Below are positions 1 through 64,000 of a stretch of 64,000 bases of DNA, in pieces. The position numbers were made by a program, and so were the translations under genes. A model generated the notes under the pieces. The model was not told where the DNA came from and ran no database searches. It was given only the letters and a program-made list of their open reading frames with translations. The stretch is from assembly GCA_963811245.1 (NCBI GenBank), contig CAWEQL010000008.1, forward strand, positions 8,134 through 72,133, written 5' to 3'. This stretch comes from an uncultured Acidimicrobiaceae bacterium (GTDB taxonomy: Bacteria; Actinomycetota; Acidimicrobiia; Acidimicrobiales; Salinilacustritrichaceae). The number at the start of each line of letters is the position of its first letter. Position 1 is the first letter of the stretch.

Positions 1-422
1 AGCTCTACACCGAGCTCGGTCGCATGGACGACGAAGGGCTGGTCGAGGTCACCGACGTCGGGGCCCGCAACCGCAAGGAGTACGACCTCACCATCGAGGG
101 GAGAACTGAACTCGAGCGGTGGCTCACCGAGGTCGAGCCCGAGCGAGTCCGTCGCGACGATGCGATGCTGCGTGTCTTCTTCCTGTGGGCGATCGATCCG
201 GAACAGGCACGTGGCTATCTCGAACGCGAGGCCGATCAACAGCGCCGCTTCCACGAGCTGCTCGAGGTGGTCGAGCAGACCATCGACTGGGACGAGAGCG
301 GGTTCGATCGCTTCGGCCGTCTCGCCCTCGAGAACGGACTCCGCGTCGCCGAGGCCAACGAGGCGTGGGCACGCTGGGCCGCTGAGCAGGTCGGAACACG
401 ACCGGCCTCTCGTCCCAACTGA
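1..422 (+). CDS. PadR-family transcriptional regulator (5' truncated by window edge)
   Basis: LYTELGRM..GLVEV..RNRKEYDLTIEGRTELERWL winged helix plus a helical C-terminal domain. Confidence 0.85.
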   Translation, partial: LYTELGRMDDEGLVEVTDVGARNRKEYDLTIEGRTELERWLTEVEPERVRRDDAMLRVFFLWAIDPEQARGYLEREADQQRRFHELLEVVEQTIDWDESGFDRFGRLALENGLRVAEANEAWARWAAEQVGTRPASRPN

Positions 423-555
423 ACTCGGGCCGATACCGCTGACCGCGGTGGACCCGGGGTCTTGTCAGTCGGGTCGACTTCGGTGTTAGCGACTGCTGCG
501 CCATCCGTTCCCCGCCCGCCCCGTGGGGAGGCCGCGCAGCGAGTCCCTCGCCGTA

Positions 556-586
556 CAGACCACAAACAGACCACATTCAGACCACA
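556..586 (+). repeat. Three CAGACCACA direct repeats, 11-bp period (integrase arm-type sites, left arm)
   Basis: Exact 9-mers at 556, 567 and 578. Confidence 0.8.
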
Positions 587-638
587 CCTGAGAGGTATGT
601 GGGGGTACCAGCTGTCACGGGCGCTCGCGAAACGGGGC

Positions 639-661
639 CTGACCTGCAAAACGCAGGTCAG
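639..661. repeat. Inverted repeat CTGACCTGC-aaaac-GCAGGTCAG
   Basis: Perfect 9-bp arms; the TGACCTG core recurs in the hairpin at 747-777. Confidence 0.7.
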
Positions 662-689
662 CCGCATGTGGATAACCCGTGACCGCATG

Positions 690-733
690 GTTCGGGACGC
701 AGAGGTCGGGAGTTCAAATCTCCCCCACCCGAC
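690..733 (+). mobile_element. 3' half of tRNA-Pro(CGG): att core of an integrative element, not an intact tRNA
   Basis: Anticodon loop TT-CGG-GA, T-arm GGGAG-TTCAAAT-CTCCC and acceptor 3' strand CCACCCG-A are present. There is no D-arm or 5' acceptor strand, and upstream CATGG does not pair with CGCAG. Confidence 0.85.
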
Positions 734-746
734 TCAGAAGAATGAC

Positions 747-787
747 CAGGTCACGGGCGGCTTTCGTCCGTGACCTGTTGGTTTTCC
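747..787 (+). terminator. Hairpin CAGGTCACGG...CCGTGACCTG followed by a T-rich tract
   Basis: Perfect 10-bp stem directly after the tRNA fragment, then TTGGTTTT. Confidence 0.6.
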
Positions 788-806
788 ACAGGCCGGAAAT
801 CGGCCG

Positions 807-826
807 CAGACCACACTCAGACCACA
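807..826 (+). repeat. Two CAGACCACA direct repeats, 11-bp period (right arm)
   Basis: Exact 9-mers at 807 and 818. Confidence 0.8.
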
Positions 827-1066
827 GCAACACGGGCAGATGACGCAGTATGCAATAGATCGTAGAGCGATCTGACTGAAGTGACTGAACGGTCCGGGGC
901 GTACACGGCAGCCGTCACCCAGAACTCGAGCGAGTCGCCGAGCCCATCGTCGAGATCAGGGCCGAGCTCGAACCCCACCCTCGCGAAGCAAGAGCCGGTT
1001 CTGTTCCCCGCTGTCCCTCGTCGCTGAGCGAGCCGCGGGTGGCGCAGCCCGCGGTCGGTCGAGGTC

Positions 1067-1284
1067 TCAGCGGAAGTGGTCCTTGTGGCGGTGGGAGGCA
1101 AACGGGGCAAGGGCAAGGACGGCGGAGGAGATCCAAACGCCTGCTCCGATCTGGGCGTTGACGTTCATCCCGATGACCGGGCCGGCAATGAACGCGAGAG
1201 CGGCGAGCGCCCACACGGCGATTCGCAGCCGCTGGCTCCCGCGCTCGGGCCTGGGTGATCGGTCACGCTCGAGGTTTCGCTCAC
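1067..1284 (-). CDS. Small 2-TM membrane protein, probably the last gene of the suf operon (frameshifted near its start)
   Basis: Manual translation RLRIAVWALAALAFIAGPVIGMNVNAQIGAGVWISSAVLALAPFASHRHKDHFR*; a GTG start overlaps the sufT stop (GTGA) in another frame. Confidence 0.45.
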
Positions 1285-1849
1285 AGCAACCCGAGCTCGA
1301 GCTTGGTGGCGTCGGAGATCAGCGCCATGCTCCACGGAGGGTCGTAGACGAGGGTGACGTCGACTTCGTCGACGCCGGCTATCGCGGCGACCGCTCGGGC
1401 GGCGTCGTCGCGGAGGATGTCGCCCATGCCGCAGCCGGGTGCGGTCATGGTCATGTCGATCTCGATCCGACGCCGCCCGTCGTCGAGGTCGATCTCCTCG
1501 CAGCGGTAGACGAGCCCGAGGTCGACGATGCTGATGGGGATCTCGGGGTCGTAGACGCCTTGGAGCGCGTCGCTGGACCGATGCGATGTCGAACTCGGCG
1601 TTGTCGGCGGGGCGGCGGGCGACGGCAACGGCTGCTTCGGATGTGTCGAGTTCGATGCCGATGGCGTCGGCGTCGCTGCCGTCGATGCGGAGCAGTGTTC
1701 CCAGTCTCGGTCCGCACGGTGATGCTGGCACCGAGCTGTTGGACGATCTCGACCTCTCCGCCTGCGGTGAGGGCGACCCGCTCGCCGTGGGGGACGGTGA
1801 CCGCGTCGCAGTCTCGTCGGAGCGAGATGGGACTCCAGGCCCGGGTCAT
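1281..1849 (-). CDS. sufT: Fe-S cluster assembly protein SufT (DUF59/PaaD-like), two frameshifts
   Basis: VYDPEIPISIVDLGLVY, MTMTAPGCGMG, YDPPW motifs; N-terminal RDCDAVTVPHG..QQLGASITV domain spread over three frames. Confidence 0.9.
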
Positions 1850-3096
1850 CAGCTCGGTCCCGTCGTGATGGCGCGCTCTACCTGCATGCGAAGGGAGAGG
1901 GGCGTGATCTGGTCGGTGATCTCGCGCGCGAACGCTTCGACGAGCATGGATCGAGCCTGCGCCCGGGGGATGCCGCGGGATCGAAGGTAGAAGAGGGCGT
2001 CATCATCGAGGCGGCCGGTGGCCGAGCCGTGGTCGCAGCGGACGTCATCGGCGAAGATCTCGAGCCATGGTCGGCTGTTGATCTGCGCGGTGGGGGCCAG
2101 GAGGAGGTTGCGGTTGGTCTGGTGGGCGTCGGTGCCGACGGTGCCGGGGCGAACGATCACGTGCCCGAGGAAGGCCCCGCGGCCGTGGCCACCGACGAGA
2201 CCCTTGAAACGCTGCGTGCTGGTGCAGTGTGAGGCGGCGTGGTCGACGGTGACGACGGTGTCGTGTCGCTGCTCGTCGGTTGGCAGGTACAGGCCGTCGA
2301 GGTCGCAGCGGGCGCCTTCGTCGATGAAGGTGACGTCGATGTCGAGCCGGGAGGTGACCGCGCCACGGGTGACCGACGTGGACCGGGCGCGCGAGCTGCC
2401 GTGCTGCTCGAAGCGGAGCCGCCCGATGTGGGTGGCGTCGGAGGCCTCGTGCTGGAGCCGGTGGTGGGTCAGCGTCGGCGCGGTCGGCGAGGCGGATCGT
2501 GGTCGAGGCGTTGGTGATCGCGCGGCCGGGGAGACCGACGTAGGACTCGACCAGGTGGAAGGTGCTGTCGACACCGGCCTCCACGATCACCCGAGGGTGG
2601 GACACGGTGCGGTTCTCTTCTGGCACCGAGACGTGGACGATGTGGATCGGGCTGTCGATGCGTGCTCCGGGTTCGATCTGCACGACGACGACATCGGACG
2701 CAGCTGATCGGTTGAGCGCATCGAACCCGTCGACCGGGTCGCGGATCGGTGTCGTCAGGTAGTCGATGACGCCTTCGGTCAGGGATGTCGACGACCCGTA
2801 CCAGAGCCCAGGCGGCGGTTGGCCGGGGTCGGACAGGGCGGGAACGTGGGCGCCGTTGACGATGACGATCCGGGTCTGTCCGTGGCGGCCGGCGAGTTCG
2901 TCGATCGTCGGCCCGCTCACCGACGGGGTGGTGGCGGGATCGGCATCGGCCAGGTCTCGGGTGATCTCGGCGACCGGCGTGTGGAGCCATGCTTCCTCCT
3001 GGGCGCCGGGGAACCCGTGCTCGTCGAGCCACTGTCGAGCATGATCGGCGTCGCCAAGGGTTCGTGTCCGCTGACGCGAGGTTGCGGGTGCTGCGG

Positions 3097-3100
<4 letters not shown>
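1849..3100 (-). CDS. sufD: Fe-S cluster assembly protein SufD, frameshifted near 2480
   Basis: NSRPWLEIFADDVRCDHGSATGRLDDDALFYLRSRGI. Confidence 0.92.
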
Positions 3101-3841
<741 letters not shown>

Positions 3842-3842
<1 letters not shown>

Positions 3843-5285
3843 CAGCCGACCGCCCCTTCCAGGGTGAGGCGCATGAGGGCCTGGGCCTCGACCGCGTACT
3901 CCATCGGGAGTTCGTCGAACACCTCGCGGCAGAACCCGTTGACGATCATCGACGTGGCGTCCTCCTCGCCGAGGCCGCGTTGGCGGCAGTAGAAGAGCTG
4001 GTCGTCGTCGATCTTCGAGGTCGACGCCTCGTGCTCGACCTGGGCGGTGTCGTTCTTCACCTCGATGTAGGGGAACGTGTGGGCGCCGCACTCGGAACCG
4101 ATCAGCAGCGAGTCGCAGCGGGTGTGGTTGCGGGCCCCGGTCGCCGACCGCAGCACCTTCACCAGCCCGCGGTAGGTGTTCTGGGCGTGACCGGCGGAGA
4201 TGCCCTTGGACAGGATCGTGCTGGTCGTGTTCTTGCCGATGTGGATCATCTTCGTGCCGGTGTCGGCCTGCTGATGACCGGTGGTCACGGCAACCGAGTA
4301 GAACTCGCCGACCGAGTCGTCGCCCTGGAGGATGACGCTCGGGTACTTCCAGGTGATGGCCGAGCCGGTCTCGACCTGGGTCCAGGAGATCTTGGCCCGG
4401 TTCCCGCACCGGCCGCGTTTGGTGACGAAGTTGTAGATGCCGCCGACGCCGTTCTCGTCGCCGGGGTACCAGTTCTGCACCGTCGAGTACTTCACGCTGG
4501 CGTCGTCGAGCGCGACGATCTCGACCACCGCAGCGTGGAGCTGGTTCTCGTCGCGCATCGGGGCCGTGCATCCCTCGAGGTAGCTGACGCTGGCCCCTTC
4601 TTCGGCGACGATCAGGGTGCGCTCGAACTGGCCGGTCTCGGCCGCGTTGATCCGGAAGTAGGTCGACAACTCCATCGGGCAACGCACGCCCTCGGGGACG
4701 AAGCAGAACGACCCGTCGGAGAACACCGCCGAGTTGAGCGTGGCGAAGAAGTTGTCGCGGAACGCCACGACCGAACCCAGGTAGCGGCGGACCAGGTCGG
4801 GGTGCTCGCGCACCGCCTCGGAGAACGAGCAGAAGATCACCCCGGCCTCGGCCAGCGTCGCCTTGAACGTGGTGGCGACCGAGACCGAGTCGATGATCGC
4901 GTCGACCGCCACGTGGTCACCCCGGCCAGGCGCTCCTGCTCGGCGAGGGAGATGCCGAGCTTGTCGAACGCGGCCCGGATCTCCGGGTCGACCTCATCGA
5001 GGCTCTCGGGCCCGGGCCCTTCGGCTTCGGCGCCGCCCAGTAGTGCATGTCCTGGTAGTCGATCGGCGGGTGGTGCACGTTCTGCCACGTCGGCGGCTCG
5101 AGCGTCAGGAAGTGGCGGAACGCGGCGAGACGCCACTCGAGCAGCCAGTCGGGTTCGTCGTTCTTGGCCGAGATGAGCCGAACGACGTCCTCGGTCAGCC
5201 CCTTCGGGGCCAGGTCGGTGTCGATGTCGCTGTGGAACCCGAAGGCGTACTCTCGCTCGACGAGCTCGTCGATGACGTCGGTCAT
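3842..5285 (-). CDS. sufB: Fe-S cluster assembly protein SufB, two frameshifts
   Basis: [45 protein letters not shown]. Confidence 0.95.
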
Positions 5286-5308
5286 GGTCGTCCTCTCCTG
5301 GTTGCAGA

Positions 5309-5332
5309 TAAATCTAGCAGATGCTAGAACTA
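5309..5332. promoter_or_regulatory. Operator TCTAG-N6-CTAGA (site 1) in the divergent sufB/globin promoter
   Basis: TCTAGCAGATGCTAGA at 5313-5328; outer GGTTGC/GCAACC arms at 5300-5305 and 5335-5340. Confidence 0.8.
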
Positions 5333-5359
5333 AGGCAACCGGCGTTCTGGAGGAACACC

Positions 5360-5806
5360 ATGCGCGACACCCCACGACCGACACCGACTCGCGACCTCGA
5401 CTCACCGGAGGAGATCGCCGAGATGGTCCGCCGCTTCTACGCCGACGTGGCCATGGACGACCTGCTCGGGCCGATGTTCAACGACGTCGCCCGGGTGGAC
5501 TGGTCAGCGCACCTCCCCAAGCTCACCGCGTTCTGGTGCCGCGCCCTGCTCGGACAGCAGGGCTATGCCGGGAACCCGTTCCGGGCCCACGCCCACATCC
5601 ATGAGCAGCGACCGTTCACGTCCGCCCACTTCGAACGGTGGCTCATGCTGTTCCACGAGACCCTCGAGCTCGGATGGACAGGCCCCAACGCGACCCGCGC
5701 ACGGGCGCTCGCCGACAACGTCGCCCGCGTCCACCGCGAACAACTCCTCGGGGAGGAAGTCGCCGTCGCTGGCTCTCTCAACGTCAGCTCCCCCCGACGC
5801 CGCTAG
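5360..5806 (+). CDS. Group III truncated hemoglobin (trHbP)
   Basis: VRRFY (B9-B10), DWSAH (E7), NPFRAH (F8), HFERW (G8); GGAGG RBS. Confidence 0.92.
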   Translation: MRDTPRPTPTRDLDSPEEIAEMVRRFYADVAMDDLLGPMFNDVARVDWSAHLPKLTAFWCRALLGQQGYAGNPFRAHAHIHEQRPFTSAHFERWLMLFHETLELGWTGPNATRARALADNVARVHREQLLGEEVAVAGSLNVSSPRRR

Positions 5807-5816
5807 GAGACAAGCA

Positions 5817-6565
5817 GTGGAACTCCCTTCTCATCTCGTCGAGGCCCGCCGAACCCCGTTGTTCGACTACGAGTCCCTCCCAGACGCGCTCGCGAAGACG
5901 CATCGGACCACCGTGTGGGGCACGCTCCACGTCCAGCAGGGGAGCGTCCAGTACACCGAATCGGAGGGCGAGTCTCCCCGGTCAGAACGCCTCGACCCCG
6001 GCGACCATGTGGCGATCCCCCCATTCATCGCTCACGAAGTCGATCCGTCGACGGACGCCATCTTCTTCGTGCAGTTCTACCGTGAGCCCGACGCAGACCT
6101 GGTTCCACTGCCCGAGGCGGCTCCGCCGACAGCGATCTACCGGGACGCCCCGTGGGAACACCGCGGAGTCGATCTCGACACGACCGAGGAGATCTTCGAG
6201 CTCGTCACGAGGCAGTACGCCGACATCGTGCAGGACGACGTGTTGGCGACGTACTTCACCTTCGGAACAGATGCGATGGATTGGCGCGCCCACATCCTGA
6301 GAGTCGCCGACTACTGGAACCATGTGCTGTTGTTCGCCCCGAGCTACGAGATCGACATCATCGGACGTCACCAAGCGATCCATGAAGACGGCGAGCCGTT
6401 CTCGGCTGATGCGTTCGATCGCTGGTTGCAGATCTTCCTCGATGCGGTCGACGGCGGCTGGACAGGGCCCAACGCGGAAATCGCGAAGAACGCGCCACGG
6501 GTATGGCATGGGCGATGGCTCAGCGGGTGCTCGGCAAAGGGGTCTGGCGGCCGTCCGTGCCATGA
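5817..6565 (+). CDS. YeaR/TehB-N (DUF1971) cupin fused to a group III truncated hemoglobin; frameshift near 6490
   Basis: RTPLFDYESLPDALAKTHRTTVWGTLHVQQGSV..PPFIAHEV..FFVQFY, then DWRAH..YW..GRH..FDRW; the alternate frame supplies RATGMAWAMAQRVLG..* with stop at 6563-6565. Confidence 0.85.
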
Positions 6566-6620
6566 CCTGCGTTCCGTGGTTCATCTCTGCATTCCAAGGG
6601 CGCATCAGAGCTCCGATCTG

Positions 6621-7817
6621 ATGGGGTCGCGTGAAACTCGGGTGGCTGATGTCCAGGGCCAGACCGTGCCGATGCTCGTCATCGCGCTCGGCTTCACGGT
6701 GTCGGCACCGATCGCGGCGGTGGTTCCCCACGCCACAGGCGCTTGGCTGCCGCTCCATCTCTTCCTGGTCGGAGGGCTGTTCTCGGCGATCGCCGGTGCG
6801 ACCCAGATGCTTGCGGTGACCTGGTCGGCCGCTCCCGCACCCGACGATCGGCTCGCAACGATCCATCGATCGCTGATCATCGTGGGAGTGGTTGCCGTTG
6901 CCGCTGGCCGAGAGGTCCACAACCGTGCGTTGGTGGGATTGGGTGGCGTCGCGATCGTGATCCTGACCACGATGCTGGTCGCGAGCCTGTCCCGGATCCG
7001 GAGCGCGGCCGCCACCGATCGCTTTCATCCTGCAATCGACGGGTACCTGATCGGCTTCGTGTGGGCACTCGTCGGGGTCATCGTGGGCGTCACCCTGGCC
7101 GCAGACCAGGCCGGTACCTGGTGGGGGCGTCTTCGAGACGCCCATGTCGCGATCAACGTCTTGGGCTTCGTCGGCATCGTCATCGCCGCCACGCTCCCGT
7201 ACTTCGTTGCCACGCAGGCCCGCATGAAGATGTCGCACCGCGCCACTCCTGCGCGCCTCCGGGCGGTGCTGGTCTGGCTTGGCGTTGCCGTCGTCGTCAT
7301 TGTGGCCGGCCATCTCGAGGCAATGCCCGCGCTCAGCGGCGTCGGCTACTTCGCGTACGCGATCGGGCTCTGCCTCATCGTCGCTCATCTCCCACCCGTG
7401 CGGGCCCGGCAGGTCCGTTGGGCGGGTCCACGACTGGTGCAGCTGGGAACCGGTATCGCGTGGTGGGTGACTGGCACCCTGATGTTGGCCTTCCATGAGT
7501 TCGGAGCGTCCGTTGACCGGCCAACCGCGCTGCGCGTCATCGCCGTCGGCGGATTCGCGCAGATCCTGGTCGCATCGTTGGCCTACTTCGGCCCGGTACT
7601 CCGCGGCGGAGGCCATCGACAGCTCACCGCTGGCTTCGCCGTCACCAGATCCTGGCCATCACTGACGGCCGGCAATGCCGCCGCGCTCAGCCTCCTACTC
7701 GATGTTCAGCCGGCTGCGACGGTGGCCCTGGCGGTCTGGGCCGTGGACACGGTCGTCAGGGCCATCCGGCTGTTCCGGACCCGTGTCGAACCCTCGGCCG
7801 AGCCGCAATCCGCTTAG
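6621..7817 (+). CDS. Polytopic membrane protein, NnrS-like
   Basis: About 12 hydrophobic segments with intramembrane His motifs WLPLHLFLVG and RLRDAHVAINVLG. Confidence 0.6.
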   Translation: MGSRETRVADVQGQTVPMLVIALGFTVSAPIAAVVPHATGAWLPLHLFLVGGLFSAIAGATQMLAVTWSAAPAPDDRLATIHRSLIIVGVVAVAAGREVHNRALVGLGGVAIVILTTMLVASLSRIRSAAATDRFHPAIDGYLIGFVWALVGVIVGVTLAADQAGTWWGRLRDAHVAINVLGFVGIVIAATLPYFVATQARMKMSHRATPARLRAVLVWLGVAVVVIVAGHLEAMPALSGVGYFAYAIGLCLIVAHLPPVRARQVRWAGPRLVQLGTGIAWWVTGTLMLAFHEFGASVDRPTALRVIAVGGFAQILVASLAYFGPVLRGGGHRQLTAGFAVTRSWPSLTAGNAAALSLLLDVQPAATVALAVWAVDTVVRAIRLFRTRVEPSAEPQSA

Positions 7818-7899
7818 GGCCGATCCGCATTTCGTGCCGGTCGAGCGAGGCGATCGGCTCGGTGGGAGGAGGAAGGTGGTCATCCACCACCCGGGGCAT

Positions 7900-8589
7900 T
7901 CACGATGTTGCGGGGTCGACTCGCAGTTTCAGTCGACACTGTGCTCGACGAGGGTCCTTGGCGACGAGGCCGTCCACCTCGACCCGGCCGACGGTTTCGG
8001 CCATGCCCTCGGCCATCCCGAGGTGGAGTTGGCAGACGGTGTCGGGATCCTCCAGGGCGCCGGACTCGAACGGGCAGGTCCGCAACACGATGTCGGTGCC
8101 GTCGCGTCGGCGACGGATCTCGGGATCGAATCCTTCGCGCGCCATCGCATCGGCAATCGCCTCCACGGCGTCATCGGTTCCTTCGGACGCTCGGGTGCCC
8201 CTGATCGTTCCGGCCCGGCGACCGACCTCGACCGGCGCGTCGCCGGTCCGGATGATCTCGGTCAACAGCACGCTCAGCCGTTCGTAGGGGCCGGTGACCC
8301 CCCACCGGCTCTCCGCCGCCGGGTCGTCGCGATACACGAGTCGTGGCCTCCCCGGACCGGATGGCGCGGCCGTCGTCTCGATGACCAAGCCGCCGTCGAC
8401 CAACTTGGCGAGGTGCTGGCGGATCGCGTTGTGGTTCAGCCCGAGATGGGCGGTGAGTTCGGCGACATCGACCGGGCGGTCCGCCGTGACGATGAATTCG
8501 AAGATCGCGTGGCGGGTCGGATCGCCGAGAGCCCGGGCTTGTTCCTGCAACGTTGGCATTCGCTTGGACCCCTCGGTCGACATCGTCAC
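7900..8589 (-). CDS. HTH regulator of the SufR/ArnR-like (COG2345) type with a 3-Cys C-terminal sensor
   Basis: ALGDPTR..LNHNAIRQHLAKL..GPGRPRLVY; C-terminal CPF-X11-C..LHLG..C. Confidence 0.85.
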   Translation of the reverse strand: MTMSTEGSKRMPTLQEQARALGDPTRHAIFEFIVTADRPVDVAELTAHLGLNHNAIRQHLAKLVDGGLVIETTAAPSGPGRPRLVYRDDPAAESRWGVTGPYERLSVLLTEIIRTGDAPVEVGRRAGTIRGTRASEGTDDAVEAIADAMAREGFDPEIRRRRDGTDIVLRTCPFESGALEDPDTVCQLHLGMAEGMAETVGRVEVDGLVAKDPRRAQCRLKLRVDPATS

Positions 8590-8720
8590 GCCATTCTGGA
8601 TGGGACGTCGAGTAGGGCCTCGACACGGTTGATGAGGTCGGGCACCGTGACGGCCTCGAGCACGTCGAGTATGTCGGCTGACGTGAGGGTCTCGGCGTGC
8701 CGGTGTGTCTCAGCAGGCAT
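8586..8720 (-). CDS. 44-aa small protein translationally coupled to the regulator
   Basis: MPAETHRHAETLTSADILDVLEAVTVPDLINRVEALLDVPSRMA*; GAGAGAG upstream; its stop overlaps the regulator GTG (GTGA). Confidence 0.55.
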   Translation of the reverse strand: MPAETHRHAETLTSADILDVLEAVTVPDLINRVEALLDVPSRMA

Positions 8721-8752
8721 GGTTCACTCGCTCTCTCGTCTGGCTTGCGTGA

Positions 8753-8776
8753 TTTATCTAGTCTAGGCTAGATAAA
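8753..8776. promoter_or_regulatory. Operator TTTATCTAG-N6-CTAGATAAA (site 2)
   Basis: Perfect 9-bp arms in the divergent promoter between the regulator operon and the hemerythrin-like gene. Confidence 0.85.
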
Positions 8777-8799
8777 GAGTGGATGCGAGGAGGGTGGCG

Positions 8800-9159
8800 A
8801 TGAGCGGCAACGTGTCACACGTCGACCTCATGCGATTCGCCAGAGCGCTGCAGACCGTGACGCTCGGACGCGACCTCGATGCCGTCCACAGTGAGCTGTG
8901 CTCACTGCGCAACGCGCTCGTTCAGCACATCCGAGACGAGGAACGGCACCTCCGCGAGGTCTCGCCCGCGGTCGCCGACGCGGTGCGTCGCGGGCAGAAG
9001 GATCTCCTTCGCGATATCGACGCAGTACTCGACCACTCCGACGGGGCCGACGACGAGTGTCGGTGTGTCTCGAAGGCGACGCACCTGACGAGATCGATTG
9101 CTCGGCAGGCGCGGCTCGAGAGCCATATGACCACCTCCGCCGATCGCCGCCGCCGATAG
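8800..9159 (+). CDS. Degenerate hemerythrin-like four-helix protein
   Basis: SH..HIRDEE first-half ligands; second-half His positions appear as GQ and QARLE. Confidence 0.5.
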   Translation: MSGNVSHVDLMRFARALQTVTLGRDLDAVHSELCSLRNALVQHIRDEERHLREVSPAVADAVRRGQKDLLRDIDAVLDHSDGADDECRCVSKATHLTRSIARQARLESHMTTSADRRRR

Positions 9160-9191
9160 CAGTGCGTGGCGATCCCGCGGACGAATCGCTC

Positions 9192-9521
9192 TCAGGCAGC
9201 TGCCTCCTGCGGGGCGCCGGTGTTGACCGGGGCGATGGCGTCGGGTGTGCCCGGCATGCCCACGGACGCCTCGGCTGCGGCGATGGCCGCCTCGGCGCGA
9301 ACGGCGGCGAGGATCGCTCCCATCATGCCTCCGAAACCAGGACCGCCCCAGACGGCGGCGAAGAGGCCGACGCCGACAGCCGGGACCAACTGCGCCCCCG
9401 CGTACAGCATCACCACGGTGACGCCGACGGTCATCGCGACGGTAGCGATGATCGTGCCCGTGACCGCTCCTCGAATCGCCGCTCGCTCCACTGCGCCGTC
9501 ACTTCGATCGATGTCCTGCAT
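9192..9521 (-). CDS. Small Gly-rich 2-TM membrane protein
   Basis: Two hydrophobic helices and WGGPGFGGMMG; GAGGAG RBS. Confidence 0.7.
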   Translation of the reverse strand: MQDIDRSDGAVERAAIRGAVTGTIIATVAMTVGVTVVMLYAGAQLVPAVGVGLFAAVWGGPGFGGMMGAILAAVRAEAAIAAAEASVGMPGTPDAIAPVNTGAPQEAAA

Positions 9522-9550
9522 GGCTGTTCGCTCCTCGTCCACGAAATCGG

Positions 9551-9574
9551 TTTCTCTAGTGAACACTAGATGAA
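9551..9574. promoter_or_regulatory. Operator TCTAG-N6-CTAGA (site 3)
   Basis: TTTCTCTAGtgaacaCTAGATGAA about 30 bp upstream of the 9521 start. Confidence 0.8.
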
Positions 9575-9695
9575 CGGACGCCTGTCGACCAGGCTCGTCC
9601 AGCATTTCCACATTGGGGGCACGTGGACGCGGTCGCCACCACCGGCACAGTGAGGACGCGCGGCAGCTGCCGTTTTGGATGCGTGACAGGCTCAC

Positions 9696-10493
9696 GTGGT
9701 GGAACCCGACGAGGAGGTGCTCCAGGGCGGCGTCGCCAACGCAGGAGCGGTCGTGCGAGTCGGAGCGGATGTGCTCAGGCCATCCAACGAGCATTCGCCT
9801 TCCATCTTCGAGTTCTTGTCCGAGCTCAGGTCGAACGGCTTCCGGCGAGCCCCTGAGCCGGTAGCGCTCGAGGCCGACGGTCGTGAACGCCTCCGGTTCA
9901 TTCCCGGCGACGTCGCGCTCCCTCCGTATCCCGACTGGATCCAGACGGACGATTCCCTGACGTCGATGGCGGAGCTCATCCGGGCGCTGCATGACGCATC
10001 CGTCGGCGTCGCCACTGCCGGCATGACGTGGAGCTCAGAGATGGCCGACCCTCGAGGCGGTCCCGTGATCTGTCACAACGACGTGTGCGTGGAGAACGTC
10101 GTGTTCCACGACGGTCGGGCTGTCGCGCTCCTCGACTTCGATTTCGCCGCACCGGGCCGTCGCACGTTCGACCTCGCCGCCTTCGCCCGGATGTGCGTTC
10201 CCGTCGACGACGATGTGAATTCGGCCAAGCTCGGATGGCACCCGTCTGATCGCCCAGGCCGGGTGCGTCTCGCATGCGATGCCTACGGACTCGACCTGGA
10301 GGGCAGAGCGGAGGTCCTCCACTCCCTCGACAGGTCCATCGCTCGAGGTGGCGAGTTCGTCCGGCGACGCGCTGAAGCAGGGGAGCCCGGGTTCGTGCAG
10401 ATGTGGACGGAGTTCGGCGGGATGGAACGCTTCGATCGACGCCGACGATGGTGGGTGAACACCCGGGCGCGGTTCGAGGCGGCACTTCTGTAG
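9696..10493 (+). CDS. Aminoglycoside phosphotransferase-like (APH/choline kinase fold) protein
   Basis: LQGGVAN, ICHNDVCVENVV, LLDFDFAAPG. Confidence 0.85.
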   Translation: MVEPDEEVLQGGVANAGAVVRVGADVLRPSNEHSPSIFEFLSELRSNGFRRAPEPVALEADGRERLRFIPGDVALPPYPDWIQTDDSLTSMAELIRALHDASVGVATAGMTWSSEMADPRGGPVICHNDVCVENVVFHDGRAVALLDFDFAAPGRRTFDLAAFARMCVPVDDDVNSAKLGWHPSDRPGRVRLACDAYGLDLEGRAEVLHSLDRSIARGGEFVRRRAEAGEPGFVQMWTEFGGMERFDRRRRWWVNTRARFEAALL

Positions 10494-10580
10494 GCATCGG
10501 CCGGGGTGTGCTTCGGGGTCTCGACAGGCGAGCAGGTGGACGTCCAGCTACGAGCGGGGGCACTTGCGGGTTCGGTATCG

Positions 10581-10947
10581 ATGCTTGACACTGGCGGTGT
10601 GGAGATCGAGAGGGGGTACGTCCCCGAGCAGGCTGTGACGACAGCCGACGAGCTCCACGCCATTCTCGGCGAGCAGTTCGACAGCCAGGTCAACAAGGTG
10701 ATCGATCACGTCGACGACCACTGCCGGGCGTGGATCGAGCGCAGCCCGTTTGGCCGTGCCTGATCGCCCCGGAAACCACCGAGGTGACACGTTCCGCAAC
10801 GTGTGGGAGCCGGATCTCTGGGGCCCCGTCGACGGGCTACCCAGCTACGCATGCGCCCTGGTCGATCATGCCGCGCTGGACACCCCGCTTGACGAGGTGG
10901 AGTGGATGATGAACTTCAACGAGGAGCACCGGCTCTACGACGATTGA
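10581..10947 (+). pseudogene. FMN-binding PPOX-type (MSMEG_1061-like) gene with internal deletions
   Basis: KVIDHVDDHCRAWIERSPF joined to VPDRPGNHRGDTFRNV and then WEPDLW..RLY; intervening segments missing. Confidence 0.65.
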
Positions 10948-10964
10948 GCCCAGTCGTGCCAACC

Positions 10965-11146
10965 GACCCGAGGCAGGTGCACGTCCTCGTTTTTTCGAGT
11001 CCGAGGCGAAGGCGCACGAGCGCGAGGACGATCCGCGCCGCCAGGATGCACTCGTCCCCGTCCGGGAGAAGATGGCCGAGATCTTCGAGGGTCCGCCCGC
11101 CTTCACCGACCTCACCGCCGTCGTCGAGCGGACGTACGGGCGATGA
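10965..11146 (+). pseudogene. C-terminal remnant of an ABM-like small alpha/beta-barrel protein
   Basis: DPRQVHVLV/FESEAKAHEREDDPRR..EIFEGPPAFTDL*; no start or N-terminal half. Confidence 0.5.
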
Positions 11147-11232
11147 CCACGATCCGTGACGAGGTGACGAGGGAGATCGCGGCGACACCGGAGACGGTGT
11201 GGTCGTTGGTGGCCGACGTGACCCGGATGACG
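11143..11232 (+). pseudogene. N-terminal remnant of an SRPBCC protein
   Basis: MTTIRDEVTREIAATPETVWSLVADVTRM, after which similarity is lost. Confidence 0.55.
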
Positions 11233-11330
11233 GTGTCCGATTCCGGCGTTTCCGTCGTTGGCTACGGTCGCGTCGTGGACGACCCCGAGGCCACTCGCAA
11301 CCGCCGGTGCGAACATCGGCGGGCCGAGAG

Positions 11331-11912
11331 ATGAACGCACGCTTCCTGTTCCGGGCGCTGCCACAGATGCTCCTGGCGCCGCTGCGGGTGCGACGGAACC
11401 CACTGTCCGCCCCCCGGGGTCCCGAGCACTACGAGCCCACATCGCTGGCCGCGGACCTGGATGCCACCACGGTGAGGGCCGCCGACGTGCCCGTCGGCCA
11501 CACCCGCACCATGCCGGCCGGTGAGTGGGCGCCGCCGGTGCTCGCCGGATGTGACGAGCCCTTGGCGCCCGGAGCCCCGGACCTTCGCGGGGTGTGGCAG
11601 GTGCACCGGGGTCCGATGAAGGGCCACGTCGAGCGCATCGAGCAAGCCGGGAACCGAGTGGTCATCACCGTTGGGGGTCTTGTCCACGACATGTTCGTCG
11701 ACGGCACGCTGGCGGGCGGTGTGAACGACGTCGCCGCTGGTGGGGGTGGCGCCATCGCGGTGGCGGCCCGCTTCGAGCACGGTCGACTCAACCTGTATCC
11801 CGCTGACCGGGGCATCGTCGCCGTCACCCGCTACCGGGACGGCGATGAGATGGTGTGGAGGTGGGGCATCTGGCGCAACCGCCTGCGCCGGGTACCGCTC
11901 CCTGAGGCATAG
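11331..11912 (+). CDS. Hypothetical protein
   Basis: Coding-like composition; PVLAGCDEPLAPGAPDLRGVW..HVERIEQAGNRVVIT..HDM. Confidence 0.7.
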   Translation: MNARFLFRALPQMLLAPLRVRRNPLSAPRGPEHYEPTSLAADLDATTVRAADVPVGHTRTMPAGEWAPPVLAGCDEPLAPGAPDLRGVWQVHRGPMKGHVERIEQAGNRVVITVGGLVHDMFVDGTLAGGVNDVAAGGGGAIAVAARFEHGRLNLYPADRGIVAVTRYRDGDEMVWRWGIWRNRLRRVPLPEA

Positions 11913-12053
11913 GGGACAGGCTCTCTGCGGACCGGAGCGCACCGGTCCCTCGTGATGTGGGCCGCGGCCACGGACCGTCCGGGGGGAGGAGAGGACGTGC
12001 TCATGGACGTCTGGTCGTCCTGAGCACGAGGTCCTCGCCTGAAACGCGCCAAC

Positions 12054-12080
12054 CGATGACTTCTGGCCCCTCGCTTCGTC
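12054..12080 (+). promoter_or_regulatory. Candidate SigG/ECF56-type promoter CGATGA-N18-GTC
   Basis: CGATGA at 12054-12059 and GTC at 12078-12080, upstream of the VOC-sigma operon. Confidence 0.55.
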
Positions 12081-12116
12081 CACCCGGTGATACCGAACGA
12101 CGACGAGGAGTCCACC

Positions 12117-12530
12117 ATGTCCCTGCACCCGTACCTGTTCTTCACCGGCACCTGCCGGGAGGCCATGACCCGCTATCAGGAGATCTTCGGCGGCGAGCTC
12201 TTCGTGATGTCGTTCGACGAGCTCCCGGACGGCAACGACCCGCCGGCGCCCGTGGACCCCGAGGCCGTGATGCACGCCGCACTCCAGTTCGGCGACGACC
12301 TCCTCATGGCGTCGGACGATCCGACCGGCGACGGGGGTGGGACCAAGGGCGTGGCGGTGAGCGTCCAGCTCGCCGACCCGGATGAGGCGACCCGGATCTT
12401 CTCCGCACTCGCCGGTGGCGGCGAGGTCCAGATGCCGCTGAGCGAGACGTTCTTCTCGCCCCTGTTCGGCACCTGCACGGACCGGTGGGGCGTGGCCTGG
12501 ATGGTCAACGTGGTCCAGGACCAGGGCTGA
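12117..12530 (+). CDS. VOC family protein (PhnB-like)
   Basis: LHPYLFFTGTCREA, VMHAAL, MPLSETFFSPLFGTCTDRWGVAW. Confidence 0.9.
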   Translation: MSLHPYLFFTGTCREAMTRYQEIFGGELFVMSFDELPDGNDPPAPVDPEAVMHAALQFGDDLLMASDDPTGDGGGTKGVAVSVQLADPDEATRIFSALAGGGEVQMPLSETFFSPLFGTCTDRWGVAWMVNVVQDQG

Positions 12531-12718
12531 TGCCAGCCCCCGACCTCGGCGCGGTCGACGAGCTGTGCCGGCTCGCCCTCGTCGCGGAACGGCTGGGCTG
12601 TCGGATCCGGATCCTCGACGCCACCCCGGATGTCCGCGACCTGCTGGTGCTGGCCGGCGTCGACGAACTGCTCCTCGATCCACCCCGTCGGCATCCGGAT
12701 CTACCATGTCCGCGGTGA
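12530..12718 (+). CDS. Short STAS-like protein (possibly truncated)
   Basis: PDLGAVDELCRLALVAERLGCRIRILDATPDVRDLLVLAGVDELL. Confidence 0.5.
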   Translation: MPAPDLGAVDELCRLALVAERLGCRIRILDATPDVRDLLVLAGVDELLLDPPRRHPDLPCPR

Positions 12719-13683
12719 CCACCTCGGCGCCCGCCGTCACCGCCGCCGACTTCGAGCAGCACCGTCGCGAGCTCACCGGCTTCTGCTACCGGATGCTCGG
12801 CGCCGGATCGGAGGCCGAGGACGCCGTCCAGGAGACCTTCGTGAAGGCCTGGCAGGCCGCCGACCGCTTCGAGGGCCGCAGCTCGGTGCGGACGTGGCTG
12901 TTCCGCATCGCGTCGAACGTGTGCATCGACATGGGACGGAGCCCGCAGCGGCGGGCCCGGCCGGTCGATCTCGGACCGGTCCGTTCGCCCGAGCCACGAC
13001 ACCTCGCCGATGTGCTCCCGGAGGACCGTTGGATCACGCCGGTGGCCGACGACCGCGTCCTCGACCTCGACGGCGACCCAGCCGTGGTGGCGGCCGGTCG
13101 AGAGAGCATCCGCCTGGCCTTCGTTGCCGCTCTGCAACGCCTGCCACCTCGCCAGCGGGCCGCGCTCGTGCTGGCCGAGGTGCTGGCCTGGCCGGTCCGT
13201 GACATCGCCGAGCTCCTCGACGCCTCGGTGCCCGCGATCAACAGCGCGCTGCAACGGGCACGGGCCACGTTGGCGCAGGATCCAGTGGCACCAATTGGTC
13301 CGCTGACCCCGGCGCAGGAGGAGCTGCTGCGCCGGTACGTCGATGCGTTCGAGCGGTACGACATGGACGCCCTCGCCGCCCTGCTCCACGAAGACGCCAT
13401 CCAGACCATGCCCCCGTACGCCATGTGGCTCCAGGGCCGAGACGACCTCATCACCTGGTACGCCGGCCCCGGCATCGAGTGCAAGGGCTCGCGGCTGCTG
13501 CGCGGGTGGGCCAACGGCTGCCCCGCCTTCGCCCAGTACCGGGTCGACCCGGGCGGCGGCCACGCCCCCTGGGCGCTCCAGGTGCTCGAGCTCCGCGACG
13601 ACCGCATCGCTCAGGTCCACGCCTTCCTCGACACCGGGGACTGCTTCCCGCGTTTCGGCTTCCCCGACCACCTGCCGGCCTGA
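12706..13683 (+). CDS. ECF sigma factor, SigG-like, with C-terminal SnoaL domain
   Basis: CYRMLG..AEDAVQET..WLFRIASNVCID; LPPRQRA; MPPYAMW, ANGCPA. Confidence 0.9.
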   Translation: MSAVTTSAPAVTAADFEQHRRELTGFCYRMLGAGSEAEDAVQETFVKAWQAADRFEGRSSVRTWLFRIASNVCIDMGRSPQRRARPVDLGPVRSPEPRHLADVLPEDRWITPVADDRVLDLDGDPAVVAAGRESIRLAFVAALQRLPPRQRAALVLAEVLAWPVRDIAELLDASVPAINSALQRARATLAQDPVAPIGPLTPAQEELLRRYVDAFERYDMDALAALLHEDAIQTMPPYAMWLQGRDDLITWYAGPGIECKGSRLLRGWANGCPAFAQYRVDPGGGHAPWALQVLELRDDRIAQVHAFLDTGDCFPRFGFPDHLPA

Positions 13684-13714
13684 GTCGGCCTCGGCACCAC
13701 CGGGATCCAGACGC

Positions 13715-14341
13715 ATGCGACCGCTCCGCTATTCGATCAACGTCACGCTCGACGGGTGCTGCGACCACCGGGTGGGCATCCCCGACGAGGAGCTGCACCG
13801 CCACCACGCCGAGAACCTCGAGCGGGCCGATGCGCTCCTCTTCGGACGCGTGACCTACCAGATGATGGAGGAAGCCTGGCGCCGGACCGATGCGGGAACG
13901 TGGCCCGACTGGATGGCGGACTGGATGATCCCGTTCGCGCAGACGATCGACGAAGCGGAGAAGTACGTCGTGTCGAGCACGCTCGAGCAGGTCGACTGGA
14001 ACGCGTCCCTGGTGACGGGCGACCTGCGGCGCGCGGTCGAGCGGCTCAAACAGGAACCCGGCTCCGGCATCGCCGTGGGAGGCGTCACGCTTCCGCTCGC
14101 CCTGGCGAACATGGGACTGATCGACGAGTATGAGTTCGTCGTGCTGCCGGTCGTCGCCGGCCACGGACCGAGCGTGCTCGCCGGTCTCAGCGAGCGGCTC
14201 GACCTCACGCTGATCGGGCGCAAGGAGCTCCGGTCGGGCGCGATCGCTCTGCGCTACCGGCCGGGTATGGCCCGTCCCGTCGGAGTCGACGGGACGAGCA
14301 CACCCTCGGACGGTCGCCCTCAGCTGCCCGGCGGGCGGTAG
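13715..14341 (+). CDS. Dihydrofolate reductase/RibD C-terminal family protein
   Basis: SINVTLDG, LLFGRVTYQMM, GLIDEYEFVVLPVVAGHG. Confidence 0.9.
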   Translation: MRPLRYSINVTLDGCCDHRVGIPDEELHRHHAENLERADALLFGRVTYQMMEEAWRRTDAGTWPDWMADWMIPFAQTIDEAEKYVVSSTLEQVDWNASLVTGDLRRAVERLKQEPGSGIAVGGVTLPLALANMGLIDEYEFVVLPVVAGHGPSVLAGLSERLDLTLIGRKELRSGAIALRYRPGMARPVGVDGTSTPSDGRPQLPGGR

Positions 14342-14640
14342 GCCACCGAGCGCTCGATGGCCGAGTCGGCCTCCTCCAGCGTGAGGAGCTTGATGGTCCT
14401 GATCGTCGTGCTGCCGCTCGCCCCGACGGTGAACGCGGCAGCGGCAGCGGCATCGTCGTCGGGGAGGTCGACCACCACGTAGGCGTCGACGTCACCGAAG
14501 GCGAAGTGGAACGAGTCGAGGCTTCCGCCGAGCCCGGTCGCCATGTCGTTGACGGCCTTGGCACGGCTGGACGCACCGGCATCCTTCAGGCCGCGTACGC
14601 CCTCCGGGGTGTACTTCGCTTCGAACAGGTACTTGGGCAT
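14320..14640 (-). CDS. GYD domain protein
   Basis: MPKYLFEAKYT..GGSLDSFHFAFGDVD..YRPPG. Confidence 0.85.
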   Translation of the reverse strand: MPKYLFEAKYTPEGVRGLKDAGASSRAKAVNDMATGLGGSLDSFHFAFGDVDAYVVVDLPDDDAAAAAAFTVGASGSTTIRTIKLLTLEEADSAIERSVAYRPPGS

Positions 14641-14652
14641 TTGTTGGTCCCT

Positions 14653-15312
14653 TCATGGGGTGGATTGATGGATGAGATCTCGGTCGACGCGACGGAGCAG
14701 GCGGTGTGCGGCGCTGCCGGCCAGGAACAATGGGCCGGCGTCGTCGATCCGCTCGAGGTAGGTGGCGTCGGCGTTGCGGGCGGCGGTCGATGCGTCGACG
14801 TCCTCCCAGGAATCGGCCAAGCTGATCCAGGTGAGGCTCCCCCCGGGGCCGTAGAGGCTGCGGACGAGGGCGCCATCGAGGCCGGTGATCTTGGAATGGC
14901 GACTCAGGATGTCGACGGCCCACGCCATCGCCTCCGCGATCCGGCCGGGGGCGCAGCGAGCGGTGGAGACCGAGGCCAGACAGCCGGTGCTTCCGCCGGA
15001 TCCGGCCAGGTGGACGATCTCGCCGATGGCGTCCTCGACCGGGCCGGTGAAGACGACGCCGACGCTGGCGGAGATCCGTCGCTGGTACCCGGCATCGGCG
15101 GCCAACGTCGCCAGCGCGGCGGCCATCGCCGTCTGGGACTCCACCCGTGCGGAGTAGGAGACCGTGCCGACCGCGCCGCCGTACGCGGTGACCCACGGGA
15201 CGATGTCGAGCCCCGTGGCGTCCGAGGCATGGCGGCTCATGTCGAGCGCGAAGGCGTGCGCCTCGCCGGCATGGGCGGGGTCGATCGTCCGGCTTCTCGT
15301 GAACAGGTGCAT
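14653..15312 (-). CDS. Hypothetical protein with two tandem alpha/beta-barrel (ABM-like) repeats
   Basis: Internal duplication: EAHAFA..YGGAVGT..DAGY versus EAMAWA..YGPGGS..DATY. Confidence 0.7.
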   Translation of the reverse strand: MHLFTRSRTIDPAHAGEAHAFALDMSRHASDATGLDIVPWVTAYGGAVGTVSYSARVESQTAMAAALATLAADAGYQRRISASVGVVFTGPVEDAIGEIVHLAGSGGSTGCLASVSTARCAPGRIAEAMAWAVDILSRHSKITGLDGALVRSLYGPGGSLTWISLADSWEDVDASTAARNADATYLERIDDAGPLFLAGSAAHRLLRRVDRDLIHQSTP

Positions 15313-15368
15313 CGTGGAGGCCTCCCCCGGCCGCGTGCGGCCGACGTGGAGCATCCTCCGACCGATCG

Positions 15369-15385
15369 GTTACAGCGGCGCGTCA
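15369..15385 (-). promoter_or_regulatory. Motif TGACGCGCCGCTGTAAC upstream of the 15312 gene
   Basis: 16/17 identical to 18926-18942. Confidence 0.55.
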
Positions 15386-18300
15386 CCTCGTCGGGCCTGG
15401 CGCACCTGGGCGGTGATCGTCGCCGATCCGCACTCCGTCGCGATGTCCTCGGCTCGGTCCAGCCAGGCCCGGCTCTGCGCATCGAGGGCGCCGTTGCGTC
15501 GCTGCTGTGACACGGCCATTGCCACGAGGGTCGTGGCCTCGTGGTAGCGCCATCCGAAGGTGAGGTTCACGTCGAGTGCCCGCCGCAGGTGGACGTCGGC
15601 GACGTCGTGGTGGCCGAGCAGGGATGCCAGCTTGCCGAGGTAGGCGCCGATGTGGCCCTGGCTGGTGGCGCCGTTGAAGGCGACCTGGCCTCCGAAGGGC
15701 TCGAGGATGGGGTACAGCTCGGCGGCGGCGTCGCGGTCGGCGAGCTCGATGGCCAGCACGGCGTAGCCGACGACGGCGGTCATCCATTGGTGGTCGCGAG
15801 GGATGTCGGCGAACCCGGCGGCGGCCCCCGCGGCGAGGACGGCCGTGGCCTCTGCCTCCCGTCCGATCACGGCGCAGCTGATGGCGTGGGCGAGCCGGAA
15901 GGGGACCGACGCCGGGTCGGCCGCGATGGCCTGCTCGAGCAGCGGCACCACGTCGTCGTAGCGTCCGGCGAACGACCGGTTCATGAACAACTGTCCGGCG
16001 TAGAGCATGAAGGCGACCGGCTCACCGATCTCCGTGCCGATGCCGAGCGCCCGTTCCGCTTCCCGCTCACCGTCGACGAACCGGGCCTCCATGACGTCCT
16101 CGAACGCCTGGAACACGGCCAGGTTCCACACCATTCGGGGTTCGCCGATCTCGGCCGCGAGTGCCTGCATCGTGCGTCGGCTCGCCTGGGCCGACTCGGC
16201 GTCTGCGGCGACGATGGCGACGAAGTACCGCGCCCGGTGCGCCGAGAACATCAGCGCCGGGTCGGCGGACGATGCGGCGAGCTCCACGGCCCGGGCGGTG
16301 AGCCGGCGTTGGAGGTCCAGGGTGTCGTGGCCCCACAGGGCAAAGACGAGCGCCGAGATCATGCCGGGCAGCAGCGTGGGATCGTCGCTGGTCTCGCTCA
16401 GGTCGATGGCTCGGTGCGCGGCGGCGAAGCGCTCGTCCTGGCGTGCGGTGGACCCGAGCTCCTGGGCGAGGCAGGCCAGGAGGCGCGCGTACGTGGCGTG
16501 GTCCGAGGGGTCGGCGGCGGCGAGGGCGGCTTCGAGCGCGGCGAGTTGCTCGTCGTCGGCCCCGCCGCTCGGCGTGAAGCCGCGGTCGTTGGCGAGGGTC
16601 GCCCGGATCAGCACGTCGTCCGCTCCGGCGTCCTCGGCCAGGCGGGCGGCGTCGAGGAGCGTGCGGGAGGCCCGGGGATCGCCGGCCTGCCGGCGGGCTT
16701 CGCCCAGCCGGAGCACGAGGGCGGCTCGCTCGGCGGCGGGAACCTGGCGCTCGTCGGCGTAGGCGAGGGCGCGCTCGCACCACGCCGCCGCCTCGGACGG
16801 CGCCACGTGACCGAAGGCGTGGTCGGCGGCGGCGACCGCCCAGCGCTGGGCTGCGGTCAGGTCACCGGCGAGGGCGGAGTGCCGGGCCAGCTCCACGACG
16901 GTGTCGGGGCGCGGCGCCTCGTCGATGCGCCGGAAGACCTGGACGGCTCGGCCGTGGAGGCGGCGCCTTTGCCGGGGAGCCAGCTCCGAGTACAGGGCGT
17001 GGGCGACGAGGGCGTGGGTGAACCGGAGCGGTCTCCGGGGGTCGCCGGTGTCGATCAGCAGGCCGGCGCCGATGGCGGCGTCCAAGGCGGAGCTCACGTC
17101 TGCCGCCGGCTCCTCGCACACCGATGTCAGGACGTCGTCGTCGAAGTCCACGCCGAGAACCGAGGCGATGCGGAGGATGCCGGCTGTGCGATCGCCGAGG
17201 GCCTGCACCCGGCTCCACACCACCTCGAGGAGGCTGCGGGGGATGGCGCTGGTGAGGTGCTGGTCGGCGAGTCGAAGTTGTCCGTCATCGACGACGAGCC
17301 CATCGGTCTCCCAGAGGTGCCGGACGAGTTGGGCGGCGTACAGCGGGTTGCCCGCCGTCTCGTCGTGGAGCTGGGCCACGACGTCGGTACCGACGGACGG
17401 GCCGCCGGTGAGCGACCCGACGAGGCGTCCCAGCTCGTCGTCGTCGAAGCCCGTCAACGAGATCCGACGGCAGCGACCTCGATCGAGGTCGGCCAGTGCC
17501 GATCGCAGCTCATCGGACGCATCGGCATCGGTGTCCCGGTACCCGGCCACGATGAGCACCGGCGCATCCACCAGGGAACGACCGAGGTGTCGGAGCAGGA
17601 GCAGGGCGGTGGGTTCGGCCCAGTGCACGTCGTCGAGGATCAGGGTCAACGACCCGCCGGCCGCCGCCCGGCGCAACAGATCCACGATCGCCTCGAACAG
17701 CTGGTGGCGCACGGTGGCGTCGTCGGCGGGCCGTGGTGGCGGGGTCCAGAGACGCTCGACGAGATGCGGGGCGATGCGTTGCAGCTCGCCTCCACACCGT
17801 TCGCCGTGGGCGCGGAGCAGGCCGAGCGGGGCGTGTTCCACGATGGTGGCGACGATGCTGCGGAACGGTTCGAGGGGCACCTCGGCGCCTTCGCTGCAGC
17901 GACCATAGGCGACCACGTTGCCGCCTCGGCCGTGGTGCGCCCCCGCGAAGGCGGCGAGAAGCGTGGTCTTGCCGATGCCGGCTTCGCCACCGAGGACGGC
18001 GCTGCGCATCGATCCCGATCGCGTCGCCACGAGGTCGGACGCCAGCCACGACATCTCGCGGTCGCGTCCGATCAGCGCCGGGGCCTCGGCGAGCTCGCCG
18101 TGCAGCGGGAGCCGGACGACGGGCACCGTTGTGGGACGCTCGGCCGGCGGGGCGGTGCCTCCGGTGTCGCCCTCGTCGTCATCCCAACCGGCGGCGATCC
18201 GCCGCTCGATCGAGCGCACGAACTCCGACGGCTCCAAGCCGATCTCCTCGGCGAGCAAGCCGCGGTACGCCTGGTAGGCGCGCAACGCGTCAGCGTGCCG

Positions 18301-18876
18301 GCCGTCGCTGGCGAGAGCGGCCATGAGCAGCCCGCGCGGCCGGTCCCGGAGGGGGTTGGCGGCGATGTGGGCCTCGAGCGACGCCACCGCCTCGCCGGCC
18401 CGTGATCGGGCGATCAAGAGCTGCGCCCGGTCCTCGATGGCCAGCGCTCGCAGCTCGTCGAGGCGGGCGACCTCCGGAGCCGCCCACGGTTCGTGTCGGA
18501 ACTCGTCGAGTGCCTCGCCGTCCCACAAGGCGAGTGCCTCGTCCAGTGCCGCCAGGCGGTCGGGGTCGTCGGGACGCTCGACCAGGAGATCGGTGAACAT
18601 GACGGCGTCGACGGCGCAGGTGATGCGGTAGCCGGCCGAGTCGGTTCGGATCACGTCCTCGCCGATGCCGGCGCGCAGGCGTGACACCGTCGTGCGGAGC
18701 GCACCGGTCGTCAGGTCGAGGCTGTCGCTCAGGTGCTCGCTGCGTTGCGTCGTCCCCGAGGCCAGCGCGAGAGCGGCGAGGAGCCGGCGCTGCGGCGCGC
18801 TCGGGAGATCGACCAATTCGCCTCGGTCGGTGACGAACCGCACCGCGCCGAGGATGCGGACGTGCGCGGCCGCCAC
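15370..18876 (-). CDS. SARP/BTAD plus AAA ATPase large transcriptional regulator
   Basis: LALWDGEALDEF, PLRDRPRGLLMAAL, GEAGIGKT, LILDDVHWA, TAGNPLY. Confidence 0.9.
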   Translation of the reverse strand: MAAAHVRILGAVRFVTDRGELVDLPSAPQRRLLAALALASGTTQRSEHLSDSLDLTTGALRTTVSRLRAGIGEDVIRTDSAGYRITCAVDAVMFTDLLVERPDDPDRLAALDEALALWDGEALDEFRHEPWAAPEVARLDELRALAIEDRAQLLIARSRAGEAVASLEAHIAANPLRDRPRGLLMAALASDGRHADALRAYQAYRGLLAEEIGLEPSEFVRSIERRIAAGWDDDEGDTGGTAPPAERPTTVPVVRLPLHGELAEAPALIGRDREMSWLASDLVATRSGSMRSAVLGGEAGIGKTTLLAAFAGAHHGRGGNVVAYGRCSEGAEVPLEPFRSIVATIVEHAPLGLLRAHGERCGGELQRIAPHLVERLWTPPPRPADDATVRHQLFEAIVDLLRRAAAGGSLTLILDDVHWAEPTALLLLRHLGRSLVDAPVLIVAGYRDTDADASDELRSALADLDRGRCRRISLTGFDDDELGRLVGSLTGGPSVGTDVVAQLHDETAGNPLYAAQLVRHLWETDGLVVDDGQLRLADQHLTSAIPRSLLEVVWSRVQALGDRTAGILRIASVLGVDFDDDVLTSVCEEPAADVSSALDAAIGAGLLIDTGDPRRPLRFTHALVAHALYSELAPRQRRRLHGRAVQVFRRIDEAPRPDTVVELARHSALAGDLTAAQRWAVAAADHAFGHVAPSEAAAWCERALAYADERQVPAAERAALVLRLGEARRQAGDPRASRTLLDAARLAEDAGADDVLIRATLANDRGFTPSGGADDEQLAALEAALAAADPSDHATYARLLACLAQELGSTARQDERFAAAHRAIDLSETSDDPTLLPGMISALVFALWGHDTLDLQRRLTARAVELAASSADPALMFSAHRARYFVAIVAADAESAQASRRTMQALAAEIGEPRMVWNLAVFQAFEDVMEARFVDGEREAERALGIGTEIGEPVAFMLYAGQLFMNRSFAGRYDDVVPLLEQAIAADPASVPFRLAHAISCAVIGREAEATAVLAAGAAAGFADIPRDHQWMTAVVGYAVLAIELADRDAAAELYPILEPFGGQVAFNGATSQGHIGAYLGKLASLLGHHDVADVHLRRALDVNLTFGWRYHEATTLVAMAVSQQRRNGALDAQSRAWLDRAEDIATECGSATITAQVRQARRGDAPL

Positions 18877-18925
18877 AGATGTCCCTCCTGGTCCTTCTTC
18901 GGTCCGAGCGTACGGCAGCTCACGC

Positions 18926-18942
18926 TGACGCGCGGCTGTAAC
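18926..18942 (+). promoter_or_regulatory. Motif TGACGCGCGGCTGTAAC upstream of the 19000 gene
   Basis: 16/17 identical to the reverse complement of 15369-15385. Confidence 0.55.
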
Positions 18943-18999
18943 GCCGGTGCGACACGCTGCGGCCCCCTTCTCCAACCAACCAGCGATCGGAACGACACC

Positions 19000-19260
19000 A
19001 TGTCCAAGCTCTTCATGCACCATCCCGTGGCCGACTTCGACGCCTGGCGGCCCGTCTACGACGGCGACGCCGCCCGTCGGGACGCCGCCGGTCTGACCAA
19101 CGTCCGTGTGCTCCGCGATGTCGACGATCCCACGTCGGTGTGGCTCGTCGCCGACGGCAGTGCCTCCGACATGGAGGAGATGCTGCGCGATCCGGCCCTT
19201 GCCGAGACGATGCAGGCGGCCGGCGTCACGGGGCCGCCGGAGCTGTTCGTCTCGGGCTGA
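19000..19260 (+). CDS. Small ABM/cyclase-like protein
   Basis: HHPVADFDAWRPVYD..RDVDDP..MQAAGVTGPP. Confidence 0.8.
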   Translation: MSKLFMHHPVADFDAWRPVYDGDAARRDAAGLTNVRVLRDVDDPTSVWLVADGSASDMEEMLRDPALAETMQAAGVTGPPELFVSG

Positions 19261-19331
19261 TCCGGTCGATCTGCGGGCAACACCCACGGCGCGGCCGTGG
19301 AGGACGTCCACGGATCTCCGCCCGGCGGTCG

Positions 19332-19940
19332 TCAGCGCCGGTGTTCGCTCTCGGTGCGGGCCTGCGCCATCAGCCCGTCGAGGTAGTGGTCGAGCTGCTG
19401 ATGGGCGATCGCTCGCTCGGCCGGCGGGTCGAGGCCGATCGCCAGCGGGCGGCAGAACCGGATGGTGGCCAGCGCGATGTCGGTCGTCGTGACGTCGCCA
19501 CCGATGGCGCCGTCCCGACGGGCGACATCGACCAGTCGGTCGAGGAGCGCCTCTGCGGCGGCGCGTCGATCCGGCCAGCCCGTGTCGTCGAGCGAGGCAT
19601 GGACGATGTTGACCACACCGAGACCGGTGTCGACGGCGGCGTGCATGTAGCGACGCAACGCCGCTCCGCCGGTGGCCGATTCGGCGATGGCAGCCTCTCC
19701 ACGATCGATCGTTCGGTCGAGCACGTCCAGGACGACCGCCCGCAGGAGTTGCTGGCGATCGGGGAAGTGCCGGTAGAGGGTGCCGATGCCAACCCCAGCA
19801 CGCTCGGCGATCGCATCGCGCGTCGGCTCACCGCCGAGCTCGAGGATCAGGTCGATCGTCGCGTAGACGAGCCGTTCGCGGTTGCGACGGGCGTCGACCC
19901 GCCGGGGGGCCTTCTCGCGAGATGGCGACGCGTCCGGCAT
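19332..19940 (-). CDS. TetR/AcrR family regulator
   Basis: RVDARRNRERL..IAERAGVGIGTLYRHFP. Confidence 0.92.
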   Translation of the reverse strand: MPDASPSREKAPRRVDARRNRERLVYATIDLILELGGEPTRDAIAERAGVGIGTLYRHFPDRQQLLRAVVLDVLDRTIDRGEAAIAESATGGAALRRYMHAAVDTGLGVVNIVHASLDDTGWPDRRAAAEALLDRLVDVARRDGAIGGDVTTTDIALATIRFCRPLAIGLDPPAERAIAHQQLDHYLDGLMAQARTESEHRR

Positions 19941-19967
19941 GAAGCGGAGTATATTCCTCCGGTTCAT
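19939..19967. promoter_or_regulatory. Palindromic operator between tetR and arr
   Basis: ATGAAgCGGAG-N7-CTCCGgTTCAT. Confidence 0.65.
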
Positions 19968-19995
19968 TGATGGATGGGGACGAACGGAGGACGCC

Positions 19996-20505
19996 GTGGA
20001 CGGCCACGCACCCCGGAGCACGAAGTCGATCGCCGAATCGATCGCCGAATCGGCCGGCACGGAGCACGTGCCGGTGACGTTCGAGCACTGCGACCACGTG
20101 CAGGGGCCCTTCTTCCACGGAACGAGGGCCGTGTTCGACGTGGAGGATCTGATCGTTCCCGGCCATCGCTCGAACTACCACGAGGGTCGGGTCGCCAACC
20201 ACGTCTACTTCGCCGCCCTGCTGGAACCGGCCGTGTGGGCGGCCGAGCTGGCCGTCGCCCTCGCCGGCAGCGAGGAACGCGGACGCATCTACGTCGTGGA
20301 GCCCATCGGTCCGTTCGAGGACGATCCGAACGTGACCGACAAGAAATTCCCGGGCAACGTCACGCAGTCGTACCGGACCCGCGACCCGATGCGGGTGGTC
20401 GAGGAGGTCCGTGACTGGGGCGGTCATGCCCCCGAGGTGCTGCAGGCGATGCTCGACAACCTCGCTCGCCTCCGCGAACAAGGACTCGACGTCATCGAGG
20501 ACTGA
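19996..20505 (+). CDS. arr: NAD(+)-rifampin ADP-ribosyltransferase
   Basis: FFHGT, SNY, HVYF, IYVVEPIGPFEDDPNVTDKKFPGNVTQSYRT. Confidence 0.92.
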   Translation: MDGHAPRSTKSIAESIAESAGTEHVPVTFEHCDHVQGPFFHGTRAVFDVEDLIVPGHRSNYHEGRVANHVYFAALLEPAVWAAELAVALAGSEERGRIYVVEPIGPFEDDPNVTDKKFPGNVTQSYRTRDPMRVVEEVRDWGGHAPEVLQAMLDNLARLREQGLDVIED

Positions 20506-20541
20506 CGGAGCGTCGGGAGGTCGCCCTGCGTGCGACCGCGT

Positions 20542-20931
20542 TCAGCCGGGATGCGGCTGGAACAGCTCGATGAGGTTGCCCGACGGATCGCGGACCAGTG
20601 CTTGGCGGCCGCCTCGGCCGTCGACGACGCCGTCGACCGGCTCCACGCCGACGGCGGCCAGCGACTCCAGGCGGGAGTCGAGGTCGTCGACCCGCAGCTG
20701 GATCCGGTTCCAGCCGCCCGGCACCGGAGTCTCGCCGGCGACCCGCTGGCTGGCGCCGCCTTCCCCGCCGACCTGGTTGAGGTTGATCGCCACCCCGTCG
20801 AACGCCAGCTGGGCGAAGCCCGGCCCGGGGTGCATGCGGACCTCGCACCCGAGCAGCACGTAGAAGTCGACGGCTGCGCCGACATCGTGGACGAGGGAGC
20901 GGAAGGAGATGGCCGGATCGTTCTGCGACAT
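20542..20931 (-). CDS. VOC/glyoxalase family protein
   Basis: PGGWNRIQLRVDDL..GGRQALVRDPSGNLIELF. Confidence 0.88.
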   Translation of the reverse strand: MSQNDPAISFRSLVHDVGAAVDFYVLLGCEVRMHPGPGFAQLAFDGVAINLNQVGGEGGASQRVAGETPVPGGWNRIQLRVDDLDSRLESLAAVGVEPVDGVVDGRGGRQALVRDPSGNLIELFQPHPG

Positions 20932-20950
20932 AGATGTAGCGTAGCGCGAC

Positions 20951-21500
20951 ATGAGTGTCGCGAAGTCAGAGGTCGACCCGCGCGTGGCCGAGTCGCGCCG
21001 GCGGGTGCACGAGGCGGCGCTGGCCGAGCTGGTCGCCGTCGGGTACGGCGGGTTGACCATCGACGCCATCGCGTCCAGAGCCGGCGTGGCTCGCAGCACC
21101 GTCTACCGGCACTGGGACGGTGTGCCGCGACATCGTGGTGTCGGCCCTCGAAGCCCGCAGCACGCAGCCGCGGCCGCAATCCACGGACGCGCCGCGAGTA
21201 CGGGTCGTCACCCTGGTCCGCCACCTGATCCAGGCATTGGAGGGATCAGGAGGGTCGCTGGCGATCGCCCTGGCCGGTGCGGCGGAGGCCGATGCCGAGC
21301 TGGCTCGCATCCACCACGCCGACAGCGGCCGCCGCTTCGGGGCCCTCGTCGCGGCCGTGGCCGACGCCGCCCCGGCCGTGGATGCCGAGCTCGCCGCCAG
21401 CGCTCTCGCCGGCGCCGTGGTCTACCGGCGCCTCGTGCTCGGCGCACCGCTCGCCCCCGCCGACGCCGACGAGCTCGTCGCCACCGTGATGGGGAACTGA
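20951..21500 (+). CDS. TetR family regulator, frameshift near 21125
   Basis: DPRVAESR..IDAIASRAGVARSTVYRHW; C-terminal part in the 21120..21500 frame. Confidence 0.85.
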
Positions 21501-21516
21501 TCCACCCGGGAACGGG

Positions 21517-22005
21517 TCACCGGGCCACCAGTGCGTCGATCTGGCCGATGGCCGACGATGCGCCTTCGACCACCCCCATTTCGAGCACCTTCTCCAAGGC
21601 CTCGACGGTCTCGTACGTGCTGGTGAAGGTCGCTCGGGTGCCGCCGGAGATCGACTCGAAGGCGTACACGTTCCGCGACACCGGCATGTCGGCCGCCGGC
21701 GTGAAGCTGTCGTCGGTGGCGAAGCCGTCCTCGAAGGCGAAGCGGCGGGGCTCGTCCACCTCGGTGACCTTCCACCAGCCGTAGTACTTCTCGCCCTCGG
21801 GAGACGTCATGAAGTAGTGGGCTCGGCCGCCGGGGGACAGGTCGTGCTCGACGAAGGTGGCCGGATGCGTCGGGGGGCCGAACACCTGCTCCAGCTGCCG
21901 GGGATCCGCATAGACCTGCCAGATGCGCTCGACCGGCGCGGCGAACTCCGCCGTGAGGGTGAGGGCGCGGTGGTCGAGATCGCGGGTGACGTCGGTGACG
22001 GGCAT
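21517..22005 (-). CDS. SRPBCC/AHSA1 domain protein
   Basis: APVERIWQVYADP..GPP..PGG..MTSPEGEKY. Confidence 0.9.
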   Translation of the reverse strand: MPVTDVTRDLDHRALTLTAEFAAPVERIWQVYADPRQLEQVFGPPTHPATFVEHDLSPGGRAHYFMTSPEGEKYYGWWKVTEVDEPRRFAFEDGFATDDSFTPAADMPVSRNVYAFESISGGTRATFTSTYETVEALEKVLEMGVVEGASSAIGQIDALVAR

Positions 22006-22009
22006 GGTT

Positions 22010-22378
22010 CTAGGTCTCCTGGTCGGTTTCTGGTTCGGGTACGGCGTCGTTGGCGATGAGTTCGTCGATGCGGGCGACGCGACCCCGCCAGACGTCCTCG
22101 AGCTCGGCGAGCAGCGATGCGACCGATCGCACCGCCTGCACCTCGCCGTGAGCGAGTTGCTCCCGGCCGTTGCGCCGCTTGCTCAACAGGCCCGCTCGCT
22201 CCAGCACCGCCACATGCTTCTGCACCGCGGCGAACGACATGTCGTAGTTCGCAGCCAGCGTCGACACGGAGTGCTCGCCGACGAGCACTCGGCGCAGCAC
22301 ATCGCGGCGGGTGCGGTCGGCCAGGGCGTGGAACAACGCATCGGCCCGCTCGTCGTCGATGTCGGTGGCGATCGCCAT
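22010..22378 (-). CDS. ArsR/SmtB family regulator
   Basis: FHALADRTRR..SFAAVQKHVAVLERAGL. Confidence 0.9.
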   Translation of the reverse strand: MAIATDIDDERADALFHALADRTRRDVLRRVLVGEHSVSTLAANYDMSFAAVQKHVAVLERAGLLSKRRNGREQLAHGEVQAVRSVASLLAELEDVWRGRVARIDELIANDAVPEPETDQET

Positions 22379-22385
22379 GGCGAAA

Positions 22386-22409
22386 ACATACAACCAATCG
22401 GTTGTATGT
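22386..22409. promoter_or_regulatory. ArsR operator ACATACAACC-N4-GGTTGTATGT
   Basis: Perfect 10-bp inverted repeat immediately upstream of the ArsR start. Confidence 0.8.
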
Positions 22410-22415
22410 CAAGCG

Positions 22416-23573
22416 TCAGCGACGGGCGAGGATTTCCAGCATCGGGACGTGATCGGAGGCAGAGGGCATGGTGCCCATCTCGCGGGCGACGGACGCTGCC
22501 GCCGACCGATAGCCGCCCTCGGCGAGGATGCGGTCGAGCGCGGATCCCAGGAGTGACGGCGTGCGCTCGTCCTCCTCGCACACGATCGCCGCCCCCGTCG
22601 CAGCGATCGCGTCGGCGTTCTCCCACTGATCGGCGAACACGGGGGCCACGATCTGCGGGACGCCTGCGGCCGCCGTACCCAGCATCGTTCCGGCCCCCGC
22701 ATGCGAGATGACGGCGGCGGCACGGACGAGCACGTCGGACTGCGGGACGTACCGCTCCACTCGGACGTTCGCCGGAACCCGAGCCACCGTGGTGACGTCG
22801 GCGTGATCGCCCGTCGTCACGAGGGCATCGACGTCGCGGTCACCCAGCGCCTCGAGCAGCGCCGCCCACGGCGCAGCTGCCGCTGCCGGTTCGGTGCCGA
22901 ACGTGACGTACACCCCCGGTCTCGCCGATCCGAACGATCGCAGCCACTCGGGCCCCTCCTCGCCCGCAGGCGCCGCAGACGACGGGGGCCGAATCCGCTC
23001 GAAGGGCCACGGAGGGTCGGCGCAGAACGAGGCAGGAAAGGGATGGAGGTAGCAGTCGCCGCTCAGCCCGGACCGAGGGGGGAGCTCGAGCCCGAGACTC
23101 GCCCACCACGGTGCCAGGGAAGCGGTGATCATCGGCAGCGCAGGAGGCGGTGGTGGACCGCTGAAGGCGACGACGACCCGAGGCACGCCGCGCTCAGCGG
23201 TCAGGGGAGCAACGCCGAGCTCGGCGAATTCGTGCAACACGAGGTCGGGCTGGAACGAGTCGATGAGCGGACGGACGTCGTCGGCCATCGCTTCGGCGGC
23301 GGCGCCGGCGAAGAATCCGGCGAACAGGTGCCCCCGGCGCTCCCGGGCCGGCAGCGCCATGATGGCGGGGAGACGGTCGGCGAGCCCCGCTCGGCGCTGG
23401 GCGACGTCCAAGCCGGCGGGTTCGACGTGGAAGCCGAGCGAGGCCACGGTCTCGCATCCCTCGGGGGCCGTCGCCCATCGGATCTCATGGCCGGCGTCGC
23501 GCAACGCATGCGCCACCGGAAGGAGGGGGCCGATGTGGCCTCGGCCGGGCGTCGAGGTGATGAGCACCCGCAC
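22416..23573 (-). CDS. GT1 family glycosyltransferase (MGT/EryCIII-like)
   Basis: PGRGHIGP, VYVTFGT, YVPQ, HAGAGT, ADQWENA. Confidence 0.9.
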   Translation of the reverse strand: MRVLITSTPGRGHIGPLLPVAHALRDAGHEIRWATAPEGCETVASLGFHVEPAGLDVAQRRAGLADRLPAIMALPARERRGHLFAGFFAGAAAEAMADDVRPLIDSFQPDLVLHEFAELGVAPLTAERGVPRVVVAFSGPPPPPALPMITASLAPWWASLGLELPPRSGLSGDCYLHPFPASFCADPPWPFERIRPPSSAAPAGEEGPEWLRSFGSARPGVYVTFGTEPAAAAAPWAALLEALGDRDVDALVTTGDHADVTTVARVPANVRVERYVPQSDVLVRAAAVISHAGAGTMLGTAAAGVPQIVAPVFADQWENADAIAATGAAIVCEEDERTPSLLGSALDRILAEGGYRSAAASVAREMGTMPSASDHVPMLEILARR

Positions 23574-23585
23574 GGCACGAGTCTT

Positions 23586-23855
23586 TCATCTCCACGACCG
23601 GGGCGGTGTGGTCACCCGGCCCAGGAACTCGATGTCCGCGGGGAATTCGACAGCATGCTCGAGCGCCAGACCGGCCGCGCGGGCGTGGTCGCCGGTGACG
23701 ACCAACGCGGCGATCTCCACCACCTGGCGCTCACGGCGGGCGGTGGTCCGGATCCGTTGCTGCGCCTGGCACAGGTGGTCGGCGGCAGCGGCGGTGTCGC
23801 CGGCTCGGGAGGCCGACACGGCGAGCAGGGCGAGCTCGATGGCGCCTTGGGTCAT
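23586..23855 (-). CDS. Small helical (TPR-like) hypothetical protein, likely leaderless
   Basis: MTQGAIELALL..RRERQVVEIAAL..EHAVEFPAD. Confidence 0.65.
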   Translation of the reverse strand: MTQGAIELALLAVSASRAGDTAAAADHLCQAQQRIRTTARRERQVVEIAALVVTGDHARAAGLALEHAVEFPADIEFLGRVTTPPRSWR

Positions 23856-23875
23856 GGAGCCAGGATCCGACGACG

Positions 23876-23903
23876 GGCTGACGCCGGGCTGATCTCCGGC
23901 TGA
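23876..23903 (-). promoter_or_regulatory. Three TCAGCC direct repeats at 11-bp period (SARP-type site)
   Basis: GGCTGA on + at 23876, 23887 and 23898; 8 nt from a GATCCT -10-like hexamer. Confidence 0.7.
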
Positions 23904-23933
23904 CACGGCGGCGATCGGGGATACCGTCGCGCC

Positions 23934-26905
23934 ATGCACATCGGGTTGCTCGGTGAACTCGAGGTGTTCGACGACGTGGGGAACGAGATCGTGGTCGCCG
24001 GGGCGAAGCTGCGAGCCCTGCTCGCCGTCCTGGCCCTGCACCCGGGCCGGACGGTGTCGGTGGAGCACTTGGTCGACGCGCTGTGGGGTGAGGAACCACC
24101 GGCCGCCGTACGCAACGGACTCCAGGGGTTGGTCTCCAAGCTCCGGCGGGTGCTCGGCTCGGCGGACGTGGTCGCCATGCGTGGCGACGGGTACGTGCTG
24201 GACCTTCCAGCGGATGCGATCGACGTGGGCCGGTTCGAGCACTGCGTCGCCGACGGCCGTGCCACGGCCGCCGCCGGTGATCTGCCGGGAGCGGTGTCCC
24301 TGTTCTCCCGAGCCGACGCGCTCTGGAGAGGCGATGCCCTGGCGGACTTCGCCTACGACGACTTCGCAGCGGCGGCGATCACCCGGTTGTCCGATGACCG
24401 CCTCGCCGCGATCGAGGAACGCATCGAGCTGGAGCTCCAGCTCGGCCTCCACCAGCGCGTCGTGGGTGAGCTCGAGGTGCTGGTGGCCGCCCACCCGCTC
24501 CAGGAGGTCCTGCGCGGACAGCTGATGCTCGCGCTCTACCGCGCGGGTCGTCAGGCCGATGCGCTCCACGCGTTCCAGGACGGTCGTCGGCTCCTCGGGG
24601 AGGAGCTCGGCCTGGAGCCCGGACCCGCGCTGCGCCGGCTCGAGTCGGCCATCCTCACCCACGATCCCACGCTGGACCACGAGACCTCCCCGGCGCAGAC
24701 CCCCGCCGCCATGAACCCGGGCATCCCGGCCGCGTTGACGCCGCTGGTCGGTCGCGACTCCGAGCTCCGTGACCTCCGGCAGCTCTTCGCCGAACAGCGT
24801 CTCCTCACCCTCGTCGGACCGGGTGGCGTGGGCAAGACCCGCCTGGCCATCGAGCTCGGCCGCTCCGGCGCCGAGGGGTCGGCCGGGGGCGGCTACCTGG
24901 TCGAGCTCGCGCCGGTCGGCGATCCTGCGGGCGTCCCAGCGGCGATCGCCGCCGCCCTCGGTGTCCCCGATCCGGCCCGCCTCGCCGAGTCCATCGGTGA
25001 ACGGCAGGTGGTGGTGGTGCTCGACAACTGCGAGCACGTCATCGGCGCCGCGGCCGAGGCCGCCGAAGGACTGCTTCGGCAGTGTCCTGGCCTACGGCTG
25101 CTGGCCACCAGCCGCGAAGGGCTCCGGATCGGTGGAGAGACGATCTGGCCGGTACCGCCGCTGGCCACCGAGGACGCCGTCCAGCTCTTCGTCACCCGTG
25201 CAGAAGCGTCCGGTGCGGTGATCGAACCCCAGTCGGAGGACCGCATCGCCGACATCTGCGCCCGGCTCGATGGGCTCCCCCTGGCGATCGAGCTCGCCGC
25301 CGCCCGGGCCCGAGCGTTCCCGATCGCCCAGATCGCGGACCGGCTCAACGACCGCTTCCGCCTCCTGACCGGCGGATCGCGCACTGCGCTGCCGCGCCAA
25401 CAGACGCTGCGCGCCGTCGTCGAGTGGAGCTACGAGCTGCTCTTCGACGACGAGCGCCGGGTGTTCGAACGGCTCTCGGTGCTGCCCGGCGGTGGGGACC
25501 TCGCCACGGCGGAGGTCGTGTGTGCCGACGACAGCATCGACCCGGCCGACGTGGGCGACCACCTGCGGGCCTTGGTCGACAAGTCCCTGGTCGCGGTCGT
25601 GTCAGTCGACGCCGGCGTGCGCTACACCCAACTGCAGACCCTCGCCCAGTACGGGCGCGAGCGGCTCACCGAGCGCGGCGACGCCGCTCGCGTTCGCGAC
25701 GCGATGGCGGCCCACTTCGCCCGGCTCTGTGCCCGGAGCGCCGAGGCGTACACCGGCGACGTGCAACGGACGTGGCTGCGGGCGATCGACCAGGAGCACG
25801 ACAACCTGCGAGCCGCGCTCGACTGGGCCGTGGCGCGTGGAGACGCGGAAACGCGCTGACCATCGCCGGCGGCGCGGCCTGGCCCCACTGGCTGACCGGC
25901 ATGGTGGCGGAGGGTCGGCAGTGGCTCGACGAGGCCTTCGCCTGCCCCGGCGAGGCCGACGAGCGCACGGTCGCGCTGGCCCTGACGGGGAGAGGGCTCC
26001 TCGACTTCCTCGCCGGCGCCGGCGAGCGCAGCGACGACGACCTGGCGGCCGCGCTCGAGACCTTCCGCCGTCACGGCGATCGTCAGGCGATGTCGTTGGC
26101 CCACTCGTTCTACGCAGAACAGGCCGCCGTCCGAGGCGACATCGACGAGGCGCGCCGGCGCCGACAGCTGGTGCTGGACTTCTACGGCGATGCACCCACC
26201 GACCCGTTCGCAGCGGCGGCACGGGTGTACTCGTTGGCCAAGCTGGCTCACCTGGACGGCGATCTCGCGGAGGCAGAACGCCACTACCGAGCTGCGACCG
26301 AAGGTTTCTCGCACCTCGATCGTCCGGTGATGAGCTCCATCTGCCTCGGCATGGTCGCCGACTTCGACGAGCGGGCCGGTGACTTCCCGGCCGCGATCCA
26401 GTGTCTCGAAGCGGCCATCGCGGTGAATGCGACGCTTCTGGGCGGTTTCACAGGATCTCTCGAGGCGCGGCTCGGGTGGGTGTTGCTCCACGACGGCCAG
26501 GTGGTGCGCGCCCGGACGGTGTACGACCGGGCTCTCGAGGGCGCTCGCCGTGTGCAGCACGCCATGGTGATCTTCCAAGCCCTGGCGGGCCTGGCGGTGA
26601 TCGCCCGTCTCGAGCGGCGCGACGACGACGCCGTCGCTGGGGCCGGCGAGGCCCTGGACCGGTACCGGGCCGGCGGGTTCCGCCGGTTCCGGAACCGCGT
26701 CGACCCGACGCGCGATCTCGACGAGGCCGCCGCGGTGTGCTGCGAGGTGCTCGCCGCCATCGCTGCGGAACGGGACGAGCGGACGCGGGCGGCTGCGCTC
26801 CTCGGCCGCGCCGACGACCTCCGGGACACATGCGGTGTCGCCGTGCCGGCGTTCCTCGCCGACATGGTTGATGACACCCGCCGTCTGGTGGCCCCGACGC
26901 CCTGA
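23934..26905 (+). CDS. AfsR/SARP family BTAD-ATPase-TPR regulator, frameshift near 25850
   Basis: LVDALWGEEPP, LMLALYRAGRQADAL, GPGGVGKT, LDNCEH, LDGLPLAIELAA. Confidence 0.9.
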
Positions 26906-27001
26906 CGGCGACCTCAGCGCCGGCGCGGCGTCAGCTCAGTGCCCTCCGGGATGGTGCGTTCATCCCCGCAGGTCGCGGGGAACCATCCCAGGAGGATTCC
27001 C

Positions 27002-29197
27002 GTGAGCGCATTCCTGTATCGCCTCGGTCGCGCCAGTGCCCGCCACCCGTTCCGGGTGCTCGGCGCCTGGCTCGTGGCCGCCCTCGCCATCGTCGCCCTG
27101 CACGCCAGCCTCGGAAGTCAGTTCGAGAACAGTGAGCGGGTGCCGGGCGTCGAGTCCCAGCACGCCGCTGACGTGCTCACCGACCGATTCCCGACCCAAG
27201 GCGGGCAAACCGCCCGCATCGTGCTCCACGTCGACGGCGGCCGACTCGACGATCCCGCCTACGCCCCGACCGTCGACCGGGCCCGCACCCAACTCGCCCG
27301 GGGGAGCGACGTGGCCGCTGTCACCGATCCCTTCGCCGCCGGATCCGCCGCGCTGAGCGCCGACGGCCGGACCGCCTACCTCGACGTCGCCTACGCGGTC
27401 GATGCGCTGACCGGCGCTCAGCTCGACGATGTCGTGACCGTCACCGACCAGGCCCGGGCCGCGGGCGTGGATGTCGAGCTCACGGGCGCGCTCGCCCAGT
27501 TGGAGAGCGCCGCTCCCAGCAGCGAGCTGATCGGCGTCGGGGTGGCGGTGATCGTGCTGCTCATCGCCTTCGGCTCGGTGGTCGCGATGGGACTTCCCAT
27601 CTTCACCGCCCTCATGGGGATCTTCGTCGGCGCTGCCGGCGTCGGCATCCTGTCGGCGTTCCTCGACATCCCCGAGTTCTCGCTCATCCTCTGCGCCATG
27701 ATCGGCCTGGGCGTGGGCATCGACTACGCCCTGTTCATCGTCACCCGGCACCGCCAGCACCTCCACGAGGGCATGGCCGTGGAGGACGCGGTCGGTACTG
27801 CCGTCGCCACCGCAGGCCAGGCCGTGCTGTTCGCCGGCACCACGGTCGTCATCGCCATCCTCGGGTTGTTCCTGGCCGGCCTCCCGGCGGTCAGTGGCAT
27901 GGGAGCGGCCGTCGCCCTCGTGGTGACGGTCGCCATGTTCGCCGCCGTCACCCTGCTCCCCGGCCTGCTCGGGCTGGCGGGCACCAAGATCGACCGGCTC
28001 TCCATCCACCGCAGGTCCCATGTCGACAAGCCCGCCGCCGCCACGGTGTCGGGCCGGTGGGCACACCACGTGGGAAGTCACTCGATCCGCTACGCCGTCG
28101 TCGGCCTCGTCGCCCTGTGTGCGATCGCCGTGCCGGCGCTGAGCATGCGCATCGGCGTTGCCGACGACGGGAACGCGCCCACACACACCACCCAACGCCT
28201 CGCCTTCGACCAGCTCGCCGCCGGCTTCGGCCCGGGCTTCAACGGCCCGATCCAGGTGGTCGTCGAGCTGCCGTCGTCGGGTGACCAGGTGGCGGTGCAG
28301 CGGATCCAGGACGCGCTGCGGGCCGATCCCGGCGTCGCAGCGGTGACGGACCCCGTCTTCAACGCCGACGGAGACACTGCGCTGTTGACCGCCAACCCCA
28401 CCACCGCCCCGCAGGACGCCGCCACGGACCGGCTGGTCCGCCACCTCCGCGCCGACGTCCTCCCCGCTGCGGTCGACGGCACCGATGCGGCCGCGTCGCT
28501 GACGGGCCGGGCCATGGTGACCGACCTCACCGATCGCATCTCCAACCGGCTGCCGATCTTCATCGCGGCGGTCGTGGCGATGTCGTTCCTGCTCCTGATG
28601 GTCGTGTTCCGCTCGGTGCTCGTCCCGCTCAAGGCGGCCGTCATGAACCTGCTGTCGATCGCCGCCGCCTACGGCGTGCTGGTCATGGTCTTCCAGTGGG
28701 GCTGGGGCGCTTCGCTCATCGGGCTCCACAGCACGATGCCGATCAACCCGTTCCTCCCGCTCATCATGTTCGCCATCCTCTTCGGCCTCTCCATGGACTA
28801 CGAGGTGTTCCTGCTCTCCCGCATCCGTGAGGAGTACGTGGCCACCGGCGACAACCACGAGGCCGTCGTCCGAGGACTGTCCAGCACCGCCCGGGTCATC
28901 ACGTCGGCGGCCCTCATCATGATCAGCGTGTTCGGTGCCTTCGTCCTCGGTGACGACTCGAACGGCAAGCTCTTCGGGGTCGGCCTCGCCGTGGCCGTGC
29001 TGATCGACGCCACCCTGGTGCGGATGGTCCTGGTGCCGGCCACGATGAGCCTGCTGGGACGGGCCAACTGGTGGCTCCCGGGCTGGCTCGACCGCGTGCT
29101 CCCGCACCTCGACCTCGAATCCGTCGAGGGCATTCCCCAGGCGCACCGGCAGCCGGGTCGTGACCTCGTCCCCGCTCCGGTCGGGATCTCGGCATGA
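27002..29197 (+). CDS. MMPL family transporter
   Basis: GLGVGIDYALF, FGPGFNGP, FGLSMDYEVF, IDATLVRMVLVPA. Confidence 0.95.
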   Translation: MSAFLYRLGRASARHPFRVLGAWLVAALAIVALHASLGSQFENSERVPGVESQHAADVLTDRFPTQGGQTARIVLHVDGGRLDDPAYAPTVDRARTQLARGSDVAAVTDPFAAGSAALSADGRTAYLDVAYAVDALTGAQLDDVVTVTDQARAAGVDVELTGALAQLESAAPSSELIGVGVAVIVLLIAFGSVVAMGLPIFTALMGIFVGAAGVGILSAFLDIPEFSLILCAMIGLGVGIDYALFIVTRHRQHLHEGMAVEDAVGTAVATAGQAVLFAGTTVVIAILGLFLAGLPAVSGMGAAVALVVTVAMFAAVTLLPGLLGLAGTKIDRLSIHRRSHVDKPAAATVSGRWAHHVGSHSIRYAVVGLVALCAIAVPALSMRIGVADDGNAPTHTTQRLAFDQLAAGFGPGFNGPIQVVVELPSSGDQVAVQRIQDALRADPGVAAVTDPVFNADGDTALLTANPTTAPQDAATDRLVRHLRADVLPAAVDGTDAAASLTGRAMVTDLTDRISNRLPIFIAAVVAMSFLLLMVVFRSVLVPLKAAVMNLLSIAAAYGVLVMVFQWGWGASLIGLHSTMPINPFLPLIMFAILFGLSMDYEVFLLSRIREEYVATGDNHEAVVRGLSSTARVITSAALIMISVFGAFVLGDDSNGKLFGVGLAVAVLIDATLVRMVLVPATMSLLGRANWWLPGWLDRVLPHLDLESVEGIPQAHRQPGRDLVPAPVGISA

Positions 29198-30462
29198 AGG
29201 GCACACCGACACCGTCGCCGCAGCGCTTCGCCGCCTTCGCCAACCGGAACTTCACCAGGTACTTCGTGGGCCAGACCATCTCGAGTGTCGGGTCGTGGAC
29301 CCAGTCGCTGGCCGTCATCTGGCTGGTGCTCGAGATCACCGACCGCAGCGACCGCCTGGGGATCGCCATGGCCCTGCAGTTCCTGCCCATGCTGTTGCTG
29401 GGTGCGCCGGCCGGCGTGCTCGCCGACAAGGTCGACAACCGGCGCCTCCTGCTCGCCACGTCGGCCGTCTCGGGTCTGCTGGCGCTATCCCTGGGGATCG
29501 TCGTCGCCACCGACGTGGTGAACATCTGGTGGATCTATGCGCTCACCGGGATGCTCGGGGTCGTCCTGGCCGTCGAGCGGCCGAGCATGCAGGCCATCCT
29601 CTACCAACTCGTGGGCCCCGACCTGTTGCCCAGCGCCGTCGCCACGAACAGCACGATCAACTCGGTGTCACGTCTCATCGGGCCGGCGCTCGCCGGTGCG
29701 CTGATCGCCACCGTGGGGGCGGAGATGTGCTTCGTCGTCAACGCCGCCAGCTACGTGGTCGTGATCCTCGCCATCGCCAGCATCCGGCAGGATGATCTCG
29801 TCTCCCGACGTCTGATCGGTCGGGCGAAGGGCACCCTGCGCGAGGGGTTCGCCTACGTGCGCAGCCACCCGGACGTCAGTCGCCCGCTGCTCGTCATGAC
29901 CGTCGTCGGCACCGTGGCGCTGAACTTCCCGACGACGTTCCCCTCGATGGTCCACTTCGGCTTCCATCTCGACGCCGGCGCCGTCGGGACCGCCATGAGC
30001 GTCAGCGCGATCGGGTCGATCCTCGGGGGCATCTACATCGCCGGTGTCCGACCCCACCCGCGACGGACGCTGGCGATCGCGCTGGCGGCGTTCGCCGGGA
30101 CCTGTCTCGGTCTGGCTGCGGCGCCGACCTTCTGGACGTTCGTCGCCATGAGCGTCCCACTCGGCTTCGCCTCGGCCTCGTTCCAGTCGGTCAACACGGT
30201 GGTCCTGCAGCAGGCCACCGAGCCCACCATGCAAGGGCGGGTCATGGCACTGCACCAGATGGCCCTCTTCGGGAGCACCCCGGTGGGAGCGGTCCTCATG
30301 GGTTGGATCATCCAACTCTCCTCGCCTCGGGTCCCGTTCGTCATGGGAGGCATGTCGGCGGTCGTGTGCGCCGTCGCCGTCGCCGTCGCGGCCGCCGGTG
30401 CTGGTGCCGTGCAGGCGAACGCCGTGGGGTCGGGAGCCGAACATCGGGTGAGGCCGGCGTGA
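29194..30462 (+). CDS. MFS transporter
   Basis: About 12 TM segments; GVLADKVDNRRLL motif A; MQGRVMA. Confidence 0.92.
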   Translation: MKGTPTPSPQRFAAFANRNFTRYFVGQTISSVGSWTQSLAVIWLVLEITDRSDRLGIAMALQFLPMLLLGAPAGVLADKVDNRRLLLATSAVSGLLALSLGIVVATDVVNIWWIYALTGMLGVVLAVERPSMQAILYQLVGPDLLPSAVATNSTINSVSRLIGPALAGALIATVGAEMCFVVNAASYVVVILAIASIRQDDLVSRRLIGRAKGTLREGFAYVRSHPDVSRPLLVMTVVGTVALNFPTTFPSMVHFGFHLDAGAVGTAMSVSAIGSILGGIYIAGVRPHPRRTLAIALAAFAGTCLGLAAAPTFWTFVAMSVPLGFASASFQSVNTVVLQQATEPTMQGRVMALHQMALFGSTPVGAVLMGWIIQLSSPRVPFVMGGMSAVVCAVAVAVAAAGAGAVQANAVGSGAEHRVRPA

Positions 30463-30502
30463 ACGCGGCAGGATCCCGGCGGTCGCCGTCGAACCAGGGA
30501 CC

Positions 30503-32038
30503 ATGGATCGACGAAGCTTCCTCCGGGCTGCCGCGACGGGTATCGGCGCTGCCGCGCTGGGCGCCCCGGCGGCCGATGCCCTGGTCAACATCACCACGCC
30601 GGCGAGTCGATTGCTCCCGCACGCCACCAAGACCGACGTCAAGACGATCGTCGTCGTGATGATGGAGAACCGGTCCGTCGACCACCTGCTCGGGTGGTAC
30701 GGCGCCGAGGTGAAGGCCCGCCCGGGACACGACTCCTTCGACGCCACCCAGCAGGCGTCCTACATCGATCGCCGCGACGGCTCTCCCACCGCCGGGAAGC
30801 GGATCTCCACCTCGGCCTGGGGTGCCACCGGCCGCAACGACTTCCACGGTCGGGGCTTCAAGGACCCGAGCCACAGCATCTCCGGTGGCCGGGCACAGGC
30901 CGGTGTCACGCCGACGGCACCCGGCGCGCGGCCTCGCTACGCCATGGACGGGTGGCTGACCCCGGACAGCGGCACCGACGAGTACGCCCTGTCCTTCTAC
31001 GGGCCCGACGATGTCCCGGTATGGGCCGACCTCGTGCGCACGTTCGGCACCTACGACCGCTACTTCTGCTCGTTCCTGGGCAACACCCAACCGAACCGGT
31101 GGTACCTGGTGTCCGCCCAGACCGGTGGCGAGGTCGTGAACACCGTGCCCCCCACCCGGGCGCAGGAGTACCCGGAGTGGACGGCGGGCTACGACTGGCC
31201 CACGATCTACACCCTGCTCGACGCGGCGGGAGTGAGCTGGGCGAGCTACTACTCGAACGTGCCCAACACCATCTTCTGGGGCGCCCGCCACCTCCACAAC
31301 ACTCGCCACATCAGCGAGTACTACGCCGCAGCGGCCACCGGGACGCTCCCACAGGTCGTCTTCGTCGAGCCGTGGTACTCGGCGCCGGACCAGCTCGCCA
31401 ACGACGACCACCCACACGCCGACATCCGGCTCGGGCAGGAGTTCCTGTGCGACGTGAGTCAGGCGTGGGTGGAGTCGCCGCAATTCGGGGACGGCGCCAT
31501 GTTCCTGACCTACGACGAGTGGGGCGGCTTCTGGGATCACGTCCCGCCGCCGGTCCTGCCCGACAGCCAGGACGACCCGACCTGGGGGCGGTACCGCCCC
31601 CCGGCACTGAGCGAAGGTGACAACTTCGTCAACGGCTTCGGACAGCTCGGCATGCGGGTTCCCACCGTCGCGGTGAGCCCCTGGCACACCGGCGGTGTCA
31701 TCGACCACGGGACCTACGACCACGTATCGATCCTCAAGTTCATCGGCGAGAACTTCGGGCTTCCGGTACGGACCCTGAACCCGCGCCGCGTGGACGCGAC
31801 CCGCAGCATCGAGGCCTCGTTCGACTTCCGGCGGCCGAAGAACCTCGACGTGGCCGTCGCCGACTACCGGGCGCCCGCTGCCGCTCGCGCCCTACCCTCC
31901 GCGCCGGTGCCGATCGACGACAACCCGCTCTTCACGTTGCGCGACATGGGGTGGACGGATCAGCTCGGGATCCGCACCGACTACCCGCTGGCCGCTTCGT
32001 TCCGCACCACCCGCCCCGTGACGACCCCCGCCCGCTGA
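30503..32038 (+). CDS. Tat-secreted phosphoesterase (phospholipase C/acid phosphatase family)
   Basis: DRRSFL Tat signal; MMENRSVDH, TQPNR, DDHP, YDEWGGFWDHVPPP. Confidence 0.9.
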   Translation: MDRRSFLRAAATGIGAAALGAPAADALVNITTPASRLLPHATKTDVKTIVVVMMENRSVDHLLGWYGAEVKARPGHDSFDATQQASYIDRRDGSPTAGKRISTSAWGATGRNDFHGRGFKDPSHSISGGRAQAGVTPTAPGARPRYAMDGWLTPDSGTDEYALSFYGPDDVPVWADLVRTFGTYDRYFCSFLGNTQPNRWYLVSAQTGGEVVNTVPPTRAQEYPEWTAGYDWPTIYTLLDAAGVSWASYYSNVPNTIFWGARHLHNTRHISEYYAAAATGTLPQVVFVEPWYSAPDQLANDDHPHADIRLGQEFLCDVSQAWVESPQFGDGAMFLTYDEWGGFWDHVPPPVLPDSQDDPTWGRYRPPALSEGDNFVNGFGQLGMRVPTVAVSPWHTGGVIDHGTYDHVSILKFIGENFGLPVRTLNPRRVDATRSIEASFDFRRPKNLDVAVADYRAPAAARALPSAPVPIDDNPLFTLRDMGWTDQLGIRTDYPLAASFRTTRPVTTPAR

Positions 32039-32123
32039 CTGGAGCATCGGGGCCCCACCACAACATGCGGCTCGACCCGGCTGCGTCGGTGCACCGGGCC
32101 GGTGCTCGTGCCATCATCCCTGT

Positions 32124-33752
32124 GTGAGCGCGGGAACTCGCGAGACGTCTCGGCAGGTACTGACCGAGCGCGAACGCCTCCGGCTCGCGCTCGAAGCCGG
32201 GAATCTCGGCGTGTGGACCTGGGACGTGACCACCGGCCGGGTCGACTGGTCCGAGCGCCTCCACGAGATCTACGGCCTCGAGCCGGGCACGTTCGACGGG
32301 ACCTACGAGAGCTACCTCGAGCGGATCCATCCCGAGGATCGTGAGTCCAGCAGCAGCGCCGCCCTGCAGAATGCGGCGAACCACATGACCCACCACACGC
32401 TGCACCGCACGGTGACCCCCGCTGGCGAGCTCCGGTGGATCGAGGGATGGGGGACACCGATCGTCGAGGACGGCAAGGTGGTCGCCATGACCGGCATCGG
32501 CCGGGACGTGACCGCACGTGAGCTGGAGAAGCAGCGTGCCGCCGAACGAGCCGAGACCGCCGACGGCCTCCTCCGCTTGAGCCGGGTGGCGATCGGGTCA
32601 GGTGGGCTCGACTCCCTCGCCGAGCGGGTGGCCCGCACCGCCGCCGACCTGGTCGGCGCCGAGAGCGCAGCCGTGGTCATCAACTGTCGGGACGACGACC
32701 TCCCGCCCCGGCACCAGGGCAGCGAGGGTCCAGACGGCGTGTTCCTCTCCACCGCCAACGCCGAACGTCTGCCTCCCGGCCCCGCGACACTTGTCATCTC
32801 CGACCCGACGAGGAGCACGTCCGACCAGGCGGCTTTCGAGGAGATCTTCGGTGTGGCCGTGCCCTCGTCGCTGCGATCGGTGATGCTGGTGCAACTCCCC
32901 ACGCGTGCTTCGGACCTCGGCGGGCTGTTGGCGTTCGGCCACGCTCGCCCCGACCAGTTCGGTGTCGCTGAAGAGCGGCTCGCTCGGGCCATGGCGGGCG
33001 TCGTGAAGCTCGCCGCGCGCAGCGAGCTCCGCTTCGAACAGCAACGCATCGCCGCCCAACTCTTCCAGCGCAGCCTCCTGCCGCCGGAGCAGTTCGAACT
33101 CCCCGGGGTCGAGGTCTGCGTGCGATACCACCCGGGACGAGACGGGTTCGACGTCGGGGGCGACTGGTACGACGTGATCGAGCTCCCCGGCGGACGGCTG
33201 GGGCTCGCCGTGGGTGACGTGTGCGGGCACGGCCTCGAGGCCGCCGCCAACATGGGCCGCTTCCGGCACGCCCTGCGCGCCATGTTGCAGTCCGGGACGT
33301 CGCCCGCCGACGCGCTGGAGACCATGAACCAGATCGCGCTCCGCGAGGCTGCCACCACCGTGACGCTCTCGTACGTGGAGATCGACGAGTCCAGGTCTTT
33401 CCTCCAGTGTTGGAGTTGCGGTCACCTGCCTCCGGTCATCGCATCCCCGGACGGTCGCGGCCTGCGCTGGGTCGAAACGCCGGGAAGCGCCCCGATGCTG
33501 GGATTCCTTCCCGGTGTCGAGCCCGTTCCATCAACCGACCACCTCGAGCCCGGCGAGCTGCTCCTGCTCTACACCGACGGCCTGATCGAACGGAGGGGCG
33601 AGACCATGACCGAGGGTCTGTCCCGCCTGGCAGGAGCGTTCGTCGGCCGCTCGGACGACATCGACGACCTGTGCGACGAGCTCTACCACGTGCTCGTCGC
33701 GCCCGGTCCCGACACCGACGACACCGCCATGGTGGCGCTGCGCCGGCGCTGA
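32124..33752 (+). CDS. PAS-GAF-SpoIIE (PP2C-type) phosphatase
   Basis: ERIHPEDR PAS; VGGDWYD, GDVCGHG, YTDGL, DDTA. Confidence 0.92.
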   Translation: MSAGTRETSRQVLTERERLRLALEAGNLGVWTWDVTTGRVDWSERLHEIYGLEPGTFDGTYESYLERIHPEDRESSSSAALQNAANHMTHHTLHRTVTPAGELRWIEGWGTPIVEDGKVVAMTGIGRDVTARELEKQRAAERAETADGLLRLSRVAIGSGGLDSLAERVARTAADLVGAESAAVVINCRDDDLPPRHQGSEGPDGVFLSTANAERLPPGPATLVISDPTRSTSDQAAFEEIFGVAVPSSLRSVMLVQLPTRASDLGGLLAFGHARPDQFGVAEERLARAMAGVVKLAARSELRFEQQRIAAQLFQRSLLPPEQFELPGVEVCVRYHPGRDGFDVGGDWYDVIELPGGRLGLAVGDVCGHGLEAAANMGRFRHALRAMLQSGTSPADALETMNQIALREAATTVTLSYVEIDESRSFLQCWSCGHLPPVIASPDGRGLRWVETPGSAPMLGFLPGVEPVPSTDHLEPGELLLLYTDGLIERRGETMTEGLSRLAGAFVGRSDDIDDLCDELYHVLVAPGPDTDDTAMVALRRR

Positions 33753-33781
33753 TCGCCCGGCCGGAGCGCGGCTCGCGGCCG

Positions 33782-34657
33782 TCAGAGCTGTTCGGCGGCG
33801 AAGGTGTCGCACTCGGTGGGATCTCCGGCGCGCCACCCGGTGGTGAACCAGCGCTGCCGCTGCTCGGCCGAGCCGTGGGTCCAGCTCTCGGGGTCCACCC
33901 GGCCCTGCGACGACTCCTGGATGCGGTCGTCCCCGACGGCGGCCGCCGCCGAGAGGGCGTCGGCGATGTCCTGCTCGGTCAGCTCGAGGATCAGGACCTC
34001 GCCCGTGCGAGGGTCGGGGGTGGTGGTGGCGTGGTGCGCCCAGACGCCGGCGAAGCAGTCGGCCTGGAGCTCCAGGCGCACCGAGCCGCTTCCTGCGCCC
34101 GTCGACCGGTCGCCGGGCTCGATGCCCAACAGGTTCTGCACGTGGTGGCCGTACTCGTGGGCCAGCACGTACGCCTCGGCGAAGTCACCGCCCGACGCAC
34201 CGAAGCGGGATTCGAGCGTGTCGAAGAACCCGAGGTCGATGTACACCTGCGTGTCGGCCGGACAGTAGAAGGGTCCGACCGCCGACGAGGCCGAACCGCA
34301 GCCGGTGGACACCGAGCCGGAGAAGAAGTTCGTGATCGCCGGTTGGTACGAGTCGATGCTCGACGACCAGTAGTCCTGGATGCTGTTCACGACCGCGACG
34401 ATGCGGCACTCCTGGCTGGACTGCGCGTCGGCCCCGGTGCGACAGCCCTCGACGGCCTGCGTCTGCGGTGCCCCGACCTGCGTGCCGTCGAGCTGGGAGA
34501 GGGCGTCGGCGAGTCCTCCGCCACCACCACCGAGGAGCTGCAGCGCAAGGACCACGAGGACGCCGATCACGCCGGCTCCACCGCCGACTGCGGCCACGCC
34601 ACCTCGTCGGGTGCGCACCTCCGATGTGTCGAGTGTGGCGCGGCGGTTGAAACGCAT
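33782..34657 (-). CDS. Neutral zinc metallopeptidase (YpfJ-like)
   Basis: GPFYCPAD, HEYGHH, ELQADC, THGSAEQR. Confidence 0.92.
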   Translation of the reverse strand: MRFNRRATLDTSEVRTRRGGVAAVGGGAGVIGVLVVLALQLLGGGGGGLADALSQLDGTQVGAPQTQAVEGCRTGADAQSSQECRIVAVVNSIQDYWSSSIDSYQPAITNFFSGSVSTGCGSASSAVGPFYCPADTQVYIDLGFFDTLESRFGASGGDFAEAYVLAHEYGHHVQNLLGIEPGDRSTGAGSGSVRLELQADCFAGVWAHHATTTPDPRTGEVLILELTEQDIADALSAAAAVGDDRIQESSQGRVDPESWTHGSAEQRQRWFTTGWRAGDPTECDTFAAEQL

Positions 34658-34737
34658 CCCTAGGGATACCCCGAAACGAGGTTTGGAGAACAGACCTGGC
34701 TCGTCGTCCAGGGCAAAGGGCACATATCGTCTCGACG

Positions 34738-36043
34738 ATGCGGATCCGACGTCAGCTCGCCGTTGTCGCCGTCGGGCTCCTGGTCCTGGTGGTCCACGCC
34801 GCCGGTGCGGCGCCGTCGGCGGACGCCGGGCCGAACGAGGTCTCCGGCGCCTCGGTCGGTCACGTGTTCGTGATCGTGCTCGAGAACAAGGACTACGACG
34901 TCACCTTCGGTCCCGACAGCCCCGCGCCGTACCTGTCCCAGACCCTGGTGTCCCAGGGTCAGCTCCTGTCCCAGTACCACGGCATCGGACACGTCAGCCT
35001 CGACAACTACATCGCCATGATCAGCGGGCAGGCACCGAACCCGCTCACGCAGTCAGACTGCCAGACCTTCACCGACTTCCTGCCGCCCGTTCCGGTCATC
35101 GATGGCGACGGCCAGGCCATCGGGCAGGGCTGCGTGTACCCCACCACCGTCCCGAACCTCGCCGATCAGCTCAGCGCGGCCGGGTACCGCTGGCGCGCCT
35201 ACGCCGAGGACATGGGGTCGCCGTGCCGGCATCCGGCGCTCGGCGCCGTCGACGACACGCAGTCCGCAGAGGTGGGCGACCAGTACGCCACCCGGCACAA
35301 CCCGTTCATGTACTTCCACTCCGTCATCGACGACAGCGCCGCGTGTGCGTCCCACGTGGTCGATCTCGCTGCGCTCCCCGCCGATCTCGCCGCGTCGACG
35401 CCGGAGTTCACCTTCATCGTCCCGAACCTGTGTCATGACGGTCACGATGAACCGTGCGTCGACGGCGAGCCAGGGGGCTTGGCCTCCGCCGACGCCTTCC
35501 TGCAGCAGTGGGTTCCCCCGATCCTCGCTGTCCGACGCCTTCCGGGAGGACGGCCTGTTGATGGTCACGTTCGACGAGGCCGAGACGGGTAGTCCGGAGG
35601 CCGCGACTGCGTGCTGCGGGGAGGTGCCCGGTCCCAACAGTCCGCTCCCCGGCATCAATGGGCCCGGAGGGGGCCGCGTGGGTGCGGTGCTGGTGTCCCC
35701 GTTCGTCGCGCCCGGCACGGTCAACGACACTCCGTACAACCACTACGCGTTGCTCAGGACCGTCGAGGACGTCTTCGGACTCGATCACCTCGGCTTCGCC
35801 GGTGCCGACGGACTCGCTTCCTTCGGACCGGATGTGTTCGCTGCTCCCACGGCTCCTGCGTCGAGCACGACCACCACGTCCCGTGCGACCACCGCCTCGG
35901 ATCCGGCCGCGTCCTCGGTGGTCCCACGCGGCGGCGGAGGTCGACTCCCGGTCACCGGCGCTGGTGTGCCCGTCCCCGTCTTGCTGGCGCTCGCCGTCGT
36001 GGCGGTCGGTGCGGTGACGATCCGGTGGCGATTGGGGCGATGA
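34738..36043 (+). CDS. Secreted phosphoesterase with LPXTG sorting signal, frameshift near 35530
   Basis: IVLENK, SLDNYIAM, RHNPF, CHDGHD, TFDE, YNHYALLRT; C-terminal LPVTG, hydrophobic stretch and RWRLGR. Confidence 0.85.
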
Positions 36044-36071
36044 CCGGCCGTCCGGTCGTCGCCGCCGGTCG

Positions 36072-36860
36072 TCAGCGGATGCGGGGCTGGATGCGGGCCC
36101 CGGACTCGAACGCCTTCTGACCTTCGGCGAGCGAGGCGCTGGAGTTGCCGACGTGCAGGAGGGCGGGAGCGGTCTGGTAGGCGGCGTGGGCGCCGAGCTG
36201 GCGGGACCGCCACAAGGCCTCCACCGTGGTCCGCAGCGGCCGGGCGGGCTGCGAGGCGATCGCCTCCGCCGTCCGACGCACCGCGTCGTGGAGGGCGGTG
36301 CTGGGCACCACCTCGGAGACCAGCCCGATCTGGTGGGCGCGGGTCGCCGACATCCGTTCGTGGCTCCCCGAGAGCGCCAGCCGGGCGATCTCCCCGTACG
36401 GCATCCGGGGGAGCATGAGGAGGGGCTCGTAGACCGCCGCCATGCCGAAGGTGACGTGGGGATCGAAGAACGTCGCATGGTCGGCGGCGACGATGAAGTC
36501 CGACTCGGCGAGGAAGTAGAACGCGCCGCCGCACGCCATGCCGTTGACGGCGGCGATGACGGGCGTGAAGAGCCCGTTCGACTTCGGGCCCAGCTTCTGG
36601 CCGGGATCGTTCCAGGTGTACGGATCGAAGTCCTCGTCGGCCGGGATGTCGGAGCGGTCGATGCCCGTGCAGAACGCCTTGTCGCCGGTGGCGGTGAGGA
36701 CGATGCACCGGACGTCGTCGTCACCCCGGAGGGACCGCCACAGCGACGACAGCTCGTCTTCCATCCGGTGGTCGAAGGCGTGGTGGACGTCGGGTCGGTC
36801 GAGGTGGACCCAGCCGACGCGCTCGACGACCTCGAAGGTGATCGTCTCGAACTCGGTCAT
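36072..36860 (-). CDS. Enoyl-CoA hydratase/isomerase family protein
   Basis: AFCTGID, AAVNGMACGG, FFDPHV. Confidence 0.9.
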   Translation of the reverse strand: MTEFETITFEVVERVGWVHLDRPDVHHAFDHRMEDELSSLWRSLRGDDDVRCIVLTATGDKAFCTGIDRSDIPADEDFDPYTWNDPGQKLGPKSNGLFTPVIAAVNGMACGGAFYFLAESDFIVAADHATFFDPHVTFGMAAVYEPLLMLPRMPYGEIARLALSGSHERMSATRAHQIGLVSEVVPSTALHDAVRRTAEAIASQPARPLRTTVEALWRSRQLGAHAAYQTAPALLHVGNSSASLAEGQKAFESGARIQPRIR

Positions 36861-36915
36861 GTCGCTCCTGTTCCCGCGGCCCGGAGGGCACGCACCCCAC
36901 TGACGCCGCTGTTCC

Positions 36916-37497
36916 TCAGGACGTCATGCCGCCCAGGCCCACCAGCCCGCGCGCCAGCTCGATCTCGCCCATGTGACGCAGGCCGTGCTGGTAGTGCCAG
37001 CACTCGAAACCGTCGAGGACGGTGATGCCCTGCGGGCCGGCGCACCGAGCGCTGTAGGTGCTGGCGACCTGCTCGGGGTACGGCGGGGCGACGAGCACTC
37101 GCGTGAAGTCGGCGGGGTCCATTGTGGCGAGGTGGGCCTCGGTCCGGTCGAACACGGCGCTCTGGTAAGCCTTGAAGGCCTCGTAGTCGCCGATGCGCTG
37201 CGCCTCCATCGTCTCGACCGTCTCCTCCTTGCCGTGGTCGTCGATGGCCATCCGCACCCGCGCCTGCCAGTCATCGTTCCAGAGAGGCGTCTCCCCGCTC
37301 AACCACATGAACGTCGCGTCCTGCATGTTCGTGTAGTGGAACAGCGAGAACGCGATGGGCAGGACGCCGGGCCGCTCGAAGTGGTTGACGTGCTCGAGCT
37401 CCATCGAGTCGACGGCCTGGTAGTAGAGCGAGTGCATCGTCTTCATCCGACGCACGAGCGAATCCTGCAACAGGTCGAGCATCTGGACCTCGGTCAT
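36916..37497 (-). CDS. DinB family protein
   Basis: PIAFSLFH..QD..QHGLRHMGEI. Confidence 0.8.
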   Translation of the reverse strand: MTEVQMLDLLQDSLVRRMKTMHSLYYQAVDSMELEHVNHFERPGVLPIAFSLFHYTNMQDATFMWLSGETPLWNDDWQARVRMAIDDHGKEETVETMEAQRIGDYEAFKAYQSAVFDRTEAHLATMDPADFTRVLVAPPYPEQVASTYSARCAGPQGITVLDGFECWHYQHGLRHMGEIELARGLVGLGGMTS

Positions 37498-37659
37498 GGC
37501 GCACCTTTCGAGTCGGTCACCGAACCGTACCGACATCATCGACCCCGCGGTGGTTGCGGCTGCGGCGCACGGATCGAACGCTCCACGAGGCCGATCGGAT
37601 CGCCGAGATTGCTCGCTCCGCCGGGGTTCAGCGGTCGGCGATTGTTACGATCACGGGCC

Positions 37660-38613
37660 TTGGACTGGTACCTCGACGCACGTGACATGACCGCAGCGGT
37701 GTCGCTACGGGCCGAGATCGGGGCGTACCTCCGCCGCCACGGGGAGCCCATGTCCGACTTCGCCAGCGCCGAGATCGCGGTCTCCGAGTTGCTGTCGAAC
37801 CTGCCGCGCCATGCGCCCGGGCCGGCGTGGGTGAGCCTGACCTGGGCCGACGAGCGTCCCGTCCTCGAGGTCCGTGACCTCGGCCCCGGTTTCGCGCTCG
37901 ATGTGTCGCAGGCGCCGCCGGTCGACCAAACCGGCGGTCGCGGCCTGTACATCGCCAGCATGCTGGTGGCGTCGCTCGACGCCGCCGCGCGTTCCGCCGG
38001 CGGGACGGCCGTGCGGGCCGTGCTCGACGTGCGCCGACCGCCGTCCCCGAGCTACGACCCCGCTCCCTCCAGCGGCACTCGCCTGCCCGGGCTCGACGAG
38101 GCCGACGACGGCGGCGGGTTCGGCAAGGAGCCCTTCTTGCGCGCGTTGGTCGTGCAGCTCGCCCAGGCGGTCGAGAGCACCGGGGGTCCCGCGCTGGCCG
38201 AAGCCTGTGTGGCGCAGGTCGGTATCGACGTCGGCGCGCAGATGGAGGACGAATACCGCCGGGCCGCCGAGGTGGTGGGTCGCCTGGATCCCAGCCGGCT
38301 GGCCGAGTGCTTCGTCCGGCTCAAGCACGCCATCGACGGCGAGTTCTACGTGATCGAGGCGAGCGAGCACCGCATCGTCCTGGGTGCAAGGACGTGCCCG
38401 TTCGGTGACGTCGTCCAGAAGGCGCCTGCCCTGTGCCGGATGACGTCGGCGGTCTTCGGAGGGATCGCCGCCAACAGCCACGGCGAGTCGACGGTCACGC
38501 TCGAGGAACGGATCGCTGTCGGCGACCCCGAGTGCCGGGTCGTGGTCGATCTCGGCCCGGTGGTCGAGGCCGGCGAGGCCACCCACCACTACGAAGCGCA
38601 TCGGCCCGTCTGA
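37660..38613 (+). CDS. Anti-sigma-type HATPase fused to a methanogen output domain 1 (V4R-like) domain
   Basis: SELLSNLPRHA, VRDLGPG, GGRGLYI; C-terminal TCPFG..LCRMTSAVFG..IAVGDPEC. Confidence 0.75.
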   Translation: MDWYLDARDMTAAVSLRAEIGAYLRRHGEPMSDFASAEIAVSELLSNLPRHAPGPAWVSLTWADERPVLEVRDLGPGFALDVSQAPPVDQTGGRGLYIASMLVASLDAAARSAGGTAVRAVLDVRRPPSPSYDPAPSSGTRLPGLDEADDGGGFGKEPFLRALVVQLAQAVESTGGPALAEACVAQVGIDVGAQMEDEYRRAAEVVGRLDPSRLAECFVRLKHAIDGEFYVIEASEHRIVLGARTCPFGDVVQKAPALCRMTSAVFGGIAANSHGESTVTLEERIAVGDPECRVVVDLGPVVEAGEATHHYEAHRPV

Positions 38614-38623
38614 TCTCCCTCCG

Positions 38624-39436
38624 ATGATCGAGGTCCCGGGCGGCACCTACATGATGGGCGAGCGGTCCGCCCTCGCGGTCGCCGGAGACGGCGACGAGCC
38701 GGTACCGACGACGGTGGCGCCGTTCCTGCTCGATGCGTGTGCCGTCACCAACGAAGCCTTCGGACGGTTCGTCGACGCCTCCGGCCACGTCACCGACGCC
38801 GAGACGCTCGGCTGGTCGTTCGTGTTCGCCGGTCTGCTGCCCGACGACTTCGCCCCGACCCGGGGCGTGGTGGGCGCGGAGTGGTGGCGGCAGGTGCACG
38901 GCGCCGATTGGCGGCATCCGGAGGGGCCGGGGAGCGAGGTGGCGGACCGATGGGACCATCCCGTGGTGCACGTGTCCTGGCGGGATGCCCGGGCCTTCGC
39001 CCGATGGCGGGGCGGCCGCCTGCCGTCCGAGGCCGAGTGGGAGCGCGCCGCTCGGGCCGGCACCGAGACGATCTGGCCGTGGGGAGACGAGCTCGAGCCG
39101 GGTGGCACGCATCGGATGAACGTGTGGCAGGGGACGTTCCCGACGGCCGACTCCGGCGAGGACGGCTTCGTCGGCACCTGCCCCGTCGACGCCTTCGAGT
39201 CCAATCCGTGGGGGTTCCACAACATGGTGGGCAACGTCTGGGAGTGGACGGCCGACGACGTCGCGGTTCGCTCCGGGTCACCGGTCGCCAGCGGTTCCGT
39301 GGTCAGGAAAGGTGGGTCCTACCTGTGCCACGGGTCGTACTGCGCCCGGTACCGGCCATCCGGACGCAGTTCTGCCAGCCCCGACTCGTCGGCCGGGAAC
39401 GTGGGGTTCCGGTGCGCCGCAGACCTGCGCCGGTGA
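38624..39436 (+). CDS. Formylglycine-generating enzyme family protein
   Basis: HPVVHVSW, RLPSEAEWE, GNVWEW, KGGSYLCHGSYCARYR, GFRC. Confidence 0.92.
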   Translation: MIEVPGGTYMMGERSALAVAGDGDEPVPTTVAPFLLDACAVTNEAFGRFVDASGHVTDAETLGWSFVFAGLLPDDFAPTRGVVGAEWWRQVHGADWRHPEGPGSEVADRWDHPVVHVSWRDARAFARWRGGRLPSEAEWERAARAGTETIWPWGDELEPGGTHRMNVWQGTFPTADSGEDGFVGTCPVDAFESNPWGFHNMVGNVWEWTADDVAVRSGSPVASGSVVRKGGSYLCHGSYCARYRPSGRSSASPDSSAGNVGFRCAADLRR

Positions 39437-39460
39437 GGCCGGTCTGCGGCGCACGGGGCG

Positions 39461-40294
39461 TCACGCCGCGATGTCGACCTCTTCGGCGTCGATCTTCAGC
39501 TGCTCGACGGCCCGGTTCACCATGCGCCGGGCGGCCTCGGCCGTGATGCCGATCTTGTCGCCGACCTCCCGGTAGCTCCTGGTCTGGCCGTCGCCGAACC
39601 CGAAGCGGAGCTCGACCGCTCGTCGAGGCCGCGGATTCAGCCGATCCAGGAGGGCCACGACCGTCTCGGCGTGGGCCTGGTCGACCACGAGCTGCTCCGG
39701 GCCGTGCTGGTCGTCGGCGATGAGGTCGCCGAACTCGGTGTCGCCGTCCTCGCCGACCGGTCGATCGAGGCTGGCGGTGGCGGTCAGCCGATGCAACGCC
39801 GACAGCTCGTCGCTCAGCACCTCATCGGTGCCTGCCGTCGCCCGCAGCGCCGACCGGAGCTGGGCGGAACGGTCGCCGGGGAGCCGGATCAGGTTGGCCT
39901 TCTGGTCGAGTGCTCGGCCGATGGCCTGGCGGATCCAGAATGTGGCGTAGGTGGAGAACTTGAACCCCTTGCGCCAGTCGAACTTGTCGACCGCGTGCTC
40001 GAGGCCGATGTTGCCTTCCTGCACCAGATCGCCCAGTTCCATGCCGTTGGGCAGCGGGTAGCGGCGGGCGAGGCTGACGACCAGCCGCAGGTTGGCTCGG
40101 ATGAACTGATCCTTGGCCTGCGCCGCCTTGCGGACGGCGCGACGGAGCTCGGCGCCCCGCTCGCCTGCGTCGAGTCGGGCCTGCGCGTCGCGGCCGGCCT
40201 CGATCTGCTGGGCGAGACGCCGTTCCTGGTCCTTGTCGAGCAGCGGCACCATGCCGATCTCGTGCAGGTACTGACCCATCGAATCTCTCATCAT
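39461..40294 (-). CDS. Sigma-70 factor, RpoD-like without region 1.1
   Basis: YLHEIG, ANLRLVVSLAR, DLVQEGNIGL, KFSTYATFWIRQAI. Confidence 0.92.
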   Translation of the reverse strand: MMRDSMGQYLHEIGMVPLLDKDQERRLAQQIEAGRDAQARLDAGERGAELRRAVRKAAQAKDQFIRANLRLVVSLARRYPLPNGMELGDLVQEGNIGLEHAVDKFDWRKGFKFSTYATFWIRQAIGRALDQKANLIRLPGDRSAQLRSALRATAGTDEVLSDELSALHRLTATASLDRPVGEDGDTEFGDLIADDQHGPEQLVVDQAHAETVVALLDRLNPRPRRAVELRFGFGDGQTRSYREVGDKIGITAEAARRMVNRAVEQLKIDAEEVDIAA

Positions 40295-40548
40295 CTTCCC
40301 TTCCGGGTACCGGTGCGGGTCGACGGCCATCCATCGGACCGTCGCCTCTCACTTGTTGTACCCGCAACCTCCAACTCCGACCCCGGTGTGATTGTTCCCG
40401 TGAACGGGTGTTCGTCCGGGATCTCCATGACGGCACCTGTGTGGAACGTCCGATCTCACCCGAAGTGACCGATATGGGGCGATCAGATGTTCAAGCGCGC
40501 GTCCCACCGTGCCGATGAGGCAGGGAACGGCGACACGACCGGACGGTC

Positions 40549-42180
40549 GTGGGACGAGGGAGAGCAGTGAGTCGCATCCGCGACACCGCGAGCGGTGGGC
40601 AACCAGGACTGGTGGTGAGTTCGCTCACCGCCGACGCGCTCGGTCCCACGGTGGAGCGCCTGTGTCGCCTCGGGGCCCGCCGCTTCGACCCCACGGTGTG
40701 GTGGGCGGCCGTCCACTCCGCCGCGGAAGCCCACCGGGCCGACGACGAGGGCATCGTCGCTGCTCTCGAGGAAGAACTGGCGGGTCTGGAATCGCGGCGG
40801 GCCTCGGCCGAACTGGCTCTCGAGGACCTCCGACGCGACCAGCAGAACCTGGCCGAGGCTGCCGACTGGTGCGTGCGCCAGCCCGGCGTGGACGCCGAGG
40901 ACCGCCGACGCGAGGCCGAACTGGCCGCCGAGGTGGAGACCCTGAGCCGTGACGCCCGGACCGCGACCCGCCAGCTCGAGCGGGTGCTCGAGCAACGGGC
41001 CGCCGCCGAGGCCGCGCTCGAGGAGGCTCGCCGGGAGCTCGACGGTCTCGAGGTCGCCTCGATCGACGAGACCGGCGTTCGGCGGCGCATTGAAGCGGCG
41101 TCGCACGACCTCCACCTCGCGTCGGTGGCGCACCAAGAGGCGATGAAGGACGCCGCTCGCTGTCGCATCGCGCTGGCCCAGCTCGAGGCGACGGGGCCGG
41201 CGGTTCCTCTGCACGTCGGACCGGACGAGGACCAGTTCCGCGCCATGGGCCGGGCGGTGAGCGACAAGCTGGCGTCGACCGCCGTGCCGGCGTCGGCACT
41301 GGACGCGGCCCGAGACGCCGTCGCCCTCGCCGAGGAGCGGGCCGAGCGGTCGGCACGGGAGCTGGCTGCGGCCCGGGCGGCAGTCGAGGACTTCGAGAAC
41401 GAGCTGGCCGTCCGCAGCGGCGGCGACGGCGGACGCACCGAGCGCCGTGCGGCCGCCGTGGAGCTCGAGGCCCAGGTGAGCGCCGTCGAACGTCGGCTGG
41501 GAGAGGCCGAGGCTGCAGCGCGCGCCGAGGCTGACGACACCACCAGGGGCATGTCGCGCGCCGAGCTGGCCCTCGATCGCCTGCGTCACGAGGGCCGGGC
41601 CAGACGACAGCGCCTCACCGACCTGCTCGGGCTGGTCCCGCCGGCGGAACGCCCGTCCGTGGACGGCGACATCGTCGAGATCGCTCCGCGCGTGGCCGAT
41701 GCACTCCGGGCGATGACGGCACCGGTCACCGAGGACATCGCTCGTGCGGAGGAGGCGATCGCTCGCCTTCGCACCCGCTGCGCCGAGCAGGGGGTCGCGG
41801 TCGACACGGCGCGACAGCGGCTCGATGCGATCCTGCCGGAGGACCGGGTGGCGGCGTTGCAGCGGGTCCTCGACGACGACCCGACCCCCATCGTCTTCGA
41901 CGACGTGGTGCTCCCCGGGCGGGCGGCCGATGAGCTGATCACCACGTGCGACCTGGACGGCGCCGCTCTGGGTGCCGCCGCCGTCGTCGTCCTGACCGAC
42001 CGCCCAGAGGTCCTCTCCTGGGGCATCGACCTGCCCGCCCGCCGCGGTGGCGTCCTGCCACTCGACACGGTTCTCCGTCGCTTCGAACCCGGGGCCGACG
42101 GACCCGTCACCGATCTCACCGACGCGCCGGCGCACCCGCCGGCCGGCACACCGTTCCCGACACCGAGCCGCGCTCGGTAG
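40549..42180 (+). CDS. Coiled-coil protein with a degenerate SMC/Rad50-like C-terminus
   Basis: Long E/A/R heptad region; PIVFDD and VVVLTD near the C-terminus; start uncertain. Confidence 0.6.
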   Translation: MGRGRAVSRIRDTASGGQPGLVVSSLTADALGPTVERLCRLGARRFDPTVWWAAVHSAAEAHRADDEGIVAALEEELAGLESRRASAELALEDLRRDQQNLAEAADWCVRQPGVDAEDRRREAELAAEVETLSRDARTATRQLERVLEQRAAAEAALEEARRELDGLEVASIDETGVRRRIEAASHDLHLASVAHQEAMKDAARCRIALAQLEATGPAVPLHVGPDEDQFRAMGRAVSDKLASTAVPASALDAARDAVALAEERAERSARELAAARAAVEDFENELAVRSGGDGGRTERRAAAVELEAQVSAVERRLGEAEAAARAEADDTTRGMSRAELALDRLRHEGRARRQRLTDLLGLVPPAERPSVDGDIVEIAPRVADALRAMTAPVTEDIARAEEAIARLRTRCAEQGVAVDTARQRLDAILPEDRVAALQRVLDDDPTPIVFDDVVLPGRAADELITTCDLDGAALGAAAVVVLTDRPEVLSWGIDLPARRGGVLPLDTVLRRFEPGADGPVTDLTDAPAHPPAGTPFPTPSRAR

Positions 42181-42204
42181 CCCGACACAGATGGAGACGT
42201 CCCC

Positions 42205-44644
42205 GTGTTGAAGATCCGTATCCGCACGAAGTTGGCCGGAGCGCTGGCCGTTCCATTGGTGGCGCTCGTCGCCATCTCCGGTTTCGAAGCGGTCCAGGCG
42301 TCCGACCACGCCGCCGACATCCGGGCCGAGACCGAGCTGGCCACGGTGTCGATCGGGCCCAGCAGCCTCACGACCGAACTGCAGAACGAGCGCAACTACA
42401 CGTCGCTCGACCTCATCGGCCTCGCCGATGCCGCCACGCTGGAGGTTTCCTCGGTGGCCGAAGCCCGCGACCGTGTCGACGCCGCCGTCGCCGATCTCCG
42501 GTCGTACCTCGCCGGTCGGGACGAGATCGTGTCCGCCGCCTTCGCCCCCGCCTTCGAGGCACTCGACGCCGATCTCGCCGACGTCCGGGCGGTCTGGGAC
42601 GGCTACGACGGACCCAAGGCGCTCGAGAACCAGCCGATGGCCGATGACGTCTTCGAGCGGTTCAGCACGATGACCAAGGCCTTCTTCACCGCCACCGAGT
42701 CGGTGGCGACCGCCGTCGACGACAATGCTCTGCGCAACGGCATCGAGATCGTCGACAGCTCGAACCGGCGGGGCGAGCTCCTCGCCGACATCACCCGGCT
42801 GATCGTGCTCGACACCCTGACCCAGGGCGACGAAGCCCAGTACCGCTCCGATGTCGCGGTGCGCGTCGATCGCATCGACGCCGCCGAGCACCGCATCGCC
42901 CAGCTGTCGGAGGGTCCGTACGCGGACGTCGCTTCCGAGACCCTCGGCCGAAAGGCGGACCTGCAGGCCCGGAAGTACTTCGACGCCTACCTCGCCGGCA
43001 AGCCGGTCGACCTTCCTGCTCTCCTCGCCGCCGTGAGCGCCGGCGGGGCCACCGATGTCACCTCCAGCGCCGAGATGGCTGCCGACATCCTCTCCACGCA
43101 GGCCGGACGGCTGACCCACGACGCCGACGCCCGCAAGCAGGACTTCCTCGCCCTCGCCGTCGGCGTCATCGCCTTCGCGATCGTGAGCAGCTGGTTGGCG
43201 AGTCGCTCCATCACCCGGCCGCTGCGCCGGCTGCGCGCCGAAGCCGCCGAGATGGCGCAACACCGCCTCCCCGATGCCCTCACCAAGATCCTCGAGACCC
43301 CGCTCGGCGAGGACGTGGTCATCCCCGACCTCGACCCGATCGTGGTCAAGACCCGGGACGAGGTCCGCGAGGTGGTCGAGGTCCTCAACGACGTGCAGGA
43401 TCGCACGCTCTCGCTCGCCGCTGACCAGGCCGTGTTGCGACGCAACATCGCCGACTCGTTCGTCAACCTCGGCCGTCGGAATCAGAACCTCCTCGACCGC
43501 CAGCTCGAGTTCATCACCGAGCTGGAGCAGAACGAGACCGAACCCGAGGAGCTCGAGTCGCTGTTCCGACTCGATCACCTCGCCACCCGCATGAGGCGCA
43601 ACGCGGAGTCGCTGCTCGTGCTGGCCGGCGTGGAGAGCCCCCGCCAGTGGCGGGCACCGGTCAGCATGGACGACGTCATCCGAGCCGCCCTCGGCGAGGT
43701 CGAGGACTACCAGCGGGTCGACGTCCGCAGCCTCGAGCCGGCGATGGTGGCCGGCACCGCCGCCGCCGGAGTGTCGCACGTCCTGGCCGAGCTGATCGAG
43801 AACGCCCTCCACTTCTCACCGCCCGATGCGGTGGTGGAGATCAAGGGTCGACGCAACGCCGACGGATACGTCGTCGCCGTGGACGACGACGGCATCGGCA
43901 TGAGCGCCGAGGACGTGGACCGGGCCAACCGGCGCCTGTCCGGAGCGGAGTCCTACACGGTGGCGCCGTCGCGCTACCTCGGCCACTACGTGGCCGGCAA
44001 CCTGGCCGTCCGGTTCGGGATCGACGTCCGCGTGCAGGACAGCCCGGCCGGTGGCGTCACCGCCACCGTCGCGGTGCCAGCGGCCTTGATCGACGCGGAG
44101 CTCGACGGAACCCGAGTTTGCTCCCACTCCGGTGGTCGAGGAGGCGCCGGCGACGATGCCCGCCATCCCGGACGCATCGGTCGGCACCGATGGTCCCGCC
44201 ACGCTGGCCGAGGCGCTCGGCGGAGGCCGCCTCGACGACATCTCGTCCGCCGAGGACCTCACGCGGGCGATCGATGCCTCGGAGCACCCGGCCGCTGATC
44301 CGGCCGACGATCCGATGCCCGCTGTCGACGCCGATGGTGTGACGACGACGGACGCCGGGCTGCCCCGCCGGGTTCCAGGAGCACAGCGTCCCGATGCGAT
44401 GCCGACCATCGTCCGCCGAGACCTCGGAGCGACCGTCGCGTCGGACCCGGCCGATGCGCCCGTGGCCCCGGCCGGCACCGGCGTGTTGGGCTTCTTCTCC
44501 GGCTACGCCGCCGCCCGCTCGACCGACGGCGTCGCCGGCAGCCCGGCCCGCGTCGGCGACCAGCCCGTCGAGGACGACATCGACGTCGAAGCGCACGCCG
44601 CCACCGACACCCACACCCACGACGACACGGGGGAGCACCGATGA
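42205..44644 (+). CDS. Conservon sensor histidine kinase (CvnA-like, NIT domain), frameshift near 44110
   Basis: LQNER, NLGRRNQNL, LDHLATRMRRNAESLLVLAG, ELIENA, DDGIGM, GLPRRVPGA. Confidence 0.9.
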
Positions 44645-45063
44645 CCGCCCTGACCACCACCCGCGACTTCTCGTGGATGCTCAACAACTTCGTCGAGGAG
44701 ACGGCGGGCGTCACCGACGCCATCGCCGTGTCGAGCGACGGCCTCCTCATGGCGATGTCCGACTCGCTCGACCGTGACGGAGCCGAGCAGCTCGCCGCCA
44801 TCGTGTCGGGCCTCGTCAGCTTGGGCCAGGGCGCATCGACCTGCTTTGGCTTCGGCGGCCTCCAGCAGGTCATCGTCGCCATGAACGGCGGCTACGCCTT
44901 CGTGTCGGCCATCTCCGACGGCAGCTGCCTGGGCGTCGTCGCCAACAGCAACTGCGACATCGGCCAGATCGGCTACCAGTGCGGGATCCTGGTCGAGCGG
45001 GCCGGCGCGGTGCTCACCCCCGAACTGGTCGAGGCACTCCAGCAGGAGCTGTTGAGCGCATGA
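44641..45063 (+). CDS. Roadblock/LC7 protein (CvnB-like)
   Basis: AIAVSSDGLL..LAAIVSGL. Confidence 0.92.
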   Translation: MTALTTTRDFSWMLNNFVEETAGVTDAIAVSSDGLLMAMSDSLDRDGAEQLAAIVSGLVSLGQGASTCFGFGGLQQVIVAMNGGYAFVSAISDGSCLGVVANSNCDIGQIGYQCGILVERAGAVLTPELVEALQQELLSA

Positions 45064-45407
45064 ACGAGCACTCGACCCGCAGTCACGAGGTCGTCCGGCC
45101 CTTCGTGATGACCCGGGGCCGGACCCGGGCGGAGCGCCGCGACCTCCGTCTCGAGACGATGCTGTCGGCGGTTCCGGGCGCCCCCGTCGACGGGCTGACC
45201 TCCGAACAGCGCCAGCTGCTGGTGGCCTGTCGTCACCCCGTGTCCGTCGCCGAGGCGTCGGCCCACCTGGGCATCGTGGTGGGCGTGACCATCATCCTCG
45301 CCGCCGACCTCGTCGTCGCCGGCTCGCTGGAGATCCACCAGACCGATCCCGTGGAGATCGAACTCGACGTGCTGACGCGCATGATCGAACGGGTGCGGGC
45401 ACTGTGA
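45060..45407 (+). CDS. DUF742 protein (CvnC-like)
   Basis: VRPFVMTRGRT..SVAEASAHL. Confidence 0.9.
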   Translation: MNEHSTRSHEVVRPFVMTRGRTRAERRDLRLETMLSAVPGAPVDGLTSEQRQLLVACRHPVSVAEASAHLGIVVGVTIILAADLVVAGSLEIHQTDPVEIELDVLTRMIERVRAL

Positions 45408-46003
45408 CCGCCTCACCTTCCTCCACCGGCCGGTCGCCCCGCCACGTCACCTCGGTCAAGTTCGCCGTCTCCGGTGGCTTCGGCGCCGGCAAGACCACCT
45501 TCGTCGGCGCCATCTCCGAGGTGCCCCCGCTGCGCACCGAAGCAGCCATGACCCAGGTCGCCTCCGGGCTCGACGCCCGCAAGGGCAGCGCCAGCAAGAC
45601 CACCACCACTGTCGCCATGGACTTCGGCCGGCTCACGGTGGACGAATCGCTGGTCATGTACCTGTTCGGCACCCCGGGCCAGGAGCGGTTCGGGTTCATG
45701 TGGGACCACATCACCGCCGGTGCGCTCGGGGCCGTGATCCTCGTGGACACGACCCGACTCGACCAGAGCTTCCCGGCCGTCGACCACTTCGAAGCCCGGG
45801 GCATCCCGTTCGTCGTGGCCGTCAACCGCTTCGACGACCGGCCCACCCACGCGGTCGGCGACGTCCGCGCTGCGCTGGGGATCGGGGCGGCTGTCCCGAT
45901 CACCGAGTGCGACGCCCGGTCCACCGCATCGGCCAAGGAGGTCCTCCTGCTGCTGCTCGAGACGTTGGCCGGCTCGGCCCGCACGCTCGCCGAGGTGCGC
46001 TGA
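45404..46003 (+). CDS. Ras-like ATP/GTP-binding protein (CvnD-like)
   Basis: GGFGAGKTT, TTTTVAMDFG, FGTPGQERF. Confidence 0.92.
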   Translation: MTASPSSTGRSPRHVTSVKFAVSGGFGAGKTTFVGAISEVPPLRTEAAMTQVASGLDARKGSASKTTTTVAMDFGRLTVDESLVMYLFGTPGQERFGFMWDHITAGALGAVILVDTTRLDQSFPAVDHFEARGIPFVVAVNRFDDRPTHAVGDVRAALGIGAAVPITECDARSTASAKEVLLLLLETLAGSARTLAEVR

Positions 46004-46054
46004 ACGCACGACCGGAACGGGAATCCGACCGTGCCGGAGGATGTTGGCGCCGGC

Positions 46055-46471
46055 ATGGACACCACTGCCCTCCGCTCCCTCGTCGCCGCCAACCACCAGG
46101 GGGTGTTGGTGACGCTCAAGCGCGACGGGCGCCCGCAGCTGTCGAACATCGCCTACGTGCTCGGAGACGACGACGTCGTGCGGATCTCCGTGACCGACGG
46201 CCGGGCGAAGACCGCCAACCTGCGGCGTGACCCCCGGGCCAGCCTCCATGTGACCCGCGACGACTTCTACGCCTACGCCGTGGTCGAGAGCACGGTCCGG
46301 CTCACCCCGGTGGCGGCCGATCCTCATGACGACACGGTGGATGCGCTGGTCGAGTACTACCGGTCGGTGGCCGGTGAGCACGACGACTGGGAGGACTACC
46401 GGGCGACGATGGTCCGTGATCGCCGTCTGCTGCTCGAGCTACCGGTCGAGCGGCTGTACGGGATGGCGTGA
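46055..46471 (+). CDS. PPOX-class F420-dependent oxidoreductase
   Basis: TLKRDGRPQLS..RAKTANLRRDPR. Confidence 0.9.
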   Translation: MDTTALRSLVAANHQGVLVTLKRDGRPQLSNIAYVLGDDDVVRISVTDGRAKTANLRRDPRASLHVTRDDFYAYAVVESTVRLTPVAADPHDDTVDALVEYYRSVAGEHDDWEDYRATMVRDRRLLLELPVERLYGMA

Positions 46472-46481
46472 ACGAGCGCGG

Positions 46482-47330
46482 TCAGTAGCCGGCGTCGGCG
46501 AGCGCGGCGTAGCCGTTGACGAACGCCTCGACATCGTCAGCGAAGTCCGGACCGGCGGTCGATGTGCAGTCGGCGGTGACGCCCAAGCCCCGGTCCTTCG
46601 TCTCCAACGGGACCTCGACCAGACCGCGCACCATGCCCACCGTGCAACTGGGGACGTTGAGGTTGAGCACGACGGGCGGCCCGGCCAGCAACTCGTCCAT
46701 CCGGGTGTCGAGGACCTGCTGGAGCTGCGCCACCGCCGCGGGATAGTCGATCTCGTCGGCGAGGCCGGCGCTGACGGCGATGGCGGGGACGCCGTGGCGC
46801 GCCGCCGTACGGGCCGCTCCCACGGTCCCGGAGATCTCGGCAATGGGGCCGATGTTCTGTCCGGCGTTGATGCCCGAGATCACCAGGTCCGGTCGCAGGC
46901 CGAGCTGGTCGAAGGCGGCGTCGACCGCGTCGGCCGGGAACCCGGCGACGGCCCGGGCGGGGAAGCCGCTTGCGGTGCGAGCCTCCACCGCGGCCGGCGG
47001 GCCGCCGGCGGTGGTGCGGTCGGACGAGCCGCTCTGGTTCTCCGCCGGGGCCACGACCGTGACCGTGATCCCGGGCTGGCCGCGGAGCGCCTCGACGAGC
47101 GCATCGATCCCCGGGGCCCCGACGCCGTCATCGTTGGTGACGAGCACCTCGACGGTGTCGTCGGCGGCTGGGTCTGCCGGTGTCCCGGTCGCTCCAGACG
47201 TGGTGGTCGCCGCCGGAGCGGTGGTCGTGGTGGTGTCCGGTCCGGCCGTCCCCGCACCGTCGTCGCTGCCACAGGCAGCTGCGACGACGCCGAGGAGGAC
47301 GGCGGCCGCCAGGGCGCTCGCTCGTCGCAT
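46482..47330 (-). CDS. surE: SurE-family 5'/3'-nucleotidase, lipoprotein
   Basis: Lipobox AAAC; LVTNDDG, NQSG, SGINAGQN, SGTVGAA. Confidence 0.9.
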   Translation of the reverse strand: MRRASALAAAVLLGVVAAACGSDDGAGTAGPDTTTTTAPAATTTSGATGTPADPAADDTVEVLVTNDDGVGAPGIDALVEALRGQPGITVTVVAPAENQSGSSDRTTAGGPPAAVEARTASGFPARAVAGFPADAVDAAFDQLGLRPDLVISGINAGQNIGPIAEISGTVGAARTAARHGVPAIAVSAGLADEIDYPAAVAQLQQVLDTRMDELLAGPPVVLNLNVPSCTVGMVRGLVEVPLETKDRGLGVTADCTSTAGPDFADDVEAFVNGYAALADAGY

Positions 47331-47395
47331 CGGCGCCAGTGTGGACGACGGACGGTGCCGCTCCGGTGGCACGCAGATGACGGTTCGGTGGCGGT

Positions 47396-48190
47396 TCAGT
47401 TCCCGAGCGGAGCGAGCACGGCGAACCCGGCTCCGTAGGCCGACGCGTCGTCGTCCCCCTCCGGCTCCGACTCGGTGCACCGGGCGGCGACCGGCGCCGA
47501 GGAGCGGGCCGTGGTGCCCGTGACCAGCGGGCCGCGCACGAGCCCGCCGGCGCAGCTGGGGATGTCGAGGATCCGCGCGCCCGGCGACAGGACCACATCG
47601 AGCTCGAGGTCGACCAGGGACCGGAGCATGACGCCGGCGGCCGCTTCGTCGGCGCCGTGTTCGGTGCCGAGGGCCACCACGAGCGCCGGCGTCCCGGACG
47701 CCGCCGCGCGTCGGGCGGCGATGACCGCGGGCCGGGCGTCGAGTGCGCCACCGAAGACGACGCCCTCGGTCAGCCCGACGACCACCAGATCGGGCGCGAA
47801 CCCGACGGCGGCGATGGCCGCGGCGACGAGATCGGCCGGTGGTGCATCGACGACCGTTGTCGGGAATCCGCTCCGGGTCGTCAGCCCCCCGGCGTCCAAC
47901 GGACGAACCGTCCCCGCGGCATCAGGTGCGGCCGCGGTGACGGCCAGTTCGGGCATGCCGAGCAGGATCGAGACGGCGGCATCGAGGCCGGTGGAGCCGA
48001 CGCCGTCGGGGCTGACGACGAGGACCTGGACCTGGTCGGCGGACCCGACCGATCGCAGCGCCCGCGTCGACGCCGCCAACGAGGGCGGCCGGGTGGCCGC
48101 CGTGGCGTCGTCGTGTGCCGTCGGTCCTGTGCTGCATCCGGCGCCCACGAGGAGCGCTGCGGCCAGCAACCCCCCACGGAGCCGTCGCAT
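47396..48190 (-). CDS. Degenerate SurE-like lipoprotein
   Basis: Lipobox GAGC; VLVVSPDG in place of VTNDDG; PDLVV; LDIPSC..VRG. Confidence 0.7.
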   Translation of the reverse strand: MRRLRGGLLAAALLVGAGCSTGPTAHDDATAATRPPSLAASTRALRSVGSADQVQVLVVSPDGVGSTGLDAAVSILLGMPELAVTAAAPDAAGTVRPLDAGGLTTRSGFPTTVVDAPPADLVAAAIAAVGFAPDLVVVGLTEGVVFGGALDARPAVIAARRAAASGTPALVVALGTEHGADEAAAGVMLRSLVDLELDVVLSPGARILDIPSCAGGLVRGPLVTGTTARSSAPVAARCTESEPEGDDDASAYGAGFAVLAPLGN

Positions 48191-48235
48191 CGACTTCCAG
48201 TGTGACCAGTGGTGCCGTGGATACGGTGGATCCCC

Positions 48236-48514
48236 GTGGACATCGCAGACTTCCAGGCCACCATCGCCGCCACGTACGGCGAGCGCGACGCCGGCCGGGG
48301 AACGGCGCCCACCGTGGCGTGGCTGTGCGAGGAGGTCGGTGAGCTGGCCCAGGCCGCCCGCAAGGGCACGGCCGACCAGCAGCTCCACGAGCTCGGCGAC
48401 GTCATCGCCTGGGTGGCGTCACTCGCCCACCAGCTGGGGCTCAGCCTCGACGAGGCAGCTCAGCGGTACGCCGCCGGCTGCCCGGTGTGCAACGCCTTGC
48501 CCTGCTCCTGCTGA
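48236..48514 (+). CDS. MazG-like nucleotide pyrophosphohydrolase
   Basis: EEVGEL..ELGDV; C-terminal CPVC..CSC. Confidence 0.88.
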   Translation: MDIADFQATIAATYGERDAGRGTAPTVAWLCEEVGELAQAARKGTADQQLHELGDVIAWVASLAHQLGLSLDEAAQRYAAGCPVCNALPCSC

Positions 48515-48541
48515 GCGAGGCGGTGACCGGCGCGCCGACGG

Positions 48542-50858
<2,317 letters not shown>

Positions 50859-50904
50859 CGGATCGACGTTACGGCCGCCGGGGGACGGGCCCAAAGCGAA
50901 CCCG

Positions 50905-51393
50905 TCAGCCCAGCTCGACGAGCGCGTCCCAGTCGCGGAGCTGCTGGAGGGTCTGGGTCTCGGTGGCGTGCATCAACGAGCAGATGGCCCGCAGGTCGTC
51001 GCGGCGGATGGACAGGACCCGGCCGTTGAAGTCGCCGCGCTCGAGGATGATGGAGCGGGCGTAGCGGTGGACGGCCTCGGCCTCGGGGATGCCCGACAGG
51101 GCGACGAGGTCGAGGATCACCTTGGCGGGACGGTCGCTGCCGTCGTCGTCGTCGGACTCCCCGAGCAGCACCGACATCGGCACGTCGTAGAACTCGGCCA
51201 GCTCGCGCAGACGGGGCAGGCTCAGGTTCCGGAACCCCCGCTCGTAGGCGCCGATGGCCGACGCGCTCCACTGGCCGCCGCTCTCCCGCTCGACGTCGTC
51301 GAGGGAGAGCTTGCGGAGCCGTCGTACGCCCCGGAGCCGCTGGCCGACCTCCACGGAGAACGATGACGGGCCGTCCTCTTCTTCACTGGCCAT
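50905..51393 (-). CDS. BldD-like XRE regulator with a c-di-GMP-binding motif
   Basis: [24 protein letters not shown]; C-terminal [16 protein letters not shown] (RxD-X8-RxxD). Confidence 0.88.
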
Positions 51394-51677
51394 CCGGAAC
51401 GTCCCTCCCCGGTCGGGCTCGGTGCCGCCGGCCTCGCCTGTGGACGGTGCTCACCGCCCTCCCGAGCACGTAGCGTAGCGACACGACCGGGCAGCGTCCA
51501 TGGTTCGCCTTCCGTTCGTGGCGGCCTCACTTCGCGTCGTGCTCGCGTCCTGCTCGCCTCCTGACGGCGTGGTGTTCGGGTGCTGACCGTGTCGCGTTCA
51601 CGTCGCCCGCTCCGGGCGTCGCCTTGCGGGTGCGTGACTGCACAGGCCTGGTGGTGACCGAGTACGGTCCGCACGCT

Positions 51678-52541
51678 GTGGGTACCGAGAAGCGAGAACG
51701 ACAGAAGCAGGCGCGCCAGGAGAAGATCGAGCAGCTCCGCCACGTGGAGCAGCGGCGATCGGTGCGGCGACGCGGTGGCCTGATCGCCGCCGCGATCGTG
51801 GCGTTCGTGGCGTTTGCCATCGCGTTCTCGGTGATCACCAAGGACGACGGCGGCGATGCGGTGGCAGCGGGCGACGCCAGCACCACGACCGCCGTCGGGA
51901 ACGGATCCACCGAGCCCAGCACCACGGACACCGGCGACTCGAGCACCACGGCGACCACCGAGGCCGCCACCCCGATCCCATGCCCGCCTGTGGACGGCTC
52001 CGCCGAGCGGACCACCGAGTTCCCGGCCCCGCCGCCCGAGTGCATCGACCCGTCGACGGACTACCACGCCACCGTGGTGACCGACGCCGGCACGATCGAG
52101 GTCGATCTCCTCGAGGACAAGGCGCCGATGACGGTGAACAACTTCGTCTACCTGGCCCGCTACCACTTCTTCGACGGCCTGACGTTCCACCGGGTCATCC
52201 CCGACTTCGTGCTCCAGGGTGGCGATCCGCTCGGCAACGGCACCGGCGGTCCGGGCTACTCCTTCCCGGACGAACTGCCCGATCCCGGCGACTACCAGGC
52301 CGGCTCGCTGGCCATGGCCAACTCCGGCCCGGATTCCAACGGGAGCCAGTTCTTCATCGTGACCTCGGAGGCCGGCGCCAAGTCGCTGGTCGACGCGGTG
52401 GGTGGGGACGCGGCCTACTCGCTGTTCGGCCAGGTGACCGACGGTATGGACGTCGTCAAGGCCATCGAGTCCGACGGGTCCCCGTCGGGCCAGCCGAGCA
52501 CCGTCCACACCATCGAGTCGGTGACGATCACCGAATCCTGA
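51678..52541 (+). CDS. Membrane-anchored cyclophilin-type peptidyl-prolyl isomerase
   Basis: TM helix; FHRVIPDFVLQGGDP, LAMANSG, GSQFFI. Confidence 0.95.
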   Translation: MGTEKRERQKQARQEKIEQLRHVEQRRSVRRRGGLIAAAIVAFVAFAIAFSVITKDDGGDAVAAGDASTTTAVGNGSTEPSTTDTGDSSTTATTEAATPIPCPPVDGSAERTTEFPAPPPECIDPSTDYHATVVTDAGTIEVDLLEDKAPMTVNNFVYLARYHFFDGLTFHRVIPDFVLQGGDPLGNGTGGPGYSFPDELPDPGDYQAGSLAMANSGPDSNGSQFFIVTSEAGAKSLVDAVGGDAAYSLFGQVTDGMDVVKAIESDGSPSGQPSTVHTIESVTITES

Positions 52542-54165
52542 GCGGTCGATCCCGTCCACCGGCGCCGTCGACGGTGCCGGGAGCGGGTTCGGCGGCGGGG
52601 AGCGTGAACCGGAAGGTCGCACCGCCGCCCGGCGTGGCCTCCACCCAGATGCGCCCGTCGAGCGCCGCCATCGTCTGCTTGGCGATGTGGAGACCGAGGC
52701 CGACGCCTTGCTGGCGCCGGGTCAGGTGGTCGCCGAGTCGGGTGAACTTGTCGAAGATCCGTTCCTGGTCCGACCGGGGGATGCCGGGGCCGTGGTCGAT
52801 CACGCTGGTCACGACGCCGTCGGCGTGGCGCTCCACCCGCACCTCGATCGGCGACCCGGCATCGGTGTACTTGAGCGCGTTCGACACCACGTTCGTCAGC
52901 ACGCTCCGGGCCAGGGCCTCGTCCCCCCGGATCGGTGGCGGGTCGCCTGGTGATTCGAAGGTGATGGTCCGACTCGGGTCCTGGCGTTCGAAGAGCTCGA
53001 CCTCGGCCCGCACCGTGGGCACCCAGTCGACGGTGGTGGTCTCGACGACCAAGCCGCCCTGGTCGAGCTGCGTCGAGCGCAGCAGCGAGTTCACCAGCTC
53101 CTCGAGACGCTGCTCCTCGCGGAGCATGATGTCGTAGATCTTGCGACGGTCGGGGCTGGTCAGCTCGTCCTCGCGCTTGGCGAGGGTGTGCAGGAAGCCC
53201 TTGATCGGGGTGAGCGGCGTGCGCAGCTCGTGGGAGACCTGGGCGATCCAGCCGTCCTTGTCGTCCTGGAGCTTCTTGCGGTCGGTGTCGTCGCGGGCGA
53301 TGACCACGTAGCCGCCGTCGGCCAGTGGTGCGTACGAGCAGGTGAGCCAACGCTGCTCGTCGCCGACGTCGATCGCCACCAGCACCGACTCCACGAGGGT
53401 GCCGGCCCGCCCGGGGTCGTTGGAGCCGTGCCGGGGCACGCCGTCGTCGCCGACCGGCCGGAACGACTCGGTGATGTGTCGGGCCAGCGCCGCATCGGGG
53501 GAGACGCCGGTGATGCGCTCCATGGCCGGGTTCCAGGACCGGACGCGGAGATCCGAGCCCACGGAGAAGATGCCGTCCGAGGACGAGCCGATCAGATCCG
53601 CCAGCGTCTTGCGCTCCTCCCGGACCTCGGCCAGCAACGAGACCTGGTGCAACGTGGTGGACACGCGCTCGGCCAGCGCATCGAGGATGCGCTCGTGCCG
53701 GGCGGTGTAGGGCCGCCCGTCGGCGCGGGCCGACACCGCGATGGACCCACAGGGCACGCCGGCATCGGCGAGCAGACGCATGCGTGATCCCGACCCGTAC
53801 ACGTCCTCGCCGGCGGTCGGGCCCGCCGCCACCCGCACGGTGTCGCCGATGCCCTCCACGAGCACCACCGCCGACCGGGCGCCGAGGAGGGCGATGGCGT
53901 GCTCGGCGAGCTCCGTGGCCGCTTCGTGCGGATCGGTGGCGCGGCCGAGGGCGAGCTCGGCGCTGCGGAGCTGGTCGAGCTGCGGTCCCGTCAACACCAC
54001 GTGGCTCGACCGGCGGATCGCCAGCGCCACCGCGCCGGCGGCGATCAGGGCGAGGCCGGCGAGAACGGGCTGGCCCGATGCGGCGACGACGACGGCGACC
54101 ACGGCCGACGACACGGCGGCCACGACCAGCAGCGCTCGCTCGCGCTGGTCGCTGTCGAGATGCAT
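52528..54165 (-). CDS. PAS-domain sensor histidine kinase
   Basis: SHELRTPLT, NVVSNALKY, DHGPGI, GLGL. Confidence 0.92.
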   Translation of the reverse strand: MHLDSDQRERALLVVAAVSSAVVAVVVAASGQPVLAGLALIAAGAVALAIRRSSHVVLTGPQLDQLRSAELALGRATDPHEAATELAEHAIALLGARSAVVLVEGIGDTVRVAAGPTAGEDVYGSGSRMRLLADAGVPCGSIAVSARADGRPYTARHERILDALAERVSTTLHQVSLLAEVREERKTLADLIGSSSDGIFSVGSDLRVRSWNPAMERITGVSPDAALARHITESFRPVGDDGVPRHGSNDPGRAGTLVESVLVAIDVGDEQRWLTCSYAPLADGGYVVIARDDTDRKKLQDDKDGWIAQVSHELRTPLTPIKGFLHTLAKREDELTSPDRRKIYDIMLREEQRLEELVNSLLRSTQLDQGGLVVETTTVDWVPTVRAEVELFERQDPSRTITFESPGDPPPIRGDEALARSVLTNVVSNALKYTDAGSPIEVRVERHADGVVTSVIDHGPGIPRSDQERIFDKFTRLGDHLTRRQQGVGLGLHIAKQTMAALDGRIWVEATPGGGATFRFTLPAAEPAPGTVDGAGGRDRPLRIR

Positions 54166-54299
54166 CGTGGCCACAGAACTCCTCCTGGACGCGCCGACCC
54201 GGCGCACCCGGCGCAGTCCGCATTCTCGGACGTGGACCGCCCCGCCACCATGACCCGATCGGGTCATATCCGACCGCATCCACCCGTTTCGGCCCTTCG

Positions 54300-54352
54300 G
54301 CGCAGAATCTGCACAGATTCGGTGCATTGCGCAGAATCTGTGCAGATTCGGT
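54300..54352. repeat. REP-like double palindrome
   Basis: GAATCTGCACAGATTC (54305-54320) and its reverse complement GAATCTGTGCAGATTC (54334-54349). Confidence 0.75.
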
Positions 54353-54416
54353 CCCGAGTGCTGTCGGCGGGCTCCTCGGGCCGCCCTGAGCCTTGGTGGT
54401 CCAGGGACCCGGTCGG

Positions 54417-54992
54417 TCAGGAACCGGTCGTGTCGAGGGCGTGGTGGGCAACCCCTTCGAGGAGCATGCCCAGCCACCACTGGACGGTGCCGATCCGGTG
54501 GCGTTCGATGTCGATGACCGAGAGACCGGACCGACGAAGGGCCGCCGGGATGTCCCGTTCGACGTGCCAGCCGGACGTCATCTCCACCCCGGGTGCCACG
54601 AGGCGCTGGCCCCGTCCGAGGGCGCCGCGGCGCAGGCCTGGCTCGAGGAACAGCAGCGCACCGCCATCGGCGAGAACGGTCTCGATCGATCCCAGGGCCC
54701 CGTCGAGGTCGCCGACGGCAGTGAGACGGAACACCGAGAGCACCGTGTCGAAGCGCTCGCCGGACCTGGCCAGGTGCTCGAGGTGCGGAGCCAGGTCGGC
54801 GCCGCCGGCGGCCACCACGTCGGTGACCGGTTCGATCGTCGACCACAGGGATCGATGGGCGTCGGCCCCACCCAGGTCGAGCACGCGCCCGCGTGCCCGG
54901 CGGACGAGGGCGCGACGCCGCGCCCGCACCGCGGAGAGGACACCGGGCGGGAGGGCCCGTTCGTAGCCGGTCGGGATCCGGAGCGAGTCCAC
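54417..54992 (-). CDS. Class I SAM-dependent methyltransferase-like protein
   Basis: ARGRVLDLGG, FDTVLSVF, GGALLFLE. Confidence 0.7.
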   Translation of the reverse strand: MDSLRIPTGYERALPPGVLSAVRARRRALVRRARGRVLDLGGADAHRSLWSTIEPVTDVVAAGGADLAPHLEHLARSGERFDTVLSVFRLTAVGDLDGALGSIETVLADGGALLFLEPGLRRGALGRGQRLVAPGVEMTSGWHVERDIPAALRRSGLSVIDIERHRIGTVQWWLGMLLEGVAHHALDTTGS

Positions 54993-55070
54993 GATGTCGT
55001 CAGTCTCCCAGACCTGACCCGGATCCCCGGACTTCGAGCCGAGAGTTACCGCTGGGTACCGTGTCGGCCC

Positions 55071-55919
55071 ATGACGATCAAGAGCGTGGGCATCATCGGA
55101 TCGGGGATCATGGGATCGGGCATCGCCCAGGTCGCGGCGACGTCGGGGTTCACCGTCGTCCTGCGCTCCCGCAAGCAGGAGACGGCCGACGCCACCGTCG
55201 CCGCCATGCAGAAGTCACTCGAGCGGCTCGTCGCCAAGGACCGGATGTCCCAGGACGACGCGGACGCGGCAGCGGGTCGCGTCACGGCCACGTCGAAGCT
55301 CGACGACCTCGGCGACTGCGACCTGGTGATCGAGTCCGTCGTGGAGGACCTCGCCACCAAGCTCCACCTCTTCAACGAGCTCGACCACCACTGCAAGGAC
55401 GGGGCGATCCTCGCCACCAACACGTCGACCCTGCCCGTCATCGACATGTCGGTCGAGACGCGCCGACCCGAGCGGGTGTGCGGCGTCCACTTCTTCAACC
55501 CGGCACCCATGATGAGCCTGGTCGAGATCGTGCAGACGCTGGTCACCGCCGACGAGACCATCGCCGACGTCCGGGAGTTCGTCGAGGGCTGCGGCAAGGG
55601 GCCGGTGCTGGTGAAGGACCGGGCCGGGTTCATCGTCAACGCCCTGCTGTTCCCGTACCTCAACAACGCCGTGCGGATGCTGGAGAACGGCACCGCTTCC
55701 CGCGACGACATCGACACGGCCATGAAGGGCGGGTGCAACTTCCCCATGGGGCCGCTCGCCCTGCTCGACCTCGTGGGCCTCGACACGTCGCTGTCGATCC
55801 TCGATGCCCTGTACAACGAGTTCCGTGACCCGAACTACGCCGCCGTGCCGCTGCTACGGCGGATGGTCGCCGCCGGCCACCTCGGTCGCAAGTCCGGCAC
55901 GGGCTTCTACGACTACTGA
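55071..55919 (+). CDS. 3-hydroxybutyryl-CoA dehydrogenase
   Basis: GSGIMGSGIA, TNTS, HFFNP, GFIVN, PMGP. Confidence 0.93.
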   Translation: MTIKSVGIIGSGIMGSGIAQVAATSGFTVVLRSRKQETADATVAAMQKSLERLVAKDRMSQDDADAAAGRVTATSKLDDLGDCDLVIESVVEDLATKLHLFNELDHHCKDGAILATNTSTLPVIDMSVETRRPERVCGVHFFNPAPMMSLVEIVQTLVTADETIADVREFVEGCGKGPVLVKDRAGFIVNALLFPYLNNAVRMLENGTASRDDIDTAMKGGCNFPMGPLALLDLVGLDTSLSILDALYNEFRDPNYAAVPLLRRMVAAGHLGRKSGTGFYDY

Positions 55920-55954
55920 TCTGCGCCCCGCCCATCGGTCGGTCCCCGGCTGAG

Positions 55955-56626
55955 ATGCGGGTCGAACCTCCCCCCAGCCCGTGGTCCTTCCCGGACCCGC
56001 GTGGTGCCGACGCGTCGGATGTGGTCGCCGTCGGCGGTGATCTGGAACCCGGCACCGTCCTCGAGGCCTATCGCTCGGGGCTGTTCCCCATGCACGTCGA
56101 CCGCGGCCACACGTTGGCATGGTGGTCACCGGACCCACGCGGCGTCCTGCCGCTGGACGGACTGCGGGTGAGCCGGTCATTGCGGGCGTCGTACCGCCGC
56201 TTCGCCGTCACCGTCGACGAGGCGTTCGGCGAGGTCGTCGACGCGTGCGCCGATCCGTCCCGCCCACACGGATGGATCACCCCTGGCATCCGCCGGGCCT
56301 ACCTCCGCCTCCACGAGCTGGGATGGGCACACAGCGTCGAGGTGTGGTCGACCGACGACGGCGAGCTCGTCGGTGGCCTCTACGGCGTGTCGATCGGCGG
56401 TCTCTTCGCCGGCGAGTCGATGTTCCACCGTCGGCGCGACGCCTCGAAGGTGGCGCTGGTGGCGCTCGTCGAACGACTCGGGTCCGACGGAGTCGATCGC
56501 CTGCTCGACGTGCAATGGACCACCGACCACCTGCAATCGCTCGGTGCCCGTGACGTCAGCCGGGACGAGTACCTCGATCGACTCGAGATCGCCCTCGGCC
56601 GTCCGAGCCCGCCGGCGTTCGCCTGA
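55955..56626 (+). CDS. aat: Leucyl/phenylalanyl-tRNA-protein transferase
   Basis: AYRSGLFPM, WWSPDPR, AHSVEVW, GESMF, DASK. Confidence 0.95.
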   Translation: MRVEPPPSPWSFPDPRGADASDVVAVGGDLEPGTVLEAYRSGLFPMHVDRGHTLAWWSPDPRGVLPLDGLRVSRSLRASYRRFAVTVDEAFGEVVDACADPSRPHGWITPGIRRAYLRLHELGWAHSVEVWSTDDGELVGGLYGVSIGGLFAGESMFHRRRDASKVALVALVERLGSDGVDRLLDVQWTTDHLQSLGARDVSRDEYLDRLEIALGRPSPPAFA

Positions 56627-56653
56627 GCGCCGGCGGGCTGGAGAGCGTCAGGG

Positions 56654-57403
56654 CTACTTCGACCGTCCCTTGCCGTGGCCGCCGCCGTTGCCCTGCCCAT
56701 GGTCGCCGGCCGTGACGGTCGCCCCGGTCATCGAGGTGGCATCGGAGCCGCTGACGTCGCCGGTGTCCTCGGTGTCGCCGGCGTCATCGCTGACATCGCC
56801 ACCGGTGGACTCGTCATCGGTCTCGTCGTCGGCTTCGGCGGTGGCGTCACCGTGGCTGCGAGCCACCTCCCGGACGCATTCGCCATGGTTGCGGTACTGC
56901 TCGTCGCCCTTGGTGCAGGTGTGGGCGGCCTCCGAGACCGCGGCGCCGTGAGTGTCGGCCGGCGCATCGGCCTCGGGCTCGGCCGGGTCATCGCTGGTCG
57001 TGTCGGCATCGGTGCCGTCGGTGGTGGTGTCGCTGTCCGTCGTGCCGTCCGTGCAGCCGGGGATGTCGGCGGTGTCGGCGTTGTCGTCGCAGGTGGCGGG
57101 GTCGTCGCCCGTGCTGTCGCCGCTCGTGGTGTCGTCGGTGGTGCAGTCGGGGATGTCGGCGGTGTCGGGGTTGTCGTCGCAGGTGGCGGGGTCGTCGCCC
57201 GTGCCGTCCGTGCAGTCGGGGATGTCGGCGGTGGTCACGTCCGCGTCACACGTGGGGATGTCCTCGGTCTGCACGACCGGGTCCGTCGACGGCGGATCGG
57301 TCGTGGCGGCGAACGCGAACGTCGCCCCACCGACGACGACGGTTCCGGTCAGGACGATGGCGGCGGTCTTCTTGGCGGCATGGGAGGCGATGGAGGTCAA
57401 CAT
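56654..57403 (-). CDS. Secreted acidic Cys-repeat protein
   Basis: Signal peptide; three TCD..TADIP(D/G)CT repeats; HGAAVS/HGECV and HGQG..HGKG tail. Confidence 0.75.
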   Translation of the reverse strand: MLTSIASHAAKKTAAIVLTGTVVVGGATFAFAATTDPPSTDPVVQTEDIPTCDADVTTADIPDCTDGTGDDPATCDDNPDTADIPDCTTDDTTSGDSTGDDPATCDDNADTADIPGCTDGTTDSDTTTDGTDADTTSDDPAEPEADAPADTHGAAVSEAAHTCTKGDEQYRNHGECVREVARSHGDATAEADDETDDESTGGDVSDDAGDTEDTGDVSGSDATSMTGATVTAGDHGQGNGGGHGKGRSK

Positions 57404-57555
57404 GGCCTGATCATCGACGGGCGTGTGGCCCGACTTGAGTCGCCGCGCCGACAACAGGTCGCCGGACCCAGAAGACGCGGCGGTGCCCGCAACACCGGCA
57501 CCGCACCGGCCTGCTTCGGGGTCCCGCAGCCCGGTGCCGGCCACCCCCCGCGCGA

Positions 57556-57589
57556 CGTTCTGGCACCACGTTGTTCGGTCCGCCACCGC
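57556..57589. repeat. Left part of a REP-like palindrome interrupted by IS481 (includes the 15-bp target duplication)
   Basis: CGTTCTGGCACC arm; TCGGTCCGCCACCGC at 57575-57589 is repeated at 58941-58955. Confidence 0.75.
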
Positions 57590-58940
57590 TGTTCTGTCGC
57601 GCGACATCGGTAACGGGTGTGTCGCGGGACATCGGTAACGGTCAGAACTGTAGGCGGGGTCGTGGGGGGCCGCCGTGTGGTCGGTTTGATGGTTGGTAGG
57701 ACCGGGTGGGGTCGAGCTCGAGGTGGCGGATGAGTTGGTCGGCGATGAAGACGTTGGCTCGGGTGGTGTCGATCATCACGAGCGCGGTCATTCCGACGTA
57801 CTCGACGCCGAGGTGGATCTTGAATCGGCCGGCTTTGACACATCCGGACGTGGTCACGACGGACCGGTGCTGTTCGGTTCGGAAGCTCGGATGGGCGAGC
57901 GCCTCGCTGGCAGGACCCGATGCCGGGGTGGCCCGCCAACGATCGATCGGGAACGCTCGGCCGATGCCTTGGTGGGGCCGTTGGGTGTTGTAGATCGCTG
58001 CGAAGCGGTCGAGTTGGCCTTGGAGCTCGATCAGGTTCGCCGCCAACGGTTGTCTGCGAAGCCACTTCTTGAGGGTCTGTTGGAACCGCTCGACCTTGCC
58101 GGTGGTCTGGGGGTGATACGGCCGACCGGTGAACGGTCTCACGCCCGCGTCACGAAGCCGGGCCTCGAAGAGCACCTCGAACCCACGAAGTTTCCCCGAG
58201 AACGACAACCCGTTGTCGGAGAGCACACCGGCTGGCAGTCCCCAGGTCGCTGTGGCCTGGGAGAACGTCATCCAGGCTTGCTCGGTCGTTGCTGTCTCGA
58301 CTGCCCGTGACCGGGTCAGGACCCTGGAGTGGTCATCGATGATGTTGAACACCCGAACGATCCCGGTGGCGACGGTCCAGTCCATCGCGTCGATCTGCCA
58401 CCACTCGTTCGGCGCCGGTGCTTCGAAGCGACGTAACGTGGTCTTGGGGCGCTTGCGGGGCTCAGGCACGACCAGACCCCGCCTGGTCAAGATCCGCCAG
58501 ATCGTCGCCGTTGACGGGACATGGTCGATATCGAGATCACCACGACGGATGCGCTCGCTGAGATGCCACTGGATCGTGGTCGGCCCAAAGTCGAGACCGG
58601 CATCATCGAGTTCCTTGCGGAGCCGAACGATGTGCTCCTCGGTCTCAACACACGTCTGGCCCGGAGAATCACGTGGCCGGCGCGATCGTTCCTCGAGCCC
58701 AGCATTGCCTTCGGTGCGGTATCGGTTGACCCATTTGTAGAACGTCTTCGGACTGGTGTCGTTGTCACGACAGAACTCGGTGACGTTCAACGCGAGGTGT
58801 CCCTCCGCGAACGCCACTGCCGCAGCCTTGATCGACATCGATGTCACCTTCCTGGCCATGCGACATCGTCGTCACGGCCGAGCTGAGGTGTTACCGATGT
58901 TGCGCGACATCAACCATTACCGATGTCCCGCGAAGGAACA
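57590..58940 (-). mobile_element. IS481-family insertion sequence
   Basis: TGT...ACA ends; TIR TGTTCnnTCGCGnGACATCGGTAA with internal repeats; 15-bp direct repeat. Confidence 0.93.
57642..58859 (-). CDS. IS481 DDE transposase
   Basis: WQID, IDDHSR, SDNG, HPQTTGKVER, YNTQRPH. Confidence 0.95.
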   Translation of the reverse strand: MARKVTSMSIKAAAVAFAEGHLALNVTEFCRDNDTSPKTFYKWVNRYRTEGNAGLEERSRRPRDSPGQTCVETEEHIVRLRKELDDAGLDFGPTTIQWHLSERIRRGDLDIDHVPSTATIWRILTRRGLVVPEPRKRPKTTLRRFEAPAPNEWWQIDAMDWTVATGIVRVFNIIDDHSRVLTRSRAVETATTEQAWMTFSQATATWGLPAGVLSDNGLSFSGKLRGFEVLFEARLRDAGVRPFTGRPYHPQTTGKVERFQQTLKKWLRRQPLAANLIELQGQLDRFAAIYNTQRPHQGIGRAFPIDRWRATPASGPASEALAHPSFRTEQHRSVVTTSGCVKAGRFKIHLGVEYVGMTALVMIDTTRANVFIADQLIRHLELDPTRSYQPSNRPHGGPPRPRLQF

Positions 58941-59068
58941 TCGGTCCGCCACCGCCGGTTGCGGGGCCAGAACGGAATGACCGAGCATTCCGGCACCACG
59001 TCGATCGGTCCGCCCCCACACGTTGTGGTGCCAGAACGGATTGCGGGTTGCGGGTTGCGGGTTGCGGG
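58941..59068. repeat. Right part of REP unit 1, a second REP unit (58986-59038) and (TTGCGGG)4
   Basis: GCCAGAACG arms ending at 58974 and 59038; heptamer tandem repeat at 59041-59068. Confidence 0.7.
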
Positions 59069-59096
59069 CTGGGGGAGTGGAGGCTGGGCGGAGAGC

Positions 59097-59297
59097 TCAG
59101 GCGACGACGTCGTAGCCGGCGTCGTCGATCGCGTCGCGTACTGCGGCGTCGTCGAAGCCGTCGCCGGCCACCGTCACCGTCTTGGCGTCGAGATCGACGG
59201 TGACGTCGTCCACGCCGGCGAGCGGCGAGACGGCACCGGTGATGGCGTTCACGCAGTGGTCACACGAGATGTCGGGCACGGTGTAGGTGGTCTTCAC
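59097..59297 (-). CDS. copZ: Copper chaperone
   Basis: ISCDHC HMA motif. Confidence 0.92.
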
Positions 59298-61437
59298 GGG
59301 TGGGTTCCTCTCGGGAGGTGCGATGGCTGCGGAACCTCCGCAGCCGGAGGGAGTTGGTCACCACGAACACGCTGGAGAAGCCCATCGCGCCAGCGGCGAT
59401 CATCGGGACGAGCAGGCCGAACGCGGCCAGGGGGATGGCGGCCACGTTGTAGGCGAAGGCCCAGAACAGGTTGCCCTTGATGGTGGCGAAGGTCCGCCGG
59501 GCAAGGGCGATGGCGTCCGCCACACCTCGGGGGTCGCCACCGACGAGGGTCAGGTCGGAGGCCTCGATGGCGACGTCGGTACCGGTGCCGATGGCGATGC
59601 CGAGCTCGGCGGCGGCGAGCGCCGGCGCATCGTTGACGCCGTCGCCCACCATCGCCACGACCCGGCCCTCGTCCTGGAGTCGGCGGATCTCGTCGAGCTT
59701 GTCGTCGGGCAGAACCTCGGCTCGGACCATGGAGATGCCGACCTCGGCGGCCACCGCCGCGGCGGTGCGGCGGTTGTCGCCGGTGAGCAGCACGGTGTCG
59801 AGACCCATTGCCCTCAGCGCCGCCACCGCTTCGACCGCCGACGGCTTCACCGTGTCGGCGACGGCGAGCACGCCGCGCGCCACGCCGTCCCATCCGGCGA
59901 GGACGGCGGTCCGGCCCTGTTCCTCCTGGGCGTGGGCGAGCGCCTCGACCTCCGGTGGCACCTCGTCGAAGAGCAGCCGGCGGCCGACGAGCACGTCGAC
60001 ACCGCCGACGGTGCCGCGCACACCACGGCCGGGCAGGTTGGAGAACCCCTCGACCGGGTCGTGGGTGGCAGACCCGTCGGCGATGGCGGTGGCGATGGGG
60101 TGCTCGCTCATCGCTTCGAGCGATGCCGCCCGACGCAGCAGCGTCGAATCATCGCCGGCGACGGACTGCGCGTGGACGAGCTGCATCCGCCCCTCGGTGA
60201 GGGTGCCGGTCTTGTCGAAGACCACGGTGTCGATCTGGCGCGAGCGTTCGAGCACCTCGCCGCCCTTGATGAGGATCCCGAGCTGGGCGCCCCGGCCGGT
60301 GCCCACCATGATCGCCGTCGGCGTGGCGAGGCCCAGCGCGCAGGGGCAGGCGATGATCAGCACCGCCACCGCCGCCGTGAAGGCGTCCTCGGCGCCGTGG
60401 CCGGTGACGAACCAACCGGCGAGGGTGAGGAGGGCGATGGCGAGGACGACCGGGACGAAGACGGCGGCGACCCGGTCGGCGAGCCGTTGGACGGGGGCGG
60501 AGGAGCCCTGGGCCTCGTCGACCAACCTGACGATCTGGGCCAGCGCCGTGTCGGACCCGACGCGTGTGGCCTCGATCACGAGGTGCCCGTCGGCGTTGAC
60601 GGTGGCGCCGATCACCTCGTCGCCGACCTCTTTGTCGACGGGGACGGGCTCGCCGGTCAGCATCGATTCGTCGACCGCAGAACGCCCGTCGACGACGAGG
60701 CCGTCGGTGGCCACCTTCTCGCCCGGCCGGACGACGAAGCGCATGCCGACGGCCAGGTCGTCGACGCTGATGTCGGTACCGTCCTCGAGCCGGGCCGTGC
60801 GGGCACCGAGTTCGGCGAGCGCCCGGATGGCCTCGCCGCTGCGGCGCTTGGCACGGGCCTCGAACCACTTGCCGAGCAGGATCAGCGTGATGATGACCGA
60901 GGCCGTCTCGAAGTAGACGTGGCCGCCGTCGACGAAGACCAGGGCCGCCACCGACCACAGGTAGGCCGCAAGTGACCCGATCGACACGAGGGTGTCCATC
61001 GTGGCCGTGCCGTGCCGGGCGTTGGTCCACGCGGCCCGGTGGAACCCGATGGCGCTGACCGCGATCACCGGCGTCGTCAGCGCGAAGGCGACCCACTCCC
61101 AGTGGGCGAAGTGCAGGGCCGGGACCATCGAGAGCAGCACCGTCGGGACGGCGAGCGCGGCCGCGAGCACGAGGCGCTGGCTGAGGGTGCGGATCCATCG
61201 CTCCTCGACGGCGGCGTGGTCGTCGATGGCGGGGACCGAGTACCCGAGCTTCTCGATGACCGCCTCGAAATCGGCCGAGCCCAACCGGTCGTCGTCGAAG
61301 ATCACGGTGGCCCGGGACCCGGCGAGGCTGACGTTGGCCGTCTCCACCCCGTCGAGTTTGTTCAGGCCGCGTGCGATCCTCGACGAACACGCCGCGCAGG
61401 TCATGCCTTCCACCGGGAGATCGACACGGGTCCTCAT
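59260..61437 (-). CDS. copA: Cu(+)-exporting P1B-type ATPase
   Basis: GMTCAAC, TGE, CPC, DKTGT, HP, GDGVND, YN, MGFSS. Confidence 0.95.
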
Positions 61438-61456
61438 GCCGGGCACCGTACCAGGT

Positions 61457-61481
61457 GATAGGGATACCCCCAACCCCTATC
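61457..61481. promoter_or_regulatory. Candidate CsoR operator
   Basis: GATAGGG-ATACCCCCAAC-CCCTATC: G/C tracts with inverted arms between copA and csoR. Confidence 0.55.
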
Positions 61482-61500
61482 TGGCCGCTACACTCGTCCC

Positions 61501-61785
61501 ATGGCTGGCTACACGTCCGACAAGGATCAGTTCCTCACCCGCCTGCGCCGGATCGAAGGCCAGGTGCGCGGCCTGCAGCGCATGGTCGACGACGACACCT
61601 ACTGCATCGACGTCCTCACCCAGATCGCGTCGGTCACCAAGGCCCTCCAAGGGGTCGGCATGGGCCTGCTCGACGAGCACATCCGCCACTGTGTGAAGGA
61701 GGCGGCCGACCAGCCCGGCGACGAGCCCTTCGACGCGAAGGTGGAGGAGGTCATGTCCGCGGTCGGTCGGATGCTGCGCACCTGA
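61501..61785 (+). CDS. csoR: Copper-sensing repressor
   Basis: RLRRIEGQVRG, YCIDVLTQ, HIRHCV. Confidence 0.93.
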   Translation: MAGYTSDKDQFLTRLRRIEGQVRGLQRMVDDDTYCIDVLTQIASVTKALQGVGMGLLDEHIRHCVKEAADQPGDEPFDAKVEEVMSAVGRMLRT

Positions 61786-61846
61786 CGACCCGAGCGTCCA
61801 CGCGGCGGGCGGCGCGGCGGGCGTCGGGTGGCCGGGAGGCGGTCGC

Positions 61847-63850
61847 GTGACCGACAATGTGGCCATGACCGGCGAGACCCCCACGCACCGAGCCCCGGCC
61901 ACCAGGGACCGACCCTGGCTGATGCGGACCTACTCCGGCCACTCCACTGCCAAGGCCTCCAACGAGCTGTACCGGACCAACCTGGCCAAGGGCCAGACCG
62001 GGCTCTCGATCGCCTTCGACCTCCCGACCCAGACCGGCTACGACCCCGATCACGTGCTGGCTCGCGGCGAGGTCGGCAAGGTCGGCGTCCCGGTCGTCCA
62101 CCTCGGTCACATGCAGGAGCTGCTCGACGGCATCCCGCAGGGTGAGATGAACACGTCGATGACGATCAACGCGCCGGCGGCGTGGATGCTCGGGCTGTAC
62201 GTGGCGAACGCCGAGAACCACGGTGTGGAGTCGAAGGCGCTCCGGGGCACCACCCAGAACGACATCGTGAAGGAGTACCTGAGCCGGGGCACGTACATCT
62301 TCCCCCCGCTGCCGAGCCGCCGGCTCATCGTCGACATGATCGCGTTCTGCGCCGAGTGGATCCCGAAGTGGAACCCCATGAACGTGTGCAGCTACCACCT
62401 GCAGGAGGCGGGAGCGACGCCGGTCCAGGAGATCGCCTACAGCCTCGCCAATGCCATCGGTGTGCTCGACGCGGTGAAGGAGTCCGGCCAGGTCGCCGAG
62501 GACCGGTTCCCGCAGGTGTTCGGCTCCATCAGCTTCTTCGTCAACGCCGGCATCCGGTTCGTCGAGGAGACGGCGAAGATGCGGGCGTTCGGGCAACTGT
62601 GGGAGCGCATCGGTCGTGAGCGTTACGGCGTCACCGACGACCGCGCCCTCCGCTTCCGGTATGGCGTGCAGGTGAACAGCCTGGGCCTCACCGAGCAGCA
62701 GGCCGAGAACAACGTCCAGCGCATCGTGCTCGAGGCCCTCGGCGTCACCCTCTCCAAGAGTGCCCGGGCCCGCTCGATCCAGTTGCCGGCGTGGAACGAG
62801 GCCCTCGGCCTGCCCCGCCCATGGGACCAGCAGTGGTCGCTGCGGATCCAGCAGGTCCTGGCCTACGAGACCGACCTGCTCGAGTACGACGACATCTTCG
62901 ACGGCTCGCACGTGATGGAGCGGCTGACCGACGAGCTGGCCGAGGCGTCGTGGACCGAGATGTCCGAGATCCTCGACCTCGGCGGGGCGTTCGAGGCCAT
63001 CGACGAGATGAAGGGCCGCCTGGTGCGCAGCCATGCCGAGCGCATGCGCCGGATCGAGTCCGGCGAGCAGCAGGTGGTCGGGGTCAACACCTTGACCGAG
63101 ACGGCCGAGTCGCCGCTCGGTGGTGAGGACTCGATCCTCAAGGTCGACCCGGCGGTGCAGGAGGAGCTGATCGCCGACGTGCAGCGGTGGCGGTCCGAGC
63201 GTGACTCCGATGCCGTCAAGCGAAGCCTCGACGAGCTGCGCCGGGTGGCCGAACGCAGCGACACCAGTGCGGCGGGCAACATCATGCCGGCCACCATCGA
63301 CCTCGCCCACGCCGGCGGGACCACGGGCGAGTGGGCCGGCCTGCTGCGGGAGGTCTTCGGCGAGTACCGGGCTCCCACCGGCGTGGCCGCGGCGTCGGGC
63401 TTCGGGCCCACCAGCGACGGCCTGCGCGGCGTCGCCGAGCGCGTCAAGGCGCGACCGGCCGGTCCGCCCCGCCTCCTCGTCGCCAAGCCCGGCCTCGACG
63501 GCCACTCCAACGGGGCCGAGCAGATCGCGGTGGCCGCTCGCGACGCCGGCTTCGAGGTCATCTACCAGGGGATCCGGTTGACCCCGGAACAGATCGCCTC
63601 CGTCGCCGCCGACGAGGACGTCGATGCGGTCGGCCTCTCGATCCTGTCCGGGAGCCACATGCAGCTCGTCCCCGACACCGTCCGCCTGCTGCGCGACAAG
63701 GGCGTCGACGCACCGGTCGTGGCCGGCGGGATCATCCCCGAGGACGACCGGCCCGCCCTGCTCGCCGCCGGCGTGGCGGCCGTCTACACACCCAAGGACT
63801 TCGATCTGACGAAGATCATGGGCGAGATCCTCGACCTGGTCGGGGACTGA
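61847..63850 (+). CDS. meaA: B12-dependent ethylmalonyl-CoA mutase (MeaA)
   Basis: PWLMRTYSGHS, GQTGLSIAFDLPTQ, RFRYGVQVNSLGL, KPGLDGHSNG. Confidence 0.92.
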   Translation: MTDNVAMTGETPTHRAPATRDRPWLMRTYSGHSTAKASNELYRTNLAKGQTGLSIAFDLPTQTGYDPDHVLARGEVGKVGVPVVHLGHMQELLDGIPQGEMNTSMTINAPAAWMLGLYVANAENHGVESKALRGTTQNDIVKEYLSRGTYIFPPLPSRRLIVDMIAFCAEWIPKWNPMNVCSYHLQEAGATPVQEIAYSLANAIGVLDAVKESGQVAEDRFPQVFGSISFFVNAGIRFVEETAKMRAFGQLWERIGRERYGVTDDRALRFRYGVQVNSLGLTEQQAENNVQRIVLEALGVTLSKSARARSIQLPAWNEALGLPRPWDQQWSLRIQQVLAYETDLLEYDDIFDGSHVMERLTDELAEASWTEMSEILDLGGAFEAIDEMKGRLVRSHAERMRRIESGEQQVVGVNTLTETAESPLGGEDSILKVDPAVQEELIADVQRWRSERDSDAVKRSLDELRRVAERSDTSAAGNIMPATIDLAHAGGTTGEWAGLLREVFGEYRAPTGVAAASGFGPTSDGLRGVAERVKARPAGPPRLLVAKPGLDGHSNGAEQIAVAARDAGFEVIYQGIRLTPEQIASVAADEDVDAVGLSILSGSHMQLVPDTVRLLRDKGVDAPVVAGGIIPEDDRPALLAAGVAAVYTPKDFDLTKIMGEILDLVGD

Positions 63851-64000
63851 GGCCCGACGTTGGGGGCCCGCCGTCGTGTGCTGTTGGTCGCGGCGGCGAC
63901 GGCCCTGGCCGGTCTGGTCGCGGTCGTCCAGGGCGGCCGCTGGACGGCGGCGCTGGCCGGGCTCGGCGCGGTCGTTGTGGCCGTCCTGGCCGCGGTGCCG

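Follow-up and report, generated by a model that had tools for sequence, protein, structure and literature searches.

Segment 543-835 of the window, the whole 64-kb stretch of contig C8 analysed here, most probably represents a composite P-core-P' att junction that belongs to an accretion array at tRNA-Pro(CGG). The source MAG (G000; 22 contigs, 3.93 Mb, 71% G+C) is 76% complete. Within this junction, the attR of an upstream island, i.e., a P arm followed by a tRNA half, would be joined to an attL-type P' arm belonging to the downstream DNA, and such a composite site would arise by successive integration of elements of one family into the 3' half of tRNA-Pro(CGG). Junctions of this kind are already known, and the present one is well preserved.

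Anatomy of the junction

The earlier note on this DNA, made from the letters alone, recognized a tRNA-Pro(CGG) 3' half that starts at the anticodon loop, and this is borne out: the core at positions 691-733 matches C4:289070-289112 in 43 of 43 positions, inside the intact tRNA-Pro(CGG) called by ARAGORN at C4:289038-289112, the gene that the note had proposed to look for. The junction and its surroundings comprise the following features, in window coordinates:

1..422, + strand: 3' part of the gene for a PadR-family regulator (Pfam PadR and Vir_act_alpha_C), the final gene in the island upstream
543..690, + strand: P arm (conserved left arm), delimited by similarity to sibling junctions
556-564, 567-575 and 578-586, + strand: three exact CAGACCACA repeats in 11-bp phase, putative arm-type integrase sites
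639..661, + strand: perfect 9-bp palindrome CTGACCTGC-AAAAC-GCAGGTCAG (639-647/653-661), conserved in type-A P arms
667..676, + strand: DnaA-box-like TGTGGATAAC (reverse complement GTTATCCACA), delimited by alignment
691..733, + strand: core, 3' half of tRNA-Pro(CGG) beginning at the anticodon loop and including the 3' end, with 43/43 identity to the intact gene
734..835, + strand: P' arm (right arm), delimited by similarity to Actinospongicola halichondriae
747..787, + strand: terminator-like hairpin of 14 pairs with a T-run, just 3' of the tRNA half
807-815 and 818-826, + strand: two exact CAGACCACA repeats in 11-bp phase, putative P' arm-type sites
836..40500, no strand: accessory DNA 3' of the seam, devoid of additional core repeats
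1281..5405, - strand: second-copy suf module SufT/D/C/B, with paralogues on contig C13

The description of three repeats upstream and two downstream, all in one orientation and with an 11-bp period, likewise holds: exact CAGACCACA is found in the window at five positions only (556, 567, 578, 807 and 818), and the distances to the core, -135 to -105 upstream and +74 to +93 downstream, agree with those originally given. Genome-wide, on both strands, there are 13 exact copies as against the approximately 19 expected by composition, and 11 of the 13 are located at tRNA-Pro cores or at one core-less arm remnant. Similarity to the sibling junctions begins about 10 bp ahead of the first repeat, and the P arm of the window shows 75-86% identity to the P arms at C4:328692-328844, in an uncultured Acidimicrobiaceae MAG (G009, contig C12) and in A. 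halichondriae Hal317 (G022), a cultured isolate with a closed chromosome. The P' arm is 84% identical to the P' arm directly 3' of the intact A. halichondriae tRNA-Pro.

The TGACCTG inverted repeats that had been noticed on each side of the core are present, at 639-647/653-661 on the left and, as TGACCTG/CAGGTCA, at 747-753/771-777 on the right, where the repeat is accounted for as the stem of the terminator-like hairpin. In an alignment of the sibling sites, a third GCAGGTCA-like copy lies 3' of the core. The palindrome at 639-661 may be a site for an accessory protein or for Int. In many genomes, P arms of types A and B contain the TGTGGATAAC element about 15-25 bp ahead of the core, in the variants TGTGGA(T/C/A/G)AAC; a second box-like element at 782-790, in the P' arm, is peculiar to the window copy. 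This second element may be a degenerate arm site in inverted orientation or a site for a host factor. Neither ARAGORN nor Rfam detects a tRNA or other RNA gene in the window beyond sub-threshold chance matches, which for the site itself is explained by the absence of the tRNA 5' half.

A tandem array at tRNA-Pro(CGG) on another contig

The intact tRNA-Pro(CGG) is encoded on C4, a different contig from C8, and the further cores and CAGACCACA arrays that one would look for behind it exist. Three sites follow the gene, all in the orientation of tRNA-Pro and each with CAGACCACA arrays on the expected side or sides:

C4:303503, orientation as tRNA-Pro: exact 43-bp core, with CAGACCACA and TAGACCACA downstream
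C4:311845, orientation as tRNA-Pro: core-less P arm with CAGACCACA array
C4:328705-328960, orientation as tRNA-Pro: full P-core-P' site with CAGACCACA arrays, exact core at 328845

The MAG thus contains four copies of the core, and contig C4 ends inside the array. Two units, C4:289113-303545 and C4:303546-328887, are att-bounded on both sides. The genes between the sites encode esterases, transporters, regulators, dehydrogenases and toxin-antitoxin pairs; in particular, ParD/ParE pairs, 78% identical to one another, are located directly ahead of both P arms (C4:311243-311757 and C4:328067-328608; loci L009 and L010).

The array also contains two broken integrases, both from subfamilies other than the integrase family associated with the arm motif (see below). 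One (C4:315166-316056) is devoid of the region of the first catalytic Arg and lies 3' of an IS110 transposase, the two together spanning C4:313889-316056. The other (C4:329135-329596) is an N-terminal fragment of a XerD-like integrase, cut after about 125 residues by a fragment of an IS256/Mutator-like transposase; this IS256-like/XerD-like stretch spans C4:329135-331752, and the contig ends 2.7 kb beyond it. These broken integrases of other types indicate that decay happens in the G000 array. The XerD-like fragment was considered as the cognate integrase of the junction at C4:328.9 kb and rejected because in other genomes nothing comparable is encoded next to the motif.

Flanks of the seam and synteny with relatives

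The earlier note regarded the flanks as cargo, and accessory genes are indeed found on either side of the site. The upstream 8 kb of contig C8 contain cargo only, namely nucleotidyltransferase, PadR, YjbR, AraC, isochorismatase and luciferase-like genes (by Pfam); the entire PadR-family gene (C8:8019-8555) is transcribed toward the junction. Downstream, the suf module is followed by globin, DUF1971-membrane, ArsR and APH genes. The suf module is carried by only 3 of 12 same-genus genomes, where its surroundings differ, and its genes have paralogues on C13; it is therefore to be considered accessory. Over the first 19 kb of C8 (to about 11-12 kb of the window) the G+C content is 0.66-0.68, compared to 0.71 for the genome. 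A Pfam scan of the ORFs of C8:1-28 kb detected cargo and regulators only, with no integrase, excisionase or transfer genes, and the entire contig lacks a PF00589 match; the window therefore contains none, in agreement with the earlier note.

Several suf genes look broken. SufB and SufD are each split, the former at 4912/4917 with its parts in different frames, and SufC is short. Related environmental contigs differ from the suf region of the window by single-base indels at 2471, 3052, 3059 and 3767, so the breaks are either consensus errors of the MAG or real pseudogenes. Matches in public sequencing runs amount to at most 12% of the sampled words, all of them short contigs of related organisms with 90-95% likeness. 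Among these there is no piece that spans the site, no excision joint and no coverage step, which bears neither way on excision.

Comparison with relatives places the seam at the tRNA-Pro locus. In four of these (G001, G008, G009 and G022), the upstream flank of tRNA-Pro and the homologues of about 40.5-52 kb of the window are located on one contig in one orientation, at distances from flank to backbone of 11 kb in G001, at least 62 kb in G008, about 58 kb in G009 and 164 kb in G022. In G001, the tRNA-Pro flank is colinear with the homologue of C8:54.2-83 kb. Comparison with G008 and G009 puts the return of conserved backbone at about 40.5 kb of the window, and comparison with G001 and G022 at about 46.0 kb. 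The first 40-46 kb or so of the window thus correspond to the variable region 3' of tRNA-Pro in all four relatives, i.e., to DNA of the hotspot, and the island content is patchy over the genus. The combination that the earlier note held would speak against its proposal, both flanks being syntenic core with no matching tRNA or integrase, is not what is observed, the flanks being accessory. The adjacency of C4 to C8 is based on synteny alone, in a genome that is 76% complete, and the left boundary of the upstream island falls in the gap between the two contigs. A second, degenerate core was sought on C8 with up to 10 mismatches allowed and none was found, so the DNA 3' of the seam is not a delimited element.

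The genome of G001 differs from its relatives at this locus. It has no CAGACCACA array; an integrase-like sequence (locus L115, 14268-14435, on contig C11 of G001) lies right 3' of tRNA-Pro, about 430-600 bp from the gene, and the locus has 11 kb of accessory DNA of its own. The tRNA-Pro gene is the target there of a different element family within the same genus.

The same seams in Actinospongicola relatives

In the closed chromosome of A. halichondriae, the motif pair is located 73 bp downstream of tRNA-Pro (160217-160292), which is followed by five or six extra exact cores (positions 197698, 202812, 211143, 217656 and 236145); three of the extra cores are full P-core-P' seams like that in the window, and ParDE or its remnants precede the P arms. 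Contig C12 of G009 carries a comparable core array, and further P-core-P' sites are found at loci L047, L096 and L106. Across the five same-genus genomes searched, the motif pair is confined to tRNA-Pro arrays. ParDE directly ahead of the P arm recurs in G009, G022 and loci L024, L037, L106 and L109. The proposal that the site is the seam between elements integrated in tandem at tRNA-Pro is accordingly supported by the array on C4, by synteny, by the closed genome from the same genus and by an integrase family that goes with this arm motif in other Acidimicrobiia.

The core copies are identical in 43 of 43 positions in 12 of 14 cases, whereas the P arms are only 72-86% alike and the P' arms 65-85%. 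This combination of identical cores with diverged arms indicates that the copies are independent arrivals. Local duplication of a single junction was considered and rejected on the grounds that identical cores are combined with arms that are 14-28% different. Furthermore, an island segment of the MAG (C4:304579-307891) that encodes a LuxR-AAA regulator and neighbours is 92% identical to G022:241577-244877, compared to 76-81% for the backbone; in both genomes it lies 3' of homologous P' arms, at different ranks of the array. Together with the contrast between cores and arms, this segment indicates that the units are independent arrivals that move, or formerly moved, between lineages as site-bounded blocks.

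The arm motif in Acidimicrobiia and the associated integrase family

We scanned a genome collection, with one genome per species, for CAGACCACANNCAGACCACA. The motif pair was detected at 104 loci, mostly from Acidimicrobiia, that contain 112 sites; for 65 of these sites, the distance to a tRNA gene or to a tRNA-Pro half is fixed. Specifically, 31 sites lie 105-140 bp 5' of a tRNA-Pro half, as a triplet or doublet of repeats, 18 lie 57-75 bp 3' of an intact tRNA-Pro(CGG), 8 are 3' of a tRNA-Pro half and another 8 are 3' of an intact tRNA-Gly, -Val or -Arg. An alignment of 29 loci that combine a P arm with the core shows a common layout: two or three phased repeats, a GGTAC..TGTCAC block, TGACCTG elements, TGTGGA(N)AAC and the core. 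The TGTGGA(N)AAC element is present in two of the three P-arm subtypes and is missing in type-C arms.

An integrase with the same arm motif, which the earlier note had proposed to seek, is absent from the MAG but is encoded in other Acidimicrobiia. At 13 or more loci, the P arm is preceded, at a distance of 0.5-1.7 kb and on the same strand, by the gene for a 379-aa tyrosine integrase. This protein contains the Pfam domains Phage_integrase and SAM_3 with the invariant R..HxxR..H..Y residues and, ahead of the SAM-like domain, a conserved N-terminal MASIRQKPSGRWEARYRD...RGxWIDP segment. At tRNA-Gly and tRNA-Arg genes, too, the motif is accompanied, on the P' side, by integrases that share this N-terminal segment. 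Thus, the motif tracks the N-terminal domain and the core tracks the tRNA target, which is the pattern expected of the arm-type sites of heterobivalent integrases.

In attP of the lambda type, a core shared with attB is flanked on both sides by phased arm repeats, and the cognate integrase has an extra N-terminal domain. The junction described here is similar in having a core identical to attB and distinct arm motifs on both sides; that the N-terminal domain of the integrase binds the CAGACCACA repeats is suggested by their co-occurrence. We hypothesize that crossover takes place in the anticodon loop, where the identity to the tRNA begins, and that the CAGACCACA repeats on both sides, one helical turn apart, are arm-type sites, which the N-terminal domain of a heterobivalent tyrosine integrase would bind in the lambda-type fashion.

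In the autonomous relatives, an Xis-like HTH_17 gene and a TrwC relaxase/helicase gene are located upstream of int (approximately 4-6 kb upstream of int was examined), in the order TrwC - HTH_17 - int - P arm - tRNA-Pro half at loci L018, L043 and L070. The presence of the TrwC relaxase and the Xis-like gene implies that these relatives are ICE/IME-type elements.

The pair of CAGACCACA repeats also occurs about 70 bp 3' of intact tRNA-Gly(CCC/GCC/TCC), tRNA-Val(TAC) and tRNA-Arg(TCT) (loci L013, L023, L026, L030, L065, L072, L078 and L094), and at several of these loci a related integrase is encoded on the P' side, reading toward the tRNA. It appears that a single arm motif serves several tRNA targets. 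At locus L050 (1218-2856), a 1.6-kb unit that contains only ParDE lies between two exact tRNA-Pro cores, right 3' of an integrase-bearing element, and is possibly the smallest cassette in this family.

Islands without integrase, Xis and relaxase

The islands were described in the earlier note as integrase-less cassettes, and no cognate integrase, Xis or relaxase is encoded in the MAG. The best match to the cognate integrase in this genome is 53% over an 88-aa fragment at another tRNA; apart from the two broken genes in the array, the MAG has just distant integrases at other tRNAs. No cognate integrase was found in the five genomes of the genus that were searched, the closed one among them, the best match there being 45% identical (in G022). 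This G022 integrase, at 2.39 Mb, was considered as a potential helper; neither a tRNA nor a CAGACCACA array lies within 10 kb of it, and therefore it cannot be named as such. No TrwC or Xis homologues or remnants thereof were found in the MAG or in the arrays of G022 and G009, so that descent of these islands from a full ICE is putative. All examined type-A junctions, the subtype to which the window belongs, have ParDE or cargo ahead of the P arm and never int, such that ParDE occupies the slot where the autonomous relatives have int.

Given that a cognate integrase, Xis and relaxase are all missing, the islands behave as non-autonomous, CIME-like units. Under the proposed mechanism, the Actinospongicola islands would consist of cargo, often with ParDE just ahead of the P arm, and would be excised or re-shuffled only when a matching integrase is supplied in trans, for example, by an ICE that arrives and inserts itself into that array. 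Mobilisation of the islands in trans, as the earlier note suggested, is plausible and in keeping with the lack of these genes, and they may still be mobile at present.

Alternative explanations

The same observations could also be explained if the islands never had an integrase, i.e., are natively integrase-less satellite cassettes, often with ParDE in the int slot, whose circular form would carry a complete P-core-P' site; a transient helper ICE of the TrwC type would supply the integrase for insertion, excision and interspecies exchange, in an integron-like manner. Such an origin is conceivable, although on the whole rather unlikely. In its favour, ParDE or cargo precedes the P arm at every examined type-A junction, and no remnant of int, Xis or TrwC is detectable in the four junction-bounded segments of G000, the six segments of the closed G022 genome and the G009 array, while every copy has an intact core and intact arm blocks despite the divergence of the arms; the ParDE-only unit at L050, with its two cores beside an integrase-bearing element, fits as well. 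However, none of the Actinospongicola genomes examined encodes a helper integrase with the arm motif, the G000 array contains debris of integrases of other types (C4:315166-316056 and C4:329135-329596), circular forms were not seen, and loss of int followed by turnover of the cargo would yield the same picture.

The remaining possibilities concern the nature of the site itself. A chimeric assembly, in which the P and P' sides of two islands were joined through the 43-bp repeated core, has to be considered for a MAG of 22 contigs in which the core is repeated four times and C4 ends in the array, but it is very improbable: the repeat is short relative to the reads, C8 is colinear with the relatives further on, and the P-core-P' arrangement is seen three times in the closed chromosome of the isolate and again in G009, L047, L096 and L106. 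This recurrent anatomy makes an assembly chimera unlikely for the window. Direct repeats next to a match to the DnaA-box consensus (667-676, reverse complement TTATCCACA), a box conserved in many P arms, are also reminiscent of a plasmid-type oriV of an integrated replicon, with the 11-bp repeats as iterons and TGTGGATAA and TTTTCCACA as DnaA boxes. We give such an origin extremely little credence because in dozens of genomes the repeats on either side keep a constant distance to the tRNA 3' half and have integrase genes as neighbours, whereas a gene for a replication initiator is not found nearby, type-C arms have no box, and the box at 782-790 is not conserved in the sibling P' arms. Finally, the earlier note entertained an excised circular element captured as a contig, in which case the site would be a true attP. 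The P-core-P' anatomy is the sole support for a circle, and we reject it, its probability being practically nil, because the 114,897-bp contig runs into syntenic chromosomal backbone: from about C8:49-54 kb onward it is colinear with the backbone of four relatives, near tRNA-Pro. In addition, no integrase is encoded on this contig.

Comparison with known elements and implications

The composite junction in an accretion array fits the published scheme in which elements decay to cis-mobilisable elements (CIMEs) that then undergo accretion with ICEs (PMC5704250). A close parallel is with the CIMEs of Streptococcus thermophilus and the associated elements of the ICESt1/ICESt3 type (PMC5704250): there, too, att sites are kept while integration and transfer genes are absent, the units are arranged in tandem at the 3' end of the target gene, with each inner att site composed of a right arm and the left arm of the next unit, and a related autonomous element of the same att specificity exists. 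The present case differs in the host (Acidimicrobiia), in the target (tRNA-Pro(CGG)), in the number of stacked units (up to six) and in that no cognate ICE is resident in the examined genomes of the genus; cis-mobilisation is putative here.

The ssrA islands of Dehalococcoides (PMC3146451) are a close parallel as well: they lie in tandem, in the 100 kb or so 3' of a single small RNA gene whose 3' end is repeated directly at the boundary of each island, and a repeat-free variable region lies beyond the furthest repeat, as in the window; many of them lack an integration module and have been proposed to be cis-mobilisable (PMC3146451). In contrast to that system, which employs a serine recombinase and a 20-bp tmRNA repeat without arm repeats, the junctions described here have a tyrosine-integrase architecture, in which a 43-bp core is flanked on either side by phased arm repeats.

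Among actinomycete elements, pSAM2 and the pair AICESav3728/AICESav3708 similarly depend on a tyrosine integrase that inserts them into the 3' part of a tRNA gene, tRNA-Pro in the case of pSAM2 (PMC2440964). In elements of this group, attP is located directly 3' of int and tandem integration leaves one att site between the elements, as in the tandem AICESav3728/AICESav3708 pair, which is separated by a 44-bp att site; a large island of S. coelicolor is flanked by a 43-bp repeat of tRNA-Pro (PMC2440964). The autonomous relatives identified here have a TrwC-type relaxase rather than the AICE genes, i.e., RepSA/RepAM, FtsK-like Tra, Nudix and Kor (PMC2440964), and neither RepSA/RepAM nor FtsK-like Tra was found in the approximately 4-6 kb examined upstream of int. 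The arm motif and the integrase form a separate lineage. The resemblance to integrons is limited to the logic of the array, given that tRNA halves with arm repeats form the junctions and that the array does not start next to an integrase gene; if the islands are nevertheless natively integrase-less, they would be a tRNA-linked, arm-site-dependent analogue of the integron.

To our knowledge, the mobile elements of Acidimicrobiia are almost undescribed. The present analysis defines an element family that is widespread in this group and is characterized by tRNA-Pro(CGG) as the target, CAGACCACA arms at 11-bp phase, a recognizable N-terminal domain of the integrase, TrwC and an Xis-like protein. 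In Actinospongicola, the target of this family is a hotspot of 50-160 kb filled with stacked integrase-less islands in which the recombination sites stay intact while the cargo turns over. Because Hal317 is in culture and its genome is closed, the trans-mobilisability of orphan att-bounded islands is directly testable. Furthermore, the motif in combination with the tRNA half is a simple delimiter of islands for the annotation of such MAGs.
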